Shown: positions 1 through 64,000 of the stretch, piece after piece
Numbering within the stretch: position 1 is the stretch's first letter
Layout: each line of letters starts with the position of its first letter
Assembly (NCBI GenBank): GCA_963719495.1
Contig: CAVRCI010000008.1
Location: forward strand, 1-64,000
From: an uncultured Verrucomicrobiae bacterium
GTDB taxonomy: Bacteria > Verrucomicrobiota > Verrucomicrobiia > Chthoniobacterales > JAATET01
Length of the DNA stretch: 64,000 nt
Direction of reading: 5' to 3'
Notes under the pieces: model-generated
What the model saw: only the letters and a program-made list of their open reading frames with translations
What the model was told of the DNA's origin: nothing
The model's database searches: none
Translations under genes and position numbers: made by a program

Positions 1-181
1 AAGCCTTGATTATCTGGTCTGAACTGGTTGTTCGCGAGGCATCTGCTTCGGATGTTGTCGTGCATTGCCTGTCGGCGCTTCGTTGACCGGACCGACCTAT
101 CGAGACACCCCGGGCACCTTCGTATCCGGAGTGTCTCCGCCACTTCCTTCGCATCTCGGAAGCGGGTCGATCTGGACTGCT

Positions 182-826
182 CTAACGAATAATGTCCAAG
201 CCAGCGCTCTCCAATTGAGCCCAAGTTACAACGCGCTCGAAATCACCTAGCATTGGCAACAGCTTTGGAAACCGAGCCATGTGCGGCATCAAGCATACCG
301 CGCACCAGGGACTCGTTTTCGGTTTCTGTAGTGGGGCGAGGACTGGGATTGTGAAGCACTCTATCGCAGAGGCATCTGATTGAGCGTCCGAGGTGACCAT
401 ATCGATGAGCTTCAAGGTAGTCTGCCACGCCTTGTCTTCCGTGGTTTTGTTCCAATTTGTGATCCATATCGCCAGCGGAACGACCTCAGATTCCCCCACT
501 TTTGATGCATACGCGGTTGAAACGGCAAAACTTGCATCCAATGGGTTTTCCATCAAATACAATTGCTCGTTGCCCTCGGTGAACGCGGGAACATAGGAGC
601 CTGAGAAGCGAGCTTGTGATAATATCGGACGGATGGTTTCCAAGGCGATGTCTGGACACTCCTGACGGGGCGACTGATAGGTGTGCCCCGTTTGGAGAGT
701 GTAGTGCTCGAAACTCAAGACTTTCTCTGGAATCGAATCGGAACCGGTTGTTGCTGCCTCGGTCGGAGGCGTTTCAATTGTTGGAAGCTGCGAGCTTGCG
801 AAGCCAAGATGGGCTCGCATTGACAA
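182..826 (-). CDS. Hypothetical protein
   Basis: 214-aa ORF with globular composition; start uncertain (overlaps 715-1203). Confidence 0.5.
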   Translation of the reverse strand: MSMRAHLGFASSQLPTIETPPTEAATTGSDSIPEKVLSFEHYTLQTGHTYQSPRQECPDIALETIRPILSQARFSGSYVPAFTEGNEQLYLMENPLDASFAVSTAYASKVGESEVVPLAIWITNWNKTTEDKAWQTTLKLIDMVTSDAQSDASAIECFTIPVLAPLQKPKTSPWCAVCLMPHMARFPKLLPMLGDFERVVTWAQLESAGLDIIR

Positions 827-1203
827 TACTTGCTTGGCTTTCCCCCGTTTCCCATTGACCCAAACCGTAAAAGGGATTTTCTGGCCGGTTCTGATTTTGG
901 AAATAGTCGATCCAAGTCGGAAACGTGCATCTGGAGGACATACGGCATCGGAGATTCGTCTTCAAATAACAGCTCAATCCCGATCTCAGACGGATCCATA
1001 TAATGCGGTCCACGAGTGACGTAGACGGTATCGACGTAACGAATCTCGTCCACGACATGGCGTTGACAATCGGGAACGATCAATCGCATGGCACCAGCGT
1101 TGGTCGAGAGAAAAAAGTTGCCTTTAGCGTTGTGCGCCGCTTCCCAGAAATTCGTTCTAACGAGCTTCTGGCCATCATTTTCTAAGCATAGATGTGTATC
1201 CAT
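715..1203 (-). CDS. Hypothetical protein
   Basis: 162-aa ATG ORF, protein-like N-terminal 110 aa. Confidence 0.55.
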   Translation of the reverse strand: MDTHLCLENDGQKLVRTNFWEAAHNAKGNFFLSTNAGAMRLIVPDCQRHVVDEIRYVDTVYVTRGPHYMDPSEIGIELLFEDESPMPYVLQMHVSDLDRLFPKSEPARKSLLRFGSMGNGGKPSKYCQCEPILASQARSFQQLKRLRPRQQQPVPIRFQRKS

Positions 1204-1478
1204 GCTTCATAGATACTGAGTTGCTCGACAGCTTTTTGAAAATAATTGAAAAAAGTTTTCCGACTCTTCCAGAAACGCTCAGGCGGTGCTTGATCCTGGC
1301 AATCTCGGTTTCGATTTTCCACCACGACTGATAGTGTAAAATACAAAGTTGGCGTTCTCTCATGCGGACGCCTGCCAGATACAACCTGATTTGATCGCCC
1401 CCCCTCGTCTCAGCGCCGGAGCCGACATCTGAGAGGGCCGCGATCTCGCGAAAACGACAGCGTCCGTATCTTGTCAGA

Positions 1479-2807
1479 ATGATCCGAACTCCGCTCCGCT
1501 TAATCAATCTCGCCGAGATCTATCGAAATGACGCGATCTTATCGCTCCAACGCTGGTCTGACGCCATTCGAGCATGGGTAAAAGAGCACCCGAAGCCCCG
1601 CGATTCCGGCTACCTAGAGGATGTCGCCTCATATGCTCATCAGGAGACTGGACTACGGTGCATGGCCCTTGAGACGCTCGATCGATACGCCGCGCTGGAG
1701 CTGTGGACCGCCGCGATTGAAGACCTTTCGAATGTGGCTTTTCTCGCGAGCTACCCCCGCGAACTCGAGCACTCACTGCGCAGTCTCGGCGCTGTCGATC
1801 CGAGCCTACTGGGTGGATTGCAGTGGCTTTTAGCGGATAACATGAGCTATCCCGCGCGCAACCACTTTCTCCGCTGGAGAACGTGGTCGGCACCGATTTT
1901 TGCCGTCGATGCAGACGTTGTGTTATCTGCCGTAAATCAACCAGACCCGGAGCCGTCGCCGACGATCAAAGACCTATTTGCGGACGGCACCAAGTCCCAG
2001 CGCGCGGCGATGAAAGACCTCTCTTACCTCATCGCTGTAAAGCGCCTAGGACGGACGTTTGGAGGCATCACTCCTCGGACCACCGCCCTACTCGTCGGTC
2101 TGTCCGGCAGCGGTAAAAGCTGGGTTGCGGAGAATGTCGCGGCGATGGCGGGAATCAGGTCATTTGGCGCGACCGTTGGGTCGTGGTTGATTTACGGCGG
2201 TCGGGGCGAGACACCTACTGCCGAACGCATTCGTCGGCATCTACGCCAGCACGGCGCCAGCATAATTGTGATTGATGAGATCGATAAAGTGCGGATGGGC
2301 AAAGACGACGGAAACGCGGGATATTTTCGCTGCATCTGGGATGAAGTGATGAGCCTCCTGGACGGACGTGCAGACCGGTGGCCGGACTGGAGTGAGAAGG
2401 ACGTCGCGGCTCTTCGCGCGAGCCATTTTGTAACCGCGGGGGCCTTTCAAGATGTATACCGAAAGGAACTCGGCGCGGGTCCCGTTCTGCTAGCGGAGGA
2501 GATCGAGTCTCTGGAGCCAGTCACCTTCGAACGGATTTCCTCCGCAGAAATTCTCCCTGATGAATTGCTTAACAGACTGGGAAGTGTGATCGAAATCCGT
2601 CCGCCCGAAACTGATGAGGTCGCCGAACGGATGTTCGAGATCGAAACAGATGCGGGTTTTATCTGCGACAATCAGGAGCGCGTAGAAAACGCTCGGCGAA
2701 TTGCCTGCTCGCTGACCGGAATGCGTGGACTCGAGGACTACGCTTTACAGCTTGCCCAGAGGCGAATCAGAGAGGATCGCCGGATCGCCCGTGAGAAAGC
2801 TCAGTGA
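1479..2807 (+). CDS. Stand-alone AAA+ ATPase (ClpX/HslU-like ATPase domain) with unknown N-terminal domain
   Basis: Walker A GLSGSGKS, Walker B IIVIDEIDK, VTAGAF and LPDELLNRL motifs. Confidence 0.8.
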   Translation: MIRTPLRLINLAEIYRNDAILSLQRWSDAIRAWVKEHPKPRDSGYLEDVASYAHQETGLRCMALETLDRYAALELWTAAIEDLSNVAFLASYPRELEHSLRSLGAVDPSLLGGLQWLLADNMSYPARNHFLRWRTWSAPIFAVDADVVLSAVNQPDPEPSPTIKDLFADGTKSQRAAMKDLSYLIAVKRLGRTFGGITPRTTALLVGLSGSGKSWVAENVAAMAGIRSFGATVGSWLIYGGRGETPTAERIRRHLRQHGASIIVIDEIDKVRMGKDDGNAGYFRCIWDEVMSLLDGRADRWPDWSEKDVAALRASHFVTAGAFQDVYRKELGAGPVLLAEEIESLEPVTFERISSAEILPDELLNRLGSVIEIRPPETDEVAERMFEIETDAGFICDNQERVENARRIACSLTGMRGLEDYALQLAQRRIREDRRIAREKAQ

Positions 2808-3192
2808 TCGGAGGGGGGTAGCGTCATCTCCTTCAGGCAGAGCGACTTTGCTCTTCGCGAAGCTCCCGGCACCTGATAGCGCGCAGCGACAACCTCAGCA
2901 TTCTACCTTTTCGGATCTTGAACCCATGCTCGGCGAAACAACCGACATGTCGAAGGTGCCGCGGAAAATAGTCAGCGTGGTCAAGGAGTTGATCTCCGCG
3001 CAACGTTCCCACTTTGGCGATATGCAGGCGGGATTACTCTATTGAATCGGCAAAAACAAGGAGTAAGTCCTATCTAAAGCTATCAGATGCTAATTAACTC
3101 TATTTTTTGAAAAATGACCCCTTGCGCCGATTTAGCTTCCGCAGTTCATTTCATTATCGGTCGAATTAATCGGTCGACAGAACCAAAAACAA

Positions 3193-3489
3193 ATGAAGAC
3201 AATAGACGCAACCTCCAACTATTACGTTAAAATCACCTATTTTTATTACGACGGCACGTTCAATGCTCGTGCCAACGGACCACTCAAAGACCAAAATGGG
3301 CAGAAGATGCTATTCGAAAGCCGCGAAGATGCTAAGAAGTTCCTGCTCACTGACAACTATGAGTTAGAGTGGCTCCGTTGCGAAGAAACGAAGTCTGGAA
3401 TTTACATGACCTGCGGCGATTACTGCTTAAAGCACGGAGAATACTCGCGGCCATCCTACATAGTTCGGAAGGAACGAGCGCGCCGATAG
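3193..3489 (+). CDS. Hypothetical protein
   Basis: 98-aa ATG ORF after an AT-rich promoter-like region. Confidence 0.6.
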   Translation: MKTIDATSNYYVKITYFYYDGTFNARANGPLKDQNGQKMLFESREDAKKFLLTDNYELEWLRCEETKSGIYMTCGDYCLKHGEYSRPSYIVRKERARR

Positions 3490-3691
3490 GAGACGAATTT
3501 TGGAGGCTCCCCTGCTCATTTGGCAGGGGGGCAGTCCGGTGCGCATCACATACGCGACACTCAAGAGCACATCCTTTTCCGTCAAAGTAGATGAGCTTGA
3601 GTTAGACGTCTTCTAAAATATGTCCAAGTTTCCCCTTGCGCCCTCCTTTTCAGAGCTTTAGGCGCTGCGCCCCCCCCGGCGCTCAAATCGG

Positions 3692-3714
3692 GACCCAACT
3701 GATTAAGAGTCAGT
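3692..3714 (-). other. tRNA-Lys(CTT) anticodon-arm fragment, probable att site
   Basis: Reverse complement ACTGA-CTCTTAA-TCAGT-TGGGTC gives a 5-bp stem with a canonical CT-CTT-AA loop; rest of tRNA absent. Confidence 0.55.
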
Positions 3715-3717
3715 AAG

Positions 3718-5327
3718 GAATGGCGTTAAGATAAGGTAGATTTGGGATGAGTTAGGGGATTGATTGAACGGAGGCGTTTCGGAGAGGTCAAATTGGCTAC
3801 CGCAATACATAATGCGTTTACGTGGAGGGAATTAAGACCATAATTTGGAATGTCAAACAAGACTCCATTCTTTCGAGCATTTGGTCCCCTGCTTTTCGGT
3901 CGTGCGCCGAGGCGAGCTGCCGATCAGATTAGTCGGATCAAGGGTCTGGAGGATCTCTACAGTCTATTTGGGGATCCCATTCCCAAGGCGATACTCTCAC
4001 CGACGAAGAAAGGGGTTGGGAGTCGGGATCGTAGCCTGCCCGCGCAGGTAACATTCTGGGCGTTCGTCGCCCAAGTCATGAGTCCGGGGATGGGCTGTCG
4101 GGAGGTTGTCAATAAAGTGGCGGCGTGGTGGCGCTGGGCGCAGATTCATCCGGGCCGCTCAGTGAGCGCGAGTGCCTATTCCCAAGCTCGCTCGCGTTTG
4201 GATAAGGAAGTGCTGGGAGTCATCGCCAGACGGGTTGCTTGGAGCTTGGATCGCAACACTCTGAGCGCGGAAAGATGGCTCCGTGGGCGCCATGTCAAGA
4301 TCATCGATGGAACGAGCCTATCGATGCCCGATACGCCGGAGAACCAAGCCATCTGGCCGCAACCCAGTTCGCAGAAGCCGGGCTGCGGTTTTCCGCTGAT
4401 GAAGCTCACTGGCCTGTTCTCATTGAGCAGCGGAGCGCTCATCGACCATGCCACCAGCAACGAGCATGTGCATGAAAGTCAGCTTTTTCGCCAGATGTGG
4501 CCGCGGCTGAGTCGGGGCGATGTTTTACTCGGAGATCGCGGTTTTTGCTCCTACACGACGATGGCCTCGCTAAGCGGGCGCGGAATCGATGGCGTCTTCC
4601 GCCTTCACCAAGCTCGCAAGATCGACTTCCGGCAAGGTAGACGCCTGGGCCACGATGATCGGCTGATCCGATGGACCAAACCGGACAAAACGCCCGCAGG
4701 CTTCAGTGATGAAGAGTTTGCCGCGTTGCCCGCCACTCTGTCCCTACGAATGATCCGACTTCGCGTCTCCAATCCCGGCTTCCGGACCCGCAGCGTGGTC
4801 CTGGTCACCACTCTGCTCGATCCCGAACTCTATCCCGCTGACGACATCCGCGCACTCTACGGCGAGCGCTGGAACGTGGAACTGCATTTTCACCAAATCA
4901 AGACGCTCATGGCCTTGGATGTTCTGCGTTGCCGGACGCCGGAGATGATCGAGAAGGAACTCCTGGTTCATCTCATCGCCTACAATCTGGTCCGAGTGCT
5001 CATGCAGCGTGCCGCCCATTAGCATAAAGTGCCTTTGGATCGGGTCAGCTTCAAAGCCACTCTGGACACCTCCCGCCACTTCGCCGACGTCATTCACGCC
5101 GCCTCCAAAACGTCGCGAAAACAACAAGCCCTCATTGAAGAAATGCTCGCCCTTATCGCCGCCTCGCTCATTCCCGAGCGTCCTGGTCGATCCGAACCTC
5201 GCACCAAGAAACGACGACCGAAAAACTACCAACTCCTCACCAAACCCAGATCAAAAATGGGAAATCTTCCCCACCGAAACCGCAGAAAACCAAAAGCCTC
5301 CAAATCCTCCTTATCTTAACGCCATTC
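3718..5327 (+). mobile_element. IS4-family insertion sequence, 1610 bp
   Basis: Perfect 19-bp terminal IRs GAATGGCGTTAAGATAAGG (3718-3736; 5309-5327); 11-bp target duplication GAGTCAGTAAG (3707-3717) / GAGTTAGTAAG (5328-5338). Confidence 0.95.
3850..5319 (+). pseudogene. IS4 transposase with in-frame TAG at 5020-5022
   Basis: IIDGT, LGDRGF and Y-x2-RW-x2-E-x6-K motifs; same frame continues past TAG to the RPGRSEPR-KRRPKNY C-terminus. Confidence 0.9.
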
Positions 5328-5419
5328 GAGTTAGTAAGCGTATTTACGGAATGGGCCGCACAACAGGATCCGTCCCTGAGGCGGCTTAAATCTGTCTTGC
5401 TCGGAGGTATCTTGAATCC

Positions 5420-5764
5420 ATGAACCGACTATCTGTTTTCATCGAGAGCACGGCACGTTCTACGAAAATCACCTGTTGTCTTGTCGACGAGGATGAGATT
5501 GCATATGCAGAAGGGCTTCTCGAAAAGCTCCGCTTGGATTGCGAGATCGAGGAAGTTGCTGGCCCATTTTACGCGGTGAACGTCACAAATGCCTCCGGCT
5601 CAACCTACAAGGAGCTGCGCACACAGCCTGAAACACTGGCGATCATCGGAGTGGAGGAGATCGGTAAAAATGCCGGTGAGATCTTTGAGCAGACTATCGC
5701 AGGTGGCGAATACTCTCGCGGAGCCCTCACCATTTCCATCTATCCGGACAACGGGAGCCGATAG
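5420..5764 (+). CDS. Hypothetical protein
   Basis: 114-aa ATG ORF with GGAGGT upstream. Confidence 0.55.
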   Translation: MNRLSVFIESTARSTKITCCLVDEDEIAYAEGLLEKLRLDCEIEEVAGPFYAVNVTNASGSTYKELRTQPETLAIIGVEEIGKNAGEIFEQTIAGGEYSRGALTISIYPDNGSR

Positions 5765-5869
5765 GCGGTGGGCCGACTGGTCAACTCGCAGAATTGACGC
5801 CAGTTCAGGTGTAGTTGTGGGGCCGGAAGCGACTCGGGGCGGCCCATCGTCGGGCGTCAGAGTCGAGGA

Positions 5870-5998
5870 ATGACACCCGAATCATTATTCACGGCGGCGT
5901 TGGCGTTGGATGAAGGTTGGAAAGTGGAGCGGTGCGAGTTTGCGGGTGACCGCAAAAAACTACTCTTGGAACTCATCCCCACGTCTTTCGCGGGGTAG
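5870..5998 (+). pseudogene. ISL3-family transposase N-terminal remnant
   Basis: Translates MTPESLFTAALALDEGWKVERCEF, resembling ISL3 transposase N-termini, then stops. Confidence 0.55.
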
Positions 5999-6043
5999 TT
6001 AGCGACAACCTCTCAATGCACCATCAAATAACCGATTGAATCC

Positions 6044-6175
6044 ATGAAAGCCTACCCAACCAAAAACGGTATCTCCGAAGAGACCCGCGCCCAGCTCATC
6101 TCGCTAGTGAATCAGCAACTCGCGGATTTGATCGATCTCGGGCTCCAGACCAAGCAGGCGCATTGGAACGTGACT
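6044..6175 (+). pseudogene. dps: Truncated Dps (DNA starvation protein), N-terminal ~43 aa
   Basis: LNQQLAD-like segment then QTKQAHWNV Dps signature; similarity ends abruptly. Confidence 0.8.
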
Positions 6176-6180
6176 CGACA

Positions 6181-6840
6181 TTACTGCTCCGCGAACGACG
6201 AGCATAGTTCCGCGAAAGGTGCCGGATCAGAGTCGAGCGCTTCCCAGTTCTCGGCGATCCAGGCATCGTATTCCTCGCGGGACATTGTGCCTACCGCGCG
6301 GAAGTCGCCGCCAGCGTAGCTACTCTGAATGGCTATATCGACATGGTTACCTTCAACTGCGCGATATGTCGCATCGCCGAAACCGCAAGCTCCCTCGCGA
6401 ATGACCGTAGGAACCTCCCCGACGATATTGATTTCATGCTGTTCGAGATACTCATCAAACACCGCCTGCGCCGTTTCATCGATATCGATGTCGATCAGAA
6501 GCTGACCGAGTGCCTCACCTGCATTATCACATTCGCCGACTTCCTCACCGAGCGCCTTGAGAAGATCATAGTAGGCTTCTTCACAACTCGACGCATGTTG
6601 GCATGCGAGGTATAGAAAACCGTTATCTTCGGTTTGGAATAGAATTATGTGCTCCTTCCCAGCGAGACGAATCGTTGTCACGACCTGCACTCCCCCAAGT
6701 TTATGCGGGCTGCCTTTAGAACGCTCGTCTTCGACTTCAAATGAGAGAGCTTCAATGCCTCTGGCTAACTGCTTTTCTGTGAGAAGGTCTGAATTTGACC
6801 AAATTGCGGTGGTAGTTGATGCCTGCTTCGATGTTAACAT
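6181..6840 (-). CDS. Hypothetical acidic protein
   Basis: 219-aa ATG ORF, AT-rich upstream region. Confidence 0.65.
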   Translation of the reverse strand: MLTSKQASTTTAIWSNSDLLTEKQLARGIEALSFEVEDERSKGSPHKLGGVQVVTTIRLAGKEHIILFQTEDNGFLYLACQHASSCEEAYYDLLKALGEEVGECDNAGEALGQLLIDIDIDETAQAVFDEYLEQHEINIVGEVPTVIREGACGFGDATYRAVEGNHVDIAIQSSYAGGDFRAVGTMSREEYDAWIAENWEALDSDPAPFAELCSSFAEQ

Positions 6841-7093
6841 ATTGATTTCTTTGTTTAACAGCCCATCCCTCCGGTCTCACATCATTGTGAGATTGCAAAC
6901 GGGGGCTGTTATTGTAATTAGACTTACCTTTTCTCCGCTCCGGTGTCAAGACTAACGATAGTAAGATTTTCAATATTCCTTGCACTAGCCTGAGGTATAC
7001 CTTAAATGCCCCTTGAATTTCGACTATTGAAAGTAACCTATTCTTCGCGATCTCCCTTTTGACTAAGGCCCGACGAGGCGACGTTCTACAACT

Positions 7094-7482
7094 GGAAGAA
7101 GAGGTGCAATGGGATGGACGTGAGTGAGACGCGCCGACTTCGAGCCATGGAAGAGGAGGTTGGGCGACAAGCGGCTGGGGGCCGATCTGTGCTTGTAGAA
7201 CCAGAATCTCAAGGGGGTGAACGTAGAAAATTGGTGAGCCCGTCATCCCAACGGTGTGCCGTAAAGCTGAATCTGGCGGAAGGCTGGAGCAAATCAACGG
7301 CGGCGGCGTGCCGGACGTTGGGGCTGGCGCGCTTGAACTTTCATCGCGAGAATCGGGAAGCGGTGGAGAGTCGGCGGATACACAAGGAGGTCTGGCCCGG
7401 CGCGGTGCAGCAGACCTGCCTAGTGCATCTCGCGCGCAACGTAGCGGTCCAAGCGCATCACTCTCGGGACCTCTCCCGATAA
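7094..7482 (+). pseudogene. Fused IS3-family and IS256-family transposase remnants
   Basis: GMDVSETRRLRAMEEE (IS3 OrfA-like) followed by EVWPGAVQQTCLVHLARN (IS256 CxxH motif). Confidence 0.65.
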
Positions 7483-7744
7483 AGAATGCATCAGCTCCTA
7501 TAGCGGAGGCAACGTTTTCGGTCTGATGTTGCCAGTTGGCCGCTTCGAGGTTGTCGGATTCATGACGCGTCATATCTGAAACGCGGTGCGGAAAGGCGTT
7601 CTGAAGCCTGGTAAAAATTGTTTTTGGGAATCATGAAAGGCGTTATTCCCCTACTGCCTATAGTCAGCCTGTGCTCGCAGGGGACTTAAGTGGATCTGCA
7701 TCGATGCCTTCTCGGCTACGAGGTGTTCCGGAAGAGCTGAAAGG

Positions 7745-8476
7745 TTGCCCGGTATCTTCGTCTCAATGAGAGAGGATGATCCACTGAAGCCCATATATCG
7801 CCGTGTCCTGCGGAAATTCCATCCGGACATGACGACCGACCCGATGGAGCGGGCCGCCTTCGGTGACCTTACCCGGGAAATTATCGCCGCCTATCAAGAT
7901 GGAGATGGCGACACGTTGATCGAGATCGAGCGTCTGGGGACTGCGTTCCGGGCTCCCGAGCGGGAATCGCAACCCTCGAGTGGAGTTCCTCGGAGGCATC
8001 AGCCGGCAGCGGCCGTTCCCAGTGCGAGCATGAAGCCTTGGGTGACGAATTTGAAGCCATTCTGGTTTCCCTATGCTCTCGCGTTTGCGATTCCTCTTTG
8101 GAACGGGAATCAGAAGTTCAAGAACGCGTCCTGCATCCTTGGAGCCATTCCCTGGACGTGGCTCGGCGTCCGACTTTGGGGCGGGATTGACGGACTTGCT
8201 GTTTGGCTGAACGAACTGGGTTACGCCCATGAGTCGTTGGCGGGATTGATTGTCGTCCTACTGCGCGGGGCTCTTATTGTCGCGATGCTCCCGATCGTTG
8301 TGCCGCTTGGCTTGGTGGCGCTGCGAGTCGGTTGGGTGATCGGATCGGTGTGGGTCGCGCATTGGGTGCTGGCTGGGGTGTTGGGCTATTTCCATCCCTA
8401 TCTTGCGTGGATCGCGACGGCGGGCCTCGGCCTGAGTTTGGCCATTGCGCTATGGCACTCGCTCGATGAGTGGTGA
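7745..8476 (+). CDS. J-domain (DnaJ-like) protein with C-terminal transmembrane helices
   Basis: YRRVLRKFHPD motif followed by about 5 hydrophobic segments; start may be ATG ~7766. Confidence 0.7.
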   Translation: MPGIFVSMREDDPLKPIYRRVLRKFHPDMTTDPMERAAFGDLTREIIAAYQDGDGDTLIEIERLGTAFRAPERESQPSSGVPRRHQPAAAVPSASMKPWVTNLKPFWFPYALAFAIPLWNGNQKFKNASCILGAIPWTWLGVRLWGGIDGLAVWLNELGYAHESLAGLIVVLLRGALIVAMLPIVVPLGLVALRVGWVIGSVWVAHWVLAGVLGYFHPYLAWIATAGLGLSLAIALWHSLDEW

Positions 8477-9814
8477 CCCGTGCAGGGGTCCTTCCAAAGC
8501 CTCGCATTGGCTGCGCGTCTCGCTGGTTTCCACTCTGAGATGGTGGGGTGCTTGCACCCGTTGACGTAAGCTCGGCTTGGCGGTGAGTTCGAAATACTCG
8601 GAGGGTCTGTCTTTTAGCCAATGCGGAGTCATCTCCCAGAATGCAGCGAGTTCTTCATCTTCGACGATGGGCGCGACATACCATTCACGGATCACGTTCG
8701 CGGAATTGCCCATTTCGGCAGCAGTGAGATTTTCGTTTTTGTGAAGGTGGTAGTGAAACGTCCCGAAACCGTGGCGGAGGCAGTTGTAGGGCAAAGAAAT
8801 GCCCGCCAACGCGGCGAGTTTCGACATCCGATCGCACCACGTGAAGGCCGAATCGGTGCCTGCGACAGGTCCCTTGGTCTGCCTTCGTCCATCCAGCCAC
8901 TGGATGAGATTGTCTGGGAGTGTGACTGGGCGTGAACGCCGTGACTTCGATTTCGAGCCGCGGATTTCGATCTTTTTACTGCCTACGCGATCCCAAGTGA
9001 GTTCGATCAACTCCCCGGTTCGAATCCCTGCAAACGTTTTGATCGCGAGTGGAGCAATGAGATCCGGCATTTCCGTGAGAGCGGTGCGAAAGAGAAGTGC
9101 CGACTGCGGCACTCGAAGAAATTCAACCTCACCCAGGCTTTTGGAACTGCGCTCAAGGGTGCGGCAGGGATTTTTGTCGATCCAATCCCGATCGACGGCG
9201 TAGTTGAACGCGATGTGGAGGTTGCGGGCGTAGGCGACTCTCCGGTTGTGAGAGATGTCGTCCTGCTCGGAGAGCCACTCCTCGATCATTGAGCGGGTCA
9301 TCAGATTGATCGGCTTCTTTTTGAAATCCTCGGAGAAGAGTCGAAAGATCGACTCCATATTCGCAATGTGGGATTTGCTCCGGCCAGCTTGACGTTTGTT
9401 TTTGATGAGCGCGTCGCCGACCTCTGGAAAGGTCTTCACTCCACCGGGTGGGTTTTTGTGGCGGAGACCAAACTCGACAATTTCGCTCAACGAGAACCCG
9501 TGCTCTCGACATTTTTTGACCGCAGCGGCGGCTTCTGAGATTTCCGACGGAGTGAGGGCGAACGCTGCGCCTCCCGCATCGCGTTTCAGGTCGATCACTC
9601 CGACGGCAGGTTTTTCGGCCTTCCTGCCGTTGCCTTGAATAAAGGTGAGGGCCTCCTTGCGCGTTCGGAAGTATGCTGAAAGCGCTTTGCCGCCGGTAAA
9701 CTTTTTACCTAGCCTGACGCGGATGTATTCCGTGCCGGACTTCTCCCATTTAGTGACCTTCACGCCCGTCGGTAGATTGGCGATGATTTCACGTGGGGAT
9801 GATTCGCTCGACAT
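8450..9814 (-). CDS. Tyrosine recombinase / integrase (intact)
   Basis: GIRTGE (catalytic R), SKS (K), NCLRH, GNS and REWY (Y); N-terminal arm-binding-like domain; ATG at 9814 chosen. Confidence 0.92.
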   Translation of the reverse strand: MSSESSPREIIANLPTGVKVTKWEKSGTEYIRVRLGKKFTGGKALSAYFRTRKEALTFIQGNGRKAEKPAVGVIDLKRDAGGAAFALTPSEISEAAAAVKKCREHGFSLSEIVEFGLRHKNPPGGVKTFPEVGDALIKNKRQAGRSKSHIANMESIFRLFSEDFKKKPINLMTRSMIEEWLSEQDDISHNRRVAYARNLHIAFNYAVDRDWIDKNPCRTLERSSKSLGEVEFLRVPQSALLFRTALTEMPDLIAPLAIKTFAGIRTGELIELTWDRVGSKKIEIRGSKSKSRRSRPVTLPDNLIQWLDGRRQTKGPVAGTDSAFTWCDRMSKLAALAGISLPYNCLRHGFGTFHYHLHKNENLTAAEMGNSANVIREWYVAPIVEDEELAAFWEMTPHWLKDRPSEYFELTAKPSLRQRVQAPHHLRVETSETRSQCEALEGPLHGSPLIERVP

Positions 9815-9820
9815 ACCTCG

Positions 9821-9845
9821 AAAATTGGATACAAATTGGATACAA
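9821..9845. promoter_or_regulatory. Tandem direct repeat AAATTGGATAC x2, putative integrase arm-type sites
   Basis: Lies between the integrase start and the tRNA half. Confidence 0.5.
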
Positions 9846-9899
9846 CCGAATTCCGGTTCGGTCAAGAGAGTGAAATTCGAGTGAATTTACTCTGTAAAT

Positions 9900-9941
9900 G
9901 CCGGCGTGGCGAAATGGCAGACGCAACGGACTTAAAATCCG
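9900..9941 (+). pseudogene. tRNA-Leu(TAA) 5' half (att junction)
   Basis: GCCGGCG-TGGCGAAATGGCAGACGC-A-ACGGA-CTTAAAA-TCCG, then non-tRNA sequence. Confidence 0.92.
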
Positions 9942-10069
9942 ACAGATTGATCCTCTGGAGAGTGAATATCGAGAGGGAAACCCTGATTTCCGGGAACATT
10001 GTTGTCCAAATATGTCCAAATTCGCAGTGCTGGATTTGGTTTTATTTTTCAGTTATACAGTTTTCTTTC

Positions 10070-10152
10070 CGGCGCGTGGCGAAATGGCAGACGCAGCAGA
10101 CTTAAAATCTGCTGGCCGCAAGGTCATGCGGGTTCGAGTCCCGCCGCGCCGA
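10070..10152 (+). tRNA. tRNA-Leu(TAA), complete, 83 nt, CCA not encoded
   Basis: Cloverleaf: CGGCGCG/CGCGCCG acceptor, GCAGA-CTTAAAA-TCTGC, variable arm TGGCC-GCAA-GGTCA, GCGGG-TTCGAGT-CCCGC, discriminator A. Confidence 0.95.
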
Positions 10153-10383
10153 TTTGCACCTCTCACTAAAACGGGAATGCTGAGGGTCCACAACCTTCTC
10201 TCCGGCGGAGATTCTTGAACAGCCCGCGGGGGTGAAGCTCGCATCTCGTGCAGGAGTTGTGCCACGCGCACCGCTCCTTTTTTTATCTCCGGTGACGGTA
10301 ACCAACTCTTCACCGATCCAGACAGCCCAATGTCGCGACGCGTATTTTGAGATGAGTATTTTCTTCTGAACTTTTGATGGTCC

Positions 10384-10818
10384 ATGCACCTCAGCCAAAG
10401 TGATCGTTTGGCGGCAGGGGCCGAAAGGCAGCTGCCGGGATCTGTTTTCCATCACAGGGGCAGCTTTCCGCCGCACCTTCGGCCTCAGCTCGCTGGCAGC
10501 GAATGGGGTGCCATAGTCGTGCCGCTTTGTTGGGCGTTCGAGACAACGATAATTCGGAGACTCCAAACGATGTCACTCGATCCTGGCGGCCGGGCGCTGA
10601 AGGATTTTTTTGAGTGGTATGGCCGATTTGAACTCGACGAGCTGAAATCCAAAATTTCACCCATGGCGAAGGGAGAGGGCCGCCGAGGCTTGTGCTTCAT
10701 GGAGCGCACAGCAATCGTGCCGGCCGATGTCTGGGTGGAGAGGAAGCTGTGCCTTATGGGTGATTATGAGGTCCTCGACAGGCTCTGCGCCTCCGAAGAA
10801 ATGACTTGGATTCTGTAA
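10384..10818 (+). CDS. Hypothetical protein
   Basis: ORF followed by an intrinsic terminator; start uncertain. Confidence 0.4.
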   Translation: MHLSQSDRLAAGAERQLPGSVFHHRGSFPPHLRPQLAGSEWGAIVVPLCWAFETTIIRRLQTMSLDPGGRALKDFFEWYGRFELDELKSKISPMAKGEGRRGLCFMERTAIVPADVWVERKLCLMGDYEVLDRLCASEEMTWIL

Positions 10819-10840
10819 TCTGGCCGGGCATCACGCAGTG

Positions 10841-10872
10841 AAGGCGCGGGGATTTCTCCCCGCGCCTTTTTT
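10841..10872 (+). terminator. Intrinsic terminator
   Basis: AAGGCGCGGGGA-TTTC-TCCCCGCGCCTT followed by a T tract. Confidence 0.85.
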
Positions 10873-10904
10873 GTGCCAGCGATACTCTTGGTGTGAATGC
10901 CCCG

Positions 10905-12137
10905 TCAGCGCCTGAACTTCAGGTCTTCGTAATTGCGGTGGACGATGGGGAAAACGGCAGTGGCTCCCTGACGTTGTTCTTGGGAGAGTTTCTCGGCGGC
11001 CGCCAGAATACGCTCTGCCGTGGCACGCAGGCGCTGTTGGGCAATGGCATGGCTGATCCCGGCTTGGTCAAAAAAGAAGCTCCAATTCTTGGTTGCCAGT
11101 CGGCGTGGATCTCTTTCGCCGCCGAGTTTCATCGCCATATCACTGGCGAGGTCCGGATAGGCTTGCGTGCTGACCAAGTCGTAAAGCGGAGCCAGCCGAA
11201 TCGCGTTTTTCTCCCGCAGGAGGGAGAAGTTTTTGCCGTGGGCATCGTTGTTTCCGACCAGGACATTGAAGACCACTGCATCGAAGAGACGCAGTAGGTC
11301 CGGGCCGGGTATGGTTGATATGGAACGGACCAACTCGAAGCACTTTTTGAGGTTTGGGCCGCCCTCCTGCTGATACTTCAATTCGGGAGGGACGCCGAGC
11401 GCCTGACAGAAATCTTCCTGGTGAATACGTTCGAGCCGGCCATCTGAGAGCAGTAGCCGGTCATATCGCTTTACCTGAAGAAAACGAATCCTCCCCGCTT
11501 CTCCAATTTCGACCTCGGCCACCTCCAACCCCGCCTCGGCGGCCAGCTTCATGCAAAAATACTCGTTCTCAACCAAACCGGAGAAGTGTGGGTTCTGGGG
11601 CTTGAGAATGTGGCTGCTTGGGGAGCCGTCGAGCGGCAGGAAGACGCGCCCGTCGCTGATTTTGACGGCAAGCTTGCCTTGCGCACCGGCCAGGGAGAGC
11701 CGGATTCCTTTTTCGCCTGCGAGCAATGGCCGTCGGGGCAGGAGTCCCAGCCTCTCGGCCAATTCATCGGCATTGATTTCCTGATAGCTGGGCTGGGTCG
11801 TGACGGGAAGCTCTCCAGGCGGCAGAAGGCTGACGGCTCCGGCGCACTCGGCTCCGAGTCGGGCAAGGAGCGAAAAGTCATTCTCACTGCTGATCCCGAA
11901 TGCCTTGGCGATCAGCCGACGACTTTCTTCTTCCGGCAATACCCCGGCAAAGAATGGGCGGGTTTCATTCCGACTGAAGGGCTCGGGACGCAGCGGTAGA
12001 GAGGTCGAAAGGGGCATGGCATGCGGTGAATCCAACCACGCTTGGGAGTATTGGAAACGGGTATTACCGGATGCGTCCTGCTCAAGTTCGCCGACCAACT
12101 GCTGGCCGAGGAAGACGTTTAAGATTTGCCGTGCCAT
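10905..12137 (-). CDS. hipA: HipA family toxin (Ser/Thr kinase) with N-terminal Couple_hipA domain
   Basis: SLAGAQGK, HILKP, ENEYFCM, HQEDFCQALG, GNNDAHGKNFS, LAPLYD. Confidence 0.96.
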   Translation of the reverse strand: MARQILNVFLGQQLVGELEQDASGNTRFQYSQAWLDSPHAMPLSTSLPLRPEPFSRNETRPFFAGVLPEEESRRLIAKAFGISSENDFSLLARLGAECAGAVSLLPPGELPVTTQPSYQEINADELAERLGLLPRRPLLAGEKGIRLSLAGAQGKLAVKISDGRVFLPLDGSPSSHILKPQNPHFSGLVENEYFCMKLAAEAGLEVAEVEIGEAGRIRFLQVKRYDRLLLSDGRLERIHQEDFCQALGVPPELKYQQEGGPNLKKCFELVRSISTIPGPDLLRLFDAVVFNVLVGNNDAHGKNFSLLREKNAIRLAPLYDLVSTQAYPDLASDMAMKLGGERDPRRLATKNWSFFFDQAGISHAIAQQRLRATAERILAAAEKLSQEQRQGATAVFPIVHRNYEDLKFRR

Positions 12138-12139
12138 AA

Positions 12140-12349
12140 CTATCGCTGATCCCGAGGCTGAAGCACCGGATCGATGCCGAGGTTCTCCAAGACCTTGAAA
12201 GTCTTGCCCAAGACGCAGGTCTCCTTGCCATTTTCAAGATCACTGATGAACCGGATGCCGGTTCCCGAAACCAACGCCAGATCGGCTTGTTTCATTCTCA
12301 GGCTCTTCCGGCGGTCTCTGACAATTTTTCCAAGTTCTTCAATGGTCAT
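12140..12349 (-). CDS. hipB: HipB-like HTH antitoxin
   Basis: 69-aa Xre HTH (QADLALVSGTGIRFISDLENGK) 2 nt upstream of hipA. Confidence 0.93.
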   Translation of the reverse strand: MTIEELGKIVRDRRKSLRMKQADLALVSGTGIRFISDLENGKETCVLGKTFKVLENLGIDPVLQPRDQR

Positions 12350-12355
12350 TTGATT

Positions 12356-12467
12356 TTCCCGATCGGGAATATAACGGATTGCGTTGGTGTTTCAATGTGA
12401 TTATGCCCGATCGGGAATAATCTTAGCATTTAGAGTGATTGCAGAAGTATATATTCCCGATCGGGAA
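12356..12467. promoter_or_regulatory. Three palindromic hipBA operators TTCCCGATCGGGAA
   Basis: Copies at 12356-12369, 12404-12417 (1 mismatch) and 12454-12467, directly upstream of hipB. Confidence 0.85.
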
Positions 12468-13480
12468 TGTCTGGGGTTCATACTTCTCCTCATCGTAGTG
12501 AAGTCTTCCGGGCTTTCCTTTAGCAGGTGATTGATCGGCGAGGGCCTCGACGGTAGAAGGATAATGCCTCCAGAAGAGTTTGCAGTCGGAAGGCCGTGCG
12601 GCGTTCAAGTAATTGGCTTTGATGACAGCTTCTGAGTTTCCTGCCTCCGTAGCGGTGAGGGCCGTGCCTTTGTGGAGGGCGACGTCATATGTTGAAAAAC
12701 AATGGCGCATCGCGTTCATGGGCCACTGCCCCGAACCGAAACCGGCCCCAACGGCAATCTTTCGCAAAGCCAGTTGCCATGCAGCTTCGCGATCGTTGCG
12801 ATTCGGGAAAGCTCTGAAAGCTAGTTCCCCAGGATCTATTGCGCCTCTGATTGATTCCAGCCAAGCTCCGAGCACAGGTTCGATGGAGACAGCATCCTTT
12901 CCTGCCGGTTTCGCGAGCATTTTCGTCACGTCTTCAGGCGTGATCTCAACAACCCGCTTGTCCAAAACCCCGGGACCATCCGTTCAACAACCTTGCCTGT
13001 TTGCGGGTTCAATTTCTTTTCCGTGTATCCGCTCCAATACAACGTGAGCTTGGACTCGGTATCCCTCACGTGCCGGTCCCCGAGTTGCTCGGCCTGTTGT
13101 TCTGCCTTCAGAGCCGCGATGGCTTCGGCCATGGTCTTTCCGTCCTTAGGGGCGTCCAGCTTCGCCACCCAGGCTTCCACAGCTTTTAGGATGCCTGGCC
13201 TGCCCGCCTGTATTGCGAGGGCAAGCCGTAATTCAGAGAGAGTCTCGACCGAGAGCCCATGCTTAACAGCTTCGGGTGCCTTTTTTTTCTTGAGGTTCTC
13301 CAGTCCCTCGACGAACCACGCTTCTGCCTTTGCGCGGGTCGGAAAGGCCTTTTTCCTGGAACCTTCGCCGAGAAAAACAGGAGGTAGGCGGGCGCGATAA
13401 AAGGTCGTGCCTTTGTAGCGCTCCTCGCTGATTCCAGCTCCGGCTGGTAAAGATCTCTTTCGGGGCGTTTCGCGGCAGTT
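12423..13480 (-). pseudogene. Integrase pseudogene (no start, frameshift ~12965, internal deletion)
   Basis: N-terminal frame LPAGAGISEERYKGTTFYRARL...AFPTRAKA parallels the intact integrase; C-terminal NAMRHCF, GNSEAVIKANY; catalytic-Arg segment missing. Confidence 0.85.
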
Positions 13481-13552
13481 TCCTCAGATCAAATTCAATG
13501 GGACGCAATATTACCAAAATCTTCCCAAGTTTCAGTTTTTCTCTGTAACTTG

Positions 13553-13609
13553 ACGGACTCGAGATCCGTTTCTGGCGACGGAGTGCGGGTTCGAGTCCCG
13601 CCGCCGGTA
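13553..13609 (+). pseudogene. tRNA-Leu 3' half (att junction)
   Basis: ACGGA-CTCGAGA-TCCGT, variable arm, T-arm, and CGCCGGT-A complementary to 9900-9906. Confidence 0.92.
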
Positions 13610-13620
13610 GTTTTTCCGCC

Positions 13621-15105
13621 CTATTCCGGGACGAGTCGGACGATCTGACCGGGTTGGCCGCGGTCGCCGCTGGCATCGTTGATCACCACGTAGGGGTGGC
13701 CGTCTGTTCCGATCGTGACGTCGCGGACGCGCCCCAAGTCTTTCAACAACACCTCTTGGGAAACGACCCGATCGCCCTCGAGGACCACGCGGCGGAGGTC
13801 GCGGGTGGCGAGTCCGCAGACGAGGACGTTGTCTTTCCAGGTCGGAAACACGTCGCTGTCGAGGAAGGCCATCCCGCAGACGCCGAGCGATGGGAGCCAG
13901 TAGGTGGCGGGGTCCTGAATGTCGGGCGCGGTGGTCTGGCTCGTGATGGGGGTGCCGTTGTAATTCATGCCGTAGGTGGCGACGGGCCAGCCGAAATTTT
14001 TGCCGACCCGAATGAGATTCAGTTCGTCGCCGCCGCGGGGGCCGTGCTCGGTTTCCCAGAGTTGGTCGGTGCCGGGTCGTCCGGCGAGGCCCTGCGGGTT
14101 GCGGTGGCCGTAGCTCCAGATCGAGGGATAGTCTCCCTCGGGAAATGGATTGTCGGCGGGGATGCGACCGTCGTCGTGGAGGCGGTGGATCTTGCCGTTC
14201 GGTTTCGAGAGATCCTGGGCCATGTCCTGCTGGCCGCGGTCGCCGATGCCGAAGAAGACGTAGCCGTCGCGGAAGACGAATCGGGAGCCGTAGTGGTGGG
14301 CGGCCCCGGCGAAATCGTCGGGCTTGGCGTGGAAGATGTCTTCCTGGTCAACCCATTGGCCGTCGCGGATGCGACCGCGAACGACGGCGGTCATGCTGGT
14401 GACCGGGTCGGTGTCGGTGGGTTCGGAGTAGCTGAGGTAGATCCAGCCGTTTTGCTCGTAGTCGGGATGGACGCCGACGTCGAGGAGACCGCCCTGACCG
14501 TCGTGGCGGACCGTCGGTGTGCCCTGGATCGGTGGTCCGAGTGCGCCATCCTCGAAGCGGCGAAGCTGGCCGCTCCGCTCGGTGGCGAGAAACTGGCCGC
14601 CGGGAAGGAATTCGATTGCCCAGATCTCGGAGTCGGAACTCGCGACCGACTCGGCGCGGAACGAGACGCCGCCGACCTCGAAGACCGTCTCGTCCGACCA
14701 ATCGTCGGGTTCGACGGTGGGAGGTTGGCGGTCGTGGATCTCGCGTTCTTCGAGGATGTAGATGGTGAGGGCGCGGATCTCGTCGGCGGAGAGGGTGTCG
14801 CCGTAGGCCGGCATGCCGACGTCGGTGGCTCCGTGGGTCGTGACGCGGGTGATCGATTCGGCGTCGCCGCCGTGTTGCCAGGGGCCTTCGAGCAGGGATC
14901 CACCGAGGCCGCCTTCGAGTTGGGCACCGTGGCAGCTGGCGCAGTGTTCCCGGTAGACGTCGACGACCGTACCCGTCCCGATCTTCGATTGGGCGAGGAG
15001 GCTGGGCGTGAGAAGGAAGGTGAGGGCCAGCGAAATCCAGATGCGTATCACGGTGGGGAGGTTGCCACCGTCGAGGGTCGAGGCAAAGCGGTTTTCGCGG
15101 GCCAA
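13621..15105 (-). CDS. PQQ-dependent sugar dehydrogenase (GSDH/YliI type) with N-terminal cytochrome c
   Basis: Signal peptide, CASCH, GQGGLLDV, GHRNPQG, EHGPRGGDELN; true start probably GTG ~15051. Confidence 0.92.
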   Translation of the reverse strand: MARENRFASTLDGGNLPTVIRIWISLALTFLLTPSLLAQSKIGTGTVVDVYREHCASCHGAQLEGGLGGSLLEGPWQHGGDAESITRVTTHGATDVGMPAYGDTLSADEIRALTIYILEEREIHDRQPPTVEPDDWSDETVFEVGGVSFRAESVASSDSEIWAIEFLPGGQFLATERSGQLRRFEDGALGPPIQGTPTVRHDGQGGLLDVGVHPDYEQNGWIYLSYSEPTDTDPVTSMTAVVRGRIRDGQWVDQEDIFHAKPDDFAGAAHHYGSRFVFRDGYVFFGIGDRGQQDMAQDLSKPNGKIHRLHDDGRIPADNPFPEGDYPSIWSYGHRNPQGLAGRPGTDQLWETEHGPRGGDELNLIRVGKNFGWPVATYGMNYNGTPITSQTTAPDIQDPATYWLPSLGVCGMAFLDSDVFPTWKDNVLVCGLATRDLRRVVLEGDRVVSQEVLLKDLGRVRDVTIGTDGHPYVVINDASGDRGQPGQIVRLVPE

Positions 15106-15126
15106 TGGCGCCCGCCGCCGGACTGG

Positions 15127-15702
15127 TCAGTTACGCCGATTGGCGATGATGCTGATGAACTTGACCGGGAGGTGCGAGACGCCGACGGGGCCGTGCTGGT
15201 GGCTGCCGTCGAAGAAGAGGCTGTCGCCCTCGGCCATGATGTAGGTCTGGTCGCCGTGGCGATAGAGCATGGTGCCGGAGAGGATGAAGAGAAACTCGTG
15301 GCCCGCGTGTTGGAAGATGTTCTTCTCGGGGTCGGTGATCTCCTTGTCGATCGTCATGAGCGACGGCTCGAAGGCTTTCTGGAAGGGAAGGCCGTAGGCG
15401 AGGGCGCGGTAGGAATGGCCCTCCTTGGTGCCGCGACCGACGATTTCCTTCTGGTCGCTGGCGCGGATGAGAACGGCGTGGACGTCACCGCGTTCGTCGT
15501 CGAAGAGTTTCCCGACGGGAACTCCGAGAGCGTGGGCGATCCGGGTGAGGGTCGAGACGGGGCTGCTGACCTTGCCGTTTTCGATCTTGGAGAGCTGGCC
15601 TTTGGTGAGGTTCACCTCGCCGGCGAGCTGAGCGAGCGTGACATCGCGTTCGGCCCGGTAGGCGCGGATGCGTTTTCCAACTTGCTGCTCGACGGTATCC
15701 AA
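15127..15702 (-). CDS. XRE-family regulator with cupin domain
   Basis: LSKIENGK HTH; HAGHEFLFILSG...H cupin. Confidence 0.92.
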   Translation of the reverse strand: MDTVEQQVGKRIRAYRAERDVTLAQLAGEVNLTKGQLSKIENGKVSSPVSTLTRIAHALGVPVGKLFDDERGDVHAVLIRASDQKEIVGRGTKEGHSYRALAYGLPFQKAFEPSLMTIDKEITDPEKNIFQHAGHEFLFILSGTMLYRHGDQTYIMAEGDSLFFDGSHQHGPVGVSHLPVKFISIIANRRN

Positions 15703-15802
15703 AGTGGGGGAGGTTTAGGTCGGATTGGACGGTTCCGCCAGCAAAATCAAGTGATCCGGCGGACCTGCGTCCGCGTGAGCGACGGGGATCGTTTTGTAGG
15801 GC

Positions 15803-17341
15803 ATGGCAGGTCGCACGATTTGGATTCTGGGAGATCAATTGACCCACTCGCACCCGGCGCTCCGGACGGGTAAAAAGGCGGCGGACCGGGTGGTGCTGAT
15901 CGAATCGCGGAAGCGCGGCGGGCACGTGCGGTATCATCGCAAGAAATTGGTGCTGGTCTACGCGGCGATGCGGCACTTCGCGGCGGAGTTGGAATCGGCG
16001 GGCTGGCGGGTGGATTACCACCGGCTGGCGGACACGGAGGATTTCGCCGAAGCGTGGGAGCGGCAGACTTCGGCGGGGGAGGGCGGGGTCGGTGAAGTCG
16101 TCATGATGGAGCCGAGCAATTTCTTCGAGCGGAAAGCGGTCGAAGCGGTGGGTCGGAAATTCGAGTTCAAATTATCGTTCCTGCCGACGGTGATGTTCGT
16201 GGTGAGTCGCGACGATTTCCGCGAGTGGGCGTCGGGGCGGAAAAAGCTGCGGATGGAGGACCACTATCGACGGGTGCGGGAGGAGCTCGAGATCCTGGTC
16301 GACGCGAAGGGTGAGCCCGAGGGCGGGCAGTGGAATTTCGACCACGACAACCGGGAGACCTTCAGCGCGTGGTCGAAGGACGAGGCGGTGGCGGCTCCGG
16401 AGCGGCTTGGCGTCGAGCCCGACGATGTCACGCGCGAGGTGATGGAGGAGGTCACGAAATATTTTCCGGATGCGCCGGGATCGGTCGAGGGATTCTGGGT
16501 GCCGGTGACGCGGGACGGGGCTCGGGAGTGGCTGCGGGGGTTCGTGGCGGAGCGGCTGGGGAATTTTGGAAACTATCAGGACGTGATGGTCGCCGGGGAG
16601 CGGACGCTGTTTCACTCGGTCGTCTCGCCGATGGTGAATCTCGGGCTGCTGCTGCCGATGGAATGCGTGGACGCGGCGGTCGCGGCCTACCGGGACGGCG
16701 AGGCTCCGCTGGCGGCGGTGGAGGGATTCGTGCGGCAGATCGTGGGGTGGCGGGAGTTCATCAACGGCGCTTACTGGCTACGAATGCCGGGATACGTCGA
16801 GCTGAACGAGCTGGGGGCGGACCGGGCGCTGCCGGAGTTTTTCTACGACGGGGAGACGGACCTCCAGTGTCTCCACGAGACGATCACGCAGGTCGTCGAG
16901 ACCGGCTACAACCACCACATCCAGCGGCTGATGATCCTGGGGAATTTCCTGCTGCTCGCGGGGGTGCGGCCGGACGAAGCGCTGCGGTGGTTCACGGAGA
17001 TGTATCTCGACGCGCACGAGTGGGTGATGGCGGCGAACGTGATCGGGATGGCGCTGCACGCCGACGGTGGCTTCATGGCCAGCAAACCCTACGCGGGGGC
17101 GGCGTCCTACATTTCGAAGATGAGTAACTACTGCGCGGATTGCGTCTACGATCCGAAGAAGAAGGACGGCAAGGGGGCGTGCCCGTTCAACCTGCTGTAT
17201 TGGAATTTCTACGACCAGCACGCCGAGCGGTTCGTGAAAAATCCGCGCACCGCGATGATGGTCCGCAGCTGGCAGAAACGGGACGCGAAGACTCGAGGGA
17301 AGATCGTCGGCGAGGCTCGGGCATTTTTGAATGGTTTGTAA
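15803..17341 (+). CDS. FeS-type bacterial cryptochrome/(6-4) photolyase family protein
   Basis: ILGDQL, GGQWNFDHDNR, RQIVGWREF, HHIQRLM, SNYCADC, ACPFN. Confidence 0.93.
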   Translation: MAGRTIWILGDQLTHSHPALRTGKKAADRVVLIESRKRGGHVRYHRKKLVLVYAAMRHFAAELESAGWRVDYHRLADTEDFAEAWERQTSAGEGGVGEVVMMEPSNFFERKAVEAVGRKFEFKLSFLPTVMFVVSRDDFREWASGRKKLRMEDHYRRVREELEILVDAKGEPEGGQWNFDHDNRETFSAWSKDEAVAAPERLGVEPDDVTREVMEEVTKYFPDAPGSVEGFWVPVTRDGAREWLRGFVAERLGNFGNYQDVMVAGERTLFHSVVSPMVNLGLLLPMECVDAAVAAYRDGEAPLAAVEGFVRQIVGWREFINGAYWLRMPGYVELNELGADRALPEFFYDGETDLQCLHETITQVVETGYNHHIQRLMILGNFLLLAGVRPDEALRWFTEMYLDAHEWVMAANVIGMALHADGGFMASKPYAGAASYISKMSNYCADCVYDPKKKDGKGACPFNLLYWNFYDQHAERFVKNPRTAMMVRSWQKRDAKTRGKIVGEARAFLNGL

Positions 17342-17410
17342 CGGTATTAGGCTTGATTCAAGGCGGGAGAGACTGATAACCCCCTCGCCGAACCCATTTT
17401 GGCCTGATCG

Positions 17411-17938
17411 ATGCGTAAATTTTTGTTGATGCTCCTGGCGGTCGGGTTGGGATTTGGAATCTACGAGTTCTACTTGAAGGAGGTGGTGTCGCCACCTCCG
17501 GCGCCGGTGGCGCGAGTCTCGCCGAAGAGCGCCGTCGAGTCGGCGCTGGCGAGCGGATCGATCGCGGCGGCGAGTCTGGCCGCGCTCGAGGCGAAGTATC
17601 CCCGCGAGGTGCTCAAGGGTTTGGACAACCGGCTGTTGAGGATCACGGGCGACATCGCGAAGCTGCGCGTGACGGGGATTGCGCGGGATACGGCGGAGAT
17701 CACCTTCGAGACGCCGACGTCGCGCGGCGTGCGGCTCGAAATCGATCTGAACAAGTTCCAACCGATCCGCAACGTCCGGCAGACCCGCCTGCGCTACGAG
17801 ATCCTGGGAGGCGAGCTGATCGTGACGGATCCCCAGTCCCGCCAGATCGAGATTCTCTTCCGCGAGGGTCAGTCGCTGAGTCAGCGGGCGCGGTTTTCGA
17901 ATTCCGGTGCGGCCGACCTGATTTTCAAGACGGAGTAG
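17411..17938 (+). CDS. Hypothetical membrane-anchored protein
   Basis: N-terminal hydrophobic anchor, host codon usage. Confidence 0.75.
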   Translation: MRKFLLMLLAVGLGFGIYEFYLKEVVSPPPAPVARVSPKSAVESALASGSIAAASLAALEAKYPREVLKGLDNRLLRITGDIAKLRVTGIARDTAEITFETPTSRGVRLEIDLNKFQPIRNVRQTRLRYEILGGELIVTDPQSRQIEILFREGQSLSQRARFSNSGAADLIFKTE

Positions 17939-17981
17939 TCGCCGGGTTGAGTTTCGAGGTTGGTCGGTTTAGATCTCGGGG

Positions 17982-18548
17982 ATGAAGCGTTTGATTTTTG
18001 CGGCGAGTTTGGTCCTGGCGGTCGTGCCGGGGATGCGGGGGCAGACTGCGGGGGACTTGGTGGTGCGGGCGGCGGATCCGGTGGAGTTCCGAGTGGGGGA
18101 ATTCGCCTTCGAGCGACCGGCCGAGTGGGGTTGGGTTGTGCCGGATTCGGCGATGCGGAAGGCGGAATTGTCGGTGCCGGGTGGCGGCGACGTGACGTTC
18201 TTTTTCTTCGGGCCGGACCAGGGTGGGTCGGTCGAGCAGAACATCCAACGGTGGGTGAATCAATTCGAAGGCGGGGCGGAGGGAAGCCAGGCGATGCGGC
18301 GGGAGGAGACCTTCGCCGCGACGAAAGTGAACTTCGTCACGGCGGCGGGGACGTTCCAGAGTGGGATGCCGGGTGGGCCGACGACGCCCGAAGCCGACAC
18401 CGGGTTGCATGGGGCGATTCTCCAGGGAAAGGGTGGCAACGTTTTCGTCAAAATGACCGGGCCGAAGCAGGCGGTCGAGGCGGCGACTCCGGCTTTCGAG
18501 GCAATGATCGCCGACGCGGCGGGCGCGACGAGCTCGGAAGCCGAATAG
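17982..18548 (+). CDS. Hypothetical exported protein
   Basis: Signal peptide; GGSVEQNIQRWVNQF and FVKMTGP motifs. Confidence 0.8.
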   Translation: MKRLIFAASLVLAVVPGMRGQTAGDLVVRAADPVEFRVGEFAFERPAEWGWVVPDSAMRKAELSVPGGGDVTFFFFGPDQGGSVEQNIQRWVNQFEGGAEGSQAMRREETFAATKVNFVTAAGTFQSGMPGGPTTPEADTGLHGAILQGKGGNVFVKMTGPKQAVEAATPAFEAMIADAAGATSSEAE

Positions 18549-18662
18549 GCCGGACCGCACGGGATCGCGTTTCGAAGGCGGGACGGCGGGTGGAATGCGC
18601 GCTCCGCGCGGGTTGGGTGGGGGAGAAGGGGCGCTCGGCTTGAAGTGGCGGGTGAGCGTCGT

Positions 18663-19544
18663 TCAGTCCAGGTGGCCGCTTTGTCTGAGGGCGGTGACGA
18701 TCTCGGCGGCGGCGGTGCTGCGGTTGAGGGCGTAGAGGTGGATGCCGGGGCTGCCGCCTTCCAGGAGCTGGCGGCAGAGGTCAATGGTGTAGGCCATGCC
18801 GCGTTTGCGCATTTCGACGCGGTTGTCGGCGACGGGCTCCATGAGGTCGCGGAGGACGTCGGGGACTTCGGCCTGGCACATCTTGCAGAATCGGGTGAGC
18901 GCGCCCCAGTCGATGACGGGGAGGATGCCGGGGAGGATGCGGGCGGGGCGGCCGAGGCGGGCGGTGATGTCCTCGACGAGCCGGGTGTAGAGGTCGGCGC
19001 TGAAGAAGCACTGGGTCATGGCTCCGATGGCGCCTTTTTCGAACTTGCGTTGGAGGTTGTCGAGGTCGGCTTCGCGGGAGGGGGCGTCGGGGTGGGATTC
19101 GGGGAAGGCGGCGCAGAGGACGGCGAAGCGGCCGTCGGCTTGGATGAGATCGATGAGGTCGGTGGCGTATTCGCAGCCGCCGTCGGTGGGGGTGAAGCGG
19201 TCCTGGCCCTTGGGCGGGTCGCCGCGGAGGGCGAGGAGGTTTTCGATGCCGTGGCCGTGGTATTCGTCGAAGAGGTCGCGGAGTTCGGCCTTGGTGGCAT
19301 TCACGCAGGTGAGGTGGGCCATGGCGGGGATGCCGGCGTTTTTGGCGATGTGCTCGATGACTTCGCGGGTCTTCTCGCGGGTGCCGCCGCCGGCTCCGTA
19401 GGTGACCGAGACGAAATCGGGGCCGAGGGGGACGAGTTGATCGATGGTGTCCTCGAGGGTGTGCCAGCCGCGTTCGTTTTTCGGCGGGAAAAACTCGAAG
19501 GAGAGGGTGCGGGGCTTTTGGGCGAAAAGGTCGTCGAGGCGCAT
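18663..19544 (-). CDS. metF: 5,10-methylenetetrahydrofolate reductase
   Basis: SFEFFPPK, SVTYGAGG, AHLTCV, LALRGDPP, HLYALN. Confidence 0.96.
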   Translation of the reverse strand: MRLDDLFAQKPRTLSFEFFPPKNERGWHTLEDTIDQLVPLGPDFVSVTYGAGGGTREKTREVIEHIAKNAGIPAMAHLTCVNATKAELRDLFDEYHGHGIENLLALRGDPPKGQDRFTPTDGGCEYATDLIDLIQADGRFAVLCAAFPESHPDAPSREADLDNLQRKFEKGAIGAMTQCFFSADLYTRLVEDITARLGRPARILPGILPVIDWGALTRFCKMCQAEVPDVLRDLMEPVADNRVEMRKRGMAYTIDLCRQLLEGGSPGIHLYALNRSTAAAEIVTALRQSGHLD

Positions 19545-19582
19545 GGGATGGTGAGGATACGATTGTCGGCGAGTTTGGGCAA

Positions 19583-19926
19583 CGATGGGGAATGCGGGTT
19601 TGTCCGCAGATTAAACAGAGTGACGCAGATTTATATTTCTGAGGGAATGCATTCAATCTGCGTAATCTGCGTAATCTGCGGTCAGAAGGAACAATGGGAA
19701 GGGGGCGGGGACGTCTCGTCCGCGTGAATGGATTCGTGAGGACGAGACGTCCTCACCCCACGTCCTCACCCCGTATGTTTGCGCGGGGACCTTCGAGAGC
19801 CAGCACAAGTAACGATCTCCCGATGGCGGAATGCGGGTTTGTCCGCAGATTACGCAGAGGGACGCGGATTTCTAATCCTGAGGAAATGCATTCAATCTGT
19901 GTCGCTCTGTTTAATCTGCGGACAAA
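19583..19926. repeat. Two 9-mer (CGCAGATTA) palindromic elements flanking a GACGAGACGTCC REP-like pair
   Basis: Copies ~19583-19684 and ~19822-19926; related element at 32413-32503. Confidence 0.85.
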
Positions 19927-21935
19927 AACTGGGGATGGCGGCGGATCGTATTCTCGAAGGCGGGGTGGTCGGATGTCGTCAGCTCGGGGGGGAATCGGGT
20001 CTCGGAGCGGGTCCACTTTTCGAGCCAGGTGGCGGGGATGAGTTCGCGCGGATGGAGGCCGAGGGCGGCGGGGGTGAGGGCGATGGTGGTCTCGGTTTTC
20101 GGTGGAGTGCCGACGCCGCGGGCGACGTGGAAGCCGGCGGCGAGCATGACGGTGCGGGTCGCGGTGGCGTTCGTGTAGGTGAAGAGCTCGGTAGGGTGAC
20201 GGCCTTCGTTGCACGCGGTGAAGAGGCGGCGGAAGGCTTCGAGGGTCCAGGGGCCGCCGGTGGTTTTCGCGGAGAACATGTCGTAGAAGACGATGTCGGG
20301 TGGGCCGGGGGCGGCGGCGAGGGTTTCGACGTAGTCGCCGTGGACGAGGGTCCAGGTGAGGCCGGGTTGGGTCCGCGATTGCCAGTGACCGTGGCGGAGG
20401 AGGTGGTGGGGGCCGGAGTGGCGGAGGTAGCGGAAGAGCTCGTTGTGGGCGAAGGCAAGGCGAAGGGAGTCGAGGTCGTTCTCGAAACTGACGATGCGGA
20501 GCGGGCGGGTGGGGGGTTCTTTCGCGTTTTCGTAGACGCGGATCGCGGCCATGGCGTTGGCGGCGGCGCCGAGGCCGACGTCCCAGATCGTGAGGGGGGC
20601 GTCGGTAGGTTCGCGGAGGCGGGTGGCGAGATGGGATTGGTCGACGTAGAGGCGTTGGGCTTCCTCCATCGGCGGAGTGCGGGCGTGCATGATCTCGCCG
20701 CTGTCGCGGTGGAGGATGCTGGCGAAGCCTTCGCGGGCGGTGTGGATTTCGTAGTCGCCGCGGGTCGGGCGTTTGATCTCCTTCGGCGGGGTCGGGTCGA
20801 CGGGGTTGTCGAGGTCGTCCTCGGCGAGGAGGGCGCGCTTGGTTTTGTAGAATTCGAGAAAGCGGCCTGCGAGGATACTGGCGCGGATCTCGCGCATGAG
20901 CTGGTGGTAGAAGTAGATGTTGTGCTCGCCGATGAGCTGCCAGCCGAGGGTTTCGGAGGCCTTGGTGAGGTGGTGGAGGTATCCGCGCGAGAAGCGGGCG
21001 CAGGTCGGGCAGGCGCACTTGGGGTCGAGTGCGTCTTCGGAGAATTTGTGGACGGCGCGGCGGAGCTGGAGGAAGCCGCGGGACGTGAAGACGCCGCCGC
21101 GTTTGGCGACCTGGGTCGGGATGATGCAGTCGAACATGTCGATGCCGCGGTGGACGGCCTCCAGAATGTCGAGCGGGGTGCCGACGCCCATGAGGTAACG
21201 GGGTTTGTCGCGGGGGAGGAGGCTGGCGGCGAGGGCGCACATGTCTTCGCGCTCGGATTTTCCTTCGCCGACCGCTAGCCCGCCGACCGCGAATCCGTCG
21301 AAGGGAAGTTCGGTGAGTCCGGCGGCGCTGGCGCGGCGGAGGTCGGGGTAGACGGCACCCTGGACGATGGCGAAGAGGGATTGGGGCGAATCGCCGCGGG
21401 CGGCGAGACTGCGGACGGCCCAGCGTTGGGTGAGCTCGACGGCGGCGCGGGCGGTGGCTTCGTCGGCGGTGGCGGCGACGCATTGGTCGAGCGCCATCAT
21501 GATGTCGCTGCCGATGGAGCGCTGGGTGCCGATGCTGAGCTCGGGACTGAGGAGGTAGGTCCGGCCGTCGACGTAGCTTTGGAAGGACGCGCCCTCCTCG
21601 CTCATGGCGCGGGCGTGCGGGAGTGAGAAAATCTGGTATCCGCCGGAGTCGGTGAGGAAGGACTTGGGCCAGGTGGTGAATTTGTGGATTCCGCCGAAGC
21701 GCTCGAAGACCTCGGGGCCGGGCCGGAGGAGGAGGTGGTAGGTATTGGCGAGGAGGATCTGGGACCCGCTGGCTTCGAGGGATTGCGGGAGCTGGGCCTT
21801 GACCGTGGCCTGCGTGCCGACGGGCATGAAGAGGGGGGTGAGGACTTCGTTGTGGAGGGTGGTGAAGCGGGCGGCGCGGGCTTGGGAGCCGGCGGCCTCG
21901 GCTTCGAGTTGAAATTGGAGACGGTTACCGGTCAT
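19911..21935 (-). CDS. tgt: tRNA-guanine transglycosylase fused to C-terminal MnmC/MnmD-like SAM methyltransferase
   Basis: FMPVGT, DSGGYQ, GGLAVGE, YLMGVG, DMFDC, CxCxxC..H; then DVGLGAAAN, DIVFYDMFS, FTYT, AAGFHV. Confidence 0.92.
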   Translation of the reverse strand: MTGNRLQFQLEAEAAGSQARAARFTTLHNEVLTPLFMPVGTQATVKAQLPQSLEASGSQILLANTYHLLLRPGPEVFERFGGIHKFTTWPKSFLTDSGGYQIFSLPHARAMSEEGASFQSYVDGRTYLLSPELSIGTQRSIGSDIMMALDQCVAATADEATARAAVELTQRWAVRSLAARGDSPQSLFAIVQGAVYPDLRRASAAGLTELPFDGFAVGGLAVGEGKSEREDMCALAASLLPRDKPRYLMGVGTPLDILEAVHRGIDMFDCIIPTQVAKRGGVFTSRGFLQLRRAVHKFSEDALDPKCACPTCARFSRGYLHHLTKASETLGWQLIGEHNIYFYHQLMREIRASILAGRFLEFYKTKRALLAEDDLDNPVDPTPPKEIKRPTRGDYEIHTAREGFASILHRDSGEIMHARTPPMEEAQRLYVDQSHLATRLREPTDAPLTIWDVGLGAAANAMAAIRVYENAKEPPTRPLRIVSFENDLDSLRLAFAHNELFRYLRHSGPHHLLRHGHWQSRTQPGLTWTLVHGDYVETLAAAPGPPDIVFYDMFSAKTTGGPWTLEAFRRLFTACNEGRHPTELFTYTNATATRTVMLAAGFHVARGVGTPPKTETTIALTPAALGLHPRELIPATWLEKWTRSETRFPPELTTSDHPAFENTIRRHPQFLSAD

Positions 21936-21985
21936 CGGCCGGGGATGCTACCGCAATCGCGCTTTCGCTTAATCTCAATCTTTGG

Positions 21986-22567
21986 TTGATTTCGAGGGTG
22001 GCAAAGGAGGTGAAGTCCGAAGAGATCTCGTGGGAATCGCAGGATCTCCTGCGGGTGCTGGAGGAACGATTCGCGGAGAACGGGCGGCGTCATCCGGGCG
22101 TCGAATGGGCGAAGGTCGCGGCGAGGTTGCGGGGGAATGGAACGGCTTTGCGGACGCTCGCGGCAATGGAGGCTTCTGGTGGTGATCCGGACGTTGTGGG
22201 GCTGGACTCGGGTCGGGGCGAGATTTTGTTCGTCGATTGCTCGCCAGAGACTCCGAAGGCGCGGGTGTCGGTTTGCTACGACCGGGCGGGGTTGGATTCG
22301 CGGAAGGAGCACAAGCCGAAGACTTCGGCGGTGGATCTGGCGACGGAGATGGGCGCGGAGTTGCTGACGGAGGAGGAGTATCTGGCGCTGCAGGCGGTGG
22401 GGGATTTTGACCGGAAGACTTCGAGCTGGGTGAAGACGCCCGACTCGGTGCGGGCGAAGGGTGGGGCGCTCTATTGCGAGCAGCGTTACGGGCGGGTCTT
22501 TACCGGGCACAACGGGGCGCAGTCTTATTACGCGGTGCGGGGATTTCGGGTGGGGGTGCGGGTTTGA
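21986..22567 (+). CDS. DUF4256-like protein
   Basis: MEASGGDPDVV, CYDRAGLDSRKEHKP, SYYAVRGFR; start may be GTG ~22010. Confidence 0.8.
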   Translation: MISRVAKEVKSEEISWESQDLLRVLEERFAENGRRHPGVEWAKVAARLRGNGTALRTLAAMEASGGDPDVVGLDSGRGEILFVDCSPETPKARVSVCYDRAGLDSRKEHKPKTSAVDLATEMGAELLTEEEYLALQAVGDFDRKTSSWVKTPDSVRAKGGALYCEQRYGRVFTGHNGAQSYYAVRGFRVGVRV

Positions 22568-22675
22568 GCCTGGCGGCGTTCGGGGGGACGAGACGTCCCC
22601 CCCCCATTTTTGTGCGCTGGCGGCTTTGGTGCGGAGGGGGTTCGGGGGGCTTATTCGCTGGAAGGCGATTCCATT

Positions 22676-23173
22676 TTAGGTTCGGAAGTTGGTTTCGAGG
22701 TTGGTTTCCAGGGTTTGGAGGGCTCGTTCGAGTTTGGAGTGAGTGGGGGTCGGGGTGTCGGTCGTGAGCGCGTTGGCGGCTCGGTGGGCGAGGGATCGGT
22801 GGGGATTGGTCTCGGTGATTTGCTCGATGAGGTTCTCGACTTCGTTGGCCTGGCGACGCGCTTCGGTGATCTTGGCGCGGGCGTCGGCTTCGGTGATGTC
22901 GTTGGTGGCGACGCGCTGAAGCAGGCGGCAGTCGAAGGCCCGGCAGCGGGTGGGGCGGTCGTCGTAGATCGCGCAGTGGTTGCCGCAGTGGGCGGGACAG
23001 GGTTGGTGGAAGAACGTCTCGTCACGGCGGCGTTTGGTGCGGAGGCCGTGGCTGGCGAGGGCGCGGGGGGAGTCGCCGGGTTGGAGGGTGACGTTGTGAA
23101 AGAGGGTGCCGTCGCAGCACATTCCGCAGGCGGCGCAGAGGCGGCTGGGGACGTCGTCGGCGGGACCGGTCAC
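22676..23173 (-). CDS. YkgJ-family cysteine cluster (CxxCxxCC) protein
   Basis: CAACGMCC, CAIYDDRPTRCRAFDC. Confidence 0.88.
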   Translation of the reverse strand: MTGPADDVPSRLCAACGMCCDGTLFHNVTLQPGDSPRALASHGLRTKRRRDETFFHQPCPAHCGNHCAIYDDRPTRCRAFDCRLLQRVATNDITEADARAKITEARRQANEVENLIEQITETNPHRSLAHRAANALTTDTPTPTHSKLERALQTLETNLETNFRT

Positions 23174-23180
23174 GCCGCGG

Positions 23181-24227
23181 CTAGTCTTTGAACTCGGAGT
23201 TCAGCCACTCGAGCGGGAAGCGGTCGCCGGGGCAGTCGGTGGGCTTGGGATTGATCTGTTTGTGCCCGCGGACGACCATTTCCTTGCCGCCGGATTTGCC
23301 GCAGCGGCGGCGGAGGTATTCGGTGAGTTCCTGCAGAGCGGCGAGCTGGGTTTTCGTGGGAAGATCGCGGTTCAGGTCGCCGACGAGACAGATGCCGATG
23401 GAAATGTTGTTGAGGTAATCGCTGGCGACGTGGCCGCCGTTGATCTGGCGGGTCCAACGGTTCCCGATCTCGATCTCGCCGTCGCCGGAGGACGTGCCGT
23501 TGCCGATGACGAAGTGGTAGGCCATGCCGTTTTGCATCTTGCGGACGTTCTTGTGGTAGTTGTCGAAGGCTTTGGCGTTGCCCTGGCGGGTGCCGCTGTT
23601 GTGGATGATGACGTATTTCCAGCGGCCTTTCTCGACTTTGGCGTCGTCGATGGCATCGCGGACGGAGGCGCTGAGGTGGTCGTATTTCGGACCGCGTCCG
23701 AACCAGAGGAAGCCGCCTTTTTTCTTGGGTGGTGGGACGAGGCCTTCGTCTTTCGATTTGCCGGATTTCTCGACGACGATGGGCGCGTCGGACTTTTGCT
23801 TCTTCGGTTTCGGCGTCGGGGTCGGGGTGGGTTCGGGGGTTGGTTTCGGGGTCGGCTTGGGTTTCGGGGTGGGTTTGGGTTTCGGTGTGGGGGTGGGTTT
23901 GGGATCGAGGGCCTCGAGGGGAGGCTCGGGTGTGGGCTCCGGCGTCGGGACGCGTTCGGCTTTGGCGACGGGGGTCGGGGTGACTTTTGGCGGCGGCGGG
24001 TCCTGTGGGCGGGGGCGGGGTGTGGCGGTGGGCTCCGGGGCGGGTCGGCTGGCGGGCGTGGGTCGGGGCCGGGGCGTGGCGGAGGCGGCGGGGAGGGGGC
24101 GCATGTCCTCGCGGGAGCGGAGAAAAAGGGCGCGCTTCTGGGCGTCGCTCATTTGCGAGAGCGCTTGGGGGGCGAGGACGCCAGCGGTCGTCAGAAGGGA
24201 CAGGCCGACGACTAGGAACTTGCGCAC
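23181..24227 (-). CDS. N-acetylmuramoyl-L-alanine amidase (Amidase_2) with Pro/Thr/Lys linker
   Basis: IIHNSG, AYHFVIGNG, SIGICLVG, GHKQI..TDCPG. Confidence 0.9.
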   Translation of the reverse strand: MRKFLVVGLSLLTTAGVLAPQALSQMSDAQKRALFLRSREDMRPLPAASATPRPRPTPASRPAPEPTATPRPRPQDPPPPKVTPTPVAKAERVPTPEPTPEPPLEALDPKPTPTPKPKPTPKPKPTPKPTPEPTPTPTPKPKKQKSDAPIVVEKSGKSKDEGLVPPPKKKGGFLWFGRGPKYDHLSASVRDAIDDAKVEKGRWKYVIIHNSGTRQGNAKAFDNYHKNVRKMQNGMAYHFVIGNGTSSGDGEIEIGNRWTRQINGGHVASDYLNNISIGICLVGDLNRDLPTKTQLAALQELTEYLRRRCGKSGGKEMVVRGHKQINPKPTDCPGDRFPLEWLNSEFKD

Positions 24228-24310
24228 GGGCGGGAGGCTACCAGATTCGATCCGGGGGGCAAGCGGGGCGCGATTTGATTTTTGCGCTGATCGGGGGGAG
24301 TGTCGCGGTG

Positions 24311-24697
24311 ATGAATCGTTGGTTGCTGAGTCTGGTTGTGGCGTGGGGGTTGGTGTCTTTGGCGGGGGCGCAGGGTCTTGGTGGAGCGGATTCGGGGGCG
24401 GTGATGCGGGCGCGGGCCGACGCTTTGGTTTTTCCGGAGGTGACGTTCCGGGATACTTCGCTCTCGTCGGCGGTGGAGTATCTGCGGCAGATGACGGCGA
24501 AGTCGGACGTGGGGAAGGGGATCAATTTCGTCGAATTGTATCCGAAGGAGGTTGGCGATGAGACGTTGGTGACGCTTTCGCTGAATGGGGTGCCACTGTC
24601 GGCGGTGCTGCAGTATCTGGCGGATAGCGCGGGGGTGGCGGTGGAGTATCAGCGGCACGCGGTGGTGCTGAAGTTGGTGACCTCGGCGGACGAGTGA
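24311..24697 (+). CDS. Small exported protein with STN/secretin-N-like domain
   Basis: Signal peptide; PEVTFRDTSLSSAVEYL, VTLSLNGVPLSAVL. Confidence 0.7.
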   Translation: MNRWLLSLVVAWGLVSLAGAQGLGGADSGAVMRARADALVFPEVTFRDTSLSSAVEYLRQMTAKSDVGKGINFVELYPKEVGDETLVTLSLNGVPLSAVLQYLADSAGVAVEYQRHAVVLKLVTSADE

Positions 24698-24736
24698 AGT
24701 GAGGAGAGTGTCCGGCTTCGCCGCGTTGGGTTGGGT

Positions 24737-24863
24737 CGGCAGCCGGAGCGAAGCGGAGACGGGCGAAGCCAATTGCAAATCGCCGCTCCTCGAGGATTCG
24801 ACCGGCTCTCCGGCTTCGCCGGGATTGCCGGGCTTCGGCACCTGGAAGGTGCCGCTCCTTGAA
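24737..24863. repeat. REP-like hairpins (…CCGCTCCTTGAA family), first interrupted by a 32-nt insertion
   Basis: Family copies also at 34531-34558, 41559-41586, 44711-44738, 47177-47267 and 56968-57024. Confidence 0.85.
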
Positions 24864-24867
24864 TTGA

Positions 24868-25647
24868 TTATTCGGAGGTGGGGAGGGTGAGTTCCCCGGG
24901 GATGGTCGGAATTTCTAAGATTGTCCCGGAAATCGTCGCGGATGATCCGAGGGTGAGGCTGGAGTCGACGCTGTAGGTGAGGCTGCCCGGGACTTGTCCG
25001 GTGGTCGTGAAGCCGAGGGTGCTTGGTTGGTAGTCGATCCACATGTCGCGGGGTGTCTTGCCGAAGTTTTTAGCGAGCGGTCGGGACTTGCCGAGGTTGC
25101 GGAAGGCTCGGCGCAGCTGATCGCCGTAGTTCACCGCGATCAGGGTGTAGAAGGGGACGGATGGGTTGGATCCGGACGGGCGGACCAGAGGCTGGACGGC
25201 CAGGGACGTGCGAAGGACGCGCCTGATGGCACGGCGGGCGCGTGGGCGGTTGACGTCGCGTTTGGTGTCGGCGTTGACCAATTCCAGAAGGGTTGGGGCT
25301 GACGCGGTTAGGGCTCGGGCGATCTCGTCGCAGCCGTTTTTTTGATAGGTCCGGGCGGTGCGTCGAAAAAATTTGGTGATGTAGTGATTGCCGCGATCGT
25401 AGCGGGCCGCGGAGACGAACGCTCGGAAGTCCTTGAGGGTTTGAACTTCGCGGTCCTCGCTGGAGCGTCCGAAATCTCCGGGAAAGGCGATGGACGATCG
25501 GAGCGGATCCGAAGAAACGAGGGTATTCTCCACGTCCGCGCGCATCGGAAAGATCGGCGAGGTGAGGACGATCAGGGCGATTGCGAATCGGAACATCAGC
25601 TTTCGGATAGCCGGAGTCAGCGGGCTCGGCAAGCGGCGGTTTCGCAT
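24868..25647 (-). CDS. Hypothetical exported protein
   Basis: 259-aa ORF, hydrophobic leader after MFRFAIAL; start uncertain. Confidence 0.6.
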   Translation of the reverse strand: MRNRRLPSPLTPAIRKLMFRFAIALIVLTSPIFPMRADVENTLVSSDPLRSSIAFPGDFGRSSEDREVQTLKDFRAFVSAARYDRGNHYITKFFRRTARTYQKNGCDEIARALTASAPTLLELVNADTKRDVNRPRARRAIRRVLRTSLAVQPLVRPSGSNPSVPFYTLIAVNYGDQLRRAFRNLGKSRPLAKNFGKTPRDMWIDYQPSTLGFTTTGQVPGSLTYSVDSSLTLGSSATISGTILEIPTIPGELTLPTSE

Positions 25648-25715
25648 TTTTCCAGCTTGTCACTCGACAGGGCGGGGCGGGAGTCGGTAACCATTCGTGC
25701 TCGAGTATTTGATCG

Positions 25716-26912
25716 ATGGAATTGCTGAACACTGCTTTCACTCCGGGGACGGAATTGTTTCTCATTTGGACCTCCCTGGCGAAGACGCTGGGGCTGCTTG
25801 GGATCATCCTCGGGCTGGTTTCCTACACCGTCTATGCGGAGCGCAAGGTGAGCGCGTTCATTCAGGACCGCGTGGGGCCGAACCGGGCGGGGATTCCGCT
25901 CACGTTGCTTGGGGGCAAGAAGGACATTCCGTTTTTTGGACTGGGTCAGCCGATCGCGGACGCGATGAAGCTGCTGCTCAAGGAAAACTTCATCCCGAAC
26001 TCGGTGAACAAGTTCTACTACTACATCGCGCCGAAGCTGACGATGATCCCGCCGATTCTGGTGCTGGCGGTGCTGCCGTTCGGGAGTTCGCTCTTCGGGG
26101 TGGACATGGTGATCGCGGATATCGGGGTTGGCGTGCTTTACGTCTTTGCGGTGTCGTCGCTGGGGGTTTACGGGATCGTGCTGGCGGGGTGGGCTTCGAA
26201 CTCGAAGTATCCGTTCCTGGGTGGCATTCGCTCGAGCTCGCAGATGATTTCGTATGAACTGGCGCTGGGGCTGTCGGTGGTGCCGGTTTTTCTGATCGTC
26301 GGGACTTTGAATCTGGGTGAGATCGTGACGTGGCAGCGGGATAACGGGTGGATGATTTTCCCGTTCTGGCCGGAGGGGTTCACGGTGGCGGGGGCGATGG
26401 CGGATCCGTCGCTGATCTGGACGTCGGTGGTGGCGGGATTCTCGTGGCAGCGGGTGCTGCTGTGGATTCCGATGTTGATTTCGTTCGTGGTGTTTTTTGT
26501 CGCGATGTTCGCGGAGACGAACCGGGCACCGTTCGATCTGCCGGAGGCCGAGCAGGAGCTGGTTGGCGGGTATCACACGGAATATTCGGGCATGGGGTTC
26601 GCGCTGTTTTTCCTCGGGGAATACGCGGCGATGATCGCGGGTTCGGGGGTGATCGTGACGCTGTTCTTGGGCGGGTGGAGTCTGCCGATCATTCCGGATG
26701 GGGCGGAGGGTTGGTTCTGGGGTTTGGTGAATATCGGGACGTTCTTCGCGAAGGTGTCGGCGCTGTTGTTTTTCTTCATCTGGGTGCGGTGGACGGTGCC
26801 GCGCTTCCGGTATGATCAGCTGATGAAGCTGGGCTGGTATTTCTTCTTCGAGCTGGCGCTGGTGAATATCTTCATCACGGCGGCGATCCTGGCTTTCCTG
26901 CCGAGTTCGTAG
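25716..26912 (+). CDS. nuoH: NADH-quinone oxidoreductase subunit H
   Basis: ERKVSAFIQDRVGPNR, QPIADAMKL, AETNRAPFDLPEAEQELVGGYHTEYS, PRFRYDQL. Confidence 0.97.
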   Translation: MELLNTAFTPGTELFLIWTSLAKTLGLLGIILGLVSYTVYAERKVSAFIQDRVGPNRAGIPLTLLGGKKDIPFFGLGQPIADAMKLLLKENFIPNSVNKFYYYIAPKLTMIPPILVLAVLPFGSSLFGVDMVIADIGVGVLYVFAVSSLGVYGIVLAGWASNSKYPFLGGIRSSSQMISYELALGLSVVPVFLIVGTLNLGEIVTWQRDNGWMIFPFWPEGFTVAGAMADPSLIWTSVVAGFSWQRVLLWIPMLISFVVFFVAMFAETNRAPFDLPEAEQELVGGYHTEYSGMGFALFFLGEYAAMIAGSGVIVTLFLGGWSLPIIPDGAEGWFWGLVNIGTFFAKVSALLFFFIWVRWTVPRFRYDQLMKLGWYFFFELALVNIFITAAILAFLPSS

Positions 26913-27335
26913 GGCCTCCGGCGGAGGAGTTGGCCCGCTAAACACGCGAATGAACGCGAATGGATGGGGAGGGAAAGGGGCTTCGCCCCTTTCAGGACCT
27001 AAAGAATCTATTCGCGTCAATTCGCGTGTTTAGCGGGCAAAAGTATCTTCACTTCGTGGTCGCGATTTCGGTGCCGTCCCAACCGTCAGGCGGTGGGTCG
27101 GCCGAAAAAGTGGCGTTCCTGCCGAGTTCGTAGGGCCTCCGGCGGAGGGATTTTGCCCGCCAAACACGCGAATGAACGCGAATGGGTGAGGAGGGGAAGG
27201 AGCTTCGCTCCTTTCAGGGCCTAAGAAATCCATTCGCGTCGAATCGCGTGTTTAGCGGGCAAAAGCATTTTCACTTCGTGGTCGCGATTTCGGTGCCGTC
27301 CCAACCGTCAGGCGGTGGGTCGGCCGAAAAAGTGG
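26890..27335. repeat. Tandem ~222-bp duplication containing both convergent gene ends and a 9-mer palindrome
   Basis: 26890-27113 vs 27111-27335. Confidence 0.92.
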
Positions 27336-29313
27336 TGCAGCGGGTGAGGTAGAGATTGCGGAGTTTGTCCGATTCAGGAGCGGCTTGGAAGTGGTCGGCG
27401 GCTTCGGCGAATTGGCGGTTGCGGTAGTGGGTGATGCCCTGTTCCCAAGCGGAGGGCCATTCGTCCGTTGCGTCGACGAGGGTGAAGATCTCGACGGGGT
27501 GGGATTTGCCGACGACTTGAACGAGGTCGACGGTGCGGAGGGGGAATTCGCCGCGGATGAGGTCGGCGCAGGGGCCGGAGACGCAGGTGGTGACGCCGTA
27601 TTTTTTCGTGAGGCCTTCAACGCGGGAGGCGAGGTTGACGGCGTCGCCGATGACGGTGGGTTCCATCTTTTCCGTGGATCCGATGTTGCCGAAGACGGCG
27701 TCGCCGTGGTGGAGGCCGATGCCGATGGCGAAGGGGGGGAGGCCGCGGGTGGCCCAATCGGCGTTGAGGTGGGCGAGACTGGCCTGCATTTCGACCGTGG
27801 CGAGGGCGGCCTGGCGGGCGTCGGCGGCGTGGCCCTGACTGATGACGTTGCCCCAGACGGCCATGATCCCGTCGCCCATGAATTTGTCGACGGTGCCGTT
27901 GTGCGCGAAAATGATGCGGACCATTTCGGCGAGGTATTCGTTGAGCTGGGTGACGACGGCGGTGGCGTCGTGGCTCTCGGAGAAGGTGGTGAAGCCGCGG
28001 ACGTCGGAGAAGAAGACTGTCATCGGTCGGCGGGTGCCGCCGAGGGCGGTGAGGAAGTCGTCGCGGTGGTCGAGGATCTCGCGGACGACGTTGCGGGAGA
28101 CGTAGCGGTCGAGGGTGGAGCGAAGGCGACCGGATTCGCGGCGTTCGGCGGCGAAATTCCACGCGATGCAGGCGACCCCCGCGAGAAGGAGGGTGGTGGT
28201 GGGTTGGAGGGTTTCCAGGAGGACGTCAAAGGCGTGGGCGACCCCGAAAACGAACGCGAAGTAGCCAACGCCGACCCCGACGAGGAGCAGGATGGCGGAG
28301 ACGGGTTGGCGGAAGCGGCGGGTGATGAGCCACGCGGCGGTGGCGGCGAGAACAACCAGGAGGGCGGTGAGGCCGAAGTCGGGGGGGTGATAGAAGGCGC
28401 CGCGCATCGTGGCGGCGACGGCGTTGAGGTGGAGAAGGGGGCCGGGGATGGTCCCGAGCGGCGTGAGGTGAAAATCCTGGAGGATCGCGGCGCTCGGTCC
28501 GATGACGACGATTTTGTCGCGGAAGAGCGTGCCGTTTTGGCAGAGCGATTGCCAATCGGGGTCGAAGAGAACGGAGTAGAACGGGACGACGGTGAGGGTC
28601 GAAAGGTCGCCGAAGCGGAAGGCGTGGCGCGATTCGTCGGCGGGAATCGTTTCGGCGAAGCCGAGTTGGCTGAGCGTGCGGGCGGCGAGGGATTGGAATT
28701 CGGTCGCGTCGGCGTGTGCGATGCCCTGGCGGGTGCGGTAGACGGCGGAGCGGACGACTCCGTCGGGTTCGGGCCAGAAATTGACGAACCCCACGCGGTC
28801 GTCCTCGCGGCCGTTGGCGACGAGGGTCGGGGCGGGGACGCGGAGGGCGGCGGCTGAGCCGTCTTCGGCGATGTTGGCCCCGAGCGTGATGCGGTCGGGG
28901 TGTCGGTCGAGGGTGGCGCGGAGGGCGGTGTCGCCGGGACGCTCGGCGTCGAGGATGAGGTCGAGGAGGACGACGCGGGCGTCGGCGGCGAGGAGACGTT
29001 CGATGGCGGCGGCGTAGACGTCGCGTGGCCAGGGCCAGCCTCGGGCCATGGCTTGGAGCGGCGGAGAATCCGCGTAGTCCTCGGGCCAGAGGTGGTCCAT
29101 CTTGATGGATGGATCGTCGATGGCGACGAAGACGAAGTCGTCGAGCGGGTAGGTCGGTTGCGAGGTGACGATGCGGTCGCCGACGTCAGCGGAGAATTTG
29201 CGCAGCGGCTCGAGGAGCTGAAACGCGAGGAGGACGATCAGGGCGACGAGCGCGCACAGGCCGGCCATTTCGGCGAGGCGGCGGCGGGATCGGCGGGCGG
29301 CGGCGGTCTGCAC
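27271..29313 (-). CDS. CHASE2-domain adenylate/guanylate cyclase
   Basis: IDD..WPWPR, PG..LH (CHASE2), three TM helices, FSDVRGFT, KFMGDG, TVIGDAVNLASR; start estimated (GTG). Confidence 0.93.
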   Translation of the reverse strand: MQTAAARRSRRRLAEMAGLCALVALIVLLAFQLLEPLRKFSADVGDRIVTSQPTYPLDDFVFVAIDDPSIKMDHLWPEDYADSPPLQAMARGWPWPRDVYAAAIERLLAADARVVLLDLILDAERPGDTALRATLDRHPDRITLGANIAEDGSAAALRVPAPTLVANGREDDRVGFVNFWPEPDGVVRSAVYRTRQGIAHADATEFQSLAARTLSQLGFAETIPADESRHAFRFGDLSTLTVVPFYSVLFDPDWQSLCQNGTLFRDKIVVIGPSAAILQDFHLTPLGTIPGPLLHLNAVAATMRGAFYHPPDFGLTALLVVLAATAAWLITRRFRQPVSAILLLVGVGVGYFAFVFGVAHAFDVLLETLQPTTTLLLAGVACIAWNFAAERRESGRLRSTLDRYVSRNVVREILDHRDDFLTALGGTRRPMTVFFSDVRGFTTFSESHDATAVVTQLNEYLAEMVRIIFAHNGTVDKFMGDGIMAVWGNVISQGHAADARQAALATVEMQASLAHLNADWATRGLPPFAIGIGLHHGDAVFGNIGSTEKMEPTVIGDAVNLASRVEGLTKKYGVTTCVSGPCADLIRGEFPLRTVDLVQVVGKSHPVEIFTLVDATDEWPSAWEQGITHYRNRQFAEAADHFQAAPESDKLRNLYLTRCTTFSADPPPDGWDGTEIATTK

Positions 29314-29431
29314 TGGGGGGGAGGGTGACTGGTGAGGGGTGAATGGTGAAGAGTGAATGGTGAATGGTGAATGGTGGAATGAATTCGGCGGTGGCTTGAC
29401 CATGCGGAGCCTAGCGGGCAGGGTATTGGTT

Positions 29432-30364
29432 ATGGCGATGAAGGCTTTGTTAGCAGCGGTTATCGCGGGGCTTCTTACGGGGAGTGCGGTCGCGCAAAAC
29501 GCCGGTGGGGCCGAGCAGCGGGTGGCTGCGACTCCGACTCTGCGGGGCGGCGTGGTCGACAACGCGATTGGTTCGGTCGACAGCTTCGCGCCGGCGAGTT
29601 CGGGCGATCCCGACATTGGCGAACAGGTCCTCCTGCAGCCGGCGGACAGCTACCAGGCGTTCTCGGCGTGGACGAATTGGAACTACTTTTGGACGAGTAA
29701 TCCCGACCTGCTCGACGACACGGCGGGCTCCGATGGATTGTTGACGGGATCGGTTGGTGGGAGTTGGTTGCCTTATCTGGGGCATAATCTCTTTGCGGAA
29801 TTTTCGGTCGAACAGAGCATTTTTCGTTACGCGACGCGGACGGACCTCGATTTCGACGCGCTGTCGCTCACCGCTGGTCTCGTCTACGTGATCCGCGATC
29901 TGGACGACCTGACGCTCTTCACGAATTACGGTTACGATCTGCTGACCGATCAGCGTTGGGACGGGGAGATTTTCCACAGCCACGAGATCGTCGCGGGAGT
30001 GCGGAAGGTTTTTTCGATCTCCCGGGGGCAGCGGGTTTACTCGTCGCTCTCGGCGGACTTCGTGATCGGTGGCCAGCCCGATTACGCGCTGCGGCACGAT
30101 TTCGTCTGGCTGAACGGGTATCAGGCCAACCTCACGCGCAACCTCAAGCTCGACCTCTATTACCAAATCTCGGCGCAGGCCTACACCGAGGTGGATCGGG
30201 CTGATCTGAATCAACTGATCGGGGGCGGTCTGACGCTCGGGATCACGCGGTGGTTGAGCGTGCAGACGACGGCGACGCTGGGGATCAACGACTCGACGGA
30301 AGAATTCTACGACTACTTCTCGGCCAACATCGGCGGGGGGATCGGCGTGCTCGTCAATTTCTGA
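29432..30364 (+). CDS. Putative outer-membrane beta-barrel protein
   Basis: Signal peptide, amphipathic strands rich in aromatics, C-terminal VLVNF. Confidence 0.8.
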   Translation: MAMKALLAAVIAGLLTGSAVAQNAGGAEQRVAATPTLRGGVVDNAIGSVDSFAPASSGDPDIGEQVLLQPADSYQAFSAWTNWNYFWTSNPDLLDDTAGSDGLLTGSVGGSWLPYLGHNLFAEFSVEQSIFRYATRTDLDFDALSLTAGLVYVIRDLDDLTLFTNYGYDLLTDQRWDGEIFHSHEIVAGVRKVFSISRGQRVYSSLSADFVIGGQPDYALRHDFVWLNGYQANLTRNLKLDLYYQISAQAYTEVDRADLNQLIGGGLTLGITRWLSVQTTATLGINDSTEEFYDYFSANIGGGIGVLVNF

Positions 30365-30366
30365 TC

Positions 30367-31392
30367 ATGAAAATTCCAACCCATCTTCTCATTGCGGCGA
30401 TTGCGCTGGGGACCGCGACCGCGGCCGATCTGGAACAAGCCTCCGTAACCCGCGTTTTCAACGACGTGGAATTGCTACCGCCGGATGCGGGTGCCCGACC
30501 GGCGGCGGTTGGCGATGCGGTGAGTGGTCGGACGGCGGTGCAGACCGGCAACCAGTCGCGGGCCGAGTTGACGTTCAACGACCAGACGCTGGCTCGCTTG
30601 GGAGGGAATTCCGTTTTCAGTTTCGAGCGCGGCACCCGCGACCTCAACCTCGAGAAAGGCGTGATCCTTCTGCAGGTCCCGAAGAACGCCGGAGGTGCGA
30701 AGATCAACACGGCGGCGGTGACGGCGGCGGTGACCGGCACGACCGTGATGGTCGAATCCGACGTGGACGCCGAGGGCAAGGGCATCATGAAATTTATCGT
30801 GCTGGAAGGCGTGATGCGGCTCTCGCTGAACGGTAAACTCGGTGAGTCGGTGCTGCTCGAGGCCGGACAAATGATCAGCGTGCCGGCCGATGCGAACAGT
30901 CTGCCCAACCCGGTGACGGTCGATCTGGCGCGCTTGATGGCGACATCGGGATTGATGAGCGATCAATTCACGCCCTTCCCGAACGAGCCGCTCATTCTCG
31001 AAGCGGCCCGCGAGCAGCAAGTGATTAAGTCGGAGGGGAGCTTGATCACGGTCGATTACGCGCTCAAGGGAGACCAGGTGAGTCCGACCCTGCAAACGGT
31101 CACGGATGCGAATCAGGCTCAGATTCGGACGAGCACGATCCAGCCCCCGCAGCCGCCCAATCGTCCCGCGACCACAAATCGCCCAGCCGCACCGCAACCG
31201 GTGCGGAATCCACCGGCCCCCAACCCACCGGTGCCGAATCCTCCCCAGCCCAAACCGCCCAATCCGAAACCGCCCAAGCCGCCGCCGGCTCCGAAGCCGA
31301 AACCGCCCCAGCCCAAGCCCGTGCCGCCGCCGGTGCCGCCGGCACCAGCTCCCGCGCCGGGGCCCGGGAATTCCCCGGTGCCGGATCTGTAG
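30367..31392 (+). CDS. Exported FecR-domain protein with Pro-rich tail
   Basis: VQTGNQSRAELTFND..RLGGNSVF, TAAVTGT; 2 nt after the beta-barrel gene. Confidence 0.88.
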   Translation: MKIPTHLLIAAIALGTATAADLEQASVTRVFNDVELLPPDAGARPAAVGDAVSGRTAVQTGNQSRAELTFNDQTLARLGGNSVFSFERGTRDLNLEKGVILLQVPKNAGGAKINTAAVTAAVTGTTVMVESDVDAEGKGIMKFIVLEGVMRLSLNGKLGESVLLEAGQMISVPADANSLPNPVTVDLARLMATSGLMSDQFTPFPNEPLILEAAREQQVIKSEGSLITVDYALKGDQVSPTLQTVTDANQAQIRTSTIQPPQPPNRPATTNRPAAPQPVRNPPAPNPPVPNPPQPKPPNPKPPKPPPAPKPKPPQPKPVPPPVPPAPAPAPGPGNSPVPDL

Positions 31393-31492
31393 TCGCAACG
31401 GAGTGGTGCGGCTTCCAGCGAAGTCGCTTGCCAACTCGCGCGCGGCGTGGGTTCCACCTTGGCGGTTCGCCGCGATCCGGTAGCTTGGACGC

Positions 31493-32413
31493 ATGAAGCG
31501 GCTGCTGCTCGTTGACGGGCATTACTTTCTCTACCGGTCCTACTTTGCCATCCGGGGGCTGACGAATTCGAAGGGCGAGGCGACGAACGCGATCTTTGGA
31601 TTCACGAAAGCGCTGCGGCGGATGCTGGTGGACCTCCAGCCGGACTTGGCGGCGGTGATCTGGGACGCGGGGCTGCCGGAGCGGCGCACGGAATTGCAGC
31701 CGGAATACAAGCAGAACCGGCCGTCGATGCCGGACGACATGCGTCCGCAGGAGTCGTTTCTGCAGGACGTGATGGTGCCGGCGCTGGGGATCCGGTGTCT
31801 GTCGCTGCCGCAGACCGAGGCGGACGATTTGATTGCCTCATATGCGCTGGCGTTCGAAGGAGAGACGGTGATCGCGACGAACGACAAGGACATCCTGCAA
31901 CTCGTATCGGACCGGATTCGGATCTATTCGACGAACAAGACGGACGTGGCGGACAAGGAACTCGGATACGGGTTGCTGGGCCTGCCGGAGATCCGGGAGA
32001 AGTGGGGCGTCGAGCCGCGCCGGATTCACGACGTGCTGGCGCTCACCGGAGACAGCTCGGACAACATCCCGGGCGTCGAGGGGATCGGGCAGAAGACGGC
32101 GGGGGCGTTGATCAATCAGTTTGGTTCGGTCGAAGACCTGCTCGAGCGAACGGGCGAGATCAAGAGCGACAAGGTGCGGGCGAAGGTCGAGGCGGCGGCG
32201 GACCTCATCCGGCAGAACCGCGAAATGGTGCGGCTGGACCTGGACCTCGGATTGCCGGTGGCGTGCGAGGAATTGCGGATCGCGCCCGATTATCCGACGC
32301 TGGTGTCGGCGGTGAGCCGGTGTGAGTTCAAGTCGTTGCTGAAGGAGGTCGAGCGGGAAGCACGGGAAGAGAAGGATCCGGGCGTCGGGGCGGTTCAGGG
32401 TGAGATGTTTTGA
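31493..32413 (+). CDS. Stand-alone 5'-3' exonuclease / flap endonuclease (PolA N-terminal-like)
   Basis: LLVDG, EYKQNR, EADD, DKD, GDSSDNIPGVEGIG. Confidence 0.92.
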   Translation: MKRLLLVDGHYFLYRSYFAIRGLTNSKGEATNAIFGFTKALRRMLVDLQPDLAAVIWDAGLPERRTELQPEYKQNRPSMPDDMRPQESFLQDVMVPALGIRCLSLPQTEADDLIASYALAFEGETVIATNDKDILQLVSDRIRIYSTNKTDVADKELGYGLLGLPEIREKWGVEPRRIHDVLALTGDSSDNIPGVEGIGQKTAGALINQFGSVEDLLERTGEIKSDKVRAKVEAAADLIRQNREMVRLDLDLGLPVACEELRIAPDYPTLVSAVSRCEFKSLLKEVEREAREEKDPGVGAVQGEMF

Positions 32414-32503
32414 CCGCAGATTACGCAGATTACGCAGATGATACCGAATGCACGGCAGATCACCTCACCCGTATCATCTGCGCAATCCGCGTAATCTGCG
32501 GTC
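32413..32503. repeat. 9-mer palindromic element (CGCAGATTA)3...(TAATCTGCG)
   Basis: Inverted arms visible in the sequence. Confidence 0.85.
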
Positions 32504-32572
32504 CAACCTCATTGAACTGATCCGAGGTGGTTTTGATTGGGCGGCGACAAGTTCTGTGGTTCAATTTTGCCA

Positions 32573-33322
32573 ATGTCGGAGATGTTTGAAGGTCAGGTTG
32601 CGGTCGTGACGGGTGCGGGTCGGGGGATCGGGGAGGCGATTGCGAAGAGGTTCGCGGCGGGTGGTGCGAGGGTCGCGATTGTCAGCCGCACGGAGGCGAA
32701 TTCGCAACGGGTCGCGGATGCGATCAACGCCGGGCGGGCCGACACGGCGAGGGCTTACGCGGTGGACGTGGCGGATTTCGACGCGGTGCAGACGGTCGGC
32801 GAGGCGATTCTTGCGGACTTTGGCAGGGTGGACATTTTGGTCAATAACGCGGGGATCACGCGGGATGGTTTGGCGATGCGGATGTCGTCGGACGATTGGG
32901 ACGCGGTGCTGGCGACGAATCTCAAGGGCGCTTTTAATTTTACGCGGGCGGTGTTGCGACCGCTGGTGAAGCAGCGGTCGGGGCGGATCATTAACATCAG
33001 CTCGGTGAGCGGATTGATGGGATTGGCCGGGCAGGCCAATTACGCGGCGAGCAAGGCGGGTCTCATCGGCATGACGAAGGCGATGGCGCGGGAGGTCGCG
33101 TCGCGCGGGATCACGGTGAACGTGGTGGCGCCGGGGTTCATCGAGACCGACATGACGGCGGACCTTTCGGAGGAAATCCGCAAGGGGGCGCAGGCGCAGA
33201 TTCCGCAATCGCGCTTCGGTGCGGTCGAGGACATCGCGGCGGCGGTGGCGTTTTTTGCCGGGGCGGAAGCGGCGTTCATCACCGGTCAAACGCTCGCGGT
33301 GGACGGCGGGATGTCGATGTAG
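32573..33322 (+). CDS. fabG: 3-oxoacyl-ACP reductase
   Basis: TGAGRGIG, NNAGITRD, YAASK, PGFIETDM. Confidence 0.93.
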   Translation: MSEMFEGQVAVVTGAGRGIGEAIAKRFAAGGARVAIVSRTEANSQRVADAINAGRADTARAYAVDVADFDAVQTVGEAILADFGRVDILVNNAGITRDGLAMRMSSDDWDAVLATNLKGAFNFTRAVLRPLVKQRSGRIINISSVSGLMGLAGQANYAASKAGLIGMTKAMAREVASRGITVNVVAPGFIETDMTADLSEEIRKGAQAQIPQSRFGAVEDIAAAVAFFAGAEAAFITGQTLAVDGGMSM

Positions 33323-33325
33323 GTC

Positions 33326-33796
33326 ATGTTGGTTTCCTTTCTGCGACACGCCGAAGCCGAGGACATTGCGACGTCCGACTTCGACCGGGCGTTGACGGCG
33401 AAGGGGCTGGAGCAGGCGGACAAGGTGGGGGTTTTTTGCGCGCGATTCGGGTTGGTGCCCGACGTGATTCTGTCGAGTCCGCTGGTGCGGGCGGAGCAGA
33501 CGGCGCGGTGCGTCGCGAAGCGGTTGGGGGGCGCGGAGGTGGTGATCGAGCGGTGGATCGCGAGCGGGATGGGGGCGGAGAATTTTTTCGAGGAGATCGC
33601 GGCTTACGCGAAGATGACGAGCGTGATCGTCGTGGGCCACGAGCCGGATCTCAGCGAGACGATCTCGGCGTCGCTGGGGGTGACGAGCGCGACGGCGATC
33701 CAGGTGCGCAAGGCTTCGCTGACGATGATCGATCTTCGCGCGGTGCGCGCGGGTGCCGGGCGGTTGCAATTTTCGATTCCGGTGCGGTTGATGTGA
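33326..33796 (+). CDS. sixA: Phosphohistidine phosphatase SixA
   Basis: LRHAEA, SSPLVRAEQTA, VGHEP. Confidence 0.88.
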   Translation: MLVSFLRHAEAEDIATSDFDRALTAKGLEQADKVGVFCARFGLVPDVILSSPLVRAEQTARCVAKRLGGAEVVIERWIASGMGAENFFEEIAAYAKMTSVIVVGHEPDLSETISASLGVTSATAIQVRKASLTMIDLRAVRAGAGRLQFSIPVRLM

Positions 33797-33818
33797 ACGT
33801 CCCGCGACTTTTTTGCTT

Positions 33819-34496
33819 ATGAAACCAAACGTCATTCATTCTCAGGACTTCGTGGCCGACGCGGTTGCGCTCATTGGACGTGCCGCCACCGAGGCGATTG
33901 CGGAGCGCGGGGAGTTCCGGCTGGCGCTGAGTGGCGGGAATACGCCGAAGCCGGTTTACGCGGCGCTCACGGAGAGCGGGATTGATTGGACGAAGGTGGT
34001 GGTGACGTTCGGCGACGAGCGGTGCGTGGCGCCGGACGACGCGGAGAGTAATTTTCGAATGGCGAGCGAGTCGCTGCTGAATCGGGTGACGATCCCGGCG
34101 GAGAACGTGCTGCGGATGGCGGGGGAACGGGATCCGGCGGACGCGGCGGCGGCCTACGAGGCGGAATTGCGGCGGCGGTCGCCGGACGGGGTTTTTCGGC
34201 ACGACTTGGTGTTGCTGGGGATGGGGCCGGATGGGCACACGGCCTCGCTGTTTCCGGGGACCGTGGCGCTGGATGAGAGCGGGCGGTGGGTGGTGGAGAA
34301 TTACGTGCCGCAGAAGGAGACTTGGCGGCTGACGTTCACGTATCCGCTGATCGACGCGGCTCGGCACGTTTGCTTCCTGGTGAACAGCGCGGGGAAGGAT
34401 GAGATTCTGGCGGAGGTGTTCAGCGGGACTTCGACGTATCCCTGCGCGGCGGTGGCACCGGGGGATGGGGTGGTGACTTGGTTGTTGGGGGCTTAG
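33819..34496 (+). CDS. pgl: 6-phosphogluconolactonase
   Basis: LSGGNTP, GDERCV, GMGPDGHTASLFP. Confidence 0.95.
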   Translation: MKPNVIHSQDFVADAVALIGRAATEAIAERGEFRLALSGGNTPKPVYAALTESGIDWTKVVVTFGDERCVAPDDAESNFRMASESLLNRVTIPAENVLRMAGERDPADAAAAYEAELRRRSPDGVFRHDLVLLGMGPDGHTASLFPGTVALDESGRWVVENYVPQKETWRLTFTYPLIDAARHVCFLVNSAGKDEILAEVFSGTSTYPCAAVAPGDGVVTWLLGA

Positions 34497-34592
34497 GGTG
34501 ATGGAGTGCGGCTTCGCCGTTGGGTTGGGTCGGCGATTGCAAATCGCCGCTCCTTGAATCACGCCAAATCGCACGATTGACGCGACCATTGC

Positions 34593-34684
34593 TGTAGCGG
34601 CGGTCTGTGACCGCCGGTGGCCTTGCGAGGGGACGAGGTTCTTTTTTCGGGGAAGTCAGCGGCGGTCATAGACGCGCCGCTACA
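34593..34684. repeat. REPIN-like inverted pair of GTAG-headed hairpins
   Basis: TGTAG-CGGCGGTC-TGT-GACCGCCG ... CGGCGGTCATAGACGCGCCG-CTACA. Confidence 0.8.
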
Positions 34685-34707
34685 ATTGCGGTCTTTGCGA
34701 AATGGGG

Positions 34708-37700
34708 TTACTTCTTTTTGCGGGTGGCGATTGTTGCTGTGGCGGCGGTTAGGAGGAGGATGAGGATGGCGTGGGTGGGGTGGGTGGTCGTTTTCGGCTC
34801 GAGGTCGAGTTCGAGGGTGAGGGGGGTGGCTTCGTTGACTTGGATGCTTCTCGTGAAGGTGATGATTTTTCCGGCTTCCGGGATGGTGACGTCGATGGCG
34901 CCGGGGGCGGGTTCGGTGGCGAGTTGTTGCTCGACGATGCGGTCGGCGATGCCGCGGAGGGCGGTGTTCTCTTCAATCGTGTTGCCCAGGAGGAGCTGGT
35001 CCATCTGCTGGGGATCGTAGCCGGTGCCGCCTTGCATGAAGGGGTTGGCGTTGGCGGCTTGCTCGAGCTGCTCGTTGCGTTCGGTGACGGTGGCGCGGTT
35101 GTCCAAGTAGAGTCGCTGGCGGCGGGTGTTGAGGCCGACGACGGCTTGCTGGGTGAGGAGGGATTTTAATTGGACGCGGGCGTCTTCGTTGGTGGCCTCG
35201 TCGAGGGCGAAATTGTTGGCGGCTTTGCCGAGGGCTTCGCCGGCTTCCTGCTGCCTCCCTTGTTCAATGAGCGTGTTCGCTTTTTCGATGAGGGCGTTGG
35301 CGCGTTTGGCTTCGTCGGTGCGGGCGCTGGTCGATTGGGTCTGGTATTTCTCGAGGCCCCAGGAGCGGGTGGCGGTTTCTTCCTGGAGGCGGAGGCCGCC
35401 TTCGTAGTCGGCGAGGTCGGTGCCGGGCGGGAGGATGACGCGCCAGGTGACGTCGACGAGGGGGACGTCGAGGTTGGGGCCGAGGAGGTCGATCTTGGAA
35501 CGCGACGAAGCGGGGACGGAGTAGACGAGGCGAACGCGGGCGGAGCGGTCGGCGTCGGAATTCGGTGAGACGCTGAGGAGGGTGGCGTCTTCGGCGCGAA
35601 CGACGGCCACGCTCTGGTCGTTGACGAAGGCGCTGAAGAGTTGGGCGTCGGGCGGGAGCTGGACGCGGAGGGAACTTTTCTCGACGACTTCGACGTCGAG
35701 TGCGACGGCGTTGAGGGTGGGGCCGAGCGGGGAGACGAGGGTGGTGAGGTCGGCCCGCGTGACGCGGAGGCGGAGGGCGTCGGCGAGGTCGTGGCGCTCG
35801 ACGCGGACCGTGAGGGGACCTTCGGGTTCGGCGACGCGGTAGCAGAGCGTCGGGATGCCGCGGTCGGTGGGGTTCTGGAGATCGGGCGGGACGGCGCTCC
35901 AATCGGCGCGTTGCCAGCCGCGCGGGACGGTGGCGGCGGCAAGTTCGACGCGACCGTCGGCGCGGACCGCCACCGTTTGGGTGACTTGCCGGGTGGCTTC
36001 GAAGGTGGGGACGCCGATGGATTCGAGGCCTTGGTCGCGGTCGGTCTGGGCCTGGAATTCGATCTGGACGTCGGTGGTGCCGATGATGCCGCGCTCGAAG
36101 CGGATCTCCCAGAGGTCGGGGGCGTCGGGGAGTTGGACGAGGTCGTTGACGGCGGGGCCGGTGGCTCGGACGGTCGCGGCCTGGGCCTCGGTGAGGCCCG
36201 GGAGGTGGAGGCGGAGGGTTTTCACGGCGGCGTTCTCGACGCGATAGGCGAGGGCCAGGCGGGTGAGGGTTTGGCCTTCGCGGAGGGTGACGTCCTGGAG
36301 GGTCTCGACGGTGACCCACGGGTCGAGGGCTTCGATGCCGAGCGTGAGGCTCCAATTTTCCTGGAGCAGGCGGAACGCGAGGGCGCCGGCGCGGGTCTCG
36401 CCGGCGGCGCGCGAGTCGAGTTGGGAGACGTTTTCGCGGTCGACTTCGCGGAGGCGGAGGCCCGGCTCGGGGACGAGGATGAGTTCGCCGGTCTGGCGGG
36501 TGGCCTCGCGGAGGAGGAGGCGCGGGACGGGCCAGGACGCTTGGGCGGCGGGGGCGGGGCCGACGAGGGTGAGGGCGAAGGCCTGGTCGCCGAGGGTGCG
36601 GCCGTTGAGTTGGAGGGTCACGACGCGGTCGGCTTGGGTCCATTGGCTGAGAGCCGGGCCGCTGATGGCTTCGACTTCGAGATCGGCGGGGAGGACGAAG
36701 CTGAGGCTGAAGAGTCCGGCGCGGGTGATCGAAACTTTCAAATCGGCGGCGAGGACGAGACGGTCGTCACCGAACGAGAAGACCTGACGGCTGACGGCGC
36801 GGACCTCGGGCGCGACCGGGGCGACGCGGAGGGTGATCTCGTCGCCCGCGGCTCCGGTGCGGAAGACGTTCTGGAGGGTGGCGAGGGGTTGGCCGTCCTT
36901 TGATTTCGGGAGGAGGGTGTCGTCGAAGTCCTGGAGGTTGACGGGGGTGGGACCCCGGACGTTTTCCGGCTGGGCTTCGCCGCCGAAAGCGAGCGCGATC
37001 ATGCCGACCTCACCCTCGGCGGCGGGGATGCGAAGCGGGGCGACCGTGAGATCGACCGGGAGGTCGGCCGTGCCACGTTGGGTCTCGACGTCGAAGGTGA
37101 AGGTGTCCGTTTGGGCCGGGGTGATCTCGACGTGGAGGCGGTGGCTGGCGGGGTCGAAGCGCCAGGCGGTGACGGGGCCGTTGGTGACGTCGCCGACGGT
37201 GAAGGCGGGCGGGACGGTGATTTCGAGGGTGGTGACCTGACCCTGGACGGGGCGGATGGTGAAGCGGCTGGTGCCGCTGACGACGCCGGGGGCGGGGACG
37301 AAGAGCTGGTCGGCTTCGACGAAGAATTCCGTCGCCTCGGCGGCGGTGTCGCGGGTGCGGGTGCGGACGTGGATGACCGGGTTGCCGCCGGGTTGGAGGA
37401 CGAGGGTCGCGCCGCTGGCGTCGGCGGGGAGGTCGGTGCGGGGTTGGACGCTCACGGCGGCGGGCGAGGTGAATTCCCAGCCGTTTTCGTCGAGGCGGAC
37501 GGTGACGCGTTGGACCGCGGCGGGGCCGGTGACGAGGGGGAGGCCCTTGGTGAGATCGGGGACGGGGAGTTCGAACGTGGCGCGGGCGGTGAAGGTGCCG
37601 TCGCGGTCGAGGGCGACGAAGTAGTCGGTTGCATCGCCGCGCGGGACCTTGGTGACACGGAGGCCTTCGGGGGCCTCGAACGCAATGAGGGTGGCGGGGG

Positions 37701-40700
37701 GACGGAGGAGGAGGAAGGTGTCCCCGGCGACGCCGCGGACCTGGAGGTCGATCTCGCCGGTGAGGCGACCGTCGGCGAGGGTCCAGGACTGGACGAGGGA
37801 TTGGGCGGGCGGCGGCTCGGCGGCGAAGGCAAACGCGGTGACGCCGAGGATGAGGATCGCGGTGGCGGCGGTGGTTGAGGGCTTGCGAATCCAGCGGAGG
37901 AGGGTGGGCAGGAGGAGGATCGCGAAGACGGCGAGGGCGAGGGCGAGAAAGAAGGCGGCGGCTCCGCCGCGCTGGATCAGGAGGCCGAAGGTGAGGAGGG
38001 CGGTGGCGGCGGGGATGATCCAGCGTCCGCGTCGGAAGATGGCGAAGCCGAAGAGGCCGAGGCCCGCGAGGGCGGAGGCGATGCCGGCGGGCGAGATCAT
38101 CGCGCGGGTCGAGGTGACGTTGCCGAGCTCGACGGTCGCGGTCTCGCCGGCCGGGATGACGGTGGCCGAGTAGGTGAGGGTGGCGCGGTTGGGCAGGCGG
38201 TCCTGGGTGGCGCGGAGGGTGAGCGCGAGGGCGGCGAGGAGGACGCCGAGGGCGACGACGAAGCCGACGATGGTGAGGGTGGTCGATCCTCCGCGGAGCA
38301 GGAAGGTGGCGGCGGCGAGGGCGGCGAGGAGGAGGAGGGCGGGGCCGGCGGCGCGGGTGGCGAGCCATTCGAAACCGGTCTCGGTGAGGACGGGGCGGGT
38401 GAGTTGAGCGGTGCCGCCGCGGGGGACGAGGAGCTGACCCGGGTCGCCGGTGACGGTCCACTCGCTGATGACGGTGGGACTCGCGGCGGCGGGGGCGGTG
38501 AGGGTGGGCGCGGCCGGATCGGCGGCGGTCTGGCCGAGGCGGAGGGTGACCTCGACGGGTTCGTTGGGGTCGAGGCGAGGGGGGAGCGGGATGAGGGTGG
38601 CGGGGCCGTCGACCTGGGCGCTGACGATCTGGCCGTCGGCGCGGGCTTCCCAGAGGTTCACCGATTCGGGGAGGACGAGCCGGAGCGCCTGGCGGCCGCG
38701 GGTTTTCACGAAGTAGCGGACGTCGGTGACGGCCTGGCCGTCGCGGGAGACGCGGGTGGTGAGGGCGGCGAAGTCGACGAGCTGATCGACGGTGTTGGCG
38801 GGGTCATACCACTCGATGGCGAGGGCGAGGTCGAAGGGGCGGGCGGTGTATTGGTAGACGGCGAGGGTGGGGGCGCTGCTGAGGAGGCGGAACTCGGTGG
38901 GGAGTTCGAGCGGTTCGAGCGGGAGGAGGGCGCCGTCGGCGGTGGTCACGTTGGATTTGACCTGGAGGGGGCTGACGACCTGGACGTAACCGCGTTCGCC
39001 CTGGACGCCGAGCGGGCGGACTTCGCCGGGGTGGATCGTGCCGCCGCGGGCGCTGAGGGGTTGTTCGAACGTGACGAGGAGGGTGGCGGCTCCGAGGACG
39101 GGTTGGTGGAGGGAGACGATGACCTCGTCGCCTTCGCGCCGCCAGTCGCGGCGGACGTTCTGGCCGATGACGTCGATGTTGCCGGCGGTGGGTGGGACGG
39201 CGATCCGCCATTCGTTGGCGGGGGCGCCGACGACGAAGTAATTGAGCAGGATGCTGGCGGAGACGGTGCCTTCGCGGAGGGAGTAGAGGTGGAAGACGTC
39301 GGCTTGGACGCTGCGGCTGAGGGCCTCGACGGCGAGGGTGGCGGTCCAGCCGGGTTCACGTTGGCGGAAGGCCTGCTGGAGGCCGGGGACCTGCTTCGGG
39401 AAGAGGCTGAGCGGCTGCTCGGCGAGGTTTTCGGTCGAGCCGGGGAGGACGCGGAAACCGGGGGTGGTGACGACGCCGAGGTGGCCGCGGACGGAGCGTG
39501 CGCCGGGGTAGCCGAGGGGCGGGAGGGTCCAGTCACCGGCGGCGGTGGGTTCGTTGCGTTCGAGGCGGAGGCGGACGAGCTGGCGGCCTTCGACGGCGGT
39601 GTCGAAAAGGATCTTGAGGACGCGGCGGCCGTCGGTGGTGTCGGTCTCGGCGACGTAATCGGCGACGCTGGCTCCGGTGGCGGCGACGACGGCGTAGTCG
39701 GCGGGGATGGTGAGGGACCATTCGCGGAGGGGGGCTTCGCGGATGTCGAGTTCGAGGTCGGCGGTGAGGACGCGGTCGGTGGGGGTCAATTCGTAGAGGA
39801 CGATCTGGGAGACGCCGACCTCGGGGAGGATCTGGTTGGCGACGATCTGGTAGGCGTAGTTGGCGGAGGGGAAGCGGTAGACGAAGACCTGGCGGGGGGT
39901 GGGTTCGAGGGCGGGGCCGGGGAACTGGGAGGGGGCGAGTTGGAGGAGGCCGGTGGTGGTGGCGATTTCGAGGCGGACGGCTCCGTCGTTGCTGACGCGG
40001 ACGGTGCCGGAATGGCGGACGCCGCCTTCGGGGGTGAGGCGGAGCGGGGCGGTGGTGACCGGGAACGTGCCGAGCGGGGACTGGCTGCGGACGACGAGGG
40101 AGCCGGTGCGCTCCATCGGGCGGCTGAGGCGGACTTCGAGGACGCGGCGGTCGCCGTCGGGGACGACCTGCCAGGCGAGGACGTTCGTGCCTTCGACGCC
40201 GAGGATCTCGCCGGGACCATCGAGGGCGAGACGGACGGCGGGGAGTTTGCCCTGGAGGACGCGGAAGTCGACGCGGGCGGTTTGGCGGAGGAGTCCGGCG
40301 CCGACCCGGACGTCGGTCTGCTCGTGGCTGGTGAACGAGAGGGCGTCGGCGCCGGTCTCGCGGGTCTGACGCCAACCGAGGGCGGCGTGGCCGTCGGCGG
40401 CGAGGAAGCCGCGGTGGGAGTCGGCGTCGGGGACGACGGCGGCTCGCGGGTCGAAGGTGACGGGGGTGGGGAGGCCTTCGATGACGAGCGGGACGATCGC
40501 GCCGGCGGGGAGGCGGAAGTCGAGGGACTTCCATTCGCCGTCGCGGACGGCGGCGGCGAAGCGGAGGTCGACGGGGAAGACGCCGGGCTGGTCGAAGACG
40601 AGGGTGAGCGTGGAGTCGGCGAGTTCGACGTGAAAGTTGTCGTTGGCGGCGGGGTCGGTGAGGGCGGCGTGGCCGCCGAGGAGGGGGAGGCGGGCGTTGG

Positions 40701-41502
40701 GTTCGCGGACGAGGGCGGCTCCGGTGAGGCGGAAATTCACGCAGCCCGCGACGGGGTCGTAGCGGCCGGTGAGTTGGGTTCCGATGAGGTCGGCGGGCGC
40801 GAGGGCGGCTCCGCGCGGGGTGAGGCGGACTTCGAGGGTGGCGGCGGTGGTGCCGGTAAATTGTTGGTCGCGGTGGGGGTCGGTGGGGGCAGGTTGGGAG
40901 GGCGGGGATTGGGATTCGGTGGTTTCGGGGAGGGGGCCGAGGGGTTGGAGTCCGTCGGCGCGGGTGGCGCGGACGTCGACGCCGGGGCCGGGGACGAGGC
41001 GGATCGTGGAGGCGAAGCCGACGGCTTCGCCGGGGGCGAGCGTGGGGAGGGTGACGGTGGAGGGGATGATTGGGTCGGCGGTGCGGAGGGTGATCGTGAC
41101 GGTGAGGGTCTCCGGGGCGGGGCCGTCTTCGGTGAGGGTGGGTCGGAGGTCGAGGTAACGGTGGCCGTCGGCGTGGCGGACGGACCAGTCGCGGAGGCCG
41201 GGGCCGGTGACGGTGGTGACTTCGCCGGTGCCGTCGAGGCCGAGGGTGAGGGTTTCGGGGCGGCCTTGGAGAACGCGGAGGGTGGCGGTGATGGTGGTGG
41301 TGATCGTGGCGGTGTCGAGGTGGGTGGTGGCCTCGGCGGTGGCGGTGAAGAAGAGCGGCGGGGCCGGGGTGACTCTTTCGGCTTCGACGATGAGGAGGCC
41401 TTCGGGGGTGGTGAGGGGGGTGAGGGGTTGGGCGGCTTGGGTGGGGGTGAGGAGGGTGGTGGTGATTAGCGTTAGGAGCGCGAGGAGGATGGTTGGTTTC
41501 AT
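34708..41502 (-). CDS. Giant (2264 aa) exported/membrane protein with repeated beta modules, function unknown
   Basis: Uninterrupted ORF with host codon bias, signal peptide, central TM cluster, C-terminal TM plus RKKK. Confidence 0.9.
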   Translation of the reverse strand: MKPTILLALLTLITTTLLTPTQAAQPLTPLTTPEGLLIVEAERVTPAPPLFFTATAEATTHLDTATITTTITATLRVLQGRPETLTLGLDGTGEVTTVTGPGLRDWSVRHADGHRYLDLRPTLTEDGPAPETLTVTITLRTADPIIPSTVTLPTLAPGEAVGFASTIRLVPGPGVDVRATRADGLQPLGPLPETTESQSPPSQPAPTDPHRDQQFTGTTAATLEVRLTPRGAALAPADLIGTQLTGRYDPVAGCVNFRLTGAALVREPNARLPLLGGHAALTDPAANDNFHVELADSTLTLVFDQPGVFPVDLRFAAAVRDGEWKSLDFRLPAGAIVPLVIEGLPTPVTFDPRAAVVPDADSHRGFLAADGHAALGWRQTRETGADALSFTSHEQTDVRVGAGLLRQTARVDFRVLQGKLPAVRLALDGPGEILGVEGTNVLAWQVVPDGDRRVLEVRLSRPMERTGSLVVRSQSPLGTFPVTTAPLRLTPEGGVRHSGTVRVSNDGAVRLEIATTTGLLQLAPSQFPGPALEPTPRQVFVYRFPSANYAYQIVANQILPEVGVSQIVLYELTPTDRVLTADLELDIREAPLREWSLTIPADYAVVAATGASVADYVAETDTTDGRRVLKILFDTAVEGRQLVRLRLERNEPTAAGDWTLPPLGYPGARSVRGHLGVVTTPGFRVLPGSTENLAEQPLSLFPKQVPGLQQAFRQREPGWTATLAVEALSRSVQADVFHLYSLREGTVSASILLNYFVVGAPANEWRIAVPPTAGNIDVIGQNVRRDWRREGDEVIVSLHQPVLGAATLLVTFEQPLSARGGTIHPGEVRPLGVQGERGYVQVVSPLQVKSNVTTADGALLPLEPLELPTEFRLLSSAPTLAVYQYTARPFDLALAIEWYDPANTVDQLVDFAALTTRVSRDGQAVTDVRYFVKTRGRQALRLVLPESVNLWEARADGQIVSAQVDGPATLIPLPPRLDPNEPVEVTLRLGQTAADPAAPTLTAPAAASPTVISEWTVTGDPGQLLVPRGGTAQLTRPVLTETGFEWLATRAAGPALLLLAALAAATFLLRGGSTTLTIVGFVVALGVLLAALALTLRATQDRLPNRATLTYSATVIPAGETATVELGNVTSTRAMISPAGIASALAGLGLFGFAIFRRGRWIIPAATALLTFGLLIQRGGAAAFFLALALAVFAILLLPTLLRWIRKPSTTAATAILILGVTAFAFAAEPPPAQSLVQSWTLADGRLTGEIDLQVRGVAGDTFLLLRPPATLIAFEAPEGLRVTKVPRGDATDYFVALDRDGTFTARATFELPVPDLTKGLPLVTGPAAVQRVTVRLDENGWEFTSPAAVSVQPRTDLPADASGATLVLQPGGNPVIHVRTRTRDTAAEATEFFVEADQLFVPAPGVVSGTSRFTIRPVQGQVTTLEITVPPAFTVGDVTNGPVTAWRFDPASHRLHVEITPAQTDTFTFDVETQRGTADLPVDLTVAPLRIPAAEGEVGMIALAFGGEAQPENVRGPTPVNLQDFDDTLLPKSKDGQPLATLQNVFRTGAAGDEITLRVAPVAPEVRAVSRQVFSFGDDRLVLAADLKVSITRAGLFSLSFVLPADLEVEAISGPALSQWTQADRVVTLQLNGRTLGDQAFALTLVGPAPAAQASWPVPRLLLREATRQTGELILVPEPGLRLREVDRENVSQLDSRAAGETRAGALAFRLLQENWSLTLGIEALDPWVTVETLQDVTLREGQTLTRLALAYRVENAAVKTLRLHLPGLTEAQAATVRATGPAVNDLVQLPDAPDLWEIRFERGIIGTTDVQIEFQAQTDRDQGLESIGVPTFEATRQVTQTVAVRADGRVELAAATVPRGWQRADWSAVPPDLQNPTDRGIPTLCYRVAEPEGPLTVRVERHDLADALRLRVTRADLTTLVSPLGPTLNAVALDVEVVEKSSLRVQLPPDAQLFSAFVNDQSVAVVRAEDATLLSVSPNSDADRSARVRLVYSVPASSRSKIDLLGPNLDVPLVDVTWRVILPPGTDLADYEGGLRLQEETATRSWGLEKYQTQSTSARTDEAKRANALIEKANTLIEQGRQQEAGEALGKAANNFALDEATNEDARVQLKSLLTQQAVVGLNTRRQRLYLDNRATVTERNEQLEQAANANPFMQGGTGYDPQQMDQLLLGNTIEENTALRGIADRIVEQQLATEPAPGAIDVTIPEAGKIITFTRSIQVNEATPLTLELDLEPKTTTHPTHAILILLLTAATATIATRKKK

Positions 41503-41596
41503 GGGTTGGCGGGCGGTTTTCGTTTGGAAATGTCCGGCGGGGCCGGATTGGGTTGGGTCGGCGATTGCAAATCGCCGCTCCTTGAAGCTGGGTCGG

Positions 41597-43981
41597 CTAG
41601 TTTTTTCGGGACTCCAACATTTGGGTTAGGGTTTGAACGCGGGCTTGGTTTGGAAAGGCTTGGCGGAGGTTCGTGATGGTTGGGGTTAAGCTTTCCAGGT
41701 CGACTCGTTCGTCGCCTCTGAGGTGGTCGGCTAGGAGGGTGGCGGCTCCAGCTAGTTGGATGCTTGGGGAGGCCTGGTCGAAGGTTGGGGCGTTGGGGTC
41801 GTAGGGGATCGTCCAGGAGCGCTCGACCATCTGGTCGGTGGCGGGGTCGCGGAAGCGGACGAAGACTTCGCCGACTTCGCCGCGGCCTTCGGGGATGGGT
41901 TCGATCTGGTAGAGGGCGACGCCGGCTTCTTCGGCGGAGAGTTCGGCGGCGTCGACCTGGTCGTTGCGGAAGTCTTCGGCTTTTAATCGGTGTTCGTCGA
42001 AGCCGAGGAGGCGGTAGCGGGCGACGCGGTCGGGGTTGAAGACGACCTGGACTTTGACGTTCTCGGCGGCGGGGCGGAGGGCGCCGGCGAGTTGGCGCGC
42101 GAAGTTGGCTTCGGCGTCCTGGGGAGTGTTGAGGAAGTAGTAGCGGCCGTCGCCGCGGCGGGTGAGGGCTTCGAGGATGGTGTCGTTGAGGCCCTTGGCT
42201 CCGACCCCGGCGGCGTCGAAGGAGATGCCAAGCTGGCGGGTCTTCGTGACCCCGGCGGCGAGACGGTCGGGGTCGGCGTCGCCGAGGTTGGCGGCTCCGT
42301 CGGTGAGGAGGACGATGCGGTTCTGGGCGGCGGGCAGGAATTGCTTGGTGGCGAGTTCCGAGGCGAGGGCGAGGGCGGTCTCGAGGTTGGTGCCGCCGGC
42401 GGCTGGGGTGCGGGCGGCGATGTCGGCGAGCTGGGCGGCTTGGTCGCCGGGGACGTTCTCGGCGAGGAGGCGGGGGGTGCGGGCGAAGCCGACGAGGTTG
42501 ACGCGGTCGTCGGGGCCGAGCTGGGGGGCGAGCGTTTCGAGGGCTTGGCGGACGGTGGCGGCGCGGTCGGCGCGCTCCATCGAGCCGGAGGTGTCGAGGA
42601 GGAAGGTGAGGCGGAGCGGTTGACCCGTGGCGCGACCGGCGGCGGCGACTTTGACGGCGATGCGGACGAGATTGCGTTGCTGGAGGAACGGGTGGGCGCT
42701 CTGCTCGACGCGGCAGGCGACGGGTTCGCCAGCGGCGGGTGACGGGTCGTTGTAGTCGAAGGCGTTGGTGAACTCCTCGGGGCGGATGCGGGCGGGGTCG
42801 GGGGCCTCGCCGCGGGCCAAGGCGTCGGCGGCGAGCTGGAAGGAAACGTCGCCAACGTGGAGGGAGAAGGTTGAGATGGGTTCGTCGGCGGTGAGGGTTT
42901 CCGACTGGAAAGGGGCCTGCTTGGTCTTGGAAAGCTCGGATTTGCGTCCGATCTCGTCGACGACCGAGTCCAGATCCATCTTGAGTTCGTCCTCGGGGGG
43001 CGAAACGTCGACGCCGCGGAACATGTAGACGGAGTCCCAGCCGGTCGAGAGGTCGGCGTTCCAAAATTGGTCGTCCTTTGCGTCGATAGCGGACTTGTCG
43101 ACGATGGTGGTTCGGCTTTCTCCGATCGTGACCGCCCGCCCTCGTGCGTCGATTTCACGGGAAGCTGACGGCGCGGCGGGGCGAGCTGTTTGCGAGAGGA
43201 TGGGCTGATTAATGACATCTCCAGGAACTCCTTCGACGGGCACAATCGGACTGCCGTAGTTGATAAAGCCTTCGAATTCGGGCGCGGGGCCCGCGCCATT
43301 CTGGGCTGCGGCTAGGTTTCGCGAAGGGAGTTGTTCGGCGATTTCGTCCGCGAGGAGTTGCTCTTCCAAAACGCTGCTGGATCGGGATCTTTCCGCTCTT
43401 GCGATGTCCTTCGAGGCGGGAGCCGCAGGGGTGTTCATCGCCATGAGTTCCGAGGTGGGAGTTCGCTCGCTTGCTGTGAACCCGGATCCGTTTTCTCGGT
43501 TCGTGAAAGCTTCGTCGACGAAGCCCCCTTCGCCGCCTTCGAAGTCGGCTGGTCCCTGAACAGTTTGTCGCGTCGTGGTCGTCAGAAGCGGGATCGCGAT
43601 CGCCGTGACGATGAGGCAGGCGGCTAGGGGGACGAGGATGCGGGGGGTCGACCAGTTGCGCCGAGTGGGCGAGAGGACGCGGACGGTTTCGCTTGGTTCG
43701 GCGGTGACGGTGCCGATGGCGGCGAGGAGTTGGGCGCGGCGGTCGGGAGCGAGGCGGAGGGGTTCGGCGTCGGGGTGGGTGGCGGTGCCGACGAGGTCGT
43801 GGATGGCGGTGATGCGGCGACGGAAGAGGGCGAGCTCGGGGTTGTCCGCGAGGTGGCGGTCGAGTTCGGCGGCCTCGAAGGCGGAGGTCTCGCCGAGGAC
43901 GTGGGCGACGACGCGGGCTTCGAGGGCGGGGTCGATCCAGGGCTGGGGTTGATTTTCGTCGTTGGGGTTCATGGTGTTCAC
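41597..43981 (-). CDS. Anti-sigma-like N-terminus, TM, linker, then YfbK/vWA(DUF3520) domains
   Basis: STFSLHVGDVSF, RPEEFTNAF, MIDAS DTSGS, LLTDG, YRLLGFD, VDAAE. Confidence 0.9.
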   Translation of the reverse strand: MNTMNPNDENQPQPWIDPALEARVVAHVLGETSAFEAAELDRHLADNPELALFRRRITAIHDLVGTATHPDAEPLRLAPDRRAQLLAAIGTVTAEPSETVRVLSPTRRNWSTPRILVPLAACLIVTAIAIPLLTTTTRQTVQGPADFEGGEGGFVDEAFTNRENGSGFTASERTPTSELMAMNTPAAPASKDIARAERSRSSSVLEEQLLADEIAEQLPSRNLAAAQNGAGPAPEFEGFINYGSPIVPVEGVPGDVINQPILSQTARPAAPSASREIDARGRAVTIGESRTTIVDKSAIDAKDDQFWNADLSTGWDSVYMFRGVDVSPPEDELKMDLDSVVDEIGRKSELSKTKQAPFQSETLTADEPISTFSLHVGDVSFQLAADALARGEAPDPARIRPEEFTNAFDYNDPSPAAGEPVACRVEQSAHPFLQQRNLVRIAVKVAAAGRATGQPLRLTFLLDTSGSMERADRAATVRQALETLAPQLGPDDRVNLVGFARTPRLLAENVPGDQAAQLADIAARTPAAGGTNLETALALASELATKQFLPAAQNRIVLLTDGAANLGDADPDRLAAGVTKTRQLGISFDAAGVGAKGLNDTILEALTRRGDGRYYFLNTPQDAEANFARQLAGALRPAAENVKVQVVFNPDRVARYRLLGFDEHRLKAEDFRNDQVDAAELSAEEAGVALYQIEPIPEGRGEVGEVFVRFRDPATDQMVERSWTIPYDPNAPTFDQASPSIQLAGAATLLADHLRGDERVDLESLTPTITNLRQAFPNQARVQTLTQMLESRKN

Positions 43982-44565
43982 CCGAGGCTGCCGTCGATGC
44001 CGGCGTGACGCAGGGCGTCGGCGAGGTTTTTGAGAAGGTGGTGGAGCTTGTAGCCGACGTTGCCGACGGTCAGTCCGGTGCGCTGGCTGATTTGCTGATA
44101 CTTGAGGTCGTCGTGGTATTTGAGGTGGATGAGGGCTTGGTCTTCGGGGGGGAGTTCGGCGAGGAGGAGGCGGATCATGCCGACGGCTTCGAGGCGGCCG
44201 AGGGCTTCGTCGGGGGGGTGGTCGGGGGCGGGGGTGTCGGGTGGGTCTTCGTCGGTCTCGCGGGCGTGGTCGCGGAGGTGGTTGAGGGCGAGGTTGCGGA
44301 GGCTGCGGTAGAGCCAGGCGCGGGGGTTTTCGACCTGGTCCCAGAGTTGGTGGAGGCGGAGGAAGGCTTCCTGGACGAGTTCTTCGGCGACGGAGCGGCG
44401 GCCGACGAGGCCGAGGGCGAAGTGGAAGGTGGCGCTCTCCTCGGCGGCGAAGAGGGCGGCAACGGTGGGCTTGGTGGCGGGTGTGGCGGGGGTTCGGGGA
44501 AATTGGATCGGCTCCTTCGCGTCGGCGGACGCGGATTCGGGTTGGCGGGGGAGCGGGGCGGTCAT
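43978..44565 (-). CDS. ECF sigma-70 factor
   Basis: AEELVQEAFLRL, AWLYRSLRN, region 4 HTH; stop overlaps the vWA gene start. Confidence 0.93.
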   Translation of the reverse strand: MTAPLPRQPESASADAKEPIQFPRTPATPATKPTVAALFAAEESATFHFALGLVGRRSVAEELVQEAFLRLHQLWDQVENPRAWLYRSLRNLALNHLRDHARETDEDPPDTPAPDHPPDEALGRLEAVGMIRLLLAELPPEDQALIHLKYHDDLKYQQISQRTGLTVGNVGYKLHHLLKNLADALRHAGIDGSLG

Positions 44566-44764
44566 GGATCCGGGGAGGATGTCGGCCTCCTGTTTATCAA
44601 GACACGCGGGGCGTGGCTTTCTTAGAATTTAGTTTCTGGGGGGGGTTGGGGGAGCTGCTGATTGGTGATTGGTGAGGGGATTTGTTCGGCTTTGCCGAAT
44701 TTGGTTGGGTCGGCGATTTCGAAATCGCCGCTCCTTGAGCTGGCTTGGTAGGGTTTTACCCGCA

Positions 44765-45967
44765 ATGAAAGCGCTTCTTCTGACCAACGAATATCCTCCC
44801 AACATCTACGGGGGGGCGGGGGTTCACGTGGACTATCTCAGCCGGGGGTTGGCGGCGTTTGTGGACGTGGAGGTGCGGTGCTTTGGGGATCAGGATGTTG
44901 CGGGGGAGCATTTGAGAGTGGAGGGGTTTGGGTTGGATGCGGCGGGGTTTCAATGTCCGAAGGAGTTGCGGTCGGCGTTTGGGGCGGTGCGGCGGTGTTT
45001 GGATTTCAATACGGCGGGGATCGACGCGGATCTCGTTCACTGCCACACGTGGTATTCGCACTTCGGCGGTTTGCTCGCGAAGTTGAACTACGGGATTCCG
45101 TTGGTGGTGACGGTGCACAGCCTGGAGCCATTGCGGCCTTGGAAGCGGGAGCAGCTGGGGCGGGGGTATGATTTTTCGAGTTGGTTGGAGAAGACGACGA
45201 TGGAGATGGCGGACGCGGTGATCGCGGTGTCGGCGGAGACCAAGGCGGACATTCTGCGGCTCTTCGACATTCCCGAGGAGCGGGTTCCCATCATTTACAA
45301 TGGGATCGATCTGGAGGAATACCAGCGGACGGATTCGACGGCTTCGCTGGAGCGGTTGGGGGTCGATCCGGCGGTGCCTTACGCGTTGTTCGTGGGGCGG
45401 ATCGCGCGGCAGAAGGGAATCATTCACCTGGTGAACGCGATCCGGCACCTGGACCCGGGGTTTCAGGTGGTGCTGTGCGCGGGGGCGCCGGATACGCCGG
45501 AGATCGCGGCGGAAATGAAGTCGGCGGTGGCGGCGGCGCAGGCGGAGCGGGGCGGGATCGTGTGGGTGGAGGAGATGGTCGATACGCCGACGAAGATCGA
45601 ACTTTACAGCGGGGCGGCGGTGTTCATTTGTCCGTCCATTTACGAGCCGTTTGGGATCATCAACCTGGAGGCGATGGCGTGCGAGACGGCGGTGGTGGCG
45701 AGCGCGGTGGGGGGGATTAAAGAGGTGGTCGTGGACGGGGAGACGGGGGTGCTCGTGGAGCTGGATCAGATGGCGGAGAGTCCGTTCGAGCCGAAGGACC
45801 CGGAGGCTTTCGCGCGGGCGCTGGCGGTGGCGGTGAATGGGGTGATGGGGGACGAGGGGAAGCGGACGGCGATGGGATTGGCGGGGCGGAAGCGGGTGGA
45901 GGAGATGTTTGGGTGGGACGCGATCTCGAAGCGGACCGCGGAGCTTTACAAGACGCTGGTGAGGTGA
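44765..45967 (+). CDS. glgA: GT4 glycogen synthase (actinobacterial GlgA/GlgM type)
   Basis: NEYPPNIYGGAGVHV, HCHTWY, HSLEPLRPWKREQLG, YEPFGIINLEAMAC. Confidence 0.92.
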   Translation: MKALLLTNEYPPNIYGGAGVHVDYLSRGLAAFVDVEVRCFGDQDVAGEHLRVEGFGLDAAGFQCPKELRSAFGAVRRCLDFNTAGIDADLVHCHTWYSHFGGLLAKLNYGIPLVVTVHSLEPLRPWKREQLGRGYDFSSWLEKTTMEMADAVIAVSAETKADILRLFDIPEERVPIIYNGIDLEEYQRTDSTASLERLGVDPAVPYALFVGRIARQKGIIHLVNAIRHLDPGFQVVLCAGAPDTPEIAAEMKSAVAAAQAERGGIVWVEEMVDTPTKIELYSGAAVFICPSIYEPFGIINLEAMACETAVVASAVGGIKEVVVDGETGVLVELDQMAESPFEPKDPEAFARALAVAVNGVMGDEGKRTAMGLAGRKRVEEMFGWDAISKRTAELYKTLVR

Positions 45968-46061
45968 TTCTTGCCCGCTAAACACGCGAATGACGCGAAT
46001 GGGGGTGAGGTGGTGGGCTGGAATTTCTTCGCGTTTGCGGGCGGCGGCGTGAGACAGGTAG

Positions 46062-47168
<1,107 letters not shown>

Positions 47169-47287
47169 GGTTGGTGCGGCGATTGAAAATCGCCGTTCCT
47201 TGACAACTTCGGCGGCTGGAGCCGGAGCGTAGCGGAGACAGACGAAGTCAACCCTCCGCTCCTTGAAGTAGAAGCTTCCGTCGTAAG

Positions 47288-47361
47288 TGGCTGCCTCACA
47301 AGGACTCGAACCTTGACAAACAGATCCAGAATCTGCAGTGCTACCATTACACCATGAGGCA
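47288..47361 (-). tRNA. tRNA-Gln(CTG) with CCA
   Basis: TGCCTCA/TGAGGCA acceptor, GCAGA-TTCTGGA-TCTGT, CAAGG-TTCGAGT-CCTTG, G-CCA. Confidence 0.96.
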
Positions 47362-47457
47362 ATCTCGCGGGTGCGGGTGGGAGAAGGTGGCGGAAGTTCC
47401 GGGGGATGACAACTTTGTTTTTGGGGGTGCGACTCGGTTTCGGGTAGACCTGTGGGG

Positions 47458-47892
47458 ATGAAGTCTTGGTGGTTTTTGGCGCTTTGCGCTCTGGTCGTGA
47501 GCGGATGCTCGAGCGTGGGGGGTGGGAAACCGGCGGGGCAGTCGCAGGTGGTGATCTCGGGGCACTCCGAAGGGGAAATTCAGATGAAGGCGGAAGACGT
47601 GTTTTTCCGGCATGGGTTTGCCTTCAAGGGTGGCGATTCGGACAAATTGTTCTTCGAACGGGCGGGCGGGACGCTCGATAATCTGCTCTACGGAAATTGG
47701 CAGGGCGAGGACACCTATACGAAGGTGACGGTCTTCGTCACGCGGCGGGACGATGATTCGTTCGAACTCCGGGCCCGATCGGTGGTGGTGCGGGATACGT
47801 TCGGTGAGGCGGTCGACGAAGAGAATTTCGACATTCAAGGGGCGCGGTATGGTGTGATCCTGAAGAAGATCGCAGCGGAGTTGCGGGAATGA
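47458..47892 (+). CDS. Hypothetical lipoprotein
   Basis: Lipobox VSGC. Confidence 0.8.
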   Translation: MKSWWFLALCALVVSGCSSVGGGKPAGQSQVVISGHSEGEIQMKAEDVFFRHGFAFKGGDSDKLFFERAGGTLDNLLYGNWQGEDTYTKVTVFVTRRDDDSFELRARSVVVRDTFGEAVDEENFDIQGARYGVILKKIAAELRE

Positions 47893-47911
47893 GGACTCAG
47901 CCATTCTTTGG

Positions 47912-48006
47912 TGTCATTCTGAGCTTTGCGAAGAATCTCTGACTTGTCAGGCAAAGGTGACACCAGTTCGGGAGGTCAGAGATTCTTCACTTCGTTCAGA
48001 ATGACA
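47912..48006. repeat. Long imperfect palindrome TGTCATTCTGAGC...GTTCAGAATGACA
   Basis: ~32-bp inverted arms between convergent genes. Confidence 0.8.
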
Positions 48007-48035
48007 GGTTGAAGGAGGACGGGCGTTGGGGCGGA

Positions 48036-49085
48036 TTACAGGAGTTCTGTGGGAAGCTTGGTTTGGAGTTGCTTCACTCGCTGGGCGGAGTTGCGGTGGC
48101 AGACGAGGATGGCGTCTTCGGTCTCGACGACAACGAGGTCGCTGACTCCGCAGAGGGCGATGGTGCGACCGTTGGAGACGGTGATGTTGTTGTGGGAATC
48201 AACGGAGACGGCGGGGCCGCGGGCGGTGTTGTTGTTCTCGCCGGTGCCGAGGTGGGCGGGGAGGGCGGTCCAGGTGCCGACGTCGTCCCAATCGAAGGCG
48301 GCGCGGACGGCGATGACATTGGCGGCCTTTTCCATGATGGCGTAGTCCACCGAGATCTTGGGCAGGTCGGCGAAGGTGCGGGCGAGGTAGTCGTCGCAGT
48401 CGCCGGCTGGGAATTCGCGAATGAACGGGGCGAGTTCGGGGGCGAGGCGGTCGCACTCGGTGAGAAAGGTGTCGGCGCTCCAGAGGAACATGCCGGCGTT
48501 CCAACCGAAGCGGCCGCTGGCGAGGTATTCTTCGGCGAGGTCGACGTTGGGTTTTTCGACGAAACGGACGACGCGGCAGACTTCGGCGGGCTGACCGGGG
48601 ATTTCGTCGCCGAGCTCAAGGTAGCCGAAGCCGGTGGCGGCGTGGGACGGGGTGATCGAGAAGGTGAGGACGGCGTCGGTGCCGGTGACGGCGGCGGCGG
48701 CGGACTCGAGCTGGCGCTGGAAGGTGGCGTTGTCGTGGATCATCGCGTCGGCCGGGAGGAGCGCGATGGTGGCGTCGGGCTGGCGGGCGCGGGCGAAGCC
48801 GGTGGCGAGGGCGGCGGCGGGGGCCGTGTCGCGTTTGGCGGGTTCGGCGATGAAGTTCCCGGGTGGGAGATTCGGGACGGCGGCGCGGCAGGATTCGAGT
48901 TGGGTGGCGTTCGTGAGAACGAAGACGCGGTCGAGCGAGACGACGCCGAGGGCGCGGTCGACGGCTTCTTCGAGCAGGGTCTTCTCGCCGAGGAGGCGGA
49001 GGAGGTGCTTGGGCGTGCGCGTGCGGCTCATGGGCCAGAAACGCTCGCCGGTCCCGCCGGCCATGATGAAAATGAAGAGGTTCAT
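48036..49085 (-). CDS. manC: Mannose-1-phosphate guanylyltransferase
   Basis: MAGGTGERFWPMSR..PK, EPAKRDTAPA, FVEKP, WNAGMF, WDDVG. Confidence 0.9.
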   Translation of the reverse strand: MNLFIFIMAGGTGERFWPMSRTRTPKHLLRLLGEKTLLEEAVDRALGVVSLDRVFVLTNATQLESCRAAVPNLPPGNFIAEPAKRDTAPAAALATGFARARQPDATIALLPADAMIHDNATFQRQLESAAAAVTGTDAVLTFSITPSHAATGFGYLELGDEIPGQPAEVCRVVRFVEKPNVDLAEEYLASGRFGWNAGMFLWSADTFLTECDRLAPELAPFIREFPAGDCDDYLARTFADLPKISVDYAIMEKAANVIAVRAAFDWDDVGTWTALPAHLGTGENNNTARGPAVSVDSHNNITVSNGRTIALCGVSDLVVVETEDAILVCHRNSAQRVKQLQTKLPTELL

Positions 49086-49128
49086 TTTCGAGTTATTGGT
49101 TCTTGGTTCATGGTTATTGGTAATGAAT

Positions 49129-51756
49129 TCAGCCGAGGGCGGCTTTGGCGGCTTGGAGGGTCGTGAGGCGGTCGGCCCAGGCTTTTTGGCGGTCGCGGTG
49201 CTCGGTGATGACTTCGGGTGGGGCGTTGGTGACGAACTTTTCGCTGCTGAGTTTGCGGGCGACTTTTTCGAGTTCGGCTTCGACTTTCTTGATTTCGCCG
49301 TCGAGGCGTTCGCGCTCGGTGGCGGGGTCGACGAGGCCTTCGAGGGGGAGGTAGATCTCGCCGATGGCGGTGGCGGCGACAGCCATGCCAGCGGGGGCTT
49401 CCCCGGTCTCGACGTCGAGCGATTTGGCGTTGAGGAGGGTGGCGAGAGCGGGGAGCTCGGGTTCGAGCCAATCGACGGACGGGCGGATGCGCCAGGGGAG
49501 CTTCTGGCTGGACGGAAGGTTGAACGTGGCTCGAAGCGTCCGGGCGGTGCCGATGGCTTCGTAGAAGTCGGCGGCTTGCTGGGTGGCCGTCGGATCGCCG
49601 AGGCCGGTCGTCGTGGGCCAGTGCTCGTATTGGATCGTCGTCGTCCCGAAGCCGAGGCCGTGCCAGAGCTCCTCCGTCAGAAACGGGGCGTAGGGGTGGA
49701 GGAGGACGAGGACGCGGCGAATGGTGACGTCGATGGCGGCGAGAGTGCCGGCCTTGCGGGCGGGGTCCTCGGAGATGAAATCGGATTTGGCGGCCTCGAT
49801 GAAGCGGTCGCAGAAGTCGCCCCAGACGAAGTCGTAGAGCGCTTGGGCGATGTCGCTGAACCGGTAGGTCGCGTAGCCGTCTTCGATGCGGTCGATGGTG
49901 GCGTCGAGTTTGCCGAGGAGATCGCGGGCGAAGATCGAGAGGGTGGCTGGGTCGGGAGCGGCGGCGGGGTCGATGGGACCCTGGAGGAGTCGGAAGCGGC
50001 AGGCGTTCCAGAATTTGTTACAGAAATTGCGGCCTTCGACGATCTGGAGTTCGTCGAATTTGATGTCCTGCCCGGCGGGGGCGATCCGCATGAGGCCGAA
50101 GCGGAGGCCGTCGGCGCCGAATTTGGCGATGAGGTCGAGCGGGTCGGGGGAATTGCCGAGCGACTTCGACATTTTCTTGCCGCCCTTGTCGCGGATGATG
50201 CCGGTGAAGTAGACGTCGCGGAACGGGATTTCGCCGGTGTATTCGAGGCCGGCCATGATCATGCGGGCGACCCAGAAGAAGATGATGTCGGGGCCGGTGA
50301 CGAGGACGCTGGTGGGATAAAATTTCGCGCGGGTCGGCGCGTCCATCGTCTCGTGCGCCCAGAGCCAGGAGGAGAACCAGGTGTCGAGGACGTCGGGGTC
50401 CTGCGTCCAGTTCTCGCCAGGGCTCTCGAACTGGACCTTGATTGCGGATTGCGGATTGCGGATTGCGGATTGCGGTGAGTCGGTGGGCGGATACCAGACG
50501 GGGATGCGGTGGCCCCACCAGAGTTGGCGGGAAATGCACCAGTCCTGGATGTTCTCAAGCCAGTGGTCGTAGACTTTTTCCCAGCGCTCGGGGAAGAAGC
50601 GGATGAGGTGATCGCGGACCGTGGCGCGGGCTTCGGCGGTTTTTGGGTAGCGGAGGAACCACTGTTCGCTGAGGCGGGGTTCGATCGGGACACCGGCGCG
50701 CTCGGAGAAGCCGACCGTGTTCTGGTAGGGTTCCTCTTTCACGAGGAGGTCGAGCTCGGCGAGGGTGGCGGCGGCCTTTTTCCGGGCTTCGAAACGGTCG
50801 AGGCCGGCGAAATCGGCACCCGCGAGGGCGTTCATGGTGCCGTCGGGGTCGAGGACGTCGATCGTGCCGAGGCCGTGGCGTTGGCCGATCTCGTAGTCGA
50901 CCTTGTCGTGGGCGGGGGTGACTTTGAGGACGCCGGTGCCGAATTCGAAATCCACGGATTCGTCGCCGACGATGGGGATCGCGATCTGATTTTCGACCGG
51001 GAGCGGGCGGCGGACGTGCAGGCCGATGAGGTCGGCGTAGCGGGGGTCGGCGGGGTTCACGGCGACGCCGGTGTCGCCCATGATCGTCTCGGGGCGCGTG
51101 GTGGCGATTTCCAGGAAGGTGCCGGGTCGCTCGACGATTTCGACTTTGAAGTGATAGAGGAAGCCGCGCTGGGGGGTGGGGATCACCTCTTCGTCGCTGA
51201 GGGCGGTGAGGGAGGCGGGGCACCAGTTCACCATGCGCTTGCCGCGGTAGATGAGACCCTTGGCGTGGAGGTCGACGAAGGTCTCCTGGACTTTGCGCGC
51301 GTAGGCGTCGTCCATGGTGAAGCGTTCGCGGGTCCAGTCGCAGGAGCAGCCGAGCTTTTTGAGCTGATTGATGATGATGCCGCCGTGCTTCTCCTTCCAC
51401 TCCCAGACGCGCTCGAGGAAGGCGTCGCGGCCGAGGTCGTGGCGGGTTTGGTTTTCCTCCTTGCGGAGGCGCTTTTCGACGACGGTCTGGGTGGCGATGC
51501 CGGCGTGGTCGGTGCCGGGAAGCCAGAGGACTTCGTGGCCGGTGAGGCGGGCCCGGCGGGCGAGGATGTCCTGGATGGTGTTGTTGAGGACGTGGCCGAG
51601 GGTGAGGACGCCGGTGACGTTGGGCGGCGGGATGACGATGGAGTAGGCGGGCTTCGGCGAGGCGGAGTCGGCGGCGAAATCGCCGTCGGCGAGCCACTGG
51701 GCATACCATTTCTCTTCGACGGACTGGGGTTCGTAGGATTTCGCGATCTCGGACAT
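49129..51756 (-). CDS. valS: Valyl-tRNA synthetase
   Basis: PPPNVTG, DWCISRQLWWGH, DVLDTWFSS, KMSKS, C-terminal coiled coil. Confidence 0.98.
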   Translation of the reverse strand: MSEIAKSYEPQSVEEKWYAQWLADGDFAADSASPKPAYSIVIPPPNVTGVLTLGHVLNNTIQDILARRARLTGHEVLWLPGTDHAGIATQTVVEKRLRKEENQTRHDLGRDAFLERVWEWKEKHGGIIINQLKKLGCSCDWTRERFTMDDAYARKVQETFVDLHAKGLIYRGKRMVNWCPASLTALSDEEVIPTPQRGFLYHFKVEIVERPGTFLEIATTRPETIMGDTGVAVNPADPRYADLIGLHVRRPLPVENQIAIPIVGDESVDFEFGTGVLKVTPAHDKVDYEIGQRHGLGTIDVLDPDGTMNALAGADFAGLDRFEARKKAAATLAELDLLVKEEPYQNTVGFSERAGVPIEPRLSEQWFLRYPKTAEARATVRDHLIRFFPERWEKVYDHWLENIQDWCISRQLWWGHRIPVWYPPTDSPQSAIRNPQSAIKVQFESPGENWTQDPDVLDTWFSSWLWAHETMDAPTRAKFYPTSVLVTGPDIIFFWVARMIMAGLEYTGEIPFRDVYFTGIIRDKGGKKMSKSLGNSPDPLDLIAKFGADGLRFGLMRIAPAGQDIKFDELQIVEGRNFCNKFWNACRFRLLQGPIDPAAAPDPATLSIFARDLLGKLDATIDRIEDGYATYRFSDIAQALYDFVWGDFCDRFIEAAKSDFISEDPARKAGTLAAIDVTIRRVLVLLHPYAPFLTEELWHGLGFGTTTIQYEHWPTTTGLGDPTATQQAADFYEAIGTARTLRATFNLPSSQKLPWRIRPSVDWLEPELPALATLLNAKSLDVETGEAPAGMAVAATAIGEIYLPLEGLVDPATERERLDGEIKKVEAELEKVARKLSSEKFVTNAPPEVITEHRDRQKAWADRLTTLQAAKAALG
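50440..50474. repeat. (GATTGCG)x5 inside valS
   Basis: Encodes PQSAIRNPQSAI. Confidence 0.95.
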
Positions 51757-52009
51757 GGGGCGGGAATACGTAGCAGGGGGGGCGGCGGGGAGACAACCCC
51801 GGAGGCGGGCGGGGCGGGGTGGGGTGCGATCCCTTCGGGATCGGTTTTGGGGGATCAGGGTGGTTCCGGGGATTTGCAATCCCCGGCTACTGTGGGTGTG
51901 ATCCCTTCGGGATGGGTGATCGCGGGGGGTGGTTGGGATTTGGGAGGGGGATGTTCAGTCGGAGAAACCGCTTGCGAAAGCGTCGGAGCGTTCCCACCTT
52001 CTGCCCCCT

Positions 52010-53230
52010 ATGCGCTCCGCCGCGATCATTTTTGCCCTGCTGGTCGCCGGGACGTTTGCCCAAGCCGCCACCTGGAATGTGATCAAGGTCGGCGGGCGTC
52101 GCTACGTGCCGGTGTCGGACGTGGCGGATTTTTACCGGTTGAGCGAGGATCGGACGGATCGCAAAAAATTCGTGCTGAGTTCCAAGGGACGGGAAGTGCG
52201 GGGCACGGCGGGCGGGCGGGATCTCTTCATCAATGGGGTGAAATACGTGCTGTGTTTTCCGATGGAGACGCGGAACAACGAGGTCTACCTCTCGGCGATG
52301 GACGTCACTAAGATTCTCGAGCCGGTGCTGCGGCCGGGGAAGATCAAGGACGCCGAGAAGATTCACACGATCGTGCTGGACGCGGGTCACGGCGGGCACG
52401 ACAGCGGGGCGACGGGGCCGCTGGGGCTCGAGAAGGCCTACGCGCTGGACGTCGTCCTGCGGGCTCGGGAGCTGCTCATCAAGGAGGGATACGATGTGAA
52501 AACGACGCGCTCGAAGGACGTGTTCATTCCGCTCGAGGATCGGGCGCGGTTTGCGAATCAATTTTCCAACGCGCTATTTTTCAGCGTTCACTTCAACAAG
52601 AGCAGTTCCGGCGGCGCGACGGGGATCGAGACTTACGCGCTGGCTCCGCGGGGCGTGCCTTCGATGGACGAGGAGAATCTGAGCTACAGCGACTTCAAGG
52701 AGAACCGGGGGAATTCGCAGGATTCGCAAAACATCGCGCTGGCGGCGGCGGTGCATTCGGCGATGGTGAACAATCTGGGATTGCCGGATCGGGGGATCAA
52801 GCGGGCGAGGTTCGTGGTGATCAAGGCGATCGACATTCCTGGGGTGCTGCTCGAGGGCGGGTTCATGAATGGTTCGCGGGATTCGCGTTTGATCGCTTCG
52901 GGCGAGTTTCGGCAGCGGATGGCGGCTTCGATTTTGCAGGCGGTCAAGGGCTACACTCGCTCGGTGAGTGGGAAGGCGGACGCGGCTCCGCCGAGTCTGA
53001 TCGTGAAGGGGGACGATCCGACGGACCGGCCGTCGCTGGATTCGGTGAAGGTGAGCGGCAAGGAGCCCGAGGTCGTGTCGGCACCGGCGCCGCCGATCCC
53101 GCGGCCGACGCCGGCGAGGGTAGTCGTGGTCGACGAATCGGACGAGGAGCGGCCCGCCGCCGCGCCGCCGGAGCCGGCGGGAGCGCCGACGCCGAGCGCG
53201 GGGAAGCCGAAGGTCGAGAAGTGGTGGTGA
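52010..53230 (+). CDS. N-acetylmuramoyl-L-alanine amidase (Amidase_3)
   Basis: LDAGHGGHDSGA, EK, SVHFN, VLLEGGF. Confidence 0.93.
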   Translation: MRSAAIIFALLVAGTFAQAATWNVIKVGGRRYVPVSDVADFYRLSEDRTDRKKFVLSSKGREVRGTAGGRDLFINGVKYVLCFPMETRNNEVYLSAMDVTKILEPVLRPGKIKDAEKIHTIVLDAGHGGHDSGATGPLGLEKAYALDVVLRARELLIKEGYDVKTTRSKDVFIPLEDRARFANQFSNALFFSVHFNKSSSGGATGIETYALAPRGVPSMDEENLSYSDFKENRGNSQDSQNIALAAAVHSAMVNNLGLPDRGIKRARFVVIKAIDIPGVLLEGGFMNGSRDSRLIASGEFRQRMAASILQAVKGYTRSVSGKADAAPPSLIVKGDDPTDRPSLDSVKVSGKEPEVVSAPAPPIPRPTPARVVVVDESDEERPAAAPPEPAGAPTPSAGKPKVEKWW

Positions 53231-53292
53231 TTCCGCGTTCGGCGGGAGTTTTAAGTTTCTAAGAATTAAGAATTAAGTTTTGAGTTGCGGGT

Positions 53293-54123
53293 GTGGTGGG
53301 TGATTCGGAATTCGAGAAAACGGCGGGGCCGATCGGGGTTTTCGATTCCGGAATTGGTGGGCTGACGGTCGCGGCGGCGTTGCGGGAGTTGCTGCCGGCG
53401 GAGCGGATTTTTTACATCGGGGATACGGCGCGGGTGCCGTATGGCGGGAAGAGCCGGCGGACGATCGAGCGATACAGCGTGGAGATTGGCGGGCTTCTCT
53501 TGGCCGAGGGGGCGAAGATGATCGTGGTGGCCTGCAACACGGCCTCGGCGCTGGGGGTGCCGAAGATGCAGGAGCTCTTTCGGGCTCCGGTGCAGGGGGT
53601 GATCGTGCCGGGGGCGGCGGCGGCGGCGCGGGCGAGCGAGTCGGGACGGATCGGGGTGATCGGGACGCGGGCGACGGTGGCGAGCAAAGCCTACGAACAG
53701 GCGATTCACGTGATCCGGCCCGAGGCGGAGGTTTTCGCGGCGGCGTGTCCGTTGTTGGTGCCGCTGATCGAGGAGGGACTTTTCGAGGATTCGATCACGG
53801 ATCAAGTGCTGGCGCGGTATCTCGAGCCTTTGTTGGCCGACGGGATCGACACGTTGGTGCTGGGTTGCACTCATTATCCGCTGCTGCGCGCGGCAATCGG
53901 GCGGGCGGCGGGCGAGGGGGTCACGCTGGTGGACTCGGCTCGGAATTGCGCGCTGGCGGTCCGTGAGGCGTTGGCGAGTGGGGGATTCGCGGCGGACTCG
54001 GGGCGGGTGGGGGAGCTGAACGTGGCGCTGACGGATTCGACGGAAGGGTTTTTGCGGGTGGCGGTGGAGGCGCTCGATCTGGAAATCGGGGACGTGGAGG
54101 TGCGGGCGGTTCAGGGGGGGTAG
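53293..54123 (+). CDS. murI: Glutamate racemase
   Basis: FDSGIGG, PYG, ACNTAS, LGCTHYP. Confidence 0.97.
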   Translation: MVGDSEFEKTAGPIGVFDSGIGGLTVAAALRELLPAERIFYIGDTARVPYGGKSRRTIERYSVEIGGLLLAEGAKMIVVACNTASALGVPKMQELFRAPVQGVIVPGAAAAARASESGRIGVIGTRATVASKAYEQAIHVIRPEAEVFAAACPLLVPLIEEGLFEDSITDQVLARYLEPLLADGIDTLVLGCTHYPLLRAAIGRAAGEGVTLVDSARNCALAVREALASGGFAADSGRVGELNVALTDSTEGFLRVAVEALDLEIGDVEVRAVQGG

Positions 54124-54224
54124 GGTGAGCGGATTACCGCGTGACTGGTGACTGGTGACTGGTGATTGGTGGGTCTCGGTCTTGACTTTGCGGGCGTTGG
54201 AATTGAGATTCGATCTCAAATAAT

Positions 54225-55103
54225 ATGAAGATCGTTTCCGGACTTTTGGCATTAGTGATTTTGAGTGGGTTTTCCGTTGCCGGGCAGGCGGCGGACCTTT
54301 CGCTCGAGAAGGTGGTGGTGGCTTTGAAGCCGGACAAGGATCCGGACCGGATGCTGGCTGAGCGGTCGGAACTGGCGGAGATATTGGAGAAAAACTTTGG
54401 CAAACCAGTGGAGGTAATTGTGCCGACTTCGGCGGCGGTGATCGTCGAGGGGATGCGGAATGGAACGATCGATCTGGCCTACGTGAGTTCGACCGAGATG
54501 GTGAACGCCCGGGATAACGGAGCGGGAACTTTGCTGCTAGCGGGGGAGATCGACGGCAACCCTTACTACAAGAGCTATTGGCTGTCGCTGGCGGACAAGC
54601 CCTACACGAAGGTCGAAGATTTGAAGGGGAAGCCGATCGCTTTCAGTAGTCGCACGAGCACTTCGGGGTTCCTCATCCCGATGGTCGATCTGCACGACAA
54701 AGGCCTCATCGGGGACGACGCGGATCCGGAGTCGTTCTTCGGCGAGGGCAACGTGAGCTACGGGATCGGCTACGTGTCGGCGGTCGAGCGGGTGCTTTCG
54801 GGCGAGGCCGAGGCGGCGGCGGTGAGCTACTACGTGCTCGACGAGGACGAATATCTGACGGCGGACCAGAAGGCGAAGCTCAAGAAGGTGGCCGAGCAGG
54901 GTCCGGTGCCGACTCACGTGATCGCGGCTTCGGCGAAGTTGAGCGACGCAGATCGGGAGATTCTCAAGAAGGGTTTGCTGGCGCTGCGGGATTCCGGGAC
55001 GGAGATCGACGAGGACGTCTTCTCGGCGGAATTGATCGAGGTCGACGCCGACGCGCACCTGGCACCGGTCGAGTCCGCGATGGAGTTGCTCAAGCAGCGA
55101 TGA
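54225..55103 (+). CDS. phnD: Phosphate/phosphite/phosphonate ABC substrate-binding protein
   Basis: Signal peptide, YYKS, STSGFLIP. Confidence 0.82.
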   Translation: MKIVSGLLALVILSGFSVAGQAADLSLEKVVVALKPDKDPDRMLAERSELAEILEKNFGKPVEVIVPTSAAVIVEGMRNGTIDLAYVSSTEMVNARDNGAGTLLLAGEIDGNPYYKSYWLSLADKPYTKVEDLKGKPIAFSSRTSTSGFLIPMVDLHDKGLIGDDADPESFFGEGNVSYGIGYVSAVERVLSGEAEAAAVSYYVLDEDEYLTADQKAKLKKVAEQGPVPTHVIAASAKLSDADREILKKGLLALRDSGTEIDEDVFSAELIEVDADAHLAPVESAMELLKQR

Positions 55104-55837
55104 CGTCGGCCGCGGCCATGGCGGCGGTGGGGGCTCCCGGGGAGCCGTTTCACGTCGAGTTGCGCGGATTGAGCGTGCGGCGGGACCAGCGCGACTTGGT
55201 GCGCAATCTCGATTTGTGCGTGCCGCGCGGATCGTTCGTGGCGGTGGTGGGTCCGTCGGGTGTGGGGAAGAGCAGCCTGCTGGCTTGTCTGGCGGGGATG
55301 CTGGATCCGGGTGCGGGGGAGATCACCTACCGGTGCACGCAGCAGTGCGACCACACGCCGGCGGATTTTCAGAAGCGGATGGGGCTGGTGTTTCAGCATT
55401 TGCGGCTGACTCTCAACGCTTCGGTGCTGACGAACGTCTGCTGCGGAGTGTTGGGTCAGCGGGCTTGGTGGCGGACTTTGTTTGGGTTCACCCGGGAGGA
55501 GAAGCGGAAAGCGCGGGAGTTGCTGGAGCGATTTGGGCTCAAGGGATTCGAGCGGTTTCCGGTTTCGGAGATTTCGGGCGGGGAACGTCAGCGGGCGGCG
55601 ATCGCGCGGGCGCTGATGCAGTCGCCGGAACTGATCCTGGCGGACGAGCCGGTGGCGAGTTTGGATCCGGCGCTGGCTCGGAGCGTGCTCGGATATCTGC
55701 GGGACGAGACGCGGACGAGTGGGCGGACGGTTTTCTGCGTGCTGCACGATCCGGATCTCGTGGCGGAGTTTGCGGATTACACGTTGTCGCTGAGCCGGGT
55801 GTGTCCGGCGGCGTGGAAGTTGCGCGCGGCGGCGTGA
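55100..55837 (+). CDS. phnC: Phosphonate-type ABC ATPase
   Basis: GPSGVGKS, ISGGERQR, ADEPVASLDP. Confidence 0.85.
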   Translation: MTSAAAMAAVGAPGEPFHVELRGLSVRRDQRDLVRNLDLCVPRGSFVAVVGPSGVGKSSLLACLAGMLDPGAGEITYRCTQQCDHTPADFQKRMGLVFQHLRLTLNASVLTNVCCGVLGQRAWWRTLFGFTREEKRKARELLERFGLKGFERFPVSEISGGERQRAAIARALMQSPELILADEPVASLDPALARSVLGYLRDETRTSGRTVFCVLHDPDLVAEFADYTLSLSRVCPAAWKLRAAA

Positions 55838-56652
55838 AGTCGATCGAGCGAGATTCGGCGGCGTCGGCTCCGCCGGCGAACGTGCCGCGACCCGGGAAGC
55901 CGAAGGTGAACGCGTTTAACGTGACGCTCACGTTGTTCGCGATCGCGGTGATTTTTTCGCTGCCAGCGTTGCGGGGTTCGGGGCGGGATCTGGATTATTT
56001 CGCAAATCTGGTTGGGTTTCTGGAGCGGTTTTTTCCGCCGAATTTCACGGACTGGCGGCTGCTCGGGGGGGCGCTCATCGAGACGTTCCAGATCGCGGTG
56101 ATCGCGACGTTGATTTCGGTGTTGGTCTCGCTGCCGGTGGCGATGGCTTCTTCGCTGAACATTGCGCCGCACTGGTTGGTGCGGGTGTCGCGGTTTTTAT
56201 TGGTGTGCGTGCGGTCGATTCCGGGGTTGATTTGGGCTTTGATCGCGGTGGCGGTGTGCGGGGCGAATCCGCTCGCGGGCGTGGTGGGTTTGGCTTTTTA
56301 CAGCGTGGGGTATCTGGGGAAATTTTTCAGCGATTCGTTCGAGTCGATCGATTCGGGCGTTGCGGAGGGGCTGCGGGCGACCGGGGCGGATACGATTCAG
56401 AGATTCCAATACGGGATCTGGCCGCACGCGAAGCCGCTGGTGTGGAGTCAGACTCTGTGGATGCTGGAATACAACATTCGCAGCGCGTCGATCATCGGCT
56501 ACGTGGGGGCCGGGGGGATCGGGGTGTGGTTGCAGACTTACCAGGAGCTTTCGCGGTGGGACCGGTTTTGTGCGGTCCTTTTGTGCATTCTAGCGGTGGT
56601 GTTGGTGCTGGATTACGCGGGGGAGCGGATCCGGAAGCAGTTTTCTTTGTAG
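55834..56652 (+). CDS. phnE: Phosphonate-type ABC permease
   Basis: RSIPGLIWAL, GKFFSD, EYNIRSASIIGYVGAGGIG; GTG overlaps the phnC stop. Confidence 0.87.
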   Translation: MKSIERDSAASAPPANVPRPGKPKVNAFNVTLTLFAIAVIFSLPALRGSGRDLDYFANLVGFLERFFPPNFTDWRLLGGALIETFQIAVIATLISVLVSLPVAMASSLNIAPHWLVRVSRFLLVCVRSIPGLIWALIAVAVCGANPLAGVVGLAFYSVGYLGKFFSDSFESIDSGVAEGLRATGADTIQRFQYGIWPHAKPLVWSQTLWMLEYNIRSASIIGYVGAGGIGVWLQTYQELSRWDRFCAVLLCILAVVLVLDYAGERIRKQFSL

Positions 56653-57178
56653 GGTCGGGTGCTGGGGGGGTGGGGTTAATGCTAATACGAGTTTTGAACA
56701 AAAGGTCGCGAAGGTAGCAAAGAATGCGGAAGGGTGATGCGGACGGCTCCCGCTGGCGCGAGCACCGGGGCCTGGGAAGGCTCGGGGCAAACTGGCCGGC
56801 TATGTGGTCCGGCGCGTGGGGCGAGACACTGGAGTCGACGGGGGTCGAGCGACAGCACCTGCCGAGAGGCAGCCCGCAGGGCGGAGCTGTGGGAACAGCG
56901 ACGGCAACCGGGAGCGACCGAGTCAAATGCCGGGCGGGAGGTGTCGGCTTCGCCGTTTGGGTTGGCTCGGCAGCCTGAGCGAAGCGGAGACAGGCGAAGC
57001 CAATTGCAAATCGCCGCTCCTCGAGGCGGCTTTTAGACCATTTTCAAATTAGTCGGAAGATTTGATCGGCCAAAAGGGGTGGGGGCGTCTCGCCCGCTCG
57101 ATCCAAGCACGAGGACGAGACGTCCTCGCCCCGTTTTCCTCGGCTCTCGCCGATACCTCCAGTTACTTCGAAAGTGCC

Positions 57179-57622
57179 TCAGCTGCCGATTGGGGCTATC
57201 GGGGGGGTGGCGGTGGCTTCGGGAGTGGGGGTTGGGGTCATCGCCGGGGTGGGCTCGACGTTTTCGGCGGGGGTGGCGGAGGGGACTTCCTGCTCGGCGT
57301 CGTTCTGGGTGACCTCTTCGGCGAGCTGGCGCATGTTTTCCATGGCCTGCTGGCCGGCTTCGGTGGCGGCGGCTCCCGCTCCGGCGGCCATCTCGCCGAG
57401 GTTTTCGCCGGCTTCCTTGGCGGCGGCGCTGGTTGCGGCGGCGGCGTCCTGAAGCGCGTTGCCGGTGGTTTCGACGGCGTCATCGATCCGCTCCGAGAGC
57501 TCCGGGGTTGCGGCTGGCGTCGGAGTCGGTGCGTCGCTCTCGGCGGCGGAGGGTTTTGGATCGCAGGCGGTGAGGGCGAAGGCGGCGGCTCCGACGAGGA
57601 TTAGCGAATGGTCGATTTTCAT
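57179..57622 (-). CDS. Low-complexity Ala/Thr/Pro/Glu lipoprotein
   Basis: MKIDHSLILVGAAAFALTAC lipobox. Confidence 0.75.
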   Translation of the reverse strand: MKIDHSLILVGAAAFALTACDPKPSAAESDAPTPTPAATPELSERIDDAVETTGNALQDAAAATSAAAKEAGENLGEMAAGAGAAATEAGQQAMENMRQLAEEVTQNDAEQEVPSATPAENVEPTPAMTPTPTPEATATPPIAPIGS

Positions 57623-57666
57623 AGCTTGATGCGTTGTGGGGATATTGGTGACGGCTCCGCGATAGG

Positions 57667-59550
57667 TCAAGGGAGGGACCCGGCGATGCGGGATTTCGCG
57701 TCGGCGTGGAGGGATTTCCAGAGTTTGGCGACCGCTTCGGTGATGGTTGCCTTGGTCGCCGGGAGTTCGGCAGGCGCGACGGGAGCGGTGCGGGCGAAGA
57801 GGTAGTATTTGATCTTGGGCTCGGTGCCGGAGGGACGGACGGCGACGCGGGTGTCGGCTCCGAGGGTGAAGATGAGCATGGATTCCTTGGGGAGAATGTC
57901 GCCGTCGGCGTCGACGATGTCTTCGTGGGCGAAGTCGCGGAGGGCGGTGACCGGATGGCCGCCGATTTTGGTCGGTGGGGTGGCGGTGTAGGATGCGACA
58001 AGGGCTTGGATCTGACGGGCTCCCTCGGCTCCTTCGAGGGTGAGGGATTCGCTGCGTTCGTGGTGATAGCCGAACTCGGCGTAGATGGCGTCGAGGAGGT
58101 CGTGGAGGGTTTGATTGTGGAATTTTGCGTAGGCGGCGACTTCGCAGAGCATCGCGACGGCGGCGTTGCCGTCCTTGTCGCGGACGAAGGTAGCGCCGCC
58201 GTAGCCGTAGCTTTCCTCGCCGCCGAAGACGAAGATGGCGTCGGTGGATTCGTAGGCGGCGAGCTTGGCTCCGATGTATTTGAAACCGGTGAGCGTCTCG
58301 ACGCAGCGGAGGCCGAATTTGGCGGCGATGGCGGCTTGGAGGTCGGTCGTGACGAAGGTCTTGATGATGACGCCGCGGTGGGCGGTCGCGGGGGTGAGGC
58401 GGGCGGTTTCGAGGAACGTTTTGGCGCGATACCAAGCCATGAGGGAGCCGAGTTGGTTGCCGGTGAGGAGGGCGAGGGTGCCGTCGGGTCGGCGGGCGGC
58501 CGCGCCCATGCGGTCGGCGTCGGGGTCGGTGGCGATGACGAGATCCGCGCCTTCGCGTTCGGCTTGGGCGATGGCGAGTGAGAGCGCTTCGGCGTTCTCG
58601 GGATTCGGGGAGGCGACGGTCGGAAAATTGCCGTCGGGGGTCGCCTGCTCGGCGACGACCGAGCAAGCGCAGCCGAGGCGGGCAAGGAGGGGGACGATGA
58701 TCGCGCCGCCGACTCCGTGGAGGGAGCTGTAAACGACTTCGAGCGGTTGTTCGCGGAGGAGGTCGCGGTCGAGGATGAGGGTCTCGAGGCGGGCGAGGTA
58801 GGCGGTGTCCATCGCGTCGCCGAGGGGATGGATCTGGCCGCGCTGGTCGGCGGGGACGGGGTCGAATTGCTCGCTGGTGACGGCGTTGACCTCCTCGATG
58901 ATGCCGGAGGCGTGGGGTTCGACGATCTGGCCGCCGTCGGCGAAGTAAACTTTGTAGCCGTTGTAGGCTGGGGGGTTGTGGCTGGCGGTGAGGTTGATGC
59001 CGGCGGTGGAGTTGGTCTCGCGGACGGCGAAAGAGAGCTCGGGGGTGGAGCGCGGGGCGTCGAAGAGGTGGGCTTCGCAGCCGAGGTCGGTGATGATGCG
59101 GGCTGCGAATTCGGCGAACGCACGGGAGAAATGGCGGGTGTCGTGGGCGATGCAGATGGCGGGGCGGCCCGGGCGTTGCTCGCGGGCGTGCCAGGCACGC
59201 ACGTAGGCGCAGAGGCCCTGGGTGGCTCGGCTGACGTTGAGGAAGTTCATTGCGTTCGTGCCGACGCAGGGGTGCTCGGGTGGCGCGTCGGGGGCGGCGT
59301 TGCCTCGCTCGGCGGGGGTGACGGTGCGGGCGATGGTGCGGCCGCGGAGGCCGCCGGTGCCGAAGGCGAGTTGGCGGTAGAAGCGGTCGTTCAGCTCGGT
59401 CCAGTTTTTGGCGCCGACGAGTTCGTCGACGGATTGTTGCGCGATGAGTGACGTCGAGTTGGCGAGGAGAGTGAGGATGTTCTCGGCGGAGGAGGGGAGA
59501 AGGTCGCCGGAGGTGACGGCGGCGGCGAGCTGGTTTTGGCAAGAGTTCAT
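57667..59550 (-). CDS. pgm: Phosphoglucomutase/phosphomannomutase
   Basis: FGTGGLRG, TASHNP, DPDADR, GEESYG, RPSGTEPKIK. Confidence 0.93.
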   Translation of the reverse strand: MNSCQNQLAAAVTSGDLLPSSAENILTLLANSTSLIAQQSVDELVGAKNWTELNDRFYRQLAFGTGGLRGRTIARTVTPAERGNAAPDAPPEHPCVGTNAMNFLNVSRATQGLCAYVRAWHAREQRPGRPAICIAHDTRHFSRAFAEFAARIITDLGCEAHLFDAPRSTPELSFAVRETNSTAGINLTASHNPPAYNGYKVYFADGGQIVEPHASGIIEEVNAVTSEQFDPVPADQRGQIHPLGDAMDTAYLARLETLILDRDLLREQPLEVVYSSLHGVGGAIIVPLLARLGCACSVVAEQATPDGNFPTVASPNPENAEALSLAIAQAEREGADLVIATDPDADRMGAAARRPDGTLALLTGNQLGSLMAWYRAKTFLETARLTPATAHRGVIIKTFVTTDLQAAIAAKFGLRCVETLTGFKYIGAKLAAYESTDAIFVFGGEESYGYGGATFVRDKDGNAAVAMLCEVAAYAKFHNQTLHDLLDAIYAEFGYHHERSESLTLEGAEGARQIQALVASYTATPPTKIGGHPVTALRDFAHEDIVDADGDILPKESMLIFTLGADTRVAVRPSGTEPKIKYYLFARTAPVAPAELPATKATITEAVAKLWKSLHADAKSRIAGSLP

Positions 59551-60551
59551 TTTGAGGCGGCGAGGTAGGCGGGGAGTTCGGTGACGTCGGCGAGGCAGTG
59601 TTCGGCTCCGGCTTGGTTAAGGGTGTCGCGGGCGGCGGGTCCGGCGGGGCCGGTGAGGACGCCGATGGGGCGGGCTCCGATGGCGGTGGCAGCGACGAGG
59701 TCGCCGGCGGTGTCGCCGACGATCACGGTGCCGGGAGACTGGGGTGGGGCGTTCGTCGCAAGGAGGGGGGAGGTTTCGGCGTGCGGGAAGATGGCGCGGA
59801 GGAAGGGGTAGGGGTGGGGTTTGGAGAGGTGGGTGCCGGGGTGTTCGGCTTCGGCGGCGGCGACTTCGTCGTGGGTGACGATGGGGTCGAAAAAGTCGGT
59901 GAGGCCGAAGCGAGTGAGGGTGGGGAGGAGCTCGGCGCTGGTGCGGCCGGTGGCGATGGCGAGGTCGTGACCGGCTTCGCGGAGAGTGCGCAGGGTGGCG
60001 GCGATGCGCTCGGGTGGGAGGATGAGGGATTCGTCGGCGATGATGCCGGGGCGGTCGGGGGTGCCGTTGAAGTGGGTCTGGAAATGCCGGAAAAGCCATT
60101 GCCAGACGGGGCCCTGGCGTTGGAATTGGTCGGTGGGGGCGAGGTGGGCGAGGAGTTTGAAGCCGCGGTGGGGGGCGGCGAGGTCGAGGCCTTCGGCGAC
60201 GAGTCGATCGAGATCGGGGGCGAGGTCGGACGGCCAATCGCAGGGCGTGGGTGGGCCGTCGGTGTCCCAGTTGATCGCGGAGATGCGGAGGCCGTTGGCG
60301 GGGTCGTGGGTCGCGAGGCGGCGGACGAGGATGAGGGCGGCGAGGTGGCAGAGGTCCCAATTCGTGTTGATGAGGGCGGCCTTGGCTCGGGCGATGGTCG
60401 GGAGGTCGAGGGCGATCTGGGACCGGGAGGGGGAGGGGGAGAAGGCGGGGTGGCCGAGGAAGGTGGCGAGGTCTTGGAGGGCGCGGGCGGCGGCGCGCCA
60501 GTAGCCGGTTTCGGACGTGATGACTCCGTCCATGTCGAAGATAATTTTCAT
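59547..60551 (-). CDS. HAD-family hydrolase with large cap
   Basis: FDMDGV, ATGR, KPHP, VGDTAGD; ATG at 60551. Confidence 0.9.
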   Translation of the reverse strand: MKIIFDMDGVITSETGYWRAAARALQDLATFLGHPAFSPSPSRSQIALDLPTIARAKAALINTNWDLCHLAALILVRRLATHDPANGLRISAINWDTDGPPTPCDWPSDLAPDLDRLVAEGLDLAAPHRGFKLLAHLAPTDQFQRQGPVWQWLFRHFQTHFNGTPDRPGIIADESLILPPERIAATLRTLREAGHDLAIATGRTSAELLPTLTRFGLTDFFDPIVTHDEVAAAEAEHPGTHLSKPHPYPFLRAIFPHAETSPLLATNAPPQSPGTVIVGDTAGDLVAATAIGARPIGVLTGPAGPAARDTLNQAGAEHCLADVTELPAYLAASK

Positions 60552-60586
60552 TCGGTGAAGTGGCCCGCTAAACACGCGAATGGGCG

Positions 60587-61876
60587 CTAATGGTGAGGGT
60601 GAAAGGGGGTGATTCGGTTGAGGAAGGCGGTGATGAGGTCGTCGTTCTTTTCGCAGGGGGAGCCGCACATCATGGCGATGGAGAGGCCGAGGAGGGAGGT
60701 GGTCGGGTTGTGGCGGGCGGCTCCGGCGGTGAGGTTCATGACGAGAGTTGGGCAGCAGAAGAGGGCGAGGCGCAGGTAGCGCTGCCAGTCTGGATGGTCG
60801 GGGGCAACGCGTTGCAGGAGGGGTTTCCAGATTTCTTCCTCTTTGGTTTGGAGGAATTCGCGGCGGAGGGGGGTGAGGTCCCAGTCGTGGGTGACTTCGA
60901 GAGCCCCGTCGACGAGGCGGGCAGTTGCTTCGATTTGGGATTCGGATTCCTCGGGGTGGTAGAGCCAGTCGGGGTGGGCGAGGATGTTGTGGAAAGTGGG
61001 TTTGATCTCGGCGAGGAGGGCGGGGAGGTGGGCACCGGCGAAGGCGGGGTCGAAGGTGACGAGGCGGGTGAGTTCCATCCAGACGTTCGCGTTGTGGGCG
61101 TCGCCGTGGCCGAGGACGGCGGGGCAGGGGTCGGGGAGGGAGGCGGGGTCGAGGACGGCGATGGCGTCGGCGAAGAGTTCGCCGAGGGTTCGGTCGTAGA
61201 GGCGGCCGTTGATGCGCCAGCGGAGGGTGGAGAGTTCGGCCCACGGGAGCGGGCGGTCGAGGCCGGGGAAGGCGAACGTGGAATTCAGGTAGTAGGAACG
61301 GAGGCGGCCGCCGGGGTTGGTGGTGCCTTCGTCGACGAGGCGGTGGAAGAAGAGTTGGTGGAGGGACTCGGCGGCGACTTCGCCGCGGGGGGCGAGGTGG
61401 AGGGTGTCGAGGTAGCTTTGGCCGACGTGACGGTCGAGATCTCGCTGGAGTTGGACGAGGTGCGCGGGGTCGCGGTGAACGGTTTCGACCTCGCGGCAGG
61501 CATCCGCGAGGCGGGCGTCCGACCGGACGGCGTAGAGGAGGATAGCCTCTCCCGGTAACTTGCGAGCGGCCACGGGCACGTCGACGGGCCAGCGGGCGTC
61601 TTCGAGCAACTTGCTGTTGTAGTATTCCGCGACGCCCTTGGCTTCGTCTTCCTCCTGGTGGAATTTGAAAAATAGTTGGTCGTGACCCTCGAACGGATTT
61701 TGGAGCGATAGAACGCCGTTGACCGAATTGAGACTGTATCCGTCGGTCCCGATGCGGATCTCTCGAATCGACAATTGTCCGCCAAAGACATCGGTGAGAA
61801 ACGACTGGAGGAGGGTCCTGGCTTGATCGAGCCGGGAGTGCGCGACCAGGTTGCGGACCTCGGCGAGTTGACTCAT
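60587..61876 (-). CDS. Putative APH/choline-kinase-like phosphotransferase
   Basis: SLNSVNG loop, FFK, HGDAHNAN, FDPAFAG. Confidence 0.7.
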   Translation of the reverse strand: MSQLAEVRNLVAHSRLDQARTLLQSFLTDVFGGQLSIREIRIGTDGYSLNSVNGVLSLQNPFEGHDQLFFKFHQEEDEAKGVAEYYNSKLLEDARWPVDVPVAARKLPGEAILLYAVRSDARLADACREVETVHRDPAHLVQLQRDLDRHVGQSYLDTLHLAPRGEVAAESLHQLFFHRLVDEGTTNPGGRLRSYYLNSTFAFPGLDRPLPWAELSTLRWRINGRLYDRTLGELFADAIAVLDPASLPDPCPAVLGHGDAHNANVWMELTRLVTFDPAFAGAHLPALLAEIKPTFHNILAHPDWLYHPEESESQIEATARLVDGALEVTHDWDLTPLRREFLQTKEEEIWKPLLQRVAPDHPDWQRYLRLALFCCPTLVMNLTAGAARHNPTTSLLGLSIAMMCGSPCEKNDDLITAFLNRITPFHPHH

Positions 61877-63180
61877 GGCCGGTCGCGGACGGCTCGGGCG
61901 TGGGACGGGAAGCCTTCGAACTCGGCGAGGGCGAGGGCGGTCGGGCGCAGGGATTCGAAACCTTCGCGGGTGCAGTAGGCGAGGGACGTGCGTTTGAGGA
62001 ACGAGTGAATCGTCGTGCAGGAGTGGGACTTCGCGAAGCCTCCGGTGGGGAGGATGGCATTCACGCCGATGCAGTAGTTGCCCGCGGTGATGGGGGTGTG
62101 GGGGCCGAGGAGGATCTCGCCGGCGTTGCGGATGCGGCCGAGGACGGCGAACGGTTCGGCGACGAGGAGTTCCATGTGCTCGGGGGCGTATTCGTTGACG
62201 AAGTCGATGGAGGCGTCGAACGAATCGGTGAGCACGATGCCGCCGTAGGACCCCAGGCCGGTGGCGCAGAAGGTGCGGCGGGGCTCGGGCAGGTCGGCGA
62301 TGAGGCCGGGCAGGAGGTCGGCGACCTGGTCGGCGAGGGATTTGGAATGCGTCACGAGGACGGCGGCGGAGTCGGGGCCGTGCTCGGCTTCGATGAGGAG
62401 GTCGAGGGCGACGAGGCGCGGGTCGGCGAGTTCGTCGGCGAGGATGATAGATTCGCTGGGGCCGGCGGGGAGGCCGACGTCGACTTCGCTGGAGAGGAGG
62501 CGCTTGGCGGCGGAGCAGAATTGATTGCCGGGGCCGAGCAGCTTGTCGACTCGGGGGATCGTGTCCGTGCCGAAGGCGAGCGCGGCGATCGCGGAGGCGC
62601 CGCCGATTTTGTAGATCGTGGTGATGCCGATCTGGCGGGCGGCGTAAAGCGTGGCGGCGTCGACGGTGCCCTCGGGGTTTGGCGGCGTGCAGACGACGAT
62701 GCGGGGAACCTTGGCGACGACGGCGGGAACGCCGAGCATGACGAGGACGGACGGAAACGCGCCTTTGCCGCGCGGGACGTAGAGGCCCATGGCGTCGATG
62801 GCGGTGATTTTCTCGCCGGCGTGGACGCCGGGTTCGACTTCGTGCCAGGTGACTTCGGGTGGGAGTTGGCTCTGGTGAAAGGCGCGGACGTTGCGGATGG
62901 CGTGGTCGACGGCGGCGCGGATCGACGGATCGACCGCGGCTTCGGCGGCGGCGAATTCGGCTTCGGTGACGGCGAGGTCGGCGGGGGCGAGGGTGACTTT
63001 GTCGATGTCGGCGAGGTGACGGGAGAGGGCGGTGTCACCTTCGGCGCGGACTTCGGCGACGAGGCGGGCGGCGACCTCGGAGGCGTGGGCGATGTCCGTC
63101 TCGGAGCGGCGGAGGAGTCGGGCGCGCTCTTCGGGTGGGAGGGTCGAGAGGCGGAGGCGATTGATGGCGGGCGCGGGCAT
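61873..63180 (-). CDS. Histidinol dehydrogenase-family protein (non-canonical paralog)
   Basis: GLYVP, GPGN, AGPSE, AEH, APEH, LPTGG, EGFPSH; several ligand positions altered. Confidence 0.88.
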   Translation of the reverse strand: MPAPAINRLRLSTLPPEERARLLRRSETDIAHASEVAARLVAEVRAEGDTALSRHLADIDKVTLAPADLAVTEAEFAAAEAAVDPSIRAAVDHAIRNVRAFHQSQLPPEVTWHEVEPGVHAGEKITAIDAMGLYVPRGKGAFPSVLVMLGVPAVVAKVPRIVVCTPPNPEGTVDAATLYAARQIGITTIYKIGGASAIAALAFGTDTIPRVDKLLGPGNQFCSAAKRLLSSEVDVGLPAGPSESIILADELADPRLVALDLLIEAEHGPDSAAVLVTHSKSLADQVADLLPGLIADLPEPRRTFCATGLGSYGGIVLTDSFDASIDFVNEYAPEHMELLVAEPFAVLGRIRNAGEILLGPHTPITAGNYCIGVNAILPTGGFAKSHSCTTIHSFLKRTSLAYCTREGFESLRPTALALAEFEGFPSHARAVRDRP

Positions 63181-63219
63181 GAGGTGAACGGTGAAAGGTG
63201 AGTTTCAAACAGAAGGTAA

Positions 63220-63527
63220 CGAAGGGAACGAAGGATACTGAAGGGAAATACGATGCGAACAGAACACCGGAGGCTGGGAAGCCTCGGGGTAGACTGCATC
63301 GGCCCTGCGATGCAGCCCGAAGGGCGAGACGAGCGGGAGCGAGCGAGTCAACGTATCGAAGGGAACGAAGGATACAGAAGGGAAATACGATGCGAACAGA
63401 ACACCGGAGGCTGGGAAGCCTCGGGGTAGACTGCATCGGCCCTGCGATGCAGCCCGAAGGGCGAGACGAGCGGGAGCGAGCGAGTCAACGTATCGAAGGG
63501 AACGAAGGATACAGAAGGGAAATACGA
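63220..63527. repeat. 137-bp tandem repeat, 2 full copies plus a partial third
   Basis: Units start at 63220, 63357 and 63494; one difference seen (TACTG/TACAG). Confidence 0.93.
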
Positions 63528-63669
63528 CCCGAGTCGCGCGGATGACTGGAATGCGGTGGTTGCGGCGAAGTATCGGAAGATTTTTCGTCGGTGGGCGCGA
63601 CTGGTGACCGGAAGTGGGCACCCGGCGGCGCGGCTGCCCTACCCTCGGCGGGAATCCTCCGGAGTTCGG

Positions 63670-64000
63670 CTACGAGGTTGCCGGGGTGTCCTCGCCATTG
63701 GGCGACGGGGCGTTGCGGGTCGTTTCGGACGAGGTCTTGGCGACCTTTTCCATGTTCAGCCTTTTCACGGGCGGGAGGATCTCCGCGAAGGCCGCGCCGT
63801 AGATGTCCCAGGCTGTGAGGAAGAGCCCGCAGACGACGGGCCCGACGATGAATCCGATCGGGCCGAAGAGGAAAAGACCGCCGAGGGTGCCGATGAGAAT
63901 GAGCAGGTCGGGCATCTGGGCGTCCTTGCCAACGAGGGCGGGACGCAGGAAATTATCGACCGTCCCGACGACGACGGCGCACCAGACGGCGAGCGCGGTG
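63670..64000 (-). CDS. AI-2E family transporter, 3' part (runs off window)
   Basis: DNFLRPALVG, LGGLFLFGPIGFIVGPVV. Confidence 0.88.
   Translation of the reverse strand, partial: TALAVWCAVVVGTVDNFLRPALVGKDAQMPDLLILIGTLGGLFLFGPIGFIVGPVVCGLFLTAWDIYGAAFAEILPPVKRLNMEKVAKTSSETTRNAPSPNGEDTPATS

What the first reader, a model, noticed from the sequence alone, without database searches (positions are those of the whole stretch)
9900..13609. tRNA-Leu(TAA) broken by an element that carries its own re-coded replacement tRNA: possible tRNA-hostage addiction
Seen: joining 9900-9941 to 13569-13609 gives a perfect 83-nt tRNA-Leu(TAA), yet neither junction restores it. 128 nt inside the insert lies another complete 83-nt tRNA-Leu(TAA). 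It has the same D- and T-arms but compensatorily different acceptor (CGGCGCG vs GCCGGCG), anticodon (GCAGA/TCTGC vs ACGGA/TCCGT) and variable stems. The right-hand loop has drifted (CTCGAGA vs CTTAAAA) and the cognate integrase is dead. Known: tRNA-targeting elements normally rebuild the target; UUA needs this isoacceptor; tyrosine recombinases need identical overlap regions. Inference: the element complements rather than restores the gene, its copy is immune to the integrase because the core stem is altered, and it is now locked in along with hipBA. Alternative: the element once restored the gene with a 5' half (CTCTGTAA precedes both junctions, 9890 and 13541) that decayed after the spare was gained.
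Basis: partly seen in the sequence, partly recalled or inferred. Interest (0 to 1): 0.85.

Follow-up and report, generated by a model that had tools for sequence, protein, structure and literature searches.

The report
Split leucine tRNA with island-borne spare
Two mobile islands sit one behind the other inside the host's only UUA-reading leucine tRNA gene; the inner, decayed island never repairs the gene and instead carries a complete foreign copy that the cell now seems to depend on, a trick first described in 2024 for mycobacterial phages.

Summary
Window 9900-9941 plus 13569-13609 make a tRNA-Leu(UAA) that is 81 of 83 identical to the gene of a same-genus relative. Neither junction is a tRNA. 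10070-10152 is a complete, divergent tRNA-Leu(UAA), the only one in the 98.6%-complete assembly.

There are two elements in tandem.
- E1 (1-9941, live integrase) supplies a promoter-side 5' half. The same element, 99.97% identical, sits in front of an intact tRNA in another species. So 9900-9941 is E1's half. The host's own half ends contig C9.
- E2 (9942-13552) carries the spare tRNA, hipBA and an integrase that lacks about 160 residues.

E2's layout is a broken 5' half, then 50-200 nt, then a complete divergent tRNA, with only a 15-17 bp core and a 3' remnant beside the integrase at the far end. It recurs in four other Chthoniobacterales genomes; three have both ends assembled, with live integrases. 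So "complements, does not restore" is supported. "Hostage" is only partly supported, because precise excision of a live element would rebuild the host gene. Here the dead integrase and an altered attR loop have locked E2 in.

The principle is published as tRNA-dependent lysogeny (2024). Earlier notes of this scan report the same design on other DNA.

The parts
1..9941 (.). E1: right-hand part of a restoring island that supplies the 5' half. It runs off the contig start.
   Evidence: 99.97% identical over 9942 nt to G005:C4, where an intact tRNA-Leu(UAA) follows it. GC is 50-58% against 63-68% in the core. Cargo includes an AAA ATPase and an IS4-type transposase.
8450..9814 (-). E1 integrase (int1), a divergent tyrosine recombinase transcribed away from the tRNA half
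   Evidence: Pfam Phage_int_SAM_5 28.4 bits (cutoff 22.3). PF00589 scores only 20.9 (cutoff 27.1). The box I Arg-Glu, a Lys, the box II Arg-His and a C-terminal Tyr align with a strong PF00589 member.
9825..9845 (+). Paired arm-type repeat TTGGATACAA x2 of E1
   Evidence: The same 21-mer lies 173 nt behind the broken 5' half on G005:C3, which is E1's left arm. It occurs once in this assembly.
9887..9899 (+). Conserved motif TTTACTCTGTAAAT in front of E1's tRNA half
   Evidence: Identical in G005 in front of the intact gene. Related motifs lie in front of the cores of relatives. Its role was not tested.
9900..9941 (+). 5' half of native-type tRNA-Leu(UAA), carried by E1. 9925-9941 is the shared core (anticodon stem-loop).
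9942..13552 (.). E2: decayed non-restoring island that carries a spare tRNA
   Evidence: Bounded by the core copies at 9925-9941 and 13553-13569. Its pieces match family-f9 genomes: tRNA 92%, hipBA 76-81% nt, integrase 54-63% aa.
10002..10021 (+). Arm-type repeat TTGTCCAAAT / ATGTCCAAAT of E2's left arm
   Evidence: A similar left arm follows a broken 5' half in G007:C140. TGTCCAAA-type repeats lie beside the integrases of G317 and G099.
10070..10152 (+). Complete tRNA-Leu(UAA), variant allele (acceptor CGGCGCG, anticodon stem GCAGA/TCTGC). It is the only tRNA-Leu(UAA) in the assembly.
   Evidence: ARAGORN. Rfam 58.9 bits. 92% identical to the tRNA of G155, G134 and G218.
10905..12137 (-). hipA (toxin kinase of a HipBA pair), open frame of 410 aa
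   Evidence: Pfam HipA_C 1e-57 and Couple_hipA 5e-29.
12140..12349 (-). hipB-like HTH antitoxin, 69 aa
   Evidence: Pfam HTH_3 25.2 bits, cutoff 23.
12423..13468 (-). Integrase pseudogene of E2
   Evidence: tblastn with the G099 integrase: aa 3-168 in one frame (12974-13462), then aa 150-173 and 332-454 in another frame (12525-12971). About aa 174-331 are missing, and that stretch holds the box I Arg and the conserved Lys.
13541..13548 (+). CTCTGTAA motif, 4 nt before the core
   Evidence: G099's live element has CCTCTGTAA, 4 nt, then the stem-loop.
13553..13609 (+). attR: anticodon stem-loop copy with altered loop (CTCGAGA), followed by the displaced host 3' half
   Evidence: No tRNA is called here.
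13621..15105 (-). Host flank: glucose/sorbosone dehydrogenase with a cytochrome c domain
   Evidence: Pfam GSDH 4e-114. GC rises to 64-67%.

Best explanation
The locus is a tandem array of two integrative islands in the anticodon loop of the host's single tRNA-Leu(UAA) gene.

E2 (9942-13552) belongs to a group of Chthoniobacterales islands with these features:
- A tyrosine integrase recombines a 15-17 bp copy of the anticodon stem-loop with the host gene.
- The attachment site holds no further tRNA sequence, so neither junction is a tRNA.
- The island carries a complete, divergent tRNA-Leu(UAA) 50-200 nt inside its left end, in the same orientation as the host gene, and this copy takes over UUA decoding.

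E2 has since decayed. Its integrase lost about 160 residues and its frame, the loop at its right junction changed at 3 of 7 positions, and only hipBA and the tRNA look intact. It can no longer leave.

E1 (1-9941 and beyond) is a different, apparently live island. It carries a 5' half and so rebuilds the gene at its integrase end. It most likely entered later, at the core left at E2's left junction. Its 5' half therefore now abuts E2, and the host's own 5' half lies at the end of contig C9.

Shown here: the sequences, the recurrence of the layout, the dead integrase, and the single gene copy in the assembly. Inferred: expression of the spare tRNA, the order of the two insertions, and the crossover inside the loop.
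For: Single copy and need:
- One tRNA-Leu(taa) among 53 tRNA genes in 16 contigs. BLAST finds no other 3' half.
- UUA occurs 1255 times, in 727 of 1842 long ORFs.

The split gene is the native type:
- The joined halves are 81 of 83 identical to G001's gene. G001, G002 and G005 carry that allele, and G004 a close one.

E1:
- 99.97% identical over 9942 nt to G005:C4, followed there by an intact gene.
- Its left arm, with the same 21-mer repeat, follows a broken 5' half on G005:C3.
- G023:C17 shows a 5' half, about 11 kb, then an integrase and an intact gene.

C9 as the left border:
- C9 ends with core DNA plus a 5' half.
- In G001 the homologues of the C9 flank and the C8 flank lie about 390 nt apart.

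E2's design recurs. In G317:C62 (about 115 kb), G155:C11 (about 50 kb) and G099:C68 (about 29 kb):
- a native-type 5' half is followed 143-195 nt later by a complete divergent tRNA;
- at the far end an open integrase gene sits next to the core plus a 3' remnant;
- the remnant's acceptor strand pairs with that 5' half (GCCGACG/CGTCGGC in G099).
G084:C125 shows a decayed version of the left end.

E2's pseudogene is 54-63% identical to the G099 integrase.

In family f9, 11 of the 80 genomes that matched the pattern (102 searched) carry a variant allele, and none of the 11 shows an intact native-type gene.
Against: - The left border is not assembled. C9 stops in the anticodon loop and C8 starts inside E1, so an intact native-type gene in the gap cannot be excluded for this genome.
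- No RNA data exist, so expression of the 10070 tRNA is not shown.
- E2 as a whole was not found elsewhere. In 401 genomes of the order only its pieces matched.
- In G134 and G218 the same variant tRNA lies behind a shared upstream gene (77% over 1263 nt), with no half or remnant found. So that allele can also look chromosomal. Whether those are old replacements or the allele's original home is open.
- Eight of the 11 variant-carrying f9 genomes show no native half by the exact pattern.
- The pattern is exact and misses diverged genes.
Confidence: 0.8

Rival explanations
1. One reading: E2 arrived as a restoring island with its own 5' half. That half was deleted in this genome after the spare tRNA was gained.
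For: CTCTGTAA precedes both the E1 half (9890) and E2's core (13541). Related islands do supply a 5' half.
Against: G099's live element has the same arrangement, CCTCTGTAA, 4 nt, then the stem-loop. G317 and G155 also lack any 5' half beside open integrase genes. If a 5' half was ever lost, this happened in an ancestor of the group and not here. E1's integrase and the E2-type integrases share only about 26-32% identity.
Confidence: 0.08
2. Reverse order of events: E1 integrated first and rebuilt the gene, and E2 then inserted into that rebuilt gene.
For: Either order gives the same final structure (inference).
Against: E1 differs from its copy in another species at 2 bases and one gap in 9942, so it arrived recently. 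E2 has lost a third of its integrase and shows an altered loop, so it looks older.
Confidence: 0.2
3. The 10070 allele is the host's ancestral gene, and the two native-type halves are debris of a second or imported copy.
For: In G134 and G218 the same allele sits in a shared chromosomal context.
Against: The four same-genus genomes with a tRNA-Leu(UAA) carry the native type. The 10070 copy lies in low-GC DNA between the two halves, beside hipBA and an integrase wreck whose nearest matches are all in another family.
Confidence: 0.03
4. The host is not dependent on E2, because an intact native-type gene lies in the unassembled stretch between C9 and C8.
For: C9 ends in the middle of the anticodon loop, and E1's left end is missing from the assembly.
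Against: In G005 the same element's left junction is a broken 5' half followed by E1's arm. G023's island of the same design also leaves a broken half at its left end. No extra 3' half is in any contig.
Confidence: 0.1

Closest known systems
tRNA-dependent lysogeny of actinobacteriophages (Guerrero-Bustamante and Hatfull, mBio 2024, PMC10865867; I read the abstract and sections 5 and 11)
   Same: A tyrosine integrase targets a single-copy host tRNA gene. attP shares only a short core with it, so no junction rebuilds the gene. [quoted passage not shown]
   Different: In the paper the elements are temperate phages of Actinobacteria and the core is about 10 bp at tRNA-Lys. Here they are Verrucomicrobiota islands. 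The one annotated (G099, 23 of 25 ORFs scanned) shows no phage structural Pfam domains and has defence-like cargo. The core is the 15-17 bp anticodon stem-loop of tRNA-Leu(UAA). The spare lies just inside the junction that keeps the host promoter and 5' half. In this window the element is dead and the spare is fixed. The paper shows the requirement by genetics; nothing was tested experimentally here.
Islander-type genomic islands in tRNA genes, including the minority with a displaced 5' fragment and tandem arrays (Hudson, Lau and Williams, NAR 2015, PMC4383910; I saw the abstract and Table 1 passages)
   Same: E1 fits this type. It has an integrase next to the regenerated gene, a displaced fragment in the same orientation at the other end, and sits in a tandem array. 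Table 1 lists 159 islands with a 5' fragment against 3760 with a 3' fragment, and 125 tandems.
   Different: [quoted passage not shown] A search built on that rule would misplace its ends.
Substitution of host tRNA genes by phage-related sequences in Sinorhizobium meliloti (Int J Mol Sci 2024, PMC11476347; I saw one discussion passage only)
   Same: A host tRNA gene is functionally replaced by an imported gene that resembles those of unrelated taxa.
   Different: Those are phage-related elements in Alphaproteobacteria. I did not read how their junctions look.
HipBA toxin-antitoxin modules
   Same: 10905-12349 encodes a full-length HipA (both Pfam domains) and a small HTH protein directly upstream.
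   Different: No link between HipA and tRNA-Leu is known to me. Its role in keeping E2 in place is conjecture.

Membership tests
Non-restoring tRNA integration with an element-borne cognate tRNA (tRNA-dependent lysogeny type) | Integration by a tyrosine integrase into a tRNA gene | tested here: met
   The anticodon stem-loop is repeated at both ends of E2 and of three relatives. An integrase gene or wreck lies beside attR. This rests on sequence only; no recombination assay was done.
Non-restoring tRNA integration with an element-borne cognate tRNA (tRNA-dependent lysogeny type) | Short common core, so that no functional tRNA forms at attL or attR | tested here: met
   ARAGORN and Rfam call nothing at either junction. 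No tRNA is called beside the integrases of G099, G317 and G155. Cores are 15-17 bp.
Non-restoring tRNA integration with an element-borne cognate tRNA (tRNA-dependent lysogeny type) | The element encodes a tRNA with the same anticodon | tested here: met
   10070-10152 is tRNA-Leu(taa). The same holds in G317, G155, G099 and G084.
Non-restoring tRNA integration with an element-borne cognate tRNA (tRNA-dependent lysogeny type) | The host has no other gene for that isoacceptor | tested here: inconclusive
   Only one such gene in 16 contigs at 98.6% completeness. The gap between C9 and C8 is not assembled.
Non-restoring tRNA integration with an element-borne cognate tRNA (tRNA-dependent lysogeny type) | The element is a temperate phage | tested here: not met
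   E2 holds only the tRNA, small ORFs, hipBA and an integrase wreck. G099's 29-kb relative shows RadC, DUF499, HATPase_c_3, RloB with AAA_21, and AAA_25, with no phage structural domain among the 23 ORFs scanned. PHROGs was not searched.
Non-restoring tRNA integration with an element-borne cognate tRNA (tRNA-dependent lysogeny type) | The element tRNA is required for survival of cells that carry the element | not testable with these tools
   This needs genetics. Only UUA usage is shown.
Restoring tRNA island with a displaced 5' fragment (E1) | The island sequence regenerates the gene, and a fragment in the same orientation marks the other end | tested here: met
   In G005 the same element precedes an intact gene, and its left arm follows a broken 5' half. 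In this window the regenerated gene is interrupted by E2.
Tyrosine recombinase (PF00589) | Pfam gathering score and the catalytic Arg, Lys, His-x-x-Arg and Tyr residues | tested here: inconclusive
   int1 scores 20.9, G317 21.0 and G099 26.0 bits, all below the 27.1 cutoff. G155 scores 31.3 and G023 81.8, above it. The box I Arg-Glu, a Lys and the box II Arg-His are invariant in the alignment, and a Tyr follows in all five sequences. The first His of box II is Asn in int1 and in the E2-type proteins.
HipBA | HipA N-terminal and C-terminal kinase domains plus an adjacent HTH partner | tested here: met

The most novel reading that the evidence does not exclude
In Chthoniobacterales, islands that break the single tRNA-Leu(UAA) gene and bring a divergent complete copy drive turnover of this essential gene.
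- After an island decays, the foreign allele stays as the cell's only copy. This would explain why variant alleles are scattered among genera and never seen beside an intact native gene.
- The altered anticodon stem of the spare would keep it from being a target of these integrases.
- The clustered three-base change in E2's attR loop would block the one recombination that could delete E2 while rebuilding the native gene, namely E1's half joining the 3' remnant.
Together this amounts to competition between two island types for one tRNA gene, with lock-in of the loser's tRNA.
Probability: 0.3. Interest if true: 0.6.

Novelty: new variant of a known kind. Interest (0 to 1): 0.42.

Why it matters
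The finding shows that the 'break the tRNA and bring your own' strategy is not confined to temperate phages of Actinobacteria, where it was proven. It occurs in non-phage islands of another phylum. Its end state can be permanent replacement of an essential single-copy tRNA gene by a foreign allele.

Three practical consequences follow:
- Island finders that assume the target gene is regenerated will misplace such islands.
- tRNA alleles may be poor vertical markers in these groups.
- The spare tRNA with its short core could serve as a compact, self-selecting integration cassette, as the 2024 paper proposes for mycobacteria.

The window itself is a decayed example, so its individual weight is modest.

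Tried and rejected
- One search is void. The pattern had one N too many and matched nothing in 401 genomes, the window's own included.
- (genome-contig scan with the three-integrase alignment) returned only three loci from 92 candidate stretches, at 100%, 57% and 36% identity. It added nothing beyond record titles naming Chthoniobacterales, Terrimicrobiaceae and Spartobacteria.
- (metagenome scans for the C9 flank plus half junction and for the half plus E2 junction) gave 0 hits each.
- One search listed no RNA holder.
- laid contigs of two metagenome runs. One holds E1 nearly identically and a contig with the C9 flank plus half. No joints were seen and nothing decisive about the gap emerged.
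- One search found 0 promoter-like sites (0.4 expected) and 1 terminator-like site (0.8 expected), which is uninformative.
- tblastx of both flanks against the short loci of relatives gave nothing. Searches replaced it.
- E2 as a unit was not found in other genomes.
- I examined the far ends of ten related islands that target other tRNAs. Four were resolved, and all four regenerate the gene in the ordinary way. Six were not resolved because the contig ended or no tRNA lay in the stretch fetched. I therefore rejected the idea that the whole integrase group replaces rather than restores.
- Williams 2002 (NAR 30:866) is not held. What I say about it is recalled.
- Searches were format errors, which I corrected or dropped.
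- One search found no earlier notes on this genome.


Full report
OBSERVATION. Window 9900-9941 reads as the 5' half of a class II tRNA, up to TCCG of the anticodon stem. Window 13553-13609 reads as an anticodon stem-loop (ACGGA-CTCGAGA-TCCGT) followed by a variable arm, a T arm and CGCCGGT-A. ARAGORN finds one tRNA-Leu(taa) in the window, at 10070-10152. Rfam scores it 58.9 bits against a gathering score of 29 and reports nothing else between 9700 and 13800. When the two halves are joined by slicing in a script, they are called as an 83-nt tRNA-Leu(taa). Neither junction alone is called.

CONTEXT IN THE GENOME. The window is the first 64 kb of contig C8.
- GC is 50-58% up to about 13600 and 63-68% after it. 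The foreign DNA therefore runs from the contig start to the 3' end of the tRNA remnant, which is far more than the 3.7 kb flagged.
- Across the 16 contigs ARAGORN finds 53 tRNA genes and a single tRNA-Leu(taa), the copy at 10070.
- BLAST with both halves finds one more piece. The first 37 nt of contig C9 (reverse strand) are identical to 9902-9938, preceded by GC-rich core DNA. C9 ends in the anticodon loop.
- In same-genus genome G001 the homologue of the C9 flank and the homologue of the C8 flank (window 15134 onward) lie about 390 nt apart on one contig. So C9 and C8 flank the same locus, and C9 holds the host's promoter and own 5' half.
- UUA is rare at 1.3% of leucine codons, but it occurs 1255 times, in 727 of 1842 ORFs of 300 aa or more. 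That UUA needs a UAA-anticodon tRNA is established knowledge.

WHICH ALLELE IS NATIVE. In a search of 41 genomes (the window's own and 40 relatives), 39 matched the 10070 tRNA. ARAGORN on the loci shows that same-genus G001, G002 and G005 carry GCCGGCG...ACGGA-CTTAAAA-TCCGT...CGCCGGTA. The joined halves are 81 of 83 identical to G001's gene. G004 has a close variant, and no tRNA-Leu(UAA) match was seen in G003. The 10070 copy (CGGCGCG acceptor, GCAGA/TCTGC stem) matches only 69-70 of 87-89 aligned columns with these. It is 92% identical to the tRNA of three genomes of another family, G155, G134 and G218. The split gene is therefore the host type, and the complete gene is imported.

E1 IS A SEPARATE ISLAND THAT RESTORES THE GENE.
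- Window 1-9941 is 99.97% identical (2 mismatches and 1 gap in 9942 nt) to a stretch of G005:C4.
- There the same integrase start, the same TTGGATACAA pair and the same TTTACTCTGTAAAT motif are followed by an intact tRNA-Leu(UAA).
- On G005:C3 a broken 5' half (...AAAATCC, then unrelated sequence) is followed 173 nt later by the identical 21-mer TTGGATACAAATTGGATACAA. This is E1's left arm. The 21-mer occurs only once in the present assembly, so E1's left end is not assembled here.
- G023:C17 shows the same design on one contig: a 5' half, about 11 kb, then an integrase (PF00589, 81.8 bits) and an intact gene.

E1 thus supplies the 5' half and rebuilds the gene at its integrase end. This is the minority arrangement in the Islander survey, with 159 islands against 3760 (PMC4383910, Table 1 passage). 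The half at 9900-9941 is E1's own.

E2. Between the two core copies lie the following parts:
- an arm with TTGTCCAAAT/ATGTCCAAAT;
- the complete tRNA;
- two unassigned small ORFs;
- hipA (both Pfam domains) and an HTH partner;
- an integrase wreck.

With the G099 integrase as query, aa 3-168 align in one frame (54% identity). Aa 150-173 and 332-454 align in another frame (63% identity). About aa 174-331 are missing. In the alignment that stretch holds the invariant box I Arg-Glu and the conserved Lys. E2 as a unit was not found in 401 genomes of the order. Its pieces were: hipBA at 81, 78 and 76% nt identity, and the tRNA.

THE DESIGN RECURS. Three genomes of family f9 show, on one contig each, the same three features:
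- a native-type 5' half broken at the end of the anticodon stem-loop;
- a complete divergent tRNA-Leu(UAA) 143-195 nt further on, in the same orientation;
- 29-115 kb away, an open integrase gene reading away from a copy of the stem-loop that continues into a 3' remnant.

The elements are G317:C62 (about 115 kb), G155:C11 (about 50 kb) and G099:C68 (about 29 kb). In each, the remnant's acceptor strand pairs with the broken half. G099 has the distinct pair GCCGACG/CGTCGGC. The identical blocks at the two ends are 15-17 nt. No tRNA is called beside these integrases. G084:C125, from a third family, keeps a 32-nt 5' fragment 53 nt in front of a complete CGGCTCG-type gene.

G099's right end reads CCTCTGTAA, 4 nt, then the stem-loop, as E2's does. 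The missing 5' half is therefore a property of the group and not a local deletion. G099's island carries RadC, DUF499, an HATPase, RloB with AAA_21, and AAA_25. No phage structural domain appears in the 23 of 25 ORFs scanned.

THE WIDER INTEGRASE GROUP RESTORES. A profile of the three integrases found 26 matches in 19 of 102 family-f9 genomes.
- For 22 of the 26, the 400 nt in front of the integrase hold paired repeats, a TAAA-type motif, and only an anticodon stem-loop plus 3' part of a tRNA. I read the isotypes by eye as Leu-TAA, Tyr, Leu-TAG, Leu-CAA, Ser-GGA, CAT and Arg-ACG.
- One of the 26 was too short to judge, and three showed no such fragment.
- I fetched the element side of ten islands that target other tRNAs. 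Four showed a same-anticodon tRNA 12-39 kb away, directly behind host-like coding DNA, with no broken half in the 420 nt upstream (by eye). That is ordinary regeneration. Six were unresolved.

Among those examined, the spare-tRNA design is a speciality of the Leu(UAA) branch.

ALLELES IN FAMILY f9. An exact pattern from the D loop to the anticodon loop matched 80 of 102 genomes.
- Eleven genomes carry an allele whose anticodon stem departs from the native type: G270, G341, G317, G099, G374, G197, G350, G183, G134, G218 and G155.
- Eight of these show only that allele.
- In the other three (G317, G155, G099) the additional native-type match is the broken half.
- The 11 genomes lie in 5 genera, four of which also hold species with the native type.

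Against a simple reading, in G134 and G218 the variant gene follows a shared upstream gene (77% identity over 1263 nt), and no half or remnant was found. These may be old, cleaned-up replacements, or they may be the allele's source.

HOW IT MOST LIKELY WORKS.
- Shown: the host gene is cut within the anticodon stem-loop, neither junction is a tRNA, and the island brings a complete same-anticodon gene.
- Inferred from what is known of anticodon-loop integrases (recalled, not tested here): the 7-nt loop is the overlap, and the stem arms are core binding sites.
- Inferred: the spare is expressed. It could use a promoter of its own, since 50-65 nt upstream travel with the tRNA between relatives. 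It could also be read from the promoter of the broken half, since all five instances are co-oriented and 53-195 nt apart.
- In a live element, precise excision would rejoin the two host halves, so the cell is not held hostage.

In this window that exit is closed. The integrase is dead, and the attR loop differs at three positions, all transitions. The two stems are unchanged, and the 41-nt 3' part differs from G001's at only two positions. By my own arithmetic, three of five changes falling in 7 of 58 positions has a chance of about 0.01. An intact loop at 13553 would also have let E1's integrase join E1's half to the 3' remnant, deleting E2 and rebuilding the native gene. Whether the loop change was selected for that reason is conjecture.

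Order of events: E2 first and then E1 at E2's left junction is favoured, because E1 is nearly identical to its copy in another species and E2 is decayed. The reverse order gives the same map.

COMPARISON WITH THE LITERATURE.
- The principle is published as tRNA-dependent lysogeny (PMC10865867; I read the abstract and sections 5 and 11). There phage attP shares about 10 bp with attB in the single tRNA-Lys gene, no junction rebuilds the gene, and the phage tRNA is required for lysogens to survive. The authors expect it outside Actinobacteria and cite prophage Lj965.
- A Sinorhizobium study describes host tRNA genes substituted by genes brought by phage-related sequences (PMC11476347, one passage).
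- Of the 23 papers holding the term 'tRNA-dependent lysogeny', the 20 listed by title and abstract start include none on non-phage islands or Verrucomicrobiota. The 25 listed of 122 include none either. I did not read them beyond the listing.
- Earlier notes of this scan report the same design on other DNA, including one in Verrucomicrobiota. These are unchecked notes and do not count as support.

TAXON. Record titles returned with the three integrase loci name Chthoniobacterales, Terrimicrobiaceae and Spartobacteria, all Verrucomicrobiota.

CAVEATS.
- The left border is unassembled.
- There are no RNA data.
- The surveys use exact patterns and samples of the groups.
- Isotypes and the absence of halves were read by eye.
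- Genomes G016 and G172 are flagged unpublished and enter only the tallies.

Noticed in passing
window 1-2809 and G000:C3:188198-195557: The part of E1 at the contig start, and its continuation in G005, are 94% identical to a stretch of contig C3 that begins about 1 kb after tRNA-Leu(TAG). This second, related island probably caused the contig break.
   Followed up: partly
G000:C11:193191-193278: ARAGORN calls an 88-nt 'tRNA-Ile(tat)' with a long unpaired extra region. A homologue of int1 lies about 3.6 kb away at C11:196879-197985. It may be another hybrid or damaged tRNA at an island border.
   Followed up: partly
window 3850-5022: An IS4-family DDE transposase lies inside E1. Three near-identical 1.9-kb copies of another repeat on contig C2 match G005:C3 at 99%.
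   Followed up: no
G005:C3 (L031, about 5000-5280 on the reverse strand): The broken 5' half in front of E1's left arm in G005 is itself preceded by a TTCTGAAAAT motif and by DNA 71% identical to the start of int1. G005 therefore also seems to hold a tandem of two 5'-half-supplying islands.
   Followed up: partly
G007:C140 (L033 about 5000-5140): A 5' half broken after AAAATCC is followed by an arm like E2's (ATTTCCGGGAACATAATTGTCCAAATCTGTCCAAAT), with no tRNA in the 2.6 kb up to the contig end. No complete tRNA-Leu(UAA) was matched anywhere in that 97%-complete, 610-contig genome.
   Followed up: partly
G003 (same genus): The search with the 10070 tRNA gave only a weak 75% match in this 97%-complete, 4-contig genome. 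Its tRNA-Leu(UAA) is either very divergent or missing.
   Followed up: no
G317:C111:630-720: This genome holds a second complete variant-type tRNA-Leu(UAA) on a 2-kb contig.
   Followed up: no
window 10016-10049: A hairpin CCAAATTCGCAGTGCTGGATTTGG followed by TTTTATTTTT overlaps E2's arm repeat, just upstream of the spare tRNA. One such site is about what shuffles give, so its meaning is open.
   Followed up: no

Follow-up and report, generated by a model that had tools for sequence, protein, structure and literature searches.

Our sequence comparisons showed that pieces of exported proteins have been inserted in frame, repeatedly and in a lineage-specific manner, into the predicted disordered periplasmic tether of a putative anti-sigma factor, and that many of them were kept as peptide. 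The gene lies in the window, meaning the whole stretch of 64,000 nucleotides that was analysed. We consider the chances about even that this linker works as a self-peptide bait, an integrated decoy whose cleavage would free the sigma factor, which in turn would induce only its own operon, the 2264-aa membrane protein included (Table 1).

Along the anti-sigma protein, a putative sigma-binding domain is followed by one membrane helix, a disordered linker (pLDDT < 50 at residues 135-337 and 339-354) and a vWA/YfbK_C head, and the ECF sigma gene lies directly upstream (+1 position). Gene order and weak zf-HC2/RskA_N matches suggest that the N-terminal domain is a putative binder and inhibitor of the sigma factor; in this protein zf-HC2 reached an E of 0.4 only (Pfam), and in homologues zf-HC2/RskA_N were weak. 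The search of 23 subfamily-1 loci gave a sigma match at E <= 1e-33 in 19; of those without one, several are short. With the sigma gene at +1, one helix and a C-terminal vWA plus DUF3520, the sensor is a putative ECF226/ECF289-type anti-sigma factor. The putative anti-sigmas of these two groups, which are themselves predictions, are described as +1 one-helix membrane proteins with vWA and DUF3520 (Casas-Pastor et al. 2021, PMC7826278). The group fit is mixed: the phylum agrees with ECF226, which takes in Verrucomicrobia, and the promoter is similar to the motif of ECF289 (CCCAAGGA / CGTCTxA). The available text of that paper gives ECF289 as 100% Proteobacteria and, for ECF226, lists neither a conserved promoter nor a third gene. 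The same text does not mention the linker of these anti-sigmas; for ECF255 it gives a carboxypeptidase-regulatory-like domain on a vWA-DUF3520 neighbour, which is not termed captured.

Table 1. Features of the sensor operon and of the captured pieces, in window coordinates
Feature	Position	Strand	Remarks
ECF-type autoregulatory promoter motif TCTAAGAA-N-GTGTCT	44600..44626	-	upstream of sigma gene
ECF sigma factor, 195 aa	43978..44565	-	Pfam Sigma70_r2 + r4_2; TIGR02937
Putative anti-sigma factor, 794 aa (791 counted from ATG)	41597..43981	-	overlaps sigma stop codon
Cytoplasmic helical anti-sigma-like domain of anti-sigma protein	43712..43972	-	high-pLDDT helices
Single transmembrane helix of anti-sigma protein	43583..43642	-	hydropathy 2.69
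Disordered periplasmic mosaic linker, 221 aa	42920..43582	-	pLDDT < 50
DUF4159-protein piece, juxtamembrane segment (donor membrane-anchored, G000:C15:69886-71169)	43508..43567	-	16/20 identical, E 2e-7; PF13709; profile iE 1e-7
Secretin piece EFEGFINYGSPI (donors G000:C2:216190-218781, 213573-216170)	43244..43279	-	11/12 identical; NF042912
Second secretin piece VINQPILS	43193..43216	-	7/8 identical
Probable LptA C-terminal-end piece (G000:C7, kdsA-lptC-lptA-lptB cluster)	43097..43147	-	genome profile E 2.4e-4; PF03968
Beta-barrel piece, N-terminal mature segment (donor G000:C6:115078-116001)	43004..43069	-	19/22 identical, E 6e-12
vWF_A + VWA + YfbK_C (DUF3520) head	41600..42898	-	Pfam; intact MIDAS, DTSGS at 42581-42595
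2264-aa internally duplicated membrane protein, third operon gene	34708..41502	-	without described family

A sequence-only reading of this DNA had pointed to peptides in the linker, and these were found as claimed, WNADLSTGWDSVYMFRGVD lying at exactly 43007-43063 and all of them on the minus strand, in frame within the ORF 41597-43981. Its proposal of a mosaic of captured envelope-protein peptides held up, as donors were found in the own genome and the linkers of homologues proved hypervariable, differing both in their pieces and in the order of these. The resemblance to secretins that it gave for the first peptide proved correct, the donor being an Amuc_1098-family secretin (NF042912 score 857 against a cut-off of 750). 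Taken together, both secretin pieces match two secretins of the own genome (E 5e-6 and 1e-5); the variable loop that separates them in the donor is shortened in the linker. The second peptide had been likened to TorF-like porins: Atlas features agree with the barrel class, while TorF-like is only a lead, with no Pfam or NCBIfam match. In particular, no Pfam match to PF09694 was obtained for the barrel donor at E <= 1, and its nearest Atlas clusters are beta-barrels, one of them 35% Gcw_chp (PF09694), which we take to be equivalent to TorF.

LptA is a probable fourth donor, at moderate confidence: the match had an iE of 9e-4, three orthologues were the top three matches, and the DNA was 85% identical over 34 nt in genome G004; a weak alignment of this stretch with the barrel N-terminus was obtained as well. 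The DUF4159 piece had not been named in the earlier reading. That all donors are outer-membrane genes applies to the secretin and the barrel, and fails for the inner-membrane-anchored DUF4159 protein, for the probable donor LptA and for the lipoproteins found in homologues. As a control for chance, none of 900 random 221-residue windows, taken from 2060 crudely called genes of the own genome, contained three such short matches, and the sole window that had two matches without a long paralogue had by chance been drawn from the sensor gene itself.

Judging from substitution patterns, the pieces were acquired long ago and have been conserved as peptide, though some decay. Compared with their own donors, pooled pieces gave a pS of 0.77 and a pN of 0.18, the latter lowered by the similarity-based choice of pieces; between orthologues pN was 0.15-0.23 in pieces vs 0.44-0.50 in spacers at similar pS. 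The idea that the sensor "samples" host genes, as an ongoing capture, is not supported, given that the DNA matches the own donors at about 76-88% identity over short stretches and synonymous sites are near saturation. No recent capture was found among the linkers and genomes compared, and the own-genome donor was not consistently the best match for linker DNA. Ongoing gene conversion was also rejected, since no long near-identical match of linker DNA to the own genome was present in G000, G003, G004 or G224. Only short chance repeats, and no repeat-based signature of capture, were detected in 42850-43700. A/T-ending codons are indeed commoner in the linker than in its flanks, as had been read from the letters (71/221 vs 80/573, Fisher P 1.9e-8). 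However, the captured pieces (24/79) do not stand out from the remaining linker, and their share is above that of the donor genes (19-24%); the bias thus marks the whole linker and was discarded as a donor fingerprint.

We also looked at the linkers of homologues, which are 144-799 aa long where the N-terminal domain is retained. Recognisable pieces were present in 93 of 120 linkers, against 1/120 in each of two runs with shuffled linkers, and no donor was recognised in the other 27; many short YfbK-type lipoproteins are without recognisable donor. Piece order differs in all 22 linkers having at least 4 motif types. Every donor that recurs in at least 2 linkers is an exported or envelope protein, an N-terminal hydrophobic stretch occurring in about 27% of genes. 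Donors vary by lineage, with SusC fronts in Bacteroidota and porin (por_somb) fronts in cyanobacteria, as well as TonB-dependent receptor fronts and SLH. Automatic annotation has called these proteins "SusC/RagA receptor", "autotransporter" or "pseudopilin", for instance, and the captured pieces explain such misleading names.

The linker might be tolerated junk, in which a disordered region simply accepts insertions and fragments of abundant genes arrive by illegitimate recombination and then decay. Decay and turnover are in fact visible (the barrel piece keeps only 10/22 in G003), order and content are not conserved, codon use in the linker is relaxed, and the SusC and TonB-dependent receptor genes are multicopy. 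We nevertheless find this explanation quite unlikely, because no recurring capture from cytoplasmic genes was seen in the 120 linkers, the recurring matches are all in coding frame, and pN lies far below pS. Moreover, the barrel gene is a single match in the own genome and contributed only its first mature segment out of about 300 residues. The same short segments also recur on either side of the long branch that separates two subfamilies about 33% identical; only this long branch was used from the tree, which holds 154/275 sequences with regex labels and is midpoint-rooted on an outlier.

The pieces could instead grip the outer membrane, the wall or TonB-type motors through TonB boxes, SLH or secretin rings, the sensor then reporting mechanical separation of envelope layers. 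In agreement with this, a TonB-box-like motif was found in 26/120 linkers where 1.2 were expected, and whole SLH and SusC N-terminal domains have been captured in other phyla. Some captures being whole folded domains also counts against the bait reading, as these would make poor protease baits. On the other side, the own linker has pieces of 8-22 residues, with no TonB box among them, and the profile of the TonB-dependent receptor front has no match in the own genome. The vWA force transducers of PVC bacteria share with the sensor a membrane helix, a disordered linker and a vWA head (PMC12204202, available text). Unlike them, the sensor has a helix that contains no histidine and neither the SxxxH motor motif nor the SHLS motif. 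It has no tolQ/tolR neighbours (its neighbours are the sigma gene and the 2264-aa gene), and its cytoplasmic part is an anti-sigma-like domain, encoded next to an ECF sigma factor. Mechanical gripping appears an improbable function, to which we give little weight.

The bait reading draws real, if indirect, support from alpha-2-macroglobulins, which our alignments showed to hold the same kind of captured piece exactly at the bait position. When the SusC piece of a YfbK-type protein was used as query, the 120 matches listed comprised 109 alpha-2-macroglobulins and 6 VIT-vWA proteins. Among these listed matches, the piece ends -20 to +60 residues from the post-bait domain in 108/109 macroglobulins, and CxEQ is kept in 107/109; the bait of the E. 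coli macroglobulin aligns to the same place. That protein, ECAM/YfhM, is a bacterial type I alpha-2-macroglobulin whose disordered periplasmic bait triggers a response upon cleavage (PMC4498604; PDB 5a42, 4rtd), and the available text of PMC4498604 describes no captured host sequence in it. The linker shares with such baits its disorder and its hypervariability between relatives, and Bacteroidota macroglobulins bear SusC pieces in this bait region. Unlike ECAM, the sensor has no MG domains, A2M domain or CxEQ thioester (Pfam), and its output would be transcription and not trapping. The donor pieces of this genome matched 0 of 30 verrucomicrobial macroglobulin baits, and the own macroglobulin gave no match with four donor profiles. 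The TonB-box-like motif occurred in only 5 of these 30 baits, with weak profile support (best E 8e-4; 1/1500 shuffles higher).

Another explanation is an envelope-assembly monitor acting by mimicry and without foreign protease. In such a monitor the pieces would bind the cell's own chaperones, assembly machines or unassembled partners, and occupancy or competition would alter sensor stability; secretin N-domains, the LptA edge strand and barrel strands are examples of partners. Several pieces are presumably surfaces for protein interaction or become buried when the protein is assembled, which speaks for it. So do the 200-300 residues of secretin periplasmic domains in many homologues and the nature of the donors as core envelope proteins, Amuc_1098 being the most abundant outer-membrane protein of Akkermansia (PMC4960237, available text). 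Against it, promoter motifs suggest that the sigma factor controls nothing beyond its own operon, which holds no chaperone or assembly gene. The motif is present in 14/16 orthologous upstream regions, and the own promoter is the best-scoring site of the genome even with the own site excluded from the matrix. Seven sites exceeded 17 bits in the genome, vs 2-19 in column-shuffled controls, so that no wider regulon emerged and only the own promoter was clearly above. In addition, the operon is patchy (strong match in 5/41 genomes), one conserved head is combined with unrelated piece sets, and the macroglobulin bait position would be left unexplained. We hold the monitor to be unlikely, while granting it some weight.

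The 2264-aa membrane protein is the likely output of the operon, and its gene co-occurs with this sensor subfamily. Pfam and NCBIfam gave no match for it and Atlas no result, its model is a beta-sandwich, and a fold search returned only weak ribophorin-I/M1-peptidase sandwich matches (TM 0.15). Secretin pieces occur also in its distant relatives. For the 62 long proteins with a secretin piece we used the BLAST count (33/62), setting aside the profile count (62/62) as circular, and none of the 62 has an A2M domain.

Under the bait reading, whatever attacks abundant envelope proteins, be it a protease or another agent, would also cut the linker pieces; a protease of this kind could be foreign, from a predator, competitor or phage, or be a quality-control enzyme of the cell itself. 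Loss of the vWA head after such a cut would let a site-2 protease cleave the membrane helix and free the ECF sigma factor; M50 proteases are encoded in the genome. The freed sigma factor would induce its own operon, so that the 2264-aa protein would be made. By analogy with ITIH4, a cleavage-triggered and vWA-dependent protease bait (PMC7793589, available text), the head with its MIDAS may retain the protease that makes the cut. The MIDAS residues D460, S462, S464, T528 and D558 are invariant in 107 sequences, and the head fold resembles the ArnB/Sec23-24 core and ITIH1 (6fpy, E 3e-14); matches better than ITIH1 were ArnA/ArnB and other vWA-sandwich proteins, which are not inhibitors. As in ITIH4/ITIH1 (PMC7793589; PDB 6fpy), the vWA is inserted in a beta-sandwich with an intact MIDAS and adjoins a long variable region. 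The sensor differs in lacking a VIT domain (no PF08487 or PF13757 match in Pfam), in having the variable region before the vWA (after it in ITIH4), in an identity of 16-18%, and in being membrane-anchored and fused to an anti-sigma domain, unlike ITIH heavy chains.

These findings suggest that bacteria use fragments of their own proteins as decoys to detect envelope attack. Plant integrated decoys are sensors with copies of host proteins targeted by attackers, and cleavage of the decoy can be the trigger, as in PBS1/RPS5 (PMC10195085, available text). The sensor likewise holds copies of own proteins, although the proteins are unrelated to those of plants and many short pieces sit in one disordered periplasmic tether. 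The literature searched, mainly open-access papers, contained no account of host peptides captured in these linkers or baits, or of a link between the sensor and macroglobulins. A broader reading, which we put forward tentatively and think rather doubtful, is a multi-phylum system of envelope self-peptide decoys. In it, unrelated scaffolds (YfbK-type anti-sigmas and lipoproteins, alpha-2-macroglobulins, VIT-vWA proteins and relatives of the giant third gene) would capture lineage-dominant envelope pieces with which to bait the proteases of predators, competitors or phages.

In conclusion, no signal for vWA-DUF3520 anti-sigmas or for E. coli YfbK was described in the literature searched, and the mosaic linker provides a concrete, testable hypothesis on that signal and, as a design common to both, connects the sensor family with macroglobulin baits. 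The secretin, the barrel N-terminus, the LptA end and the TonB box are likely sites of attack or quality control. If cleavage is the trigger, the linker would be programmable as the input of a sensor for periplasmic proteases. Should the multi-phylum reading be true, the captured pieces would be an evolutionary record of attacked envelope segments, and the sensor would correspond, in bacteria, to the integrated decoys of plants, with transcription as its output.

The sensor, whose reading frame starts within the end of the ECF sigma gene, has a helical N-terminal domain followed by a single membrane helix (residues 114-133), which a linker of 221 residues joins to a vWF_A/VWA/YfbK_C head. In the AlphaFold model the linker is disordered and the head has high confidence; its nearest solved folds are ArnA/ArnB (Sec23/24-core-like), two further prokaryotic vWA proteins and human ITIH1 (E 3e-14), and its MIDAS residues are unchanged across 107 aligned sequences. 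This layout is that of the putative anti-sigma factors of groups ECF226 and ECF289 in an excerpt of PMC7826278, and the sensor is an anti-sigma factor of this type, which would bind sigma; by membership it is neither a macroglobulin nor an ITIH protein. A separate frame elsewhere in the genome holds only the C-terminal half of YfbK_C.

Coordinates of the sensor locus and of related genes (G000, the genome containing the window; C, its contigs)
Feature	Location	Strand	Length
Sensor ORF	41597-43981	minus	794 aa
ECF sigma gene	43978-44565		
Giant third gene	34708-41502	minus	2264 aa
Palindromic repeats	~41555-41586 and 44707-44739		
Half YfbK_C frame	G000:C7:29817-30050		210 aa
DUF4159 donor	G000:C15:69886-71169		
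Small lipoprotein-like proteins	G000:C13:16945-17916; C2:73452-73901; C4:143092-144663		
Match of linker P0033 (E 3e-11)	G000:C13:426280		
Match of linker P0061 (E 2e-5)	G000:C2:444888		
Match of linker P0162 (E 6e-17)	G000:C1:138213		
Alpha-2-macroglobulin gene (L291)	G000:C13:265173-270871		

The linker contains captured stretches of envelope proteins from its own genome. The sequence-only reading had proposed such a mosaic from two peptides, both of which do lie in the linker, and a search against all six-frame ORFs of G000 found three clear donors: a signal-peptide-bearing barrel protein (19/22 identical, E 6e-12), a membrane-anchored DUF4159 protein (16/20, E 2e-7) and two tandem secretins (E 5e-6 and 1e-5), one of which, when scanned, proved an Amuc_1098-family member, as the proposed secretin resemblance implied. 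With moderate confidence, a fourth piece can be assigned to the C-terminus of LptA (profile from 4 of the 6 orthologues fetched), with DNA-level support in genome G004. As a control we drew 900 random windows of 221 residues from 2060 crudely called genes. No window reached three short matches of this kind and seven reached two; six of the seven had long paralogue hits, and the last came from the sensor gene itself. Searched in reverse, the donors found the sensor as their only non-paralogous carrier in G000. Linker codons are indeed more A/T-ending than the flanks (71/221 versus 80/573, P 1.9e-8), equally in pieces (24/79) and spacers and above the donor genes (19-24%), so this is a property of the whole linker. 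With SxxxH in the membrane helix and a linker rich in Pro and Thr, the DUF4159 donor resembles TonB/TolA energy transducers, although it matches TIGR02794 only at E 0.047.

We also compared the 120 top homologues among those listed, leaving out the window's own copy and retaining the query; their heads are 63-87% identical. Their linkers are mosaics that vary strongly, with different pieces in different order, as had been anticipated: the 22 linkers with at least four motif types each have a motif order of their own. Linker length ranges from 144 to 799 residues in those having the N-terminal domain. That the pieces form a tether is the most doubtful of the readings considered here. Results showed that 62/120 linkers match some G000 ORF at E <= 1e-3 (shuffled, 1/120 in each of two runs), the recurring donors being secretins (52), the barrel (14), DUF4159 (10) and small lipoprotein-like proteins with a common C-terminal motif (11-15). 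Single matches include autotransporter-repeat proteins as well as three that we take for chance. In another 33 linkers we find the front part of a TonB-dependent receptor type that has many copies in genomes of family f19; the two sets are disjoint, therefore 93/120 linkers have a donor, and none was found for 27 among G000 ORFs and the receptor front. Donor profiles detected secretin in 70, DUF4159 in 33 and barrel in 17 linkers, with 0/600 in shuffles (default filters for the secretin control).

Capture is selective, the barrel contributing its first mature segment only and DUF4159 two stretches only, and every recurring donor is an exported or envelope protein, whereas ~27% of genes encode a hydrophobic stretch near the N-terminus. 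We consider it rather unlikely that the pieces serve as an envelope-assembly monitor. The 45-residue C-terminal motif shared by three small lipoprotein-like proteins (the two scanned gave no Pfam match) also occurs as a fusion to a short secretin-like protein and among the captured pieces of 10-15 linkers, and three single linkers match other envelope-type genes. By eye, the motifs VVTGSR (TonB-box-like), GGVVGG and LQSLGY are probable further captures in the metagenomic members L228, L261, L270, L277, L256, L255 and L262; Pfam gave no support among those scanned.

Donors are lineage-specific, and by sequence comparison some pieces appear to follow their own lineage: the G005 DUF4159 piece best matches that genome's own donor, and the barrel piece has an ADL variant that is seen in sensors of the window's genus and in the barrels of that genus (6/6) but in 0/5 other barrels. 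Exchange of linkers between paralogues is a possible alternative source of this distribution. A second sensor subfamily, ~33% identical in the head, shares the secretin, DUF4159 and barrel pieces, and neither the secretin-type nor the receptor-type pieces are confined to one side of the long branch that separates the subfamilies. The proposal that the sensor samples host genes stands for capture but not for an ongoing process, as no recent capture was found among the pieces. The pieces are constrained at the peptide level: against their own donors (13 pieces, 6 genomes, pooled), pS was 0.77 (174 sites) and pN 0.18 (630 sites), the latter biased downward as pieces were picked by similarity, and between orthologues (pS ~0.6-0.7) pN was 0.23 and 0.15 in pieces versus 0.44 and 0.50 in spacers. 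Keeping 19/22 residues despite near-saturated synonymous sites would be hard to achieve neutrally; the barrel piece has decayed to 10/22 in G003. That the pieces are junk seems distinctly unlikely.

From 80 named genome loci, 60 were extracted, and 29 pre-vWA regions, chosen so that long ones are over-represented, were scanned together with one plasmid protein. SusC-type N-terminal or plug domains, often interrupted by spacer, were present in 19/19 Bacteroidota regions (TIGR04056 confirmed in both tested), the front of a SomB-type porin in 3/3 cyanobacterial ones (E 1e-21 to 1e-23), a carboxypeptidase-regulatory-like domain in one acidobacterial region and a helix resembling a pilin N-terminus in a verrucomicrobial one (E 0.003); five gave nothing and one a marginal match. 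One member from a metagenome contains SLH domains (E 7e-19), and many short lipoprotein members had no visible captured piece.

A bait role predicts that such pieces also turn up in established baits. When proteins of 1568-4475 residues were searched with the SusC-like stretch from a YfbK-type protein of Flavobacterium, 316 matched; among the 120 listed were 109 alpha-2-macroglobulins, 6 VIT-vWA proteins and 5 other fusions. Bacteroidota macroglobulin baits share the use of these pieces: in 108/109 the SusC piece ends -20 to +60 residues (median 13) from the post-bait domain (profile from 58 of them), and CxEQ is kept in 107/109. Bait residues given for the E. coli protein in an excerpt of PMC4498604 align directly before this domain, using our own offset between chain and published numbering. 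It speaks against the bait reading that verrucomicrobial baits matched G000 donors in 0/30; a TonB-box-like motif occurs in 5/30 versus 0.2 expected, all from f19 and with weak profile support. A secretin N-domain piece, searched in the same way, found 62 long proteins, 33 of them distant relatives of the 2264-aa product of the operon's third gene and one a sensor, with an A2M domain in 0/62. In G000 itself the thioester alpha-2-macroglobulin gene is split between two reading frames; the shift falls within the bait region, close to seven consecutive G, and reflects either an assembly error or real slippage.

The sensor probably works like a bait-triggered sensor, and we give the bait or decoy role of its linker an even chance. 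The N-terminal domain would hold sigma, an attacking agent would cut the linker inside the pieces, and a site-2 protease (M50 members are encoded in the genome) would then release sigma, while the head may retain the protease by analogy with ITIH4 (PMC7793589, excerpt). Conceptually, plant integrated decoys are closest, as far as the excerpt of PMC10195085 goes; our literature search returned no account of a captured-peptide mosaic in these linkers.

Two near-identical palindromes (core GGCGATT..AATCGCC), REP-like in appearance, flank the sigma/anti-sigma pair and were not seen in the G003 and G004 upstream stretches examined. Among the long proteins P0122-P0183, distant relatives of the giant third gene contain the secretin periplasmic domains once or twice, and in some cases autotransporter repeats as well; these are inserted at a variable position that follows a beta-sandwich module. 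This gene and the window's sensor subfamily have strong matches in the same 5/41 genomes (4/40 without the unpublished G016). The operon has an autoregulatory promoter motif, TCTAAG(G/A)A-N12-GTGTCT, upstream of sigma in 14/16 loci; with its own site left out of the motif this is still the top site in G000, and genome-wide no other site stood clearly above shuffled controls. As no other site was clear and the giant gene follows the sensor, the output of sigma would likely be more sensor and more giant protein.
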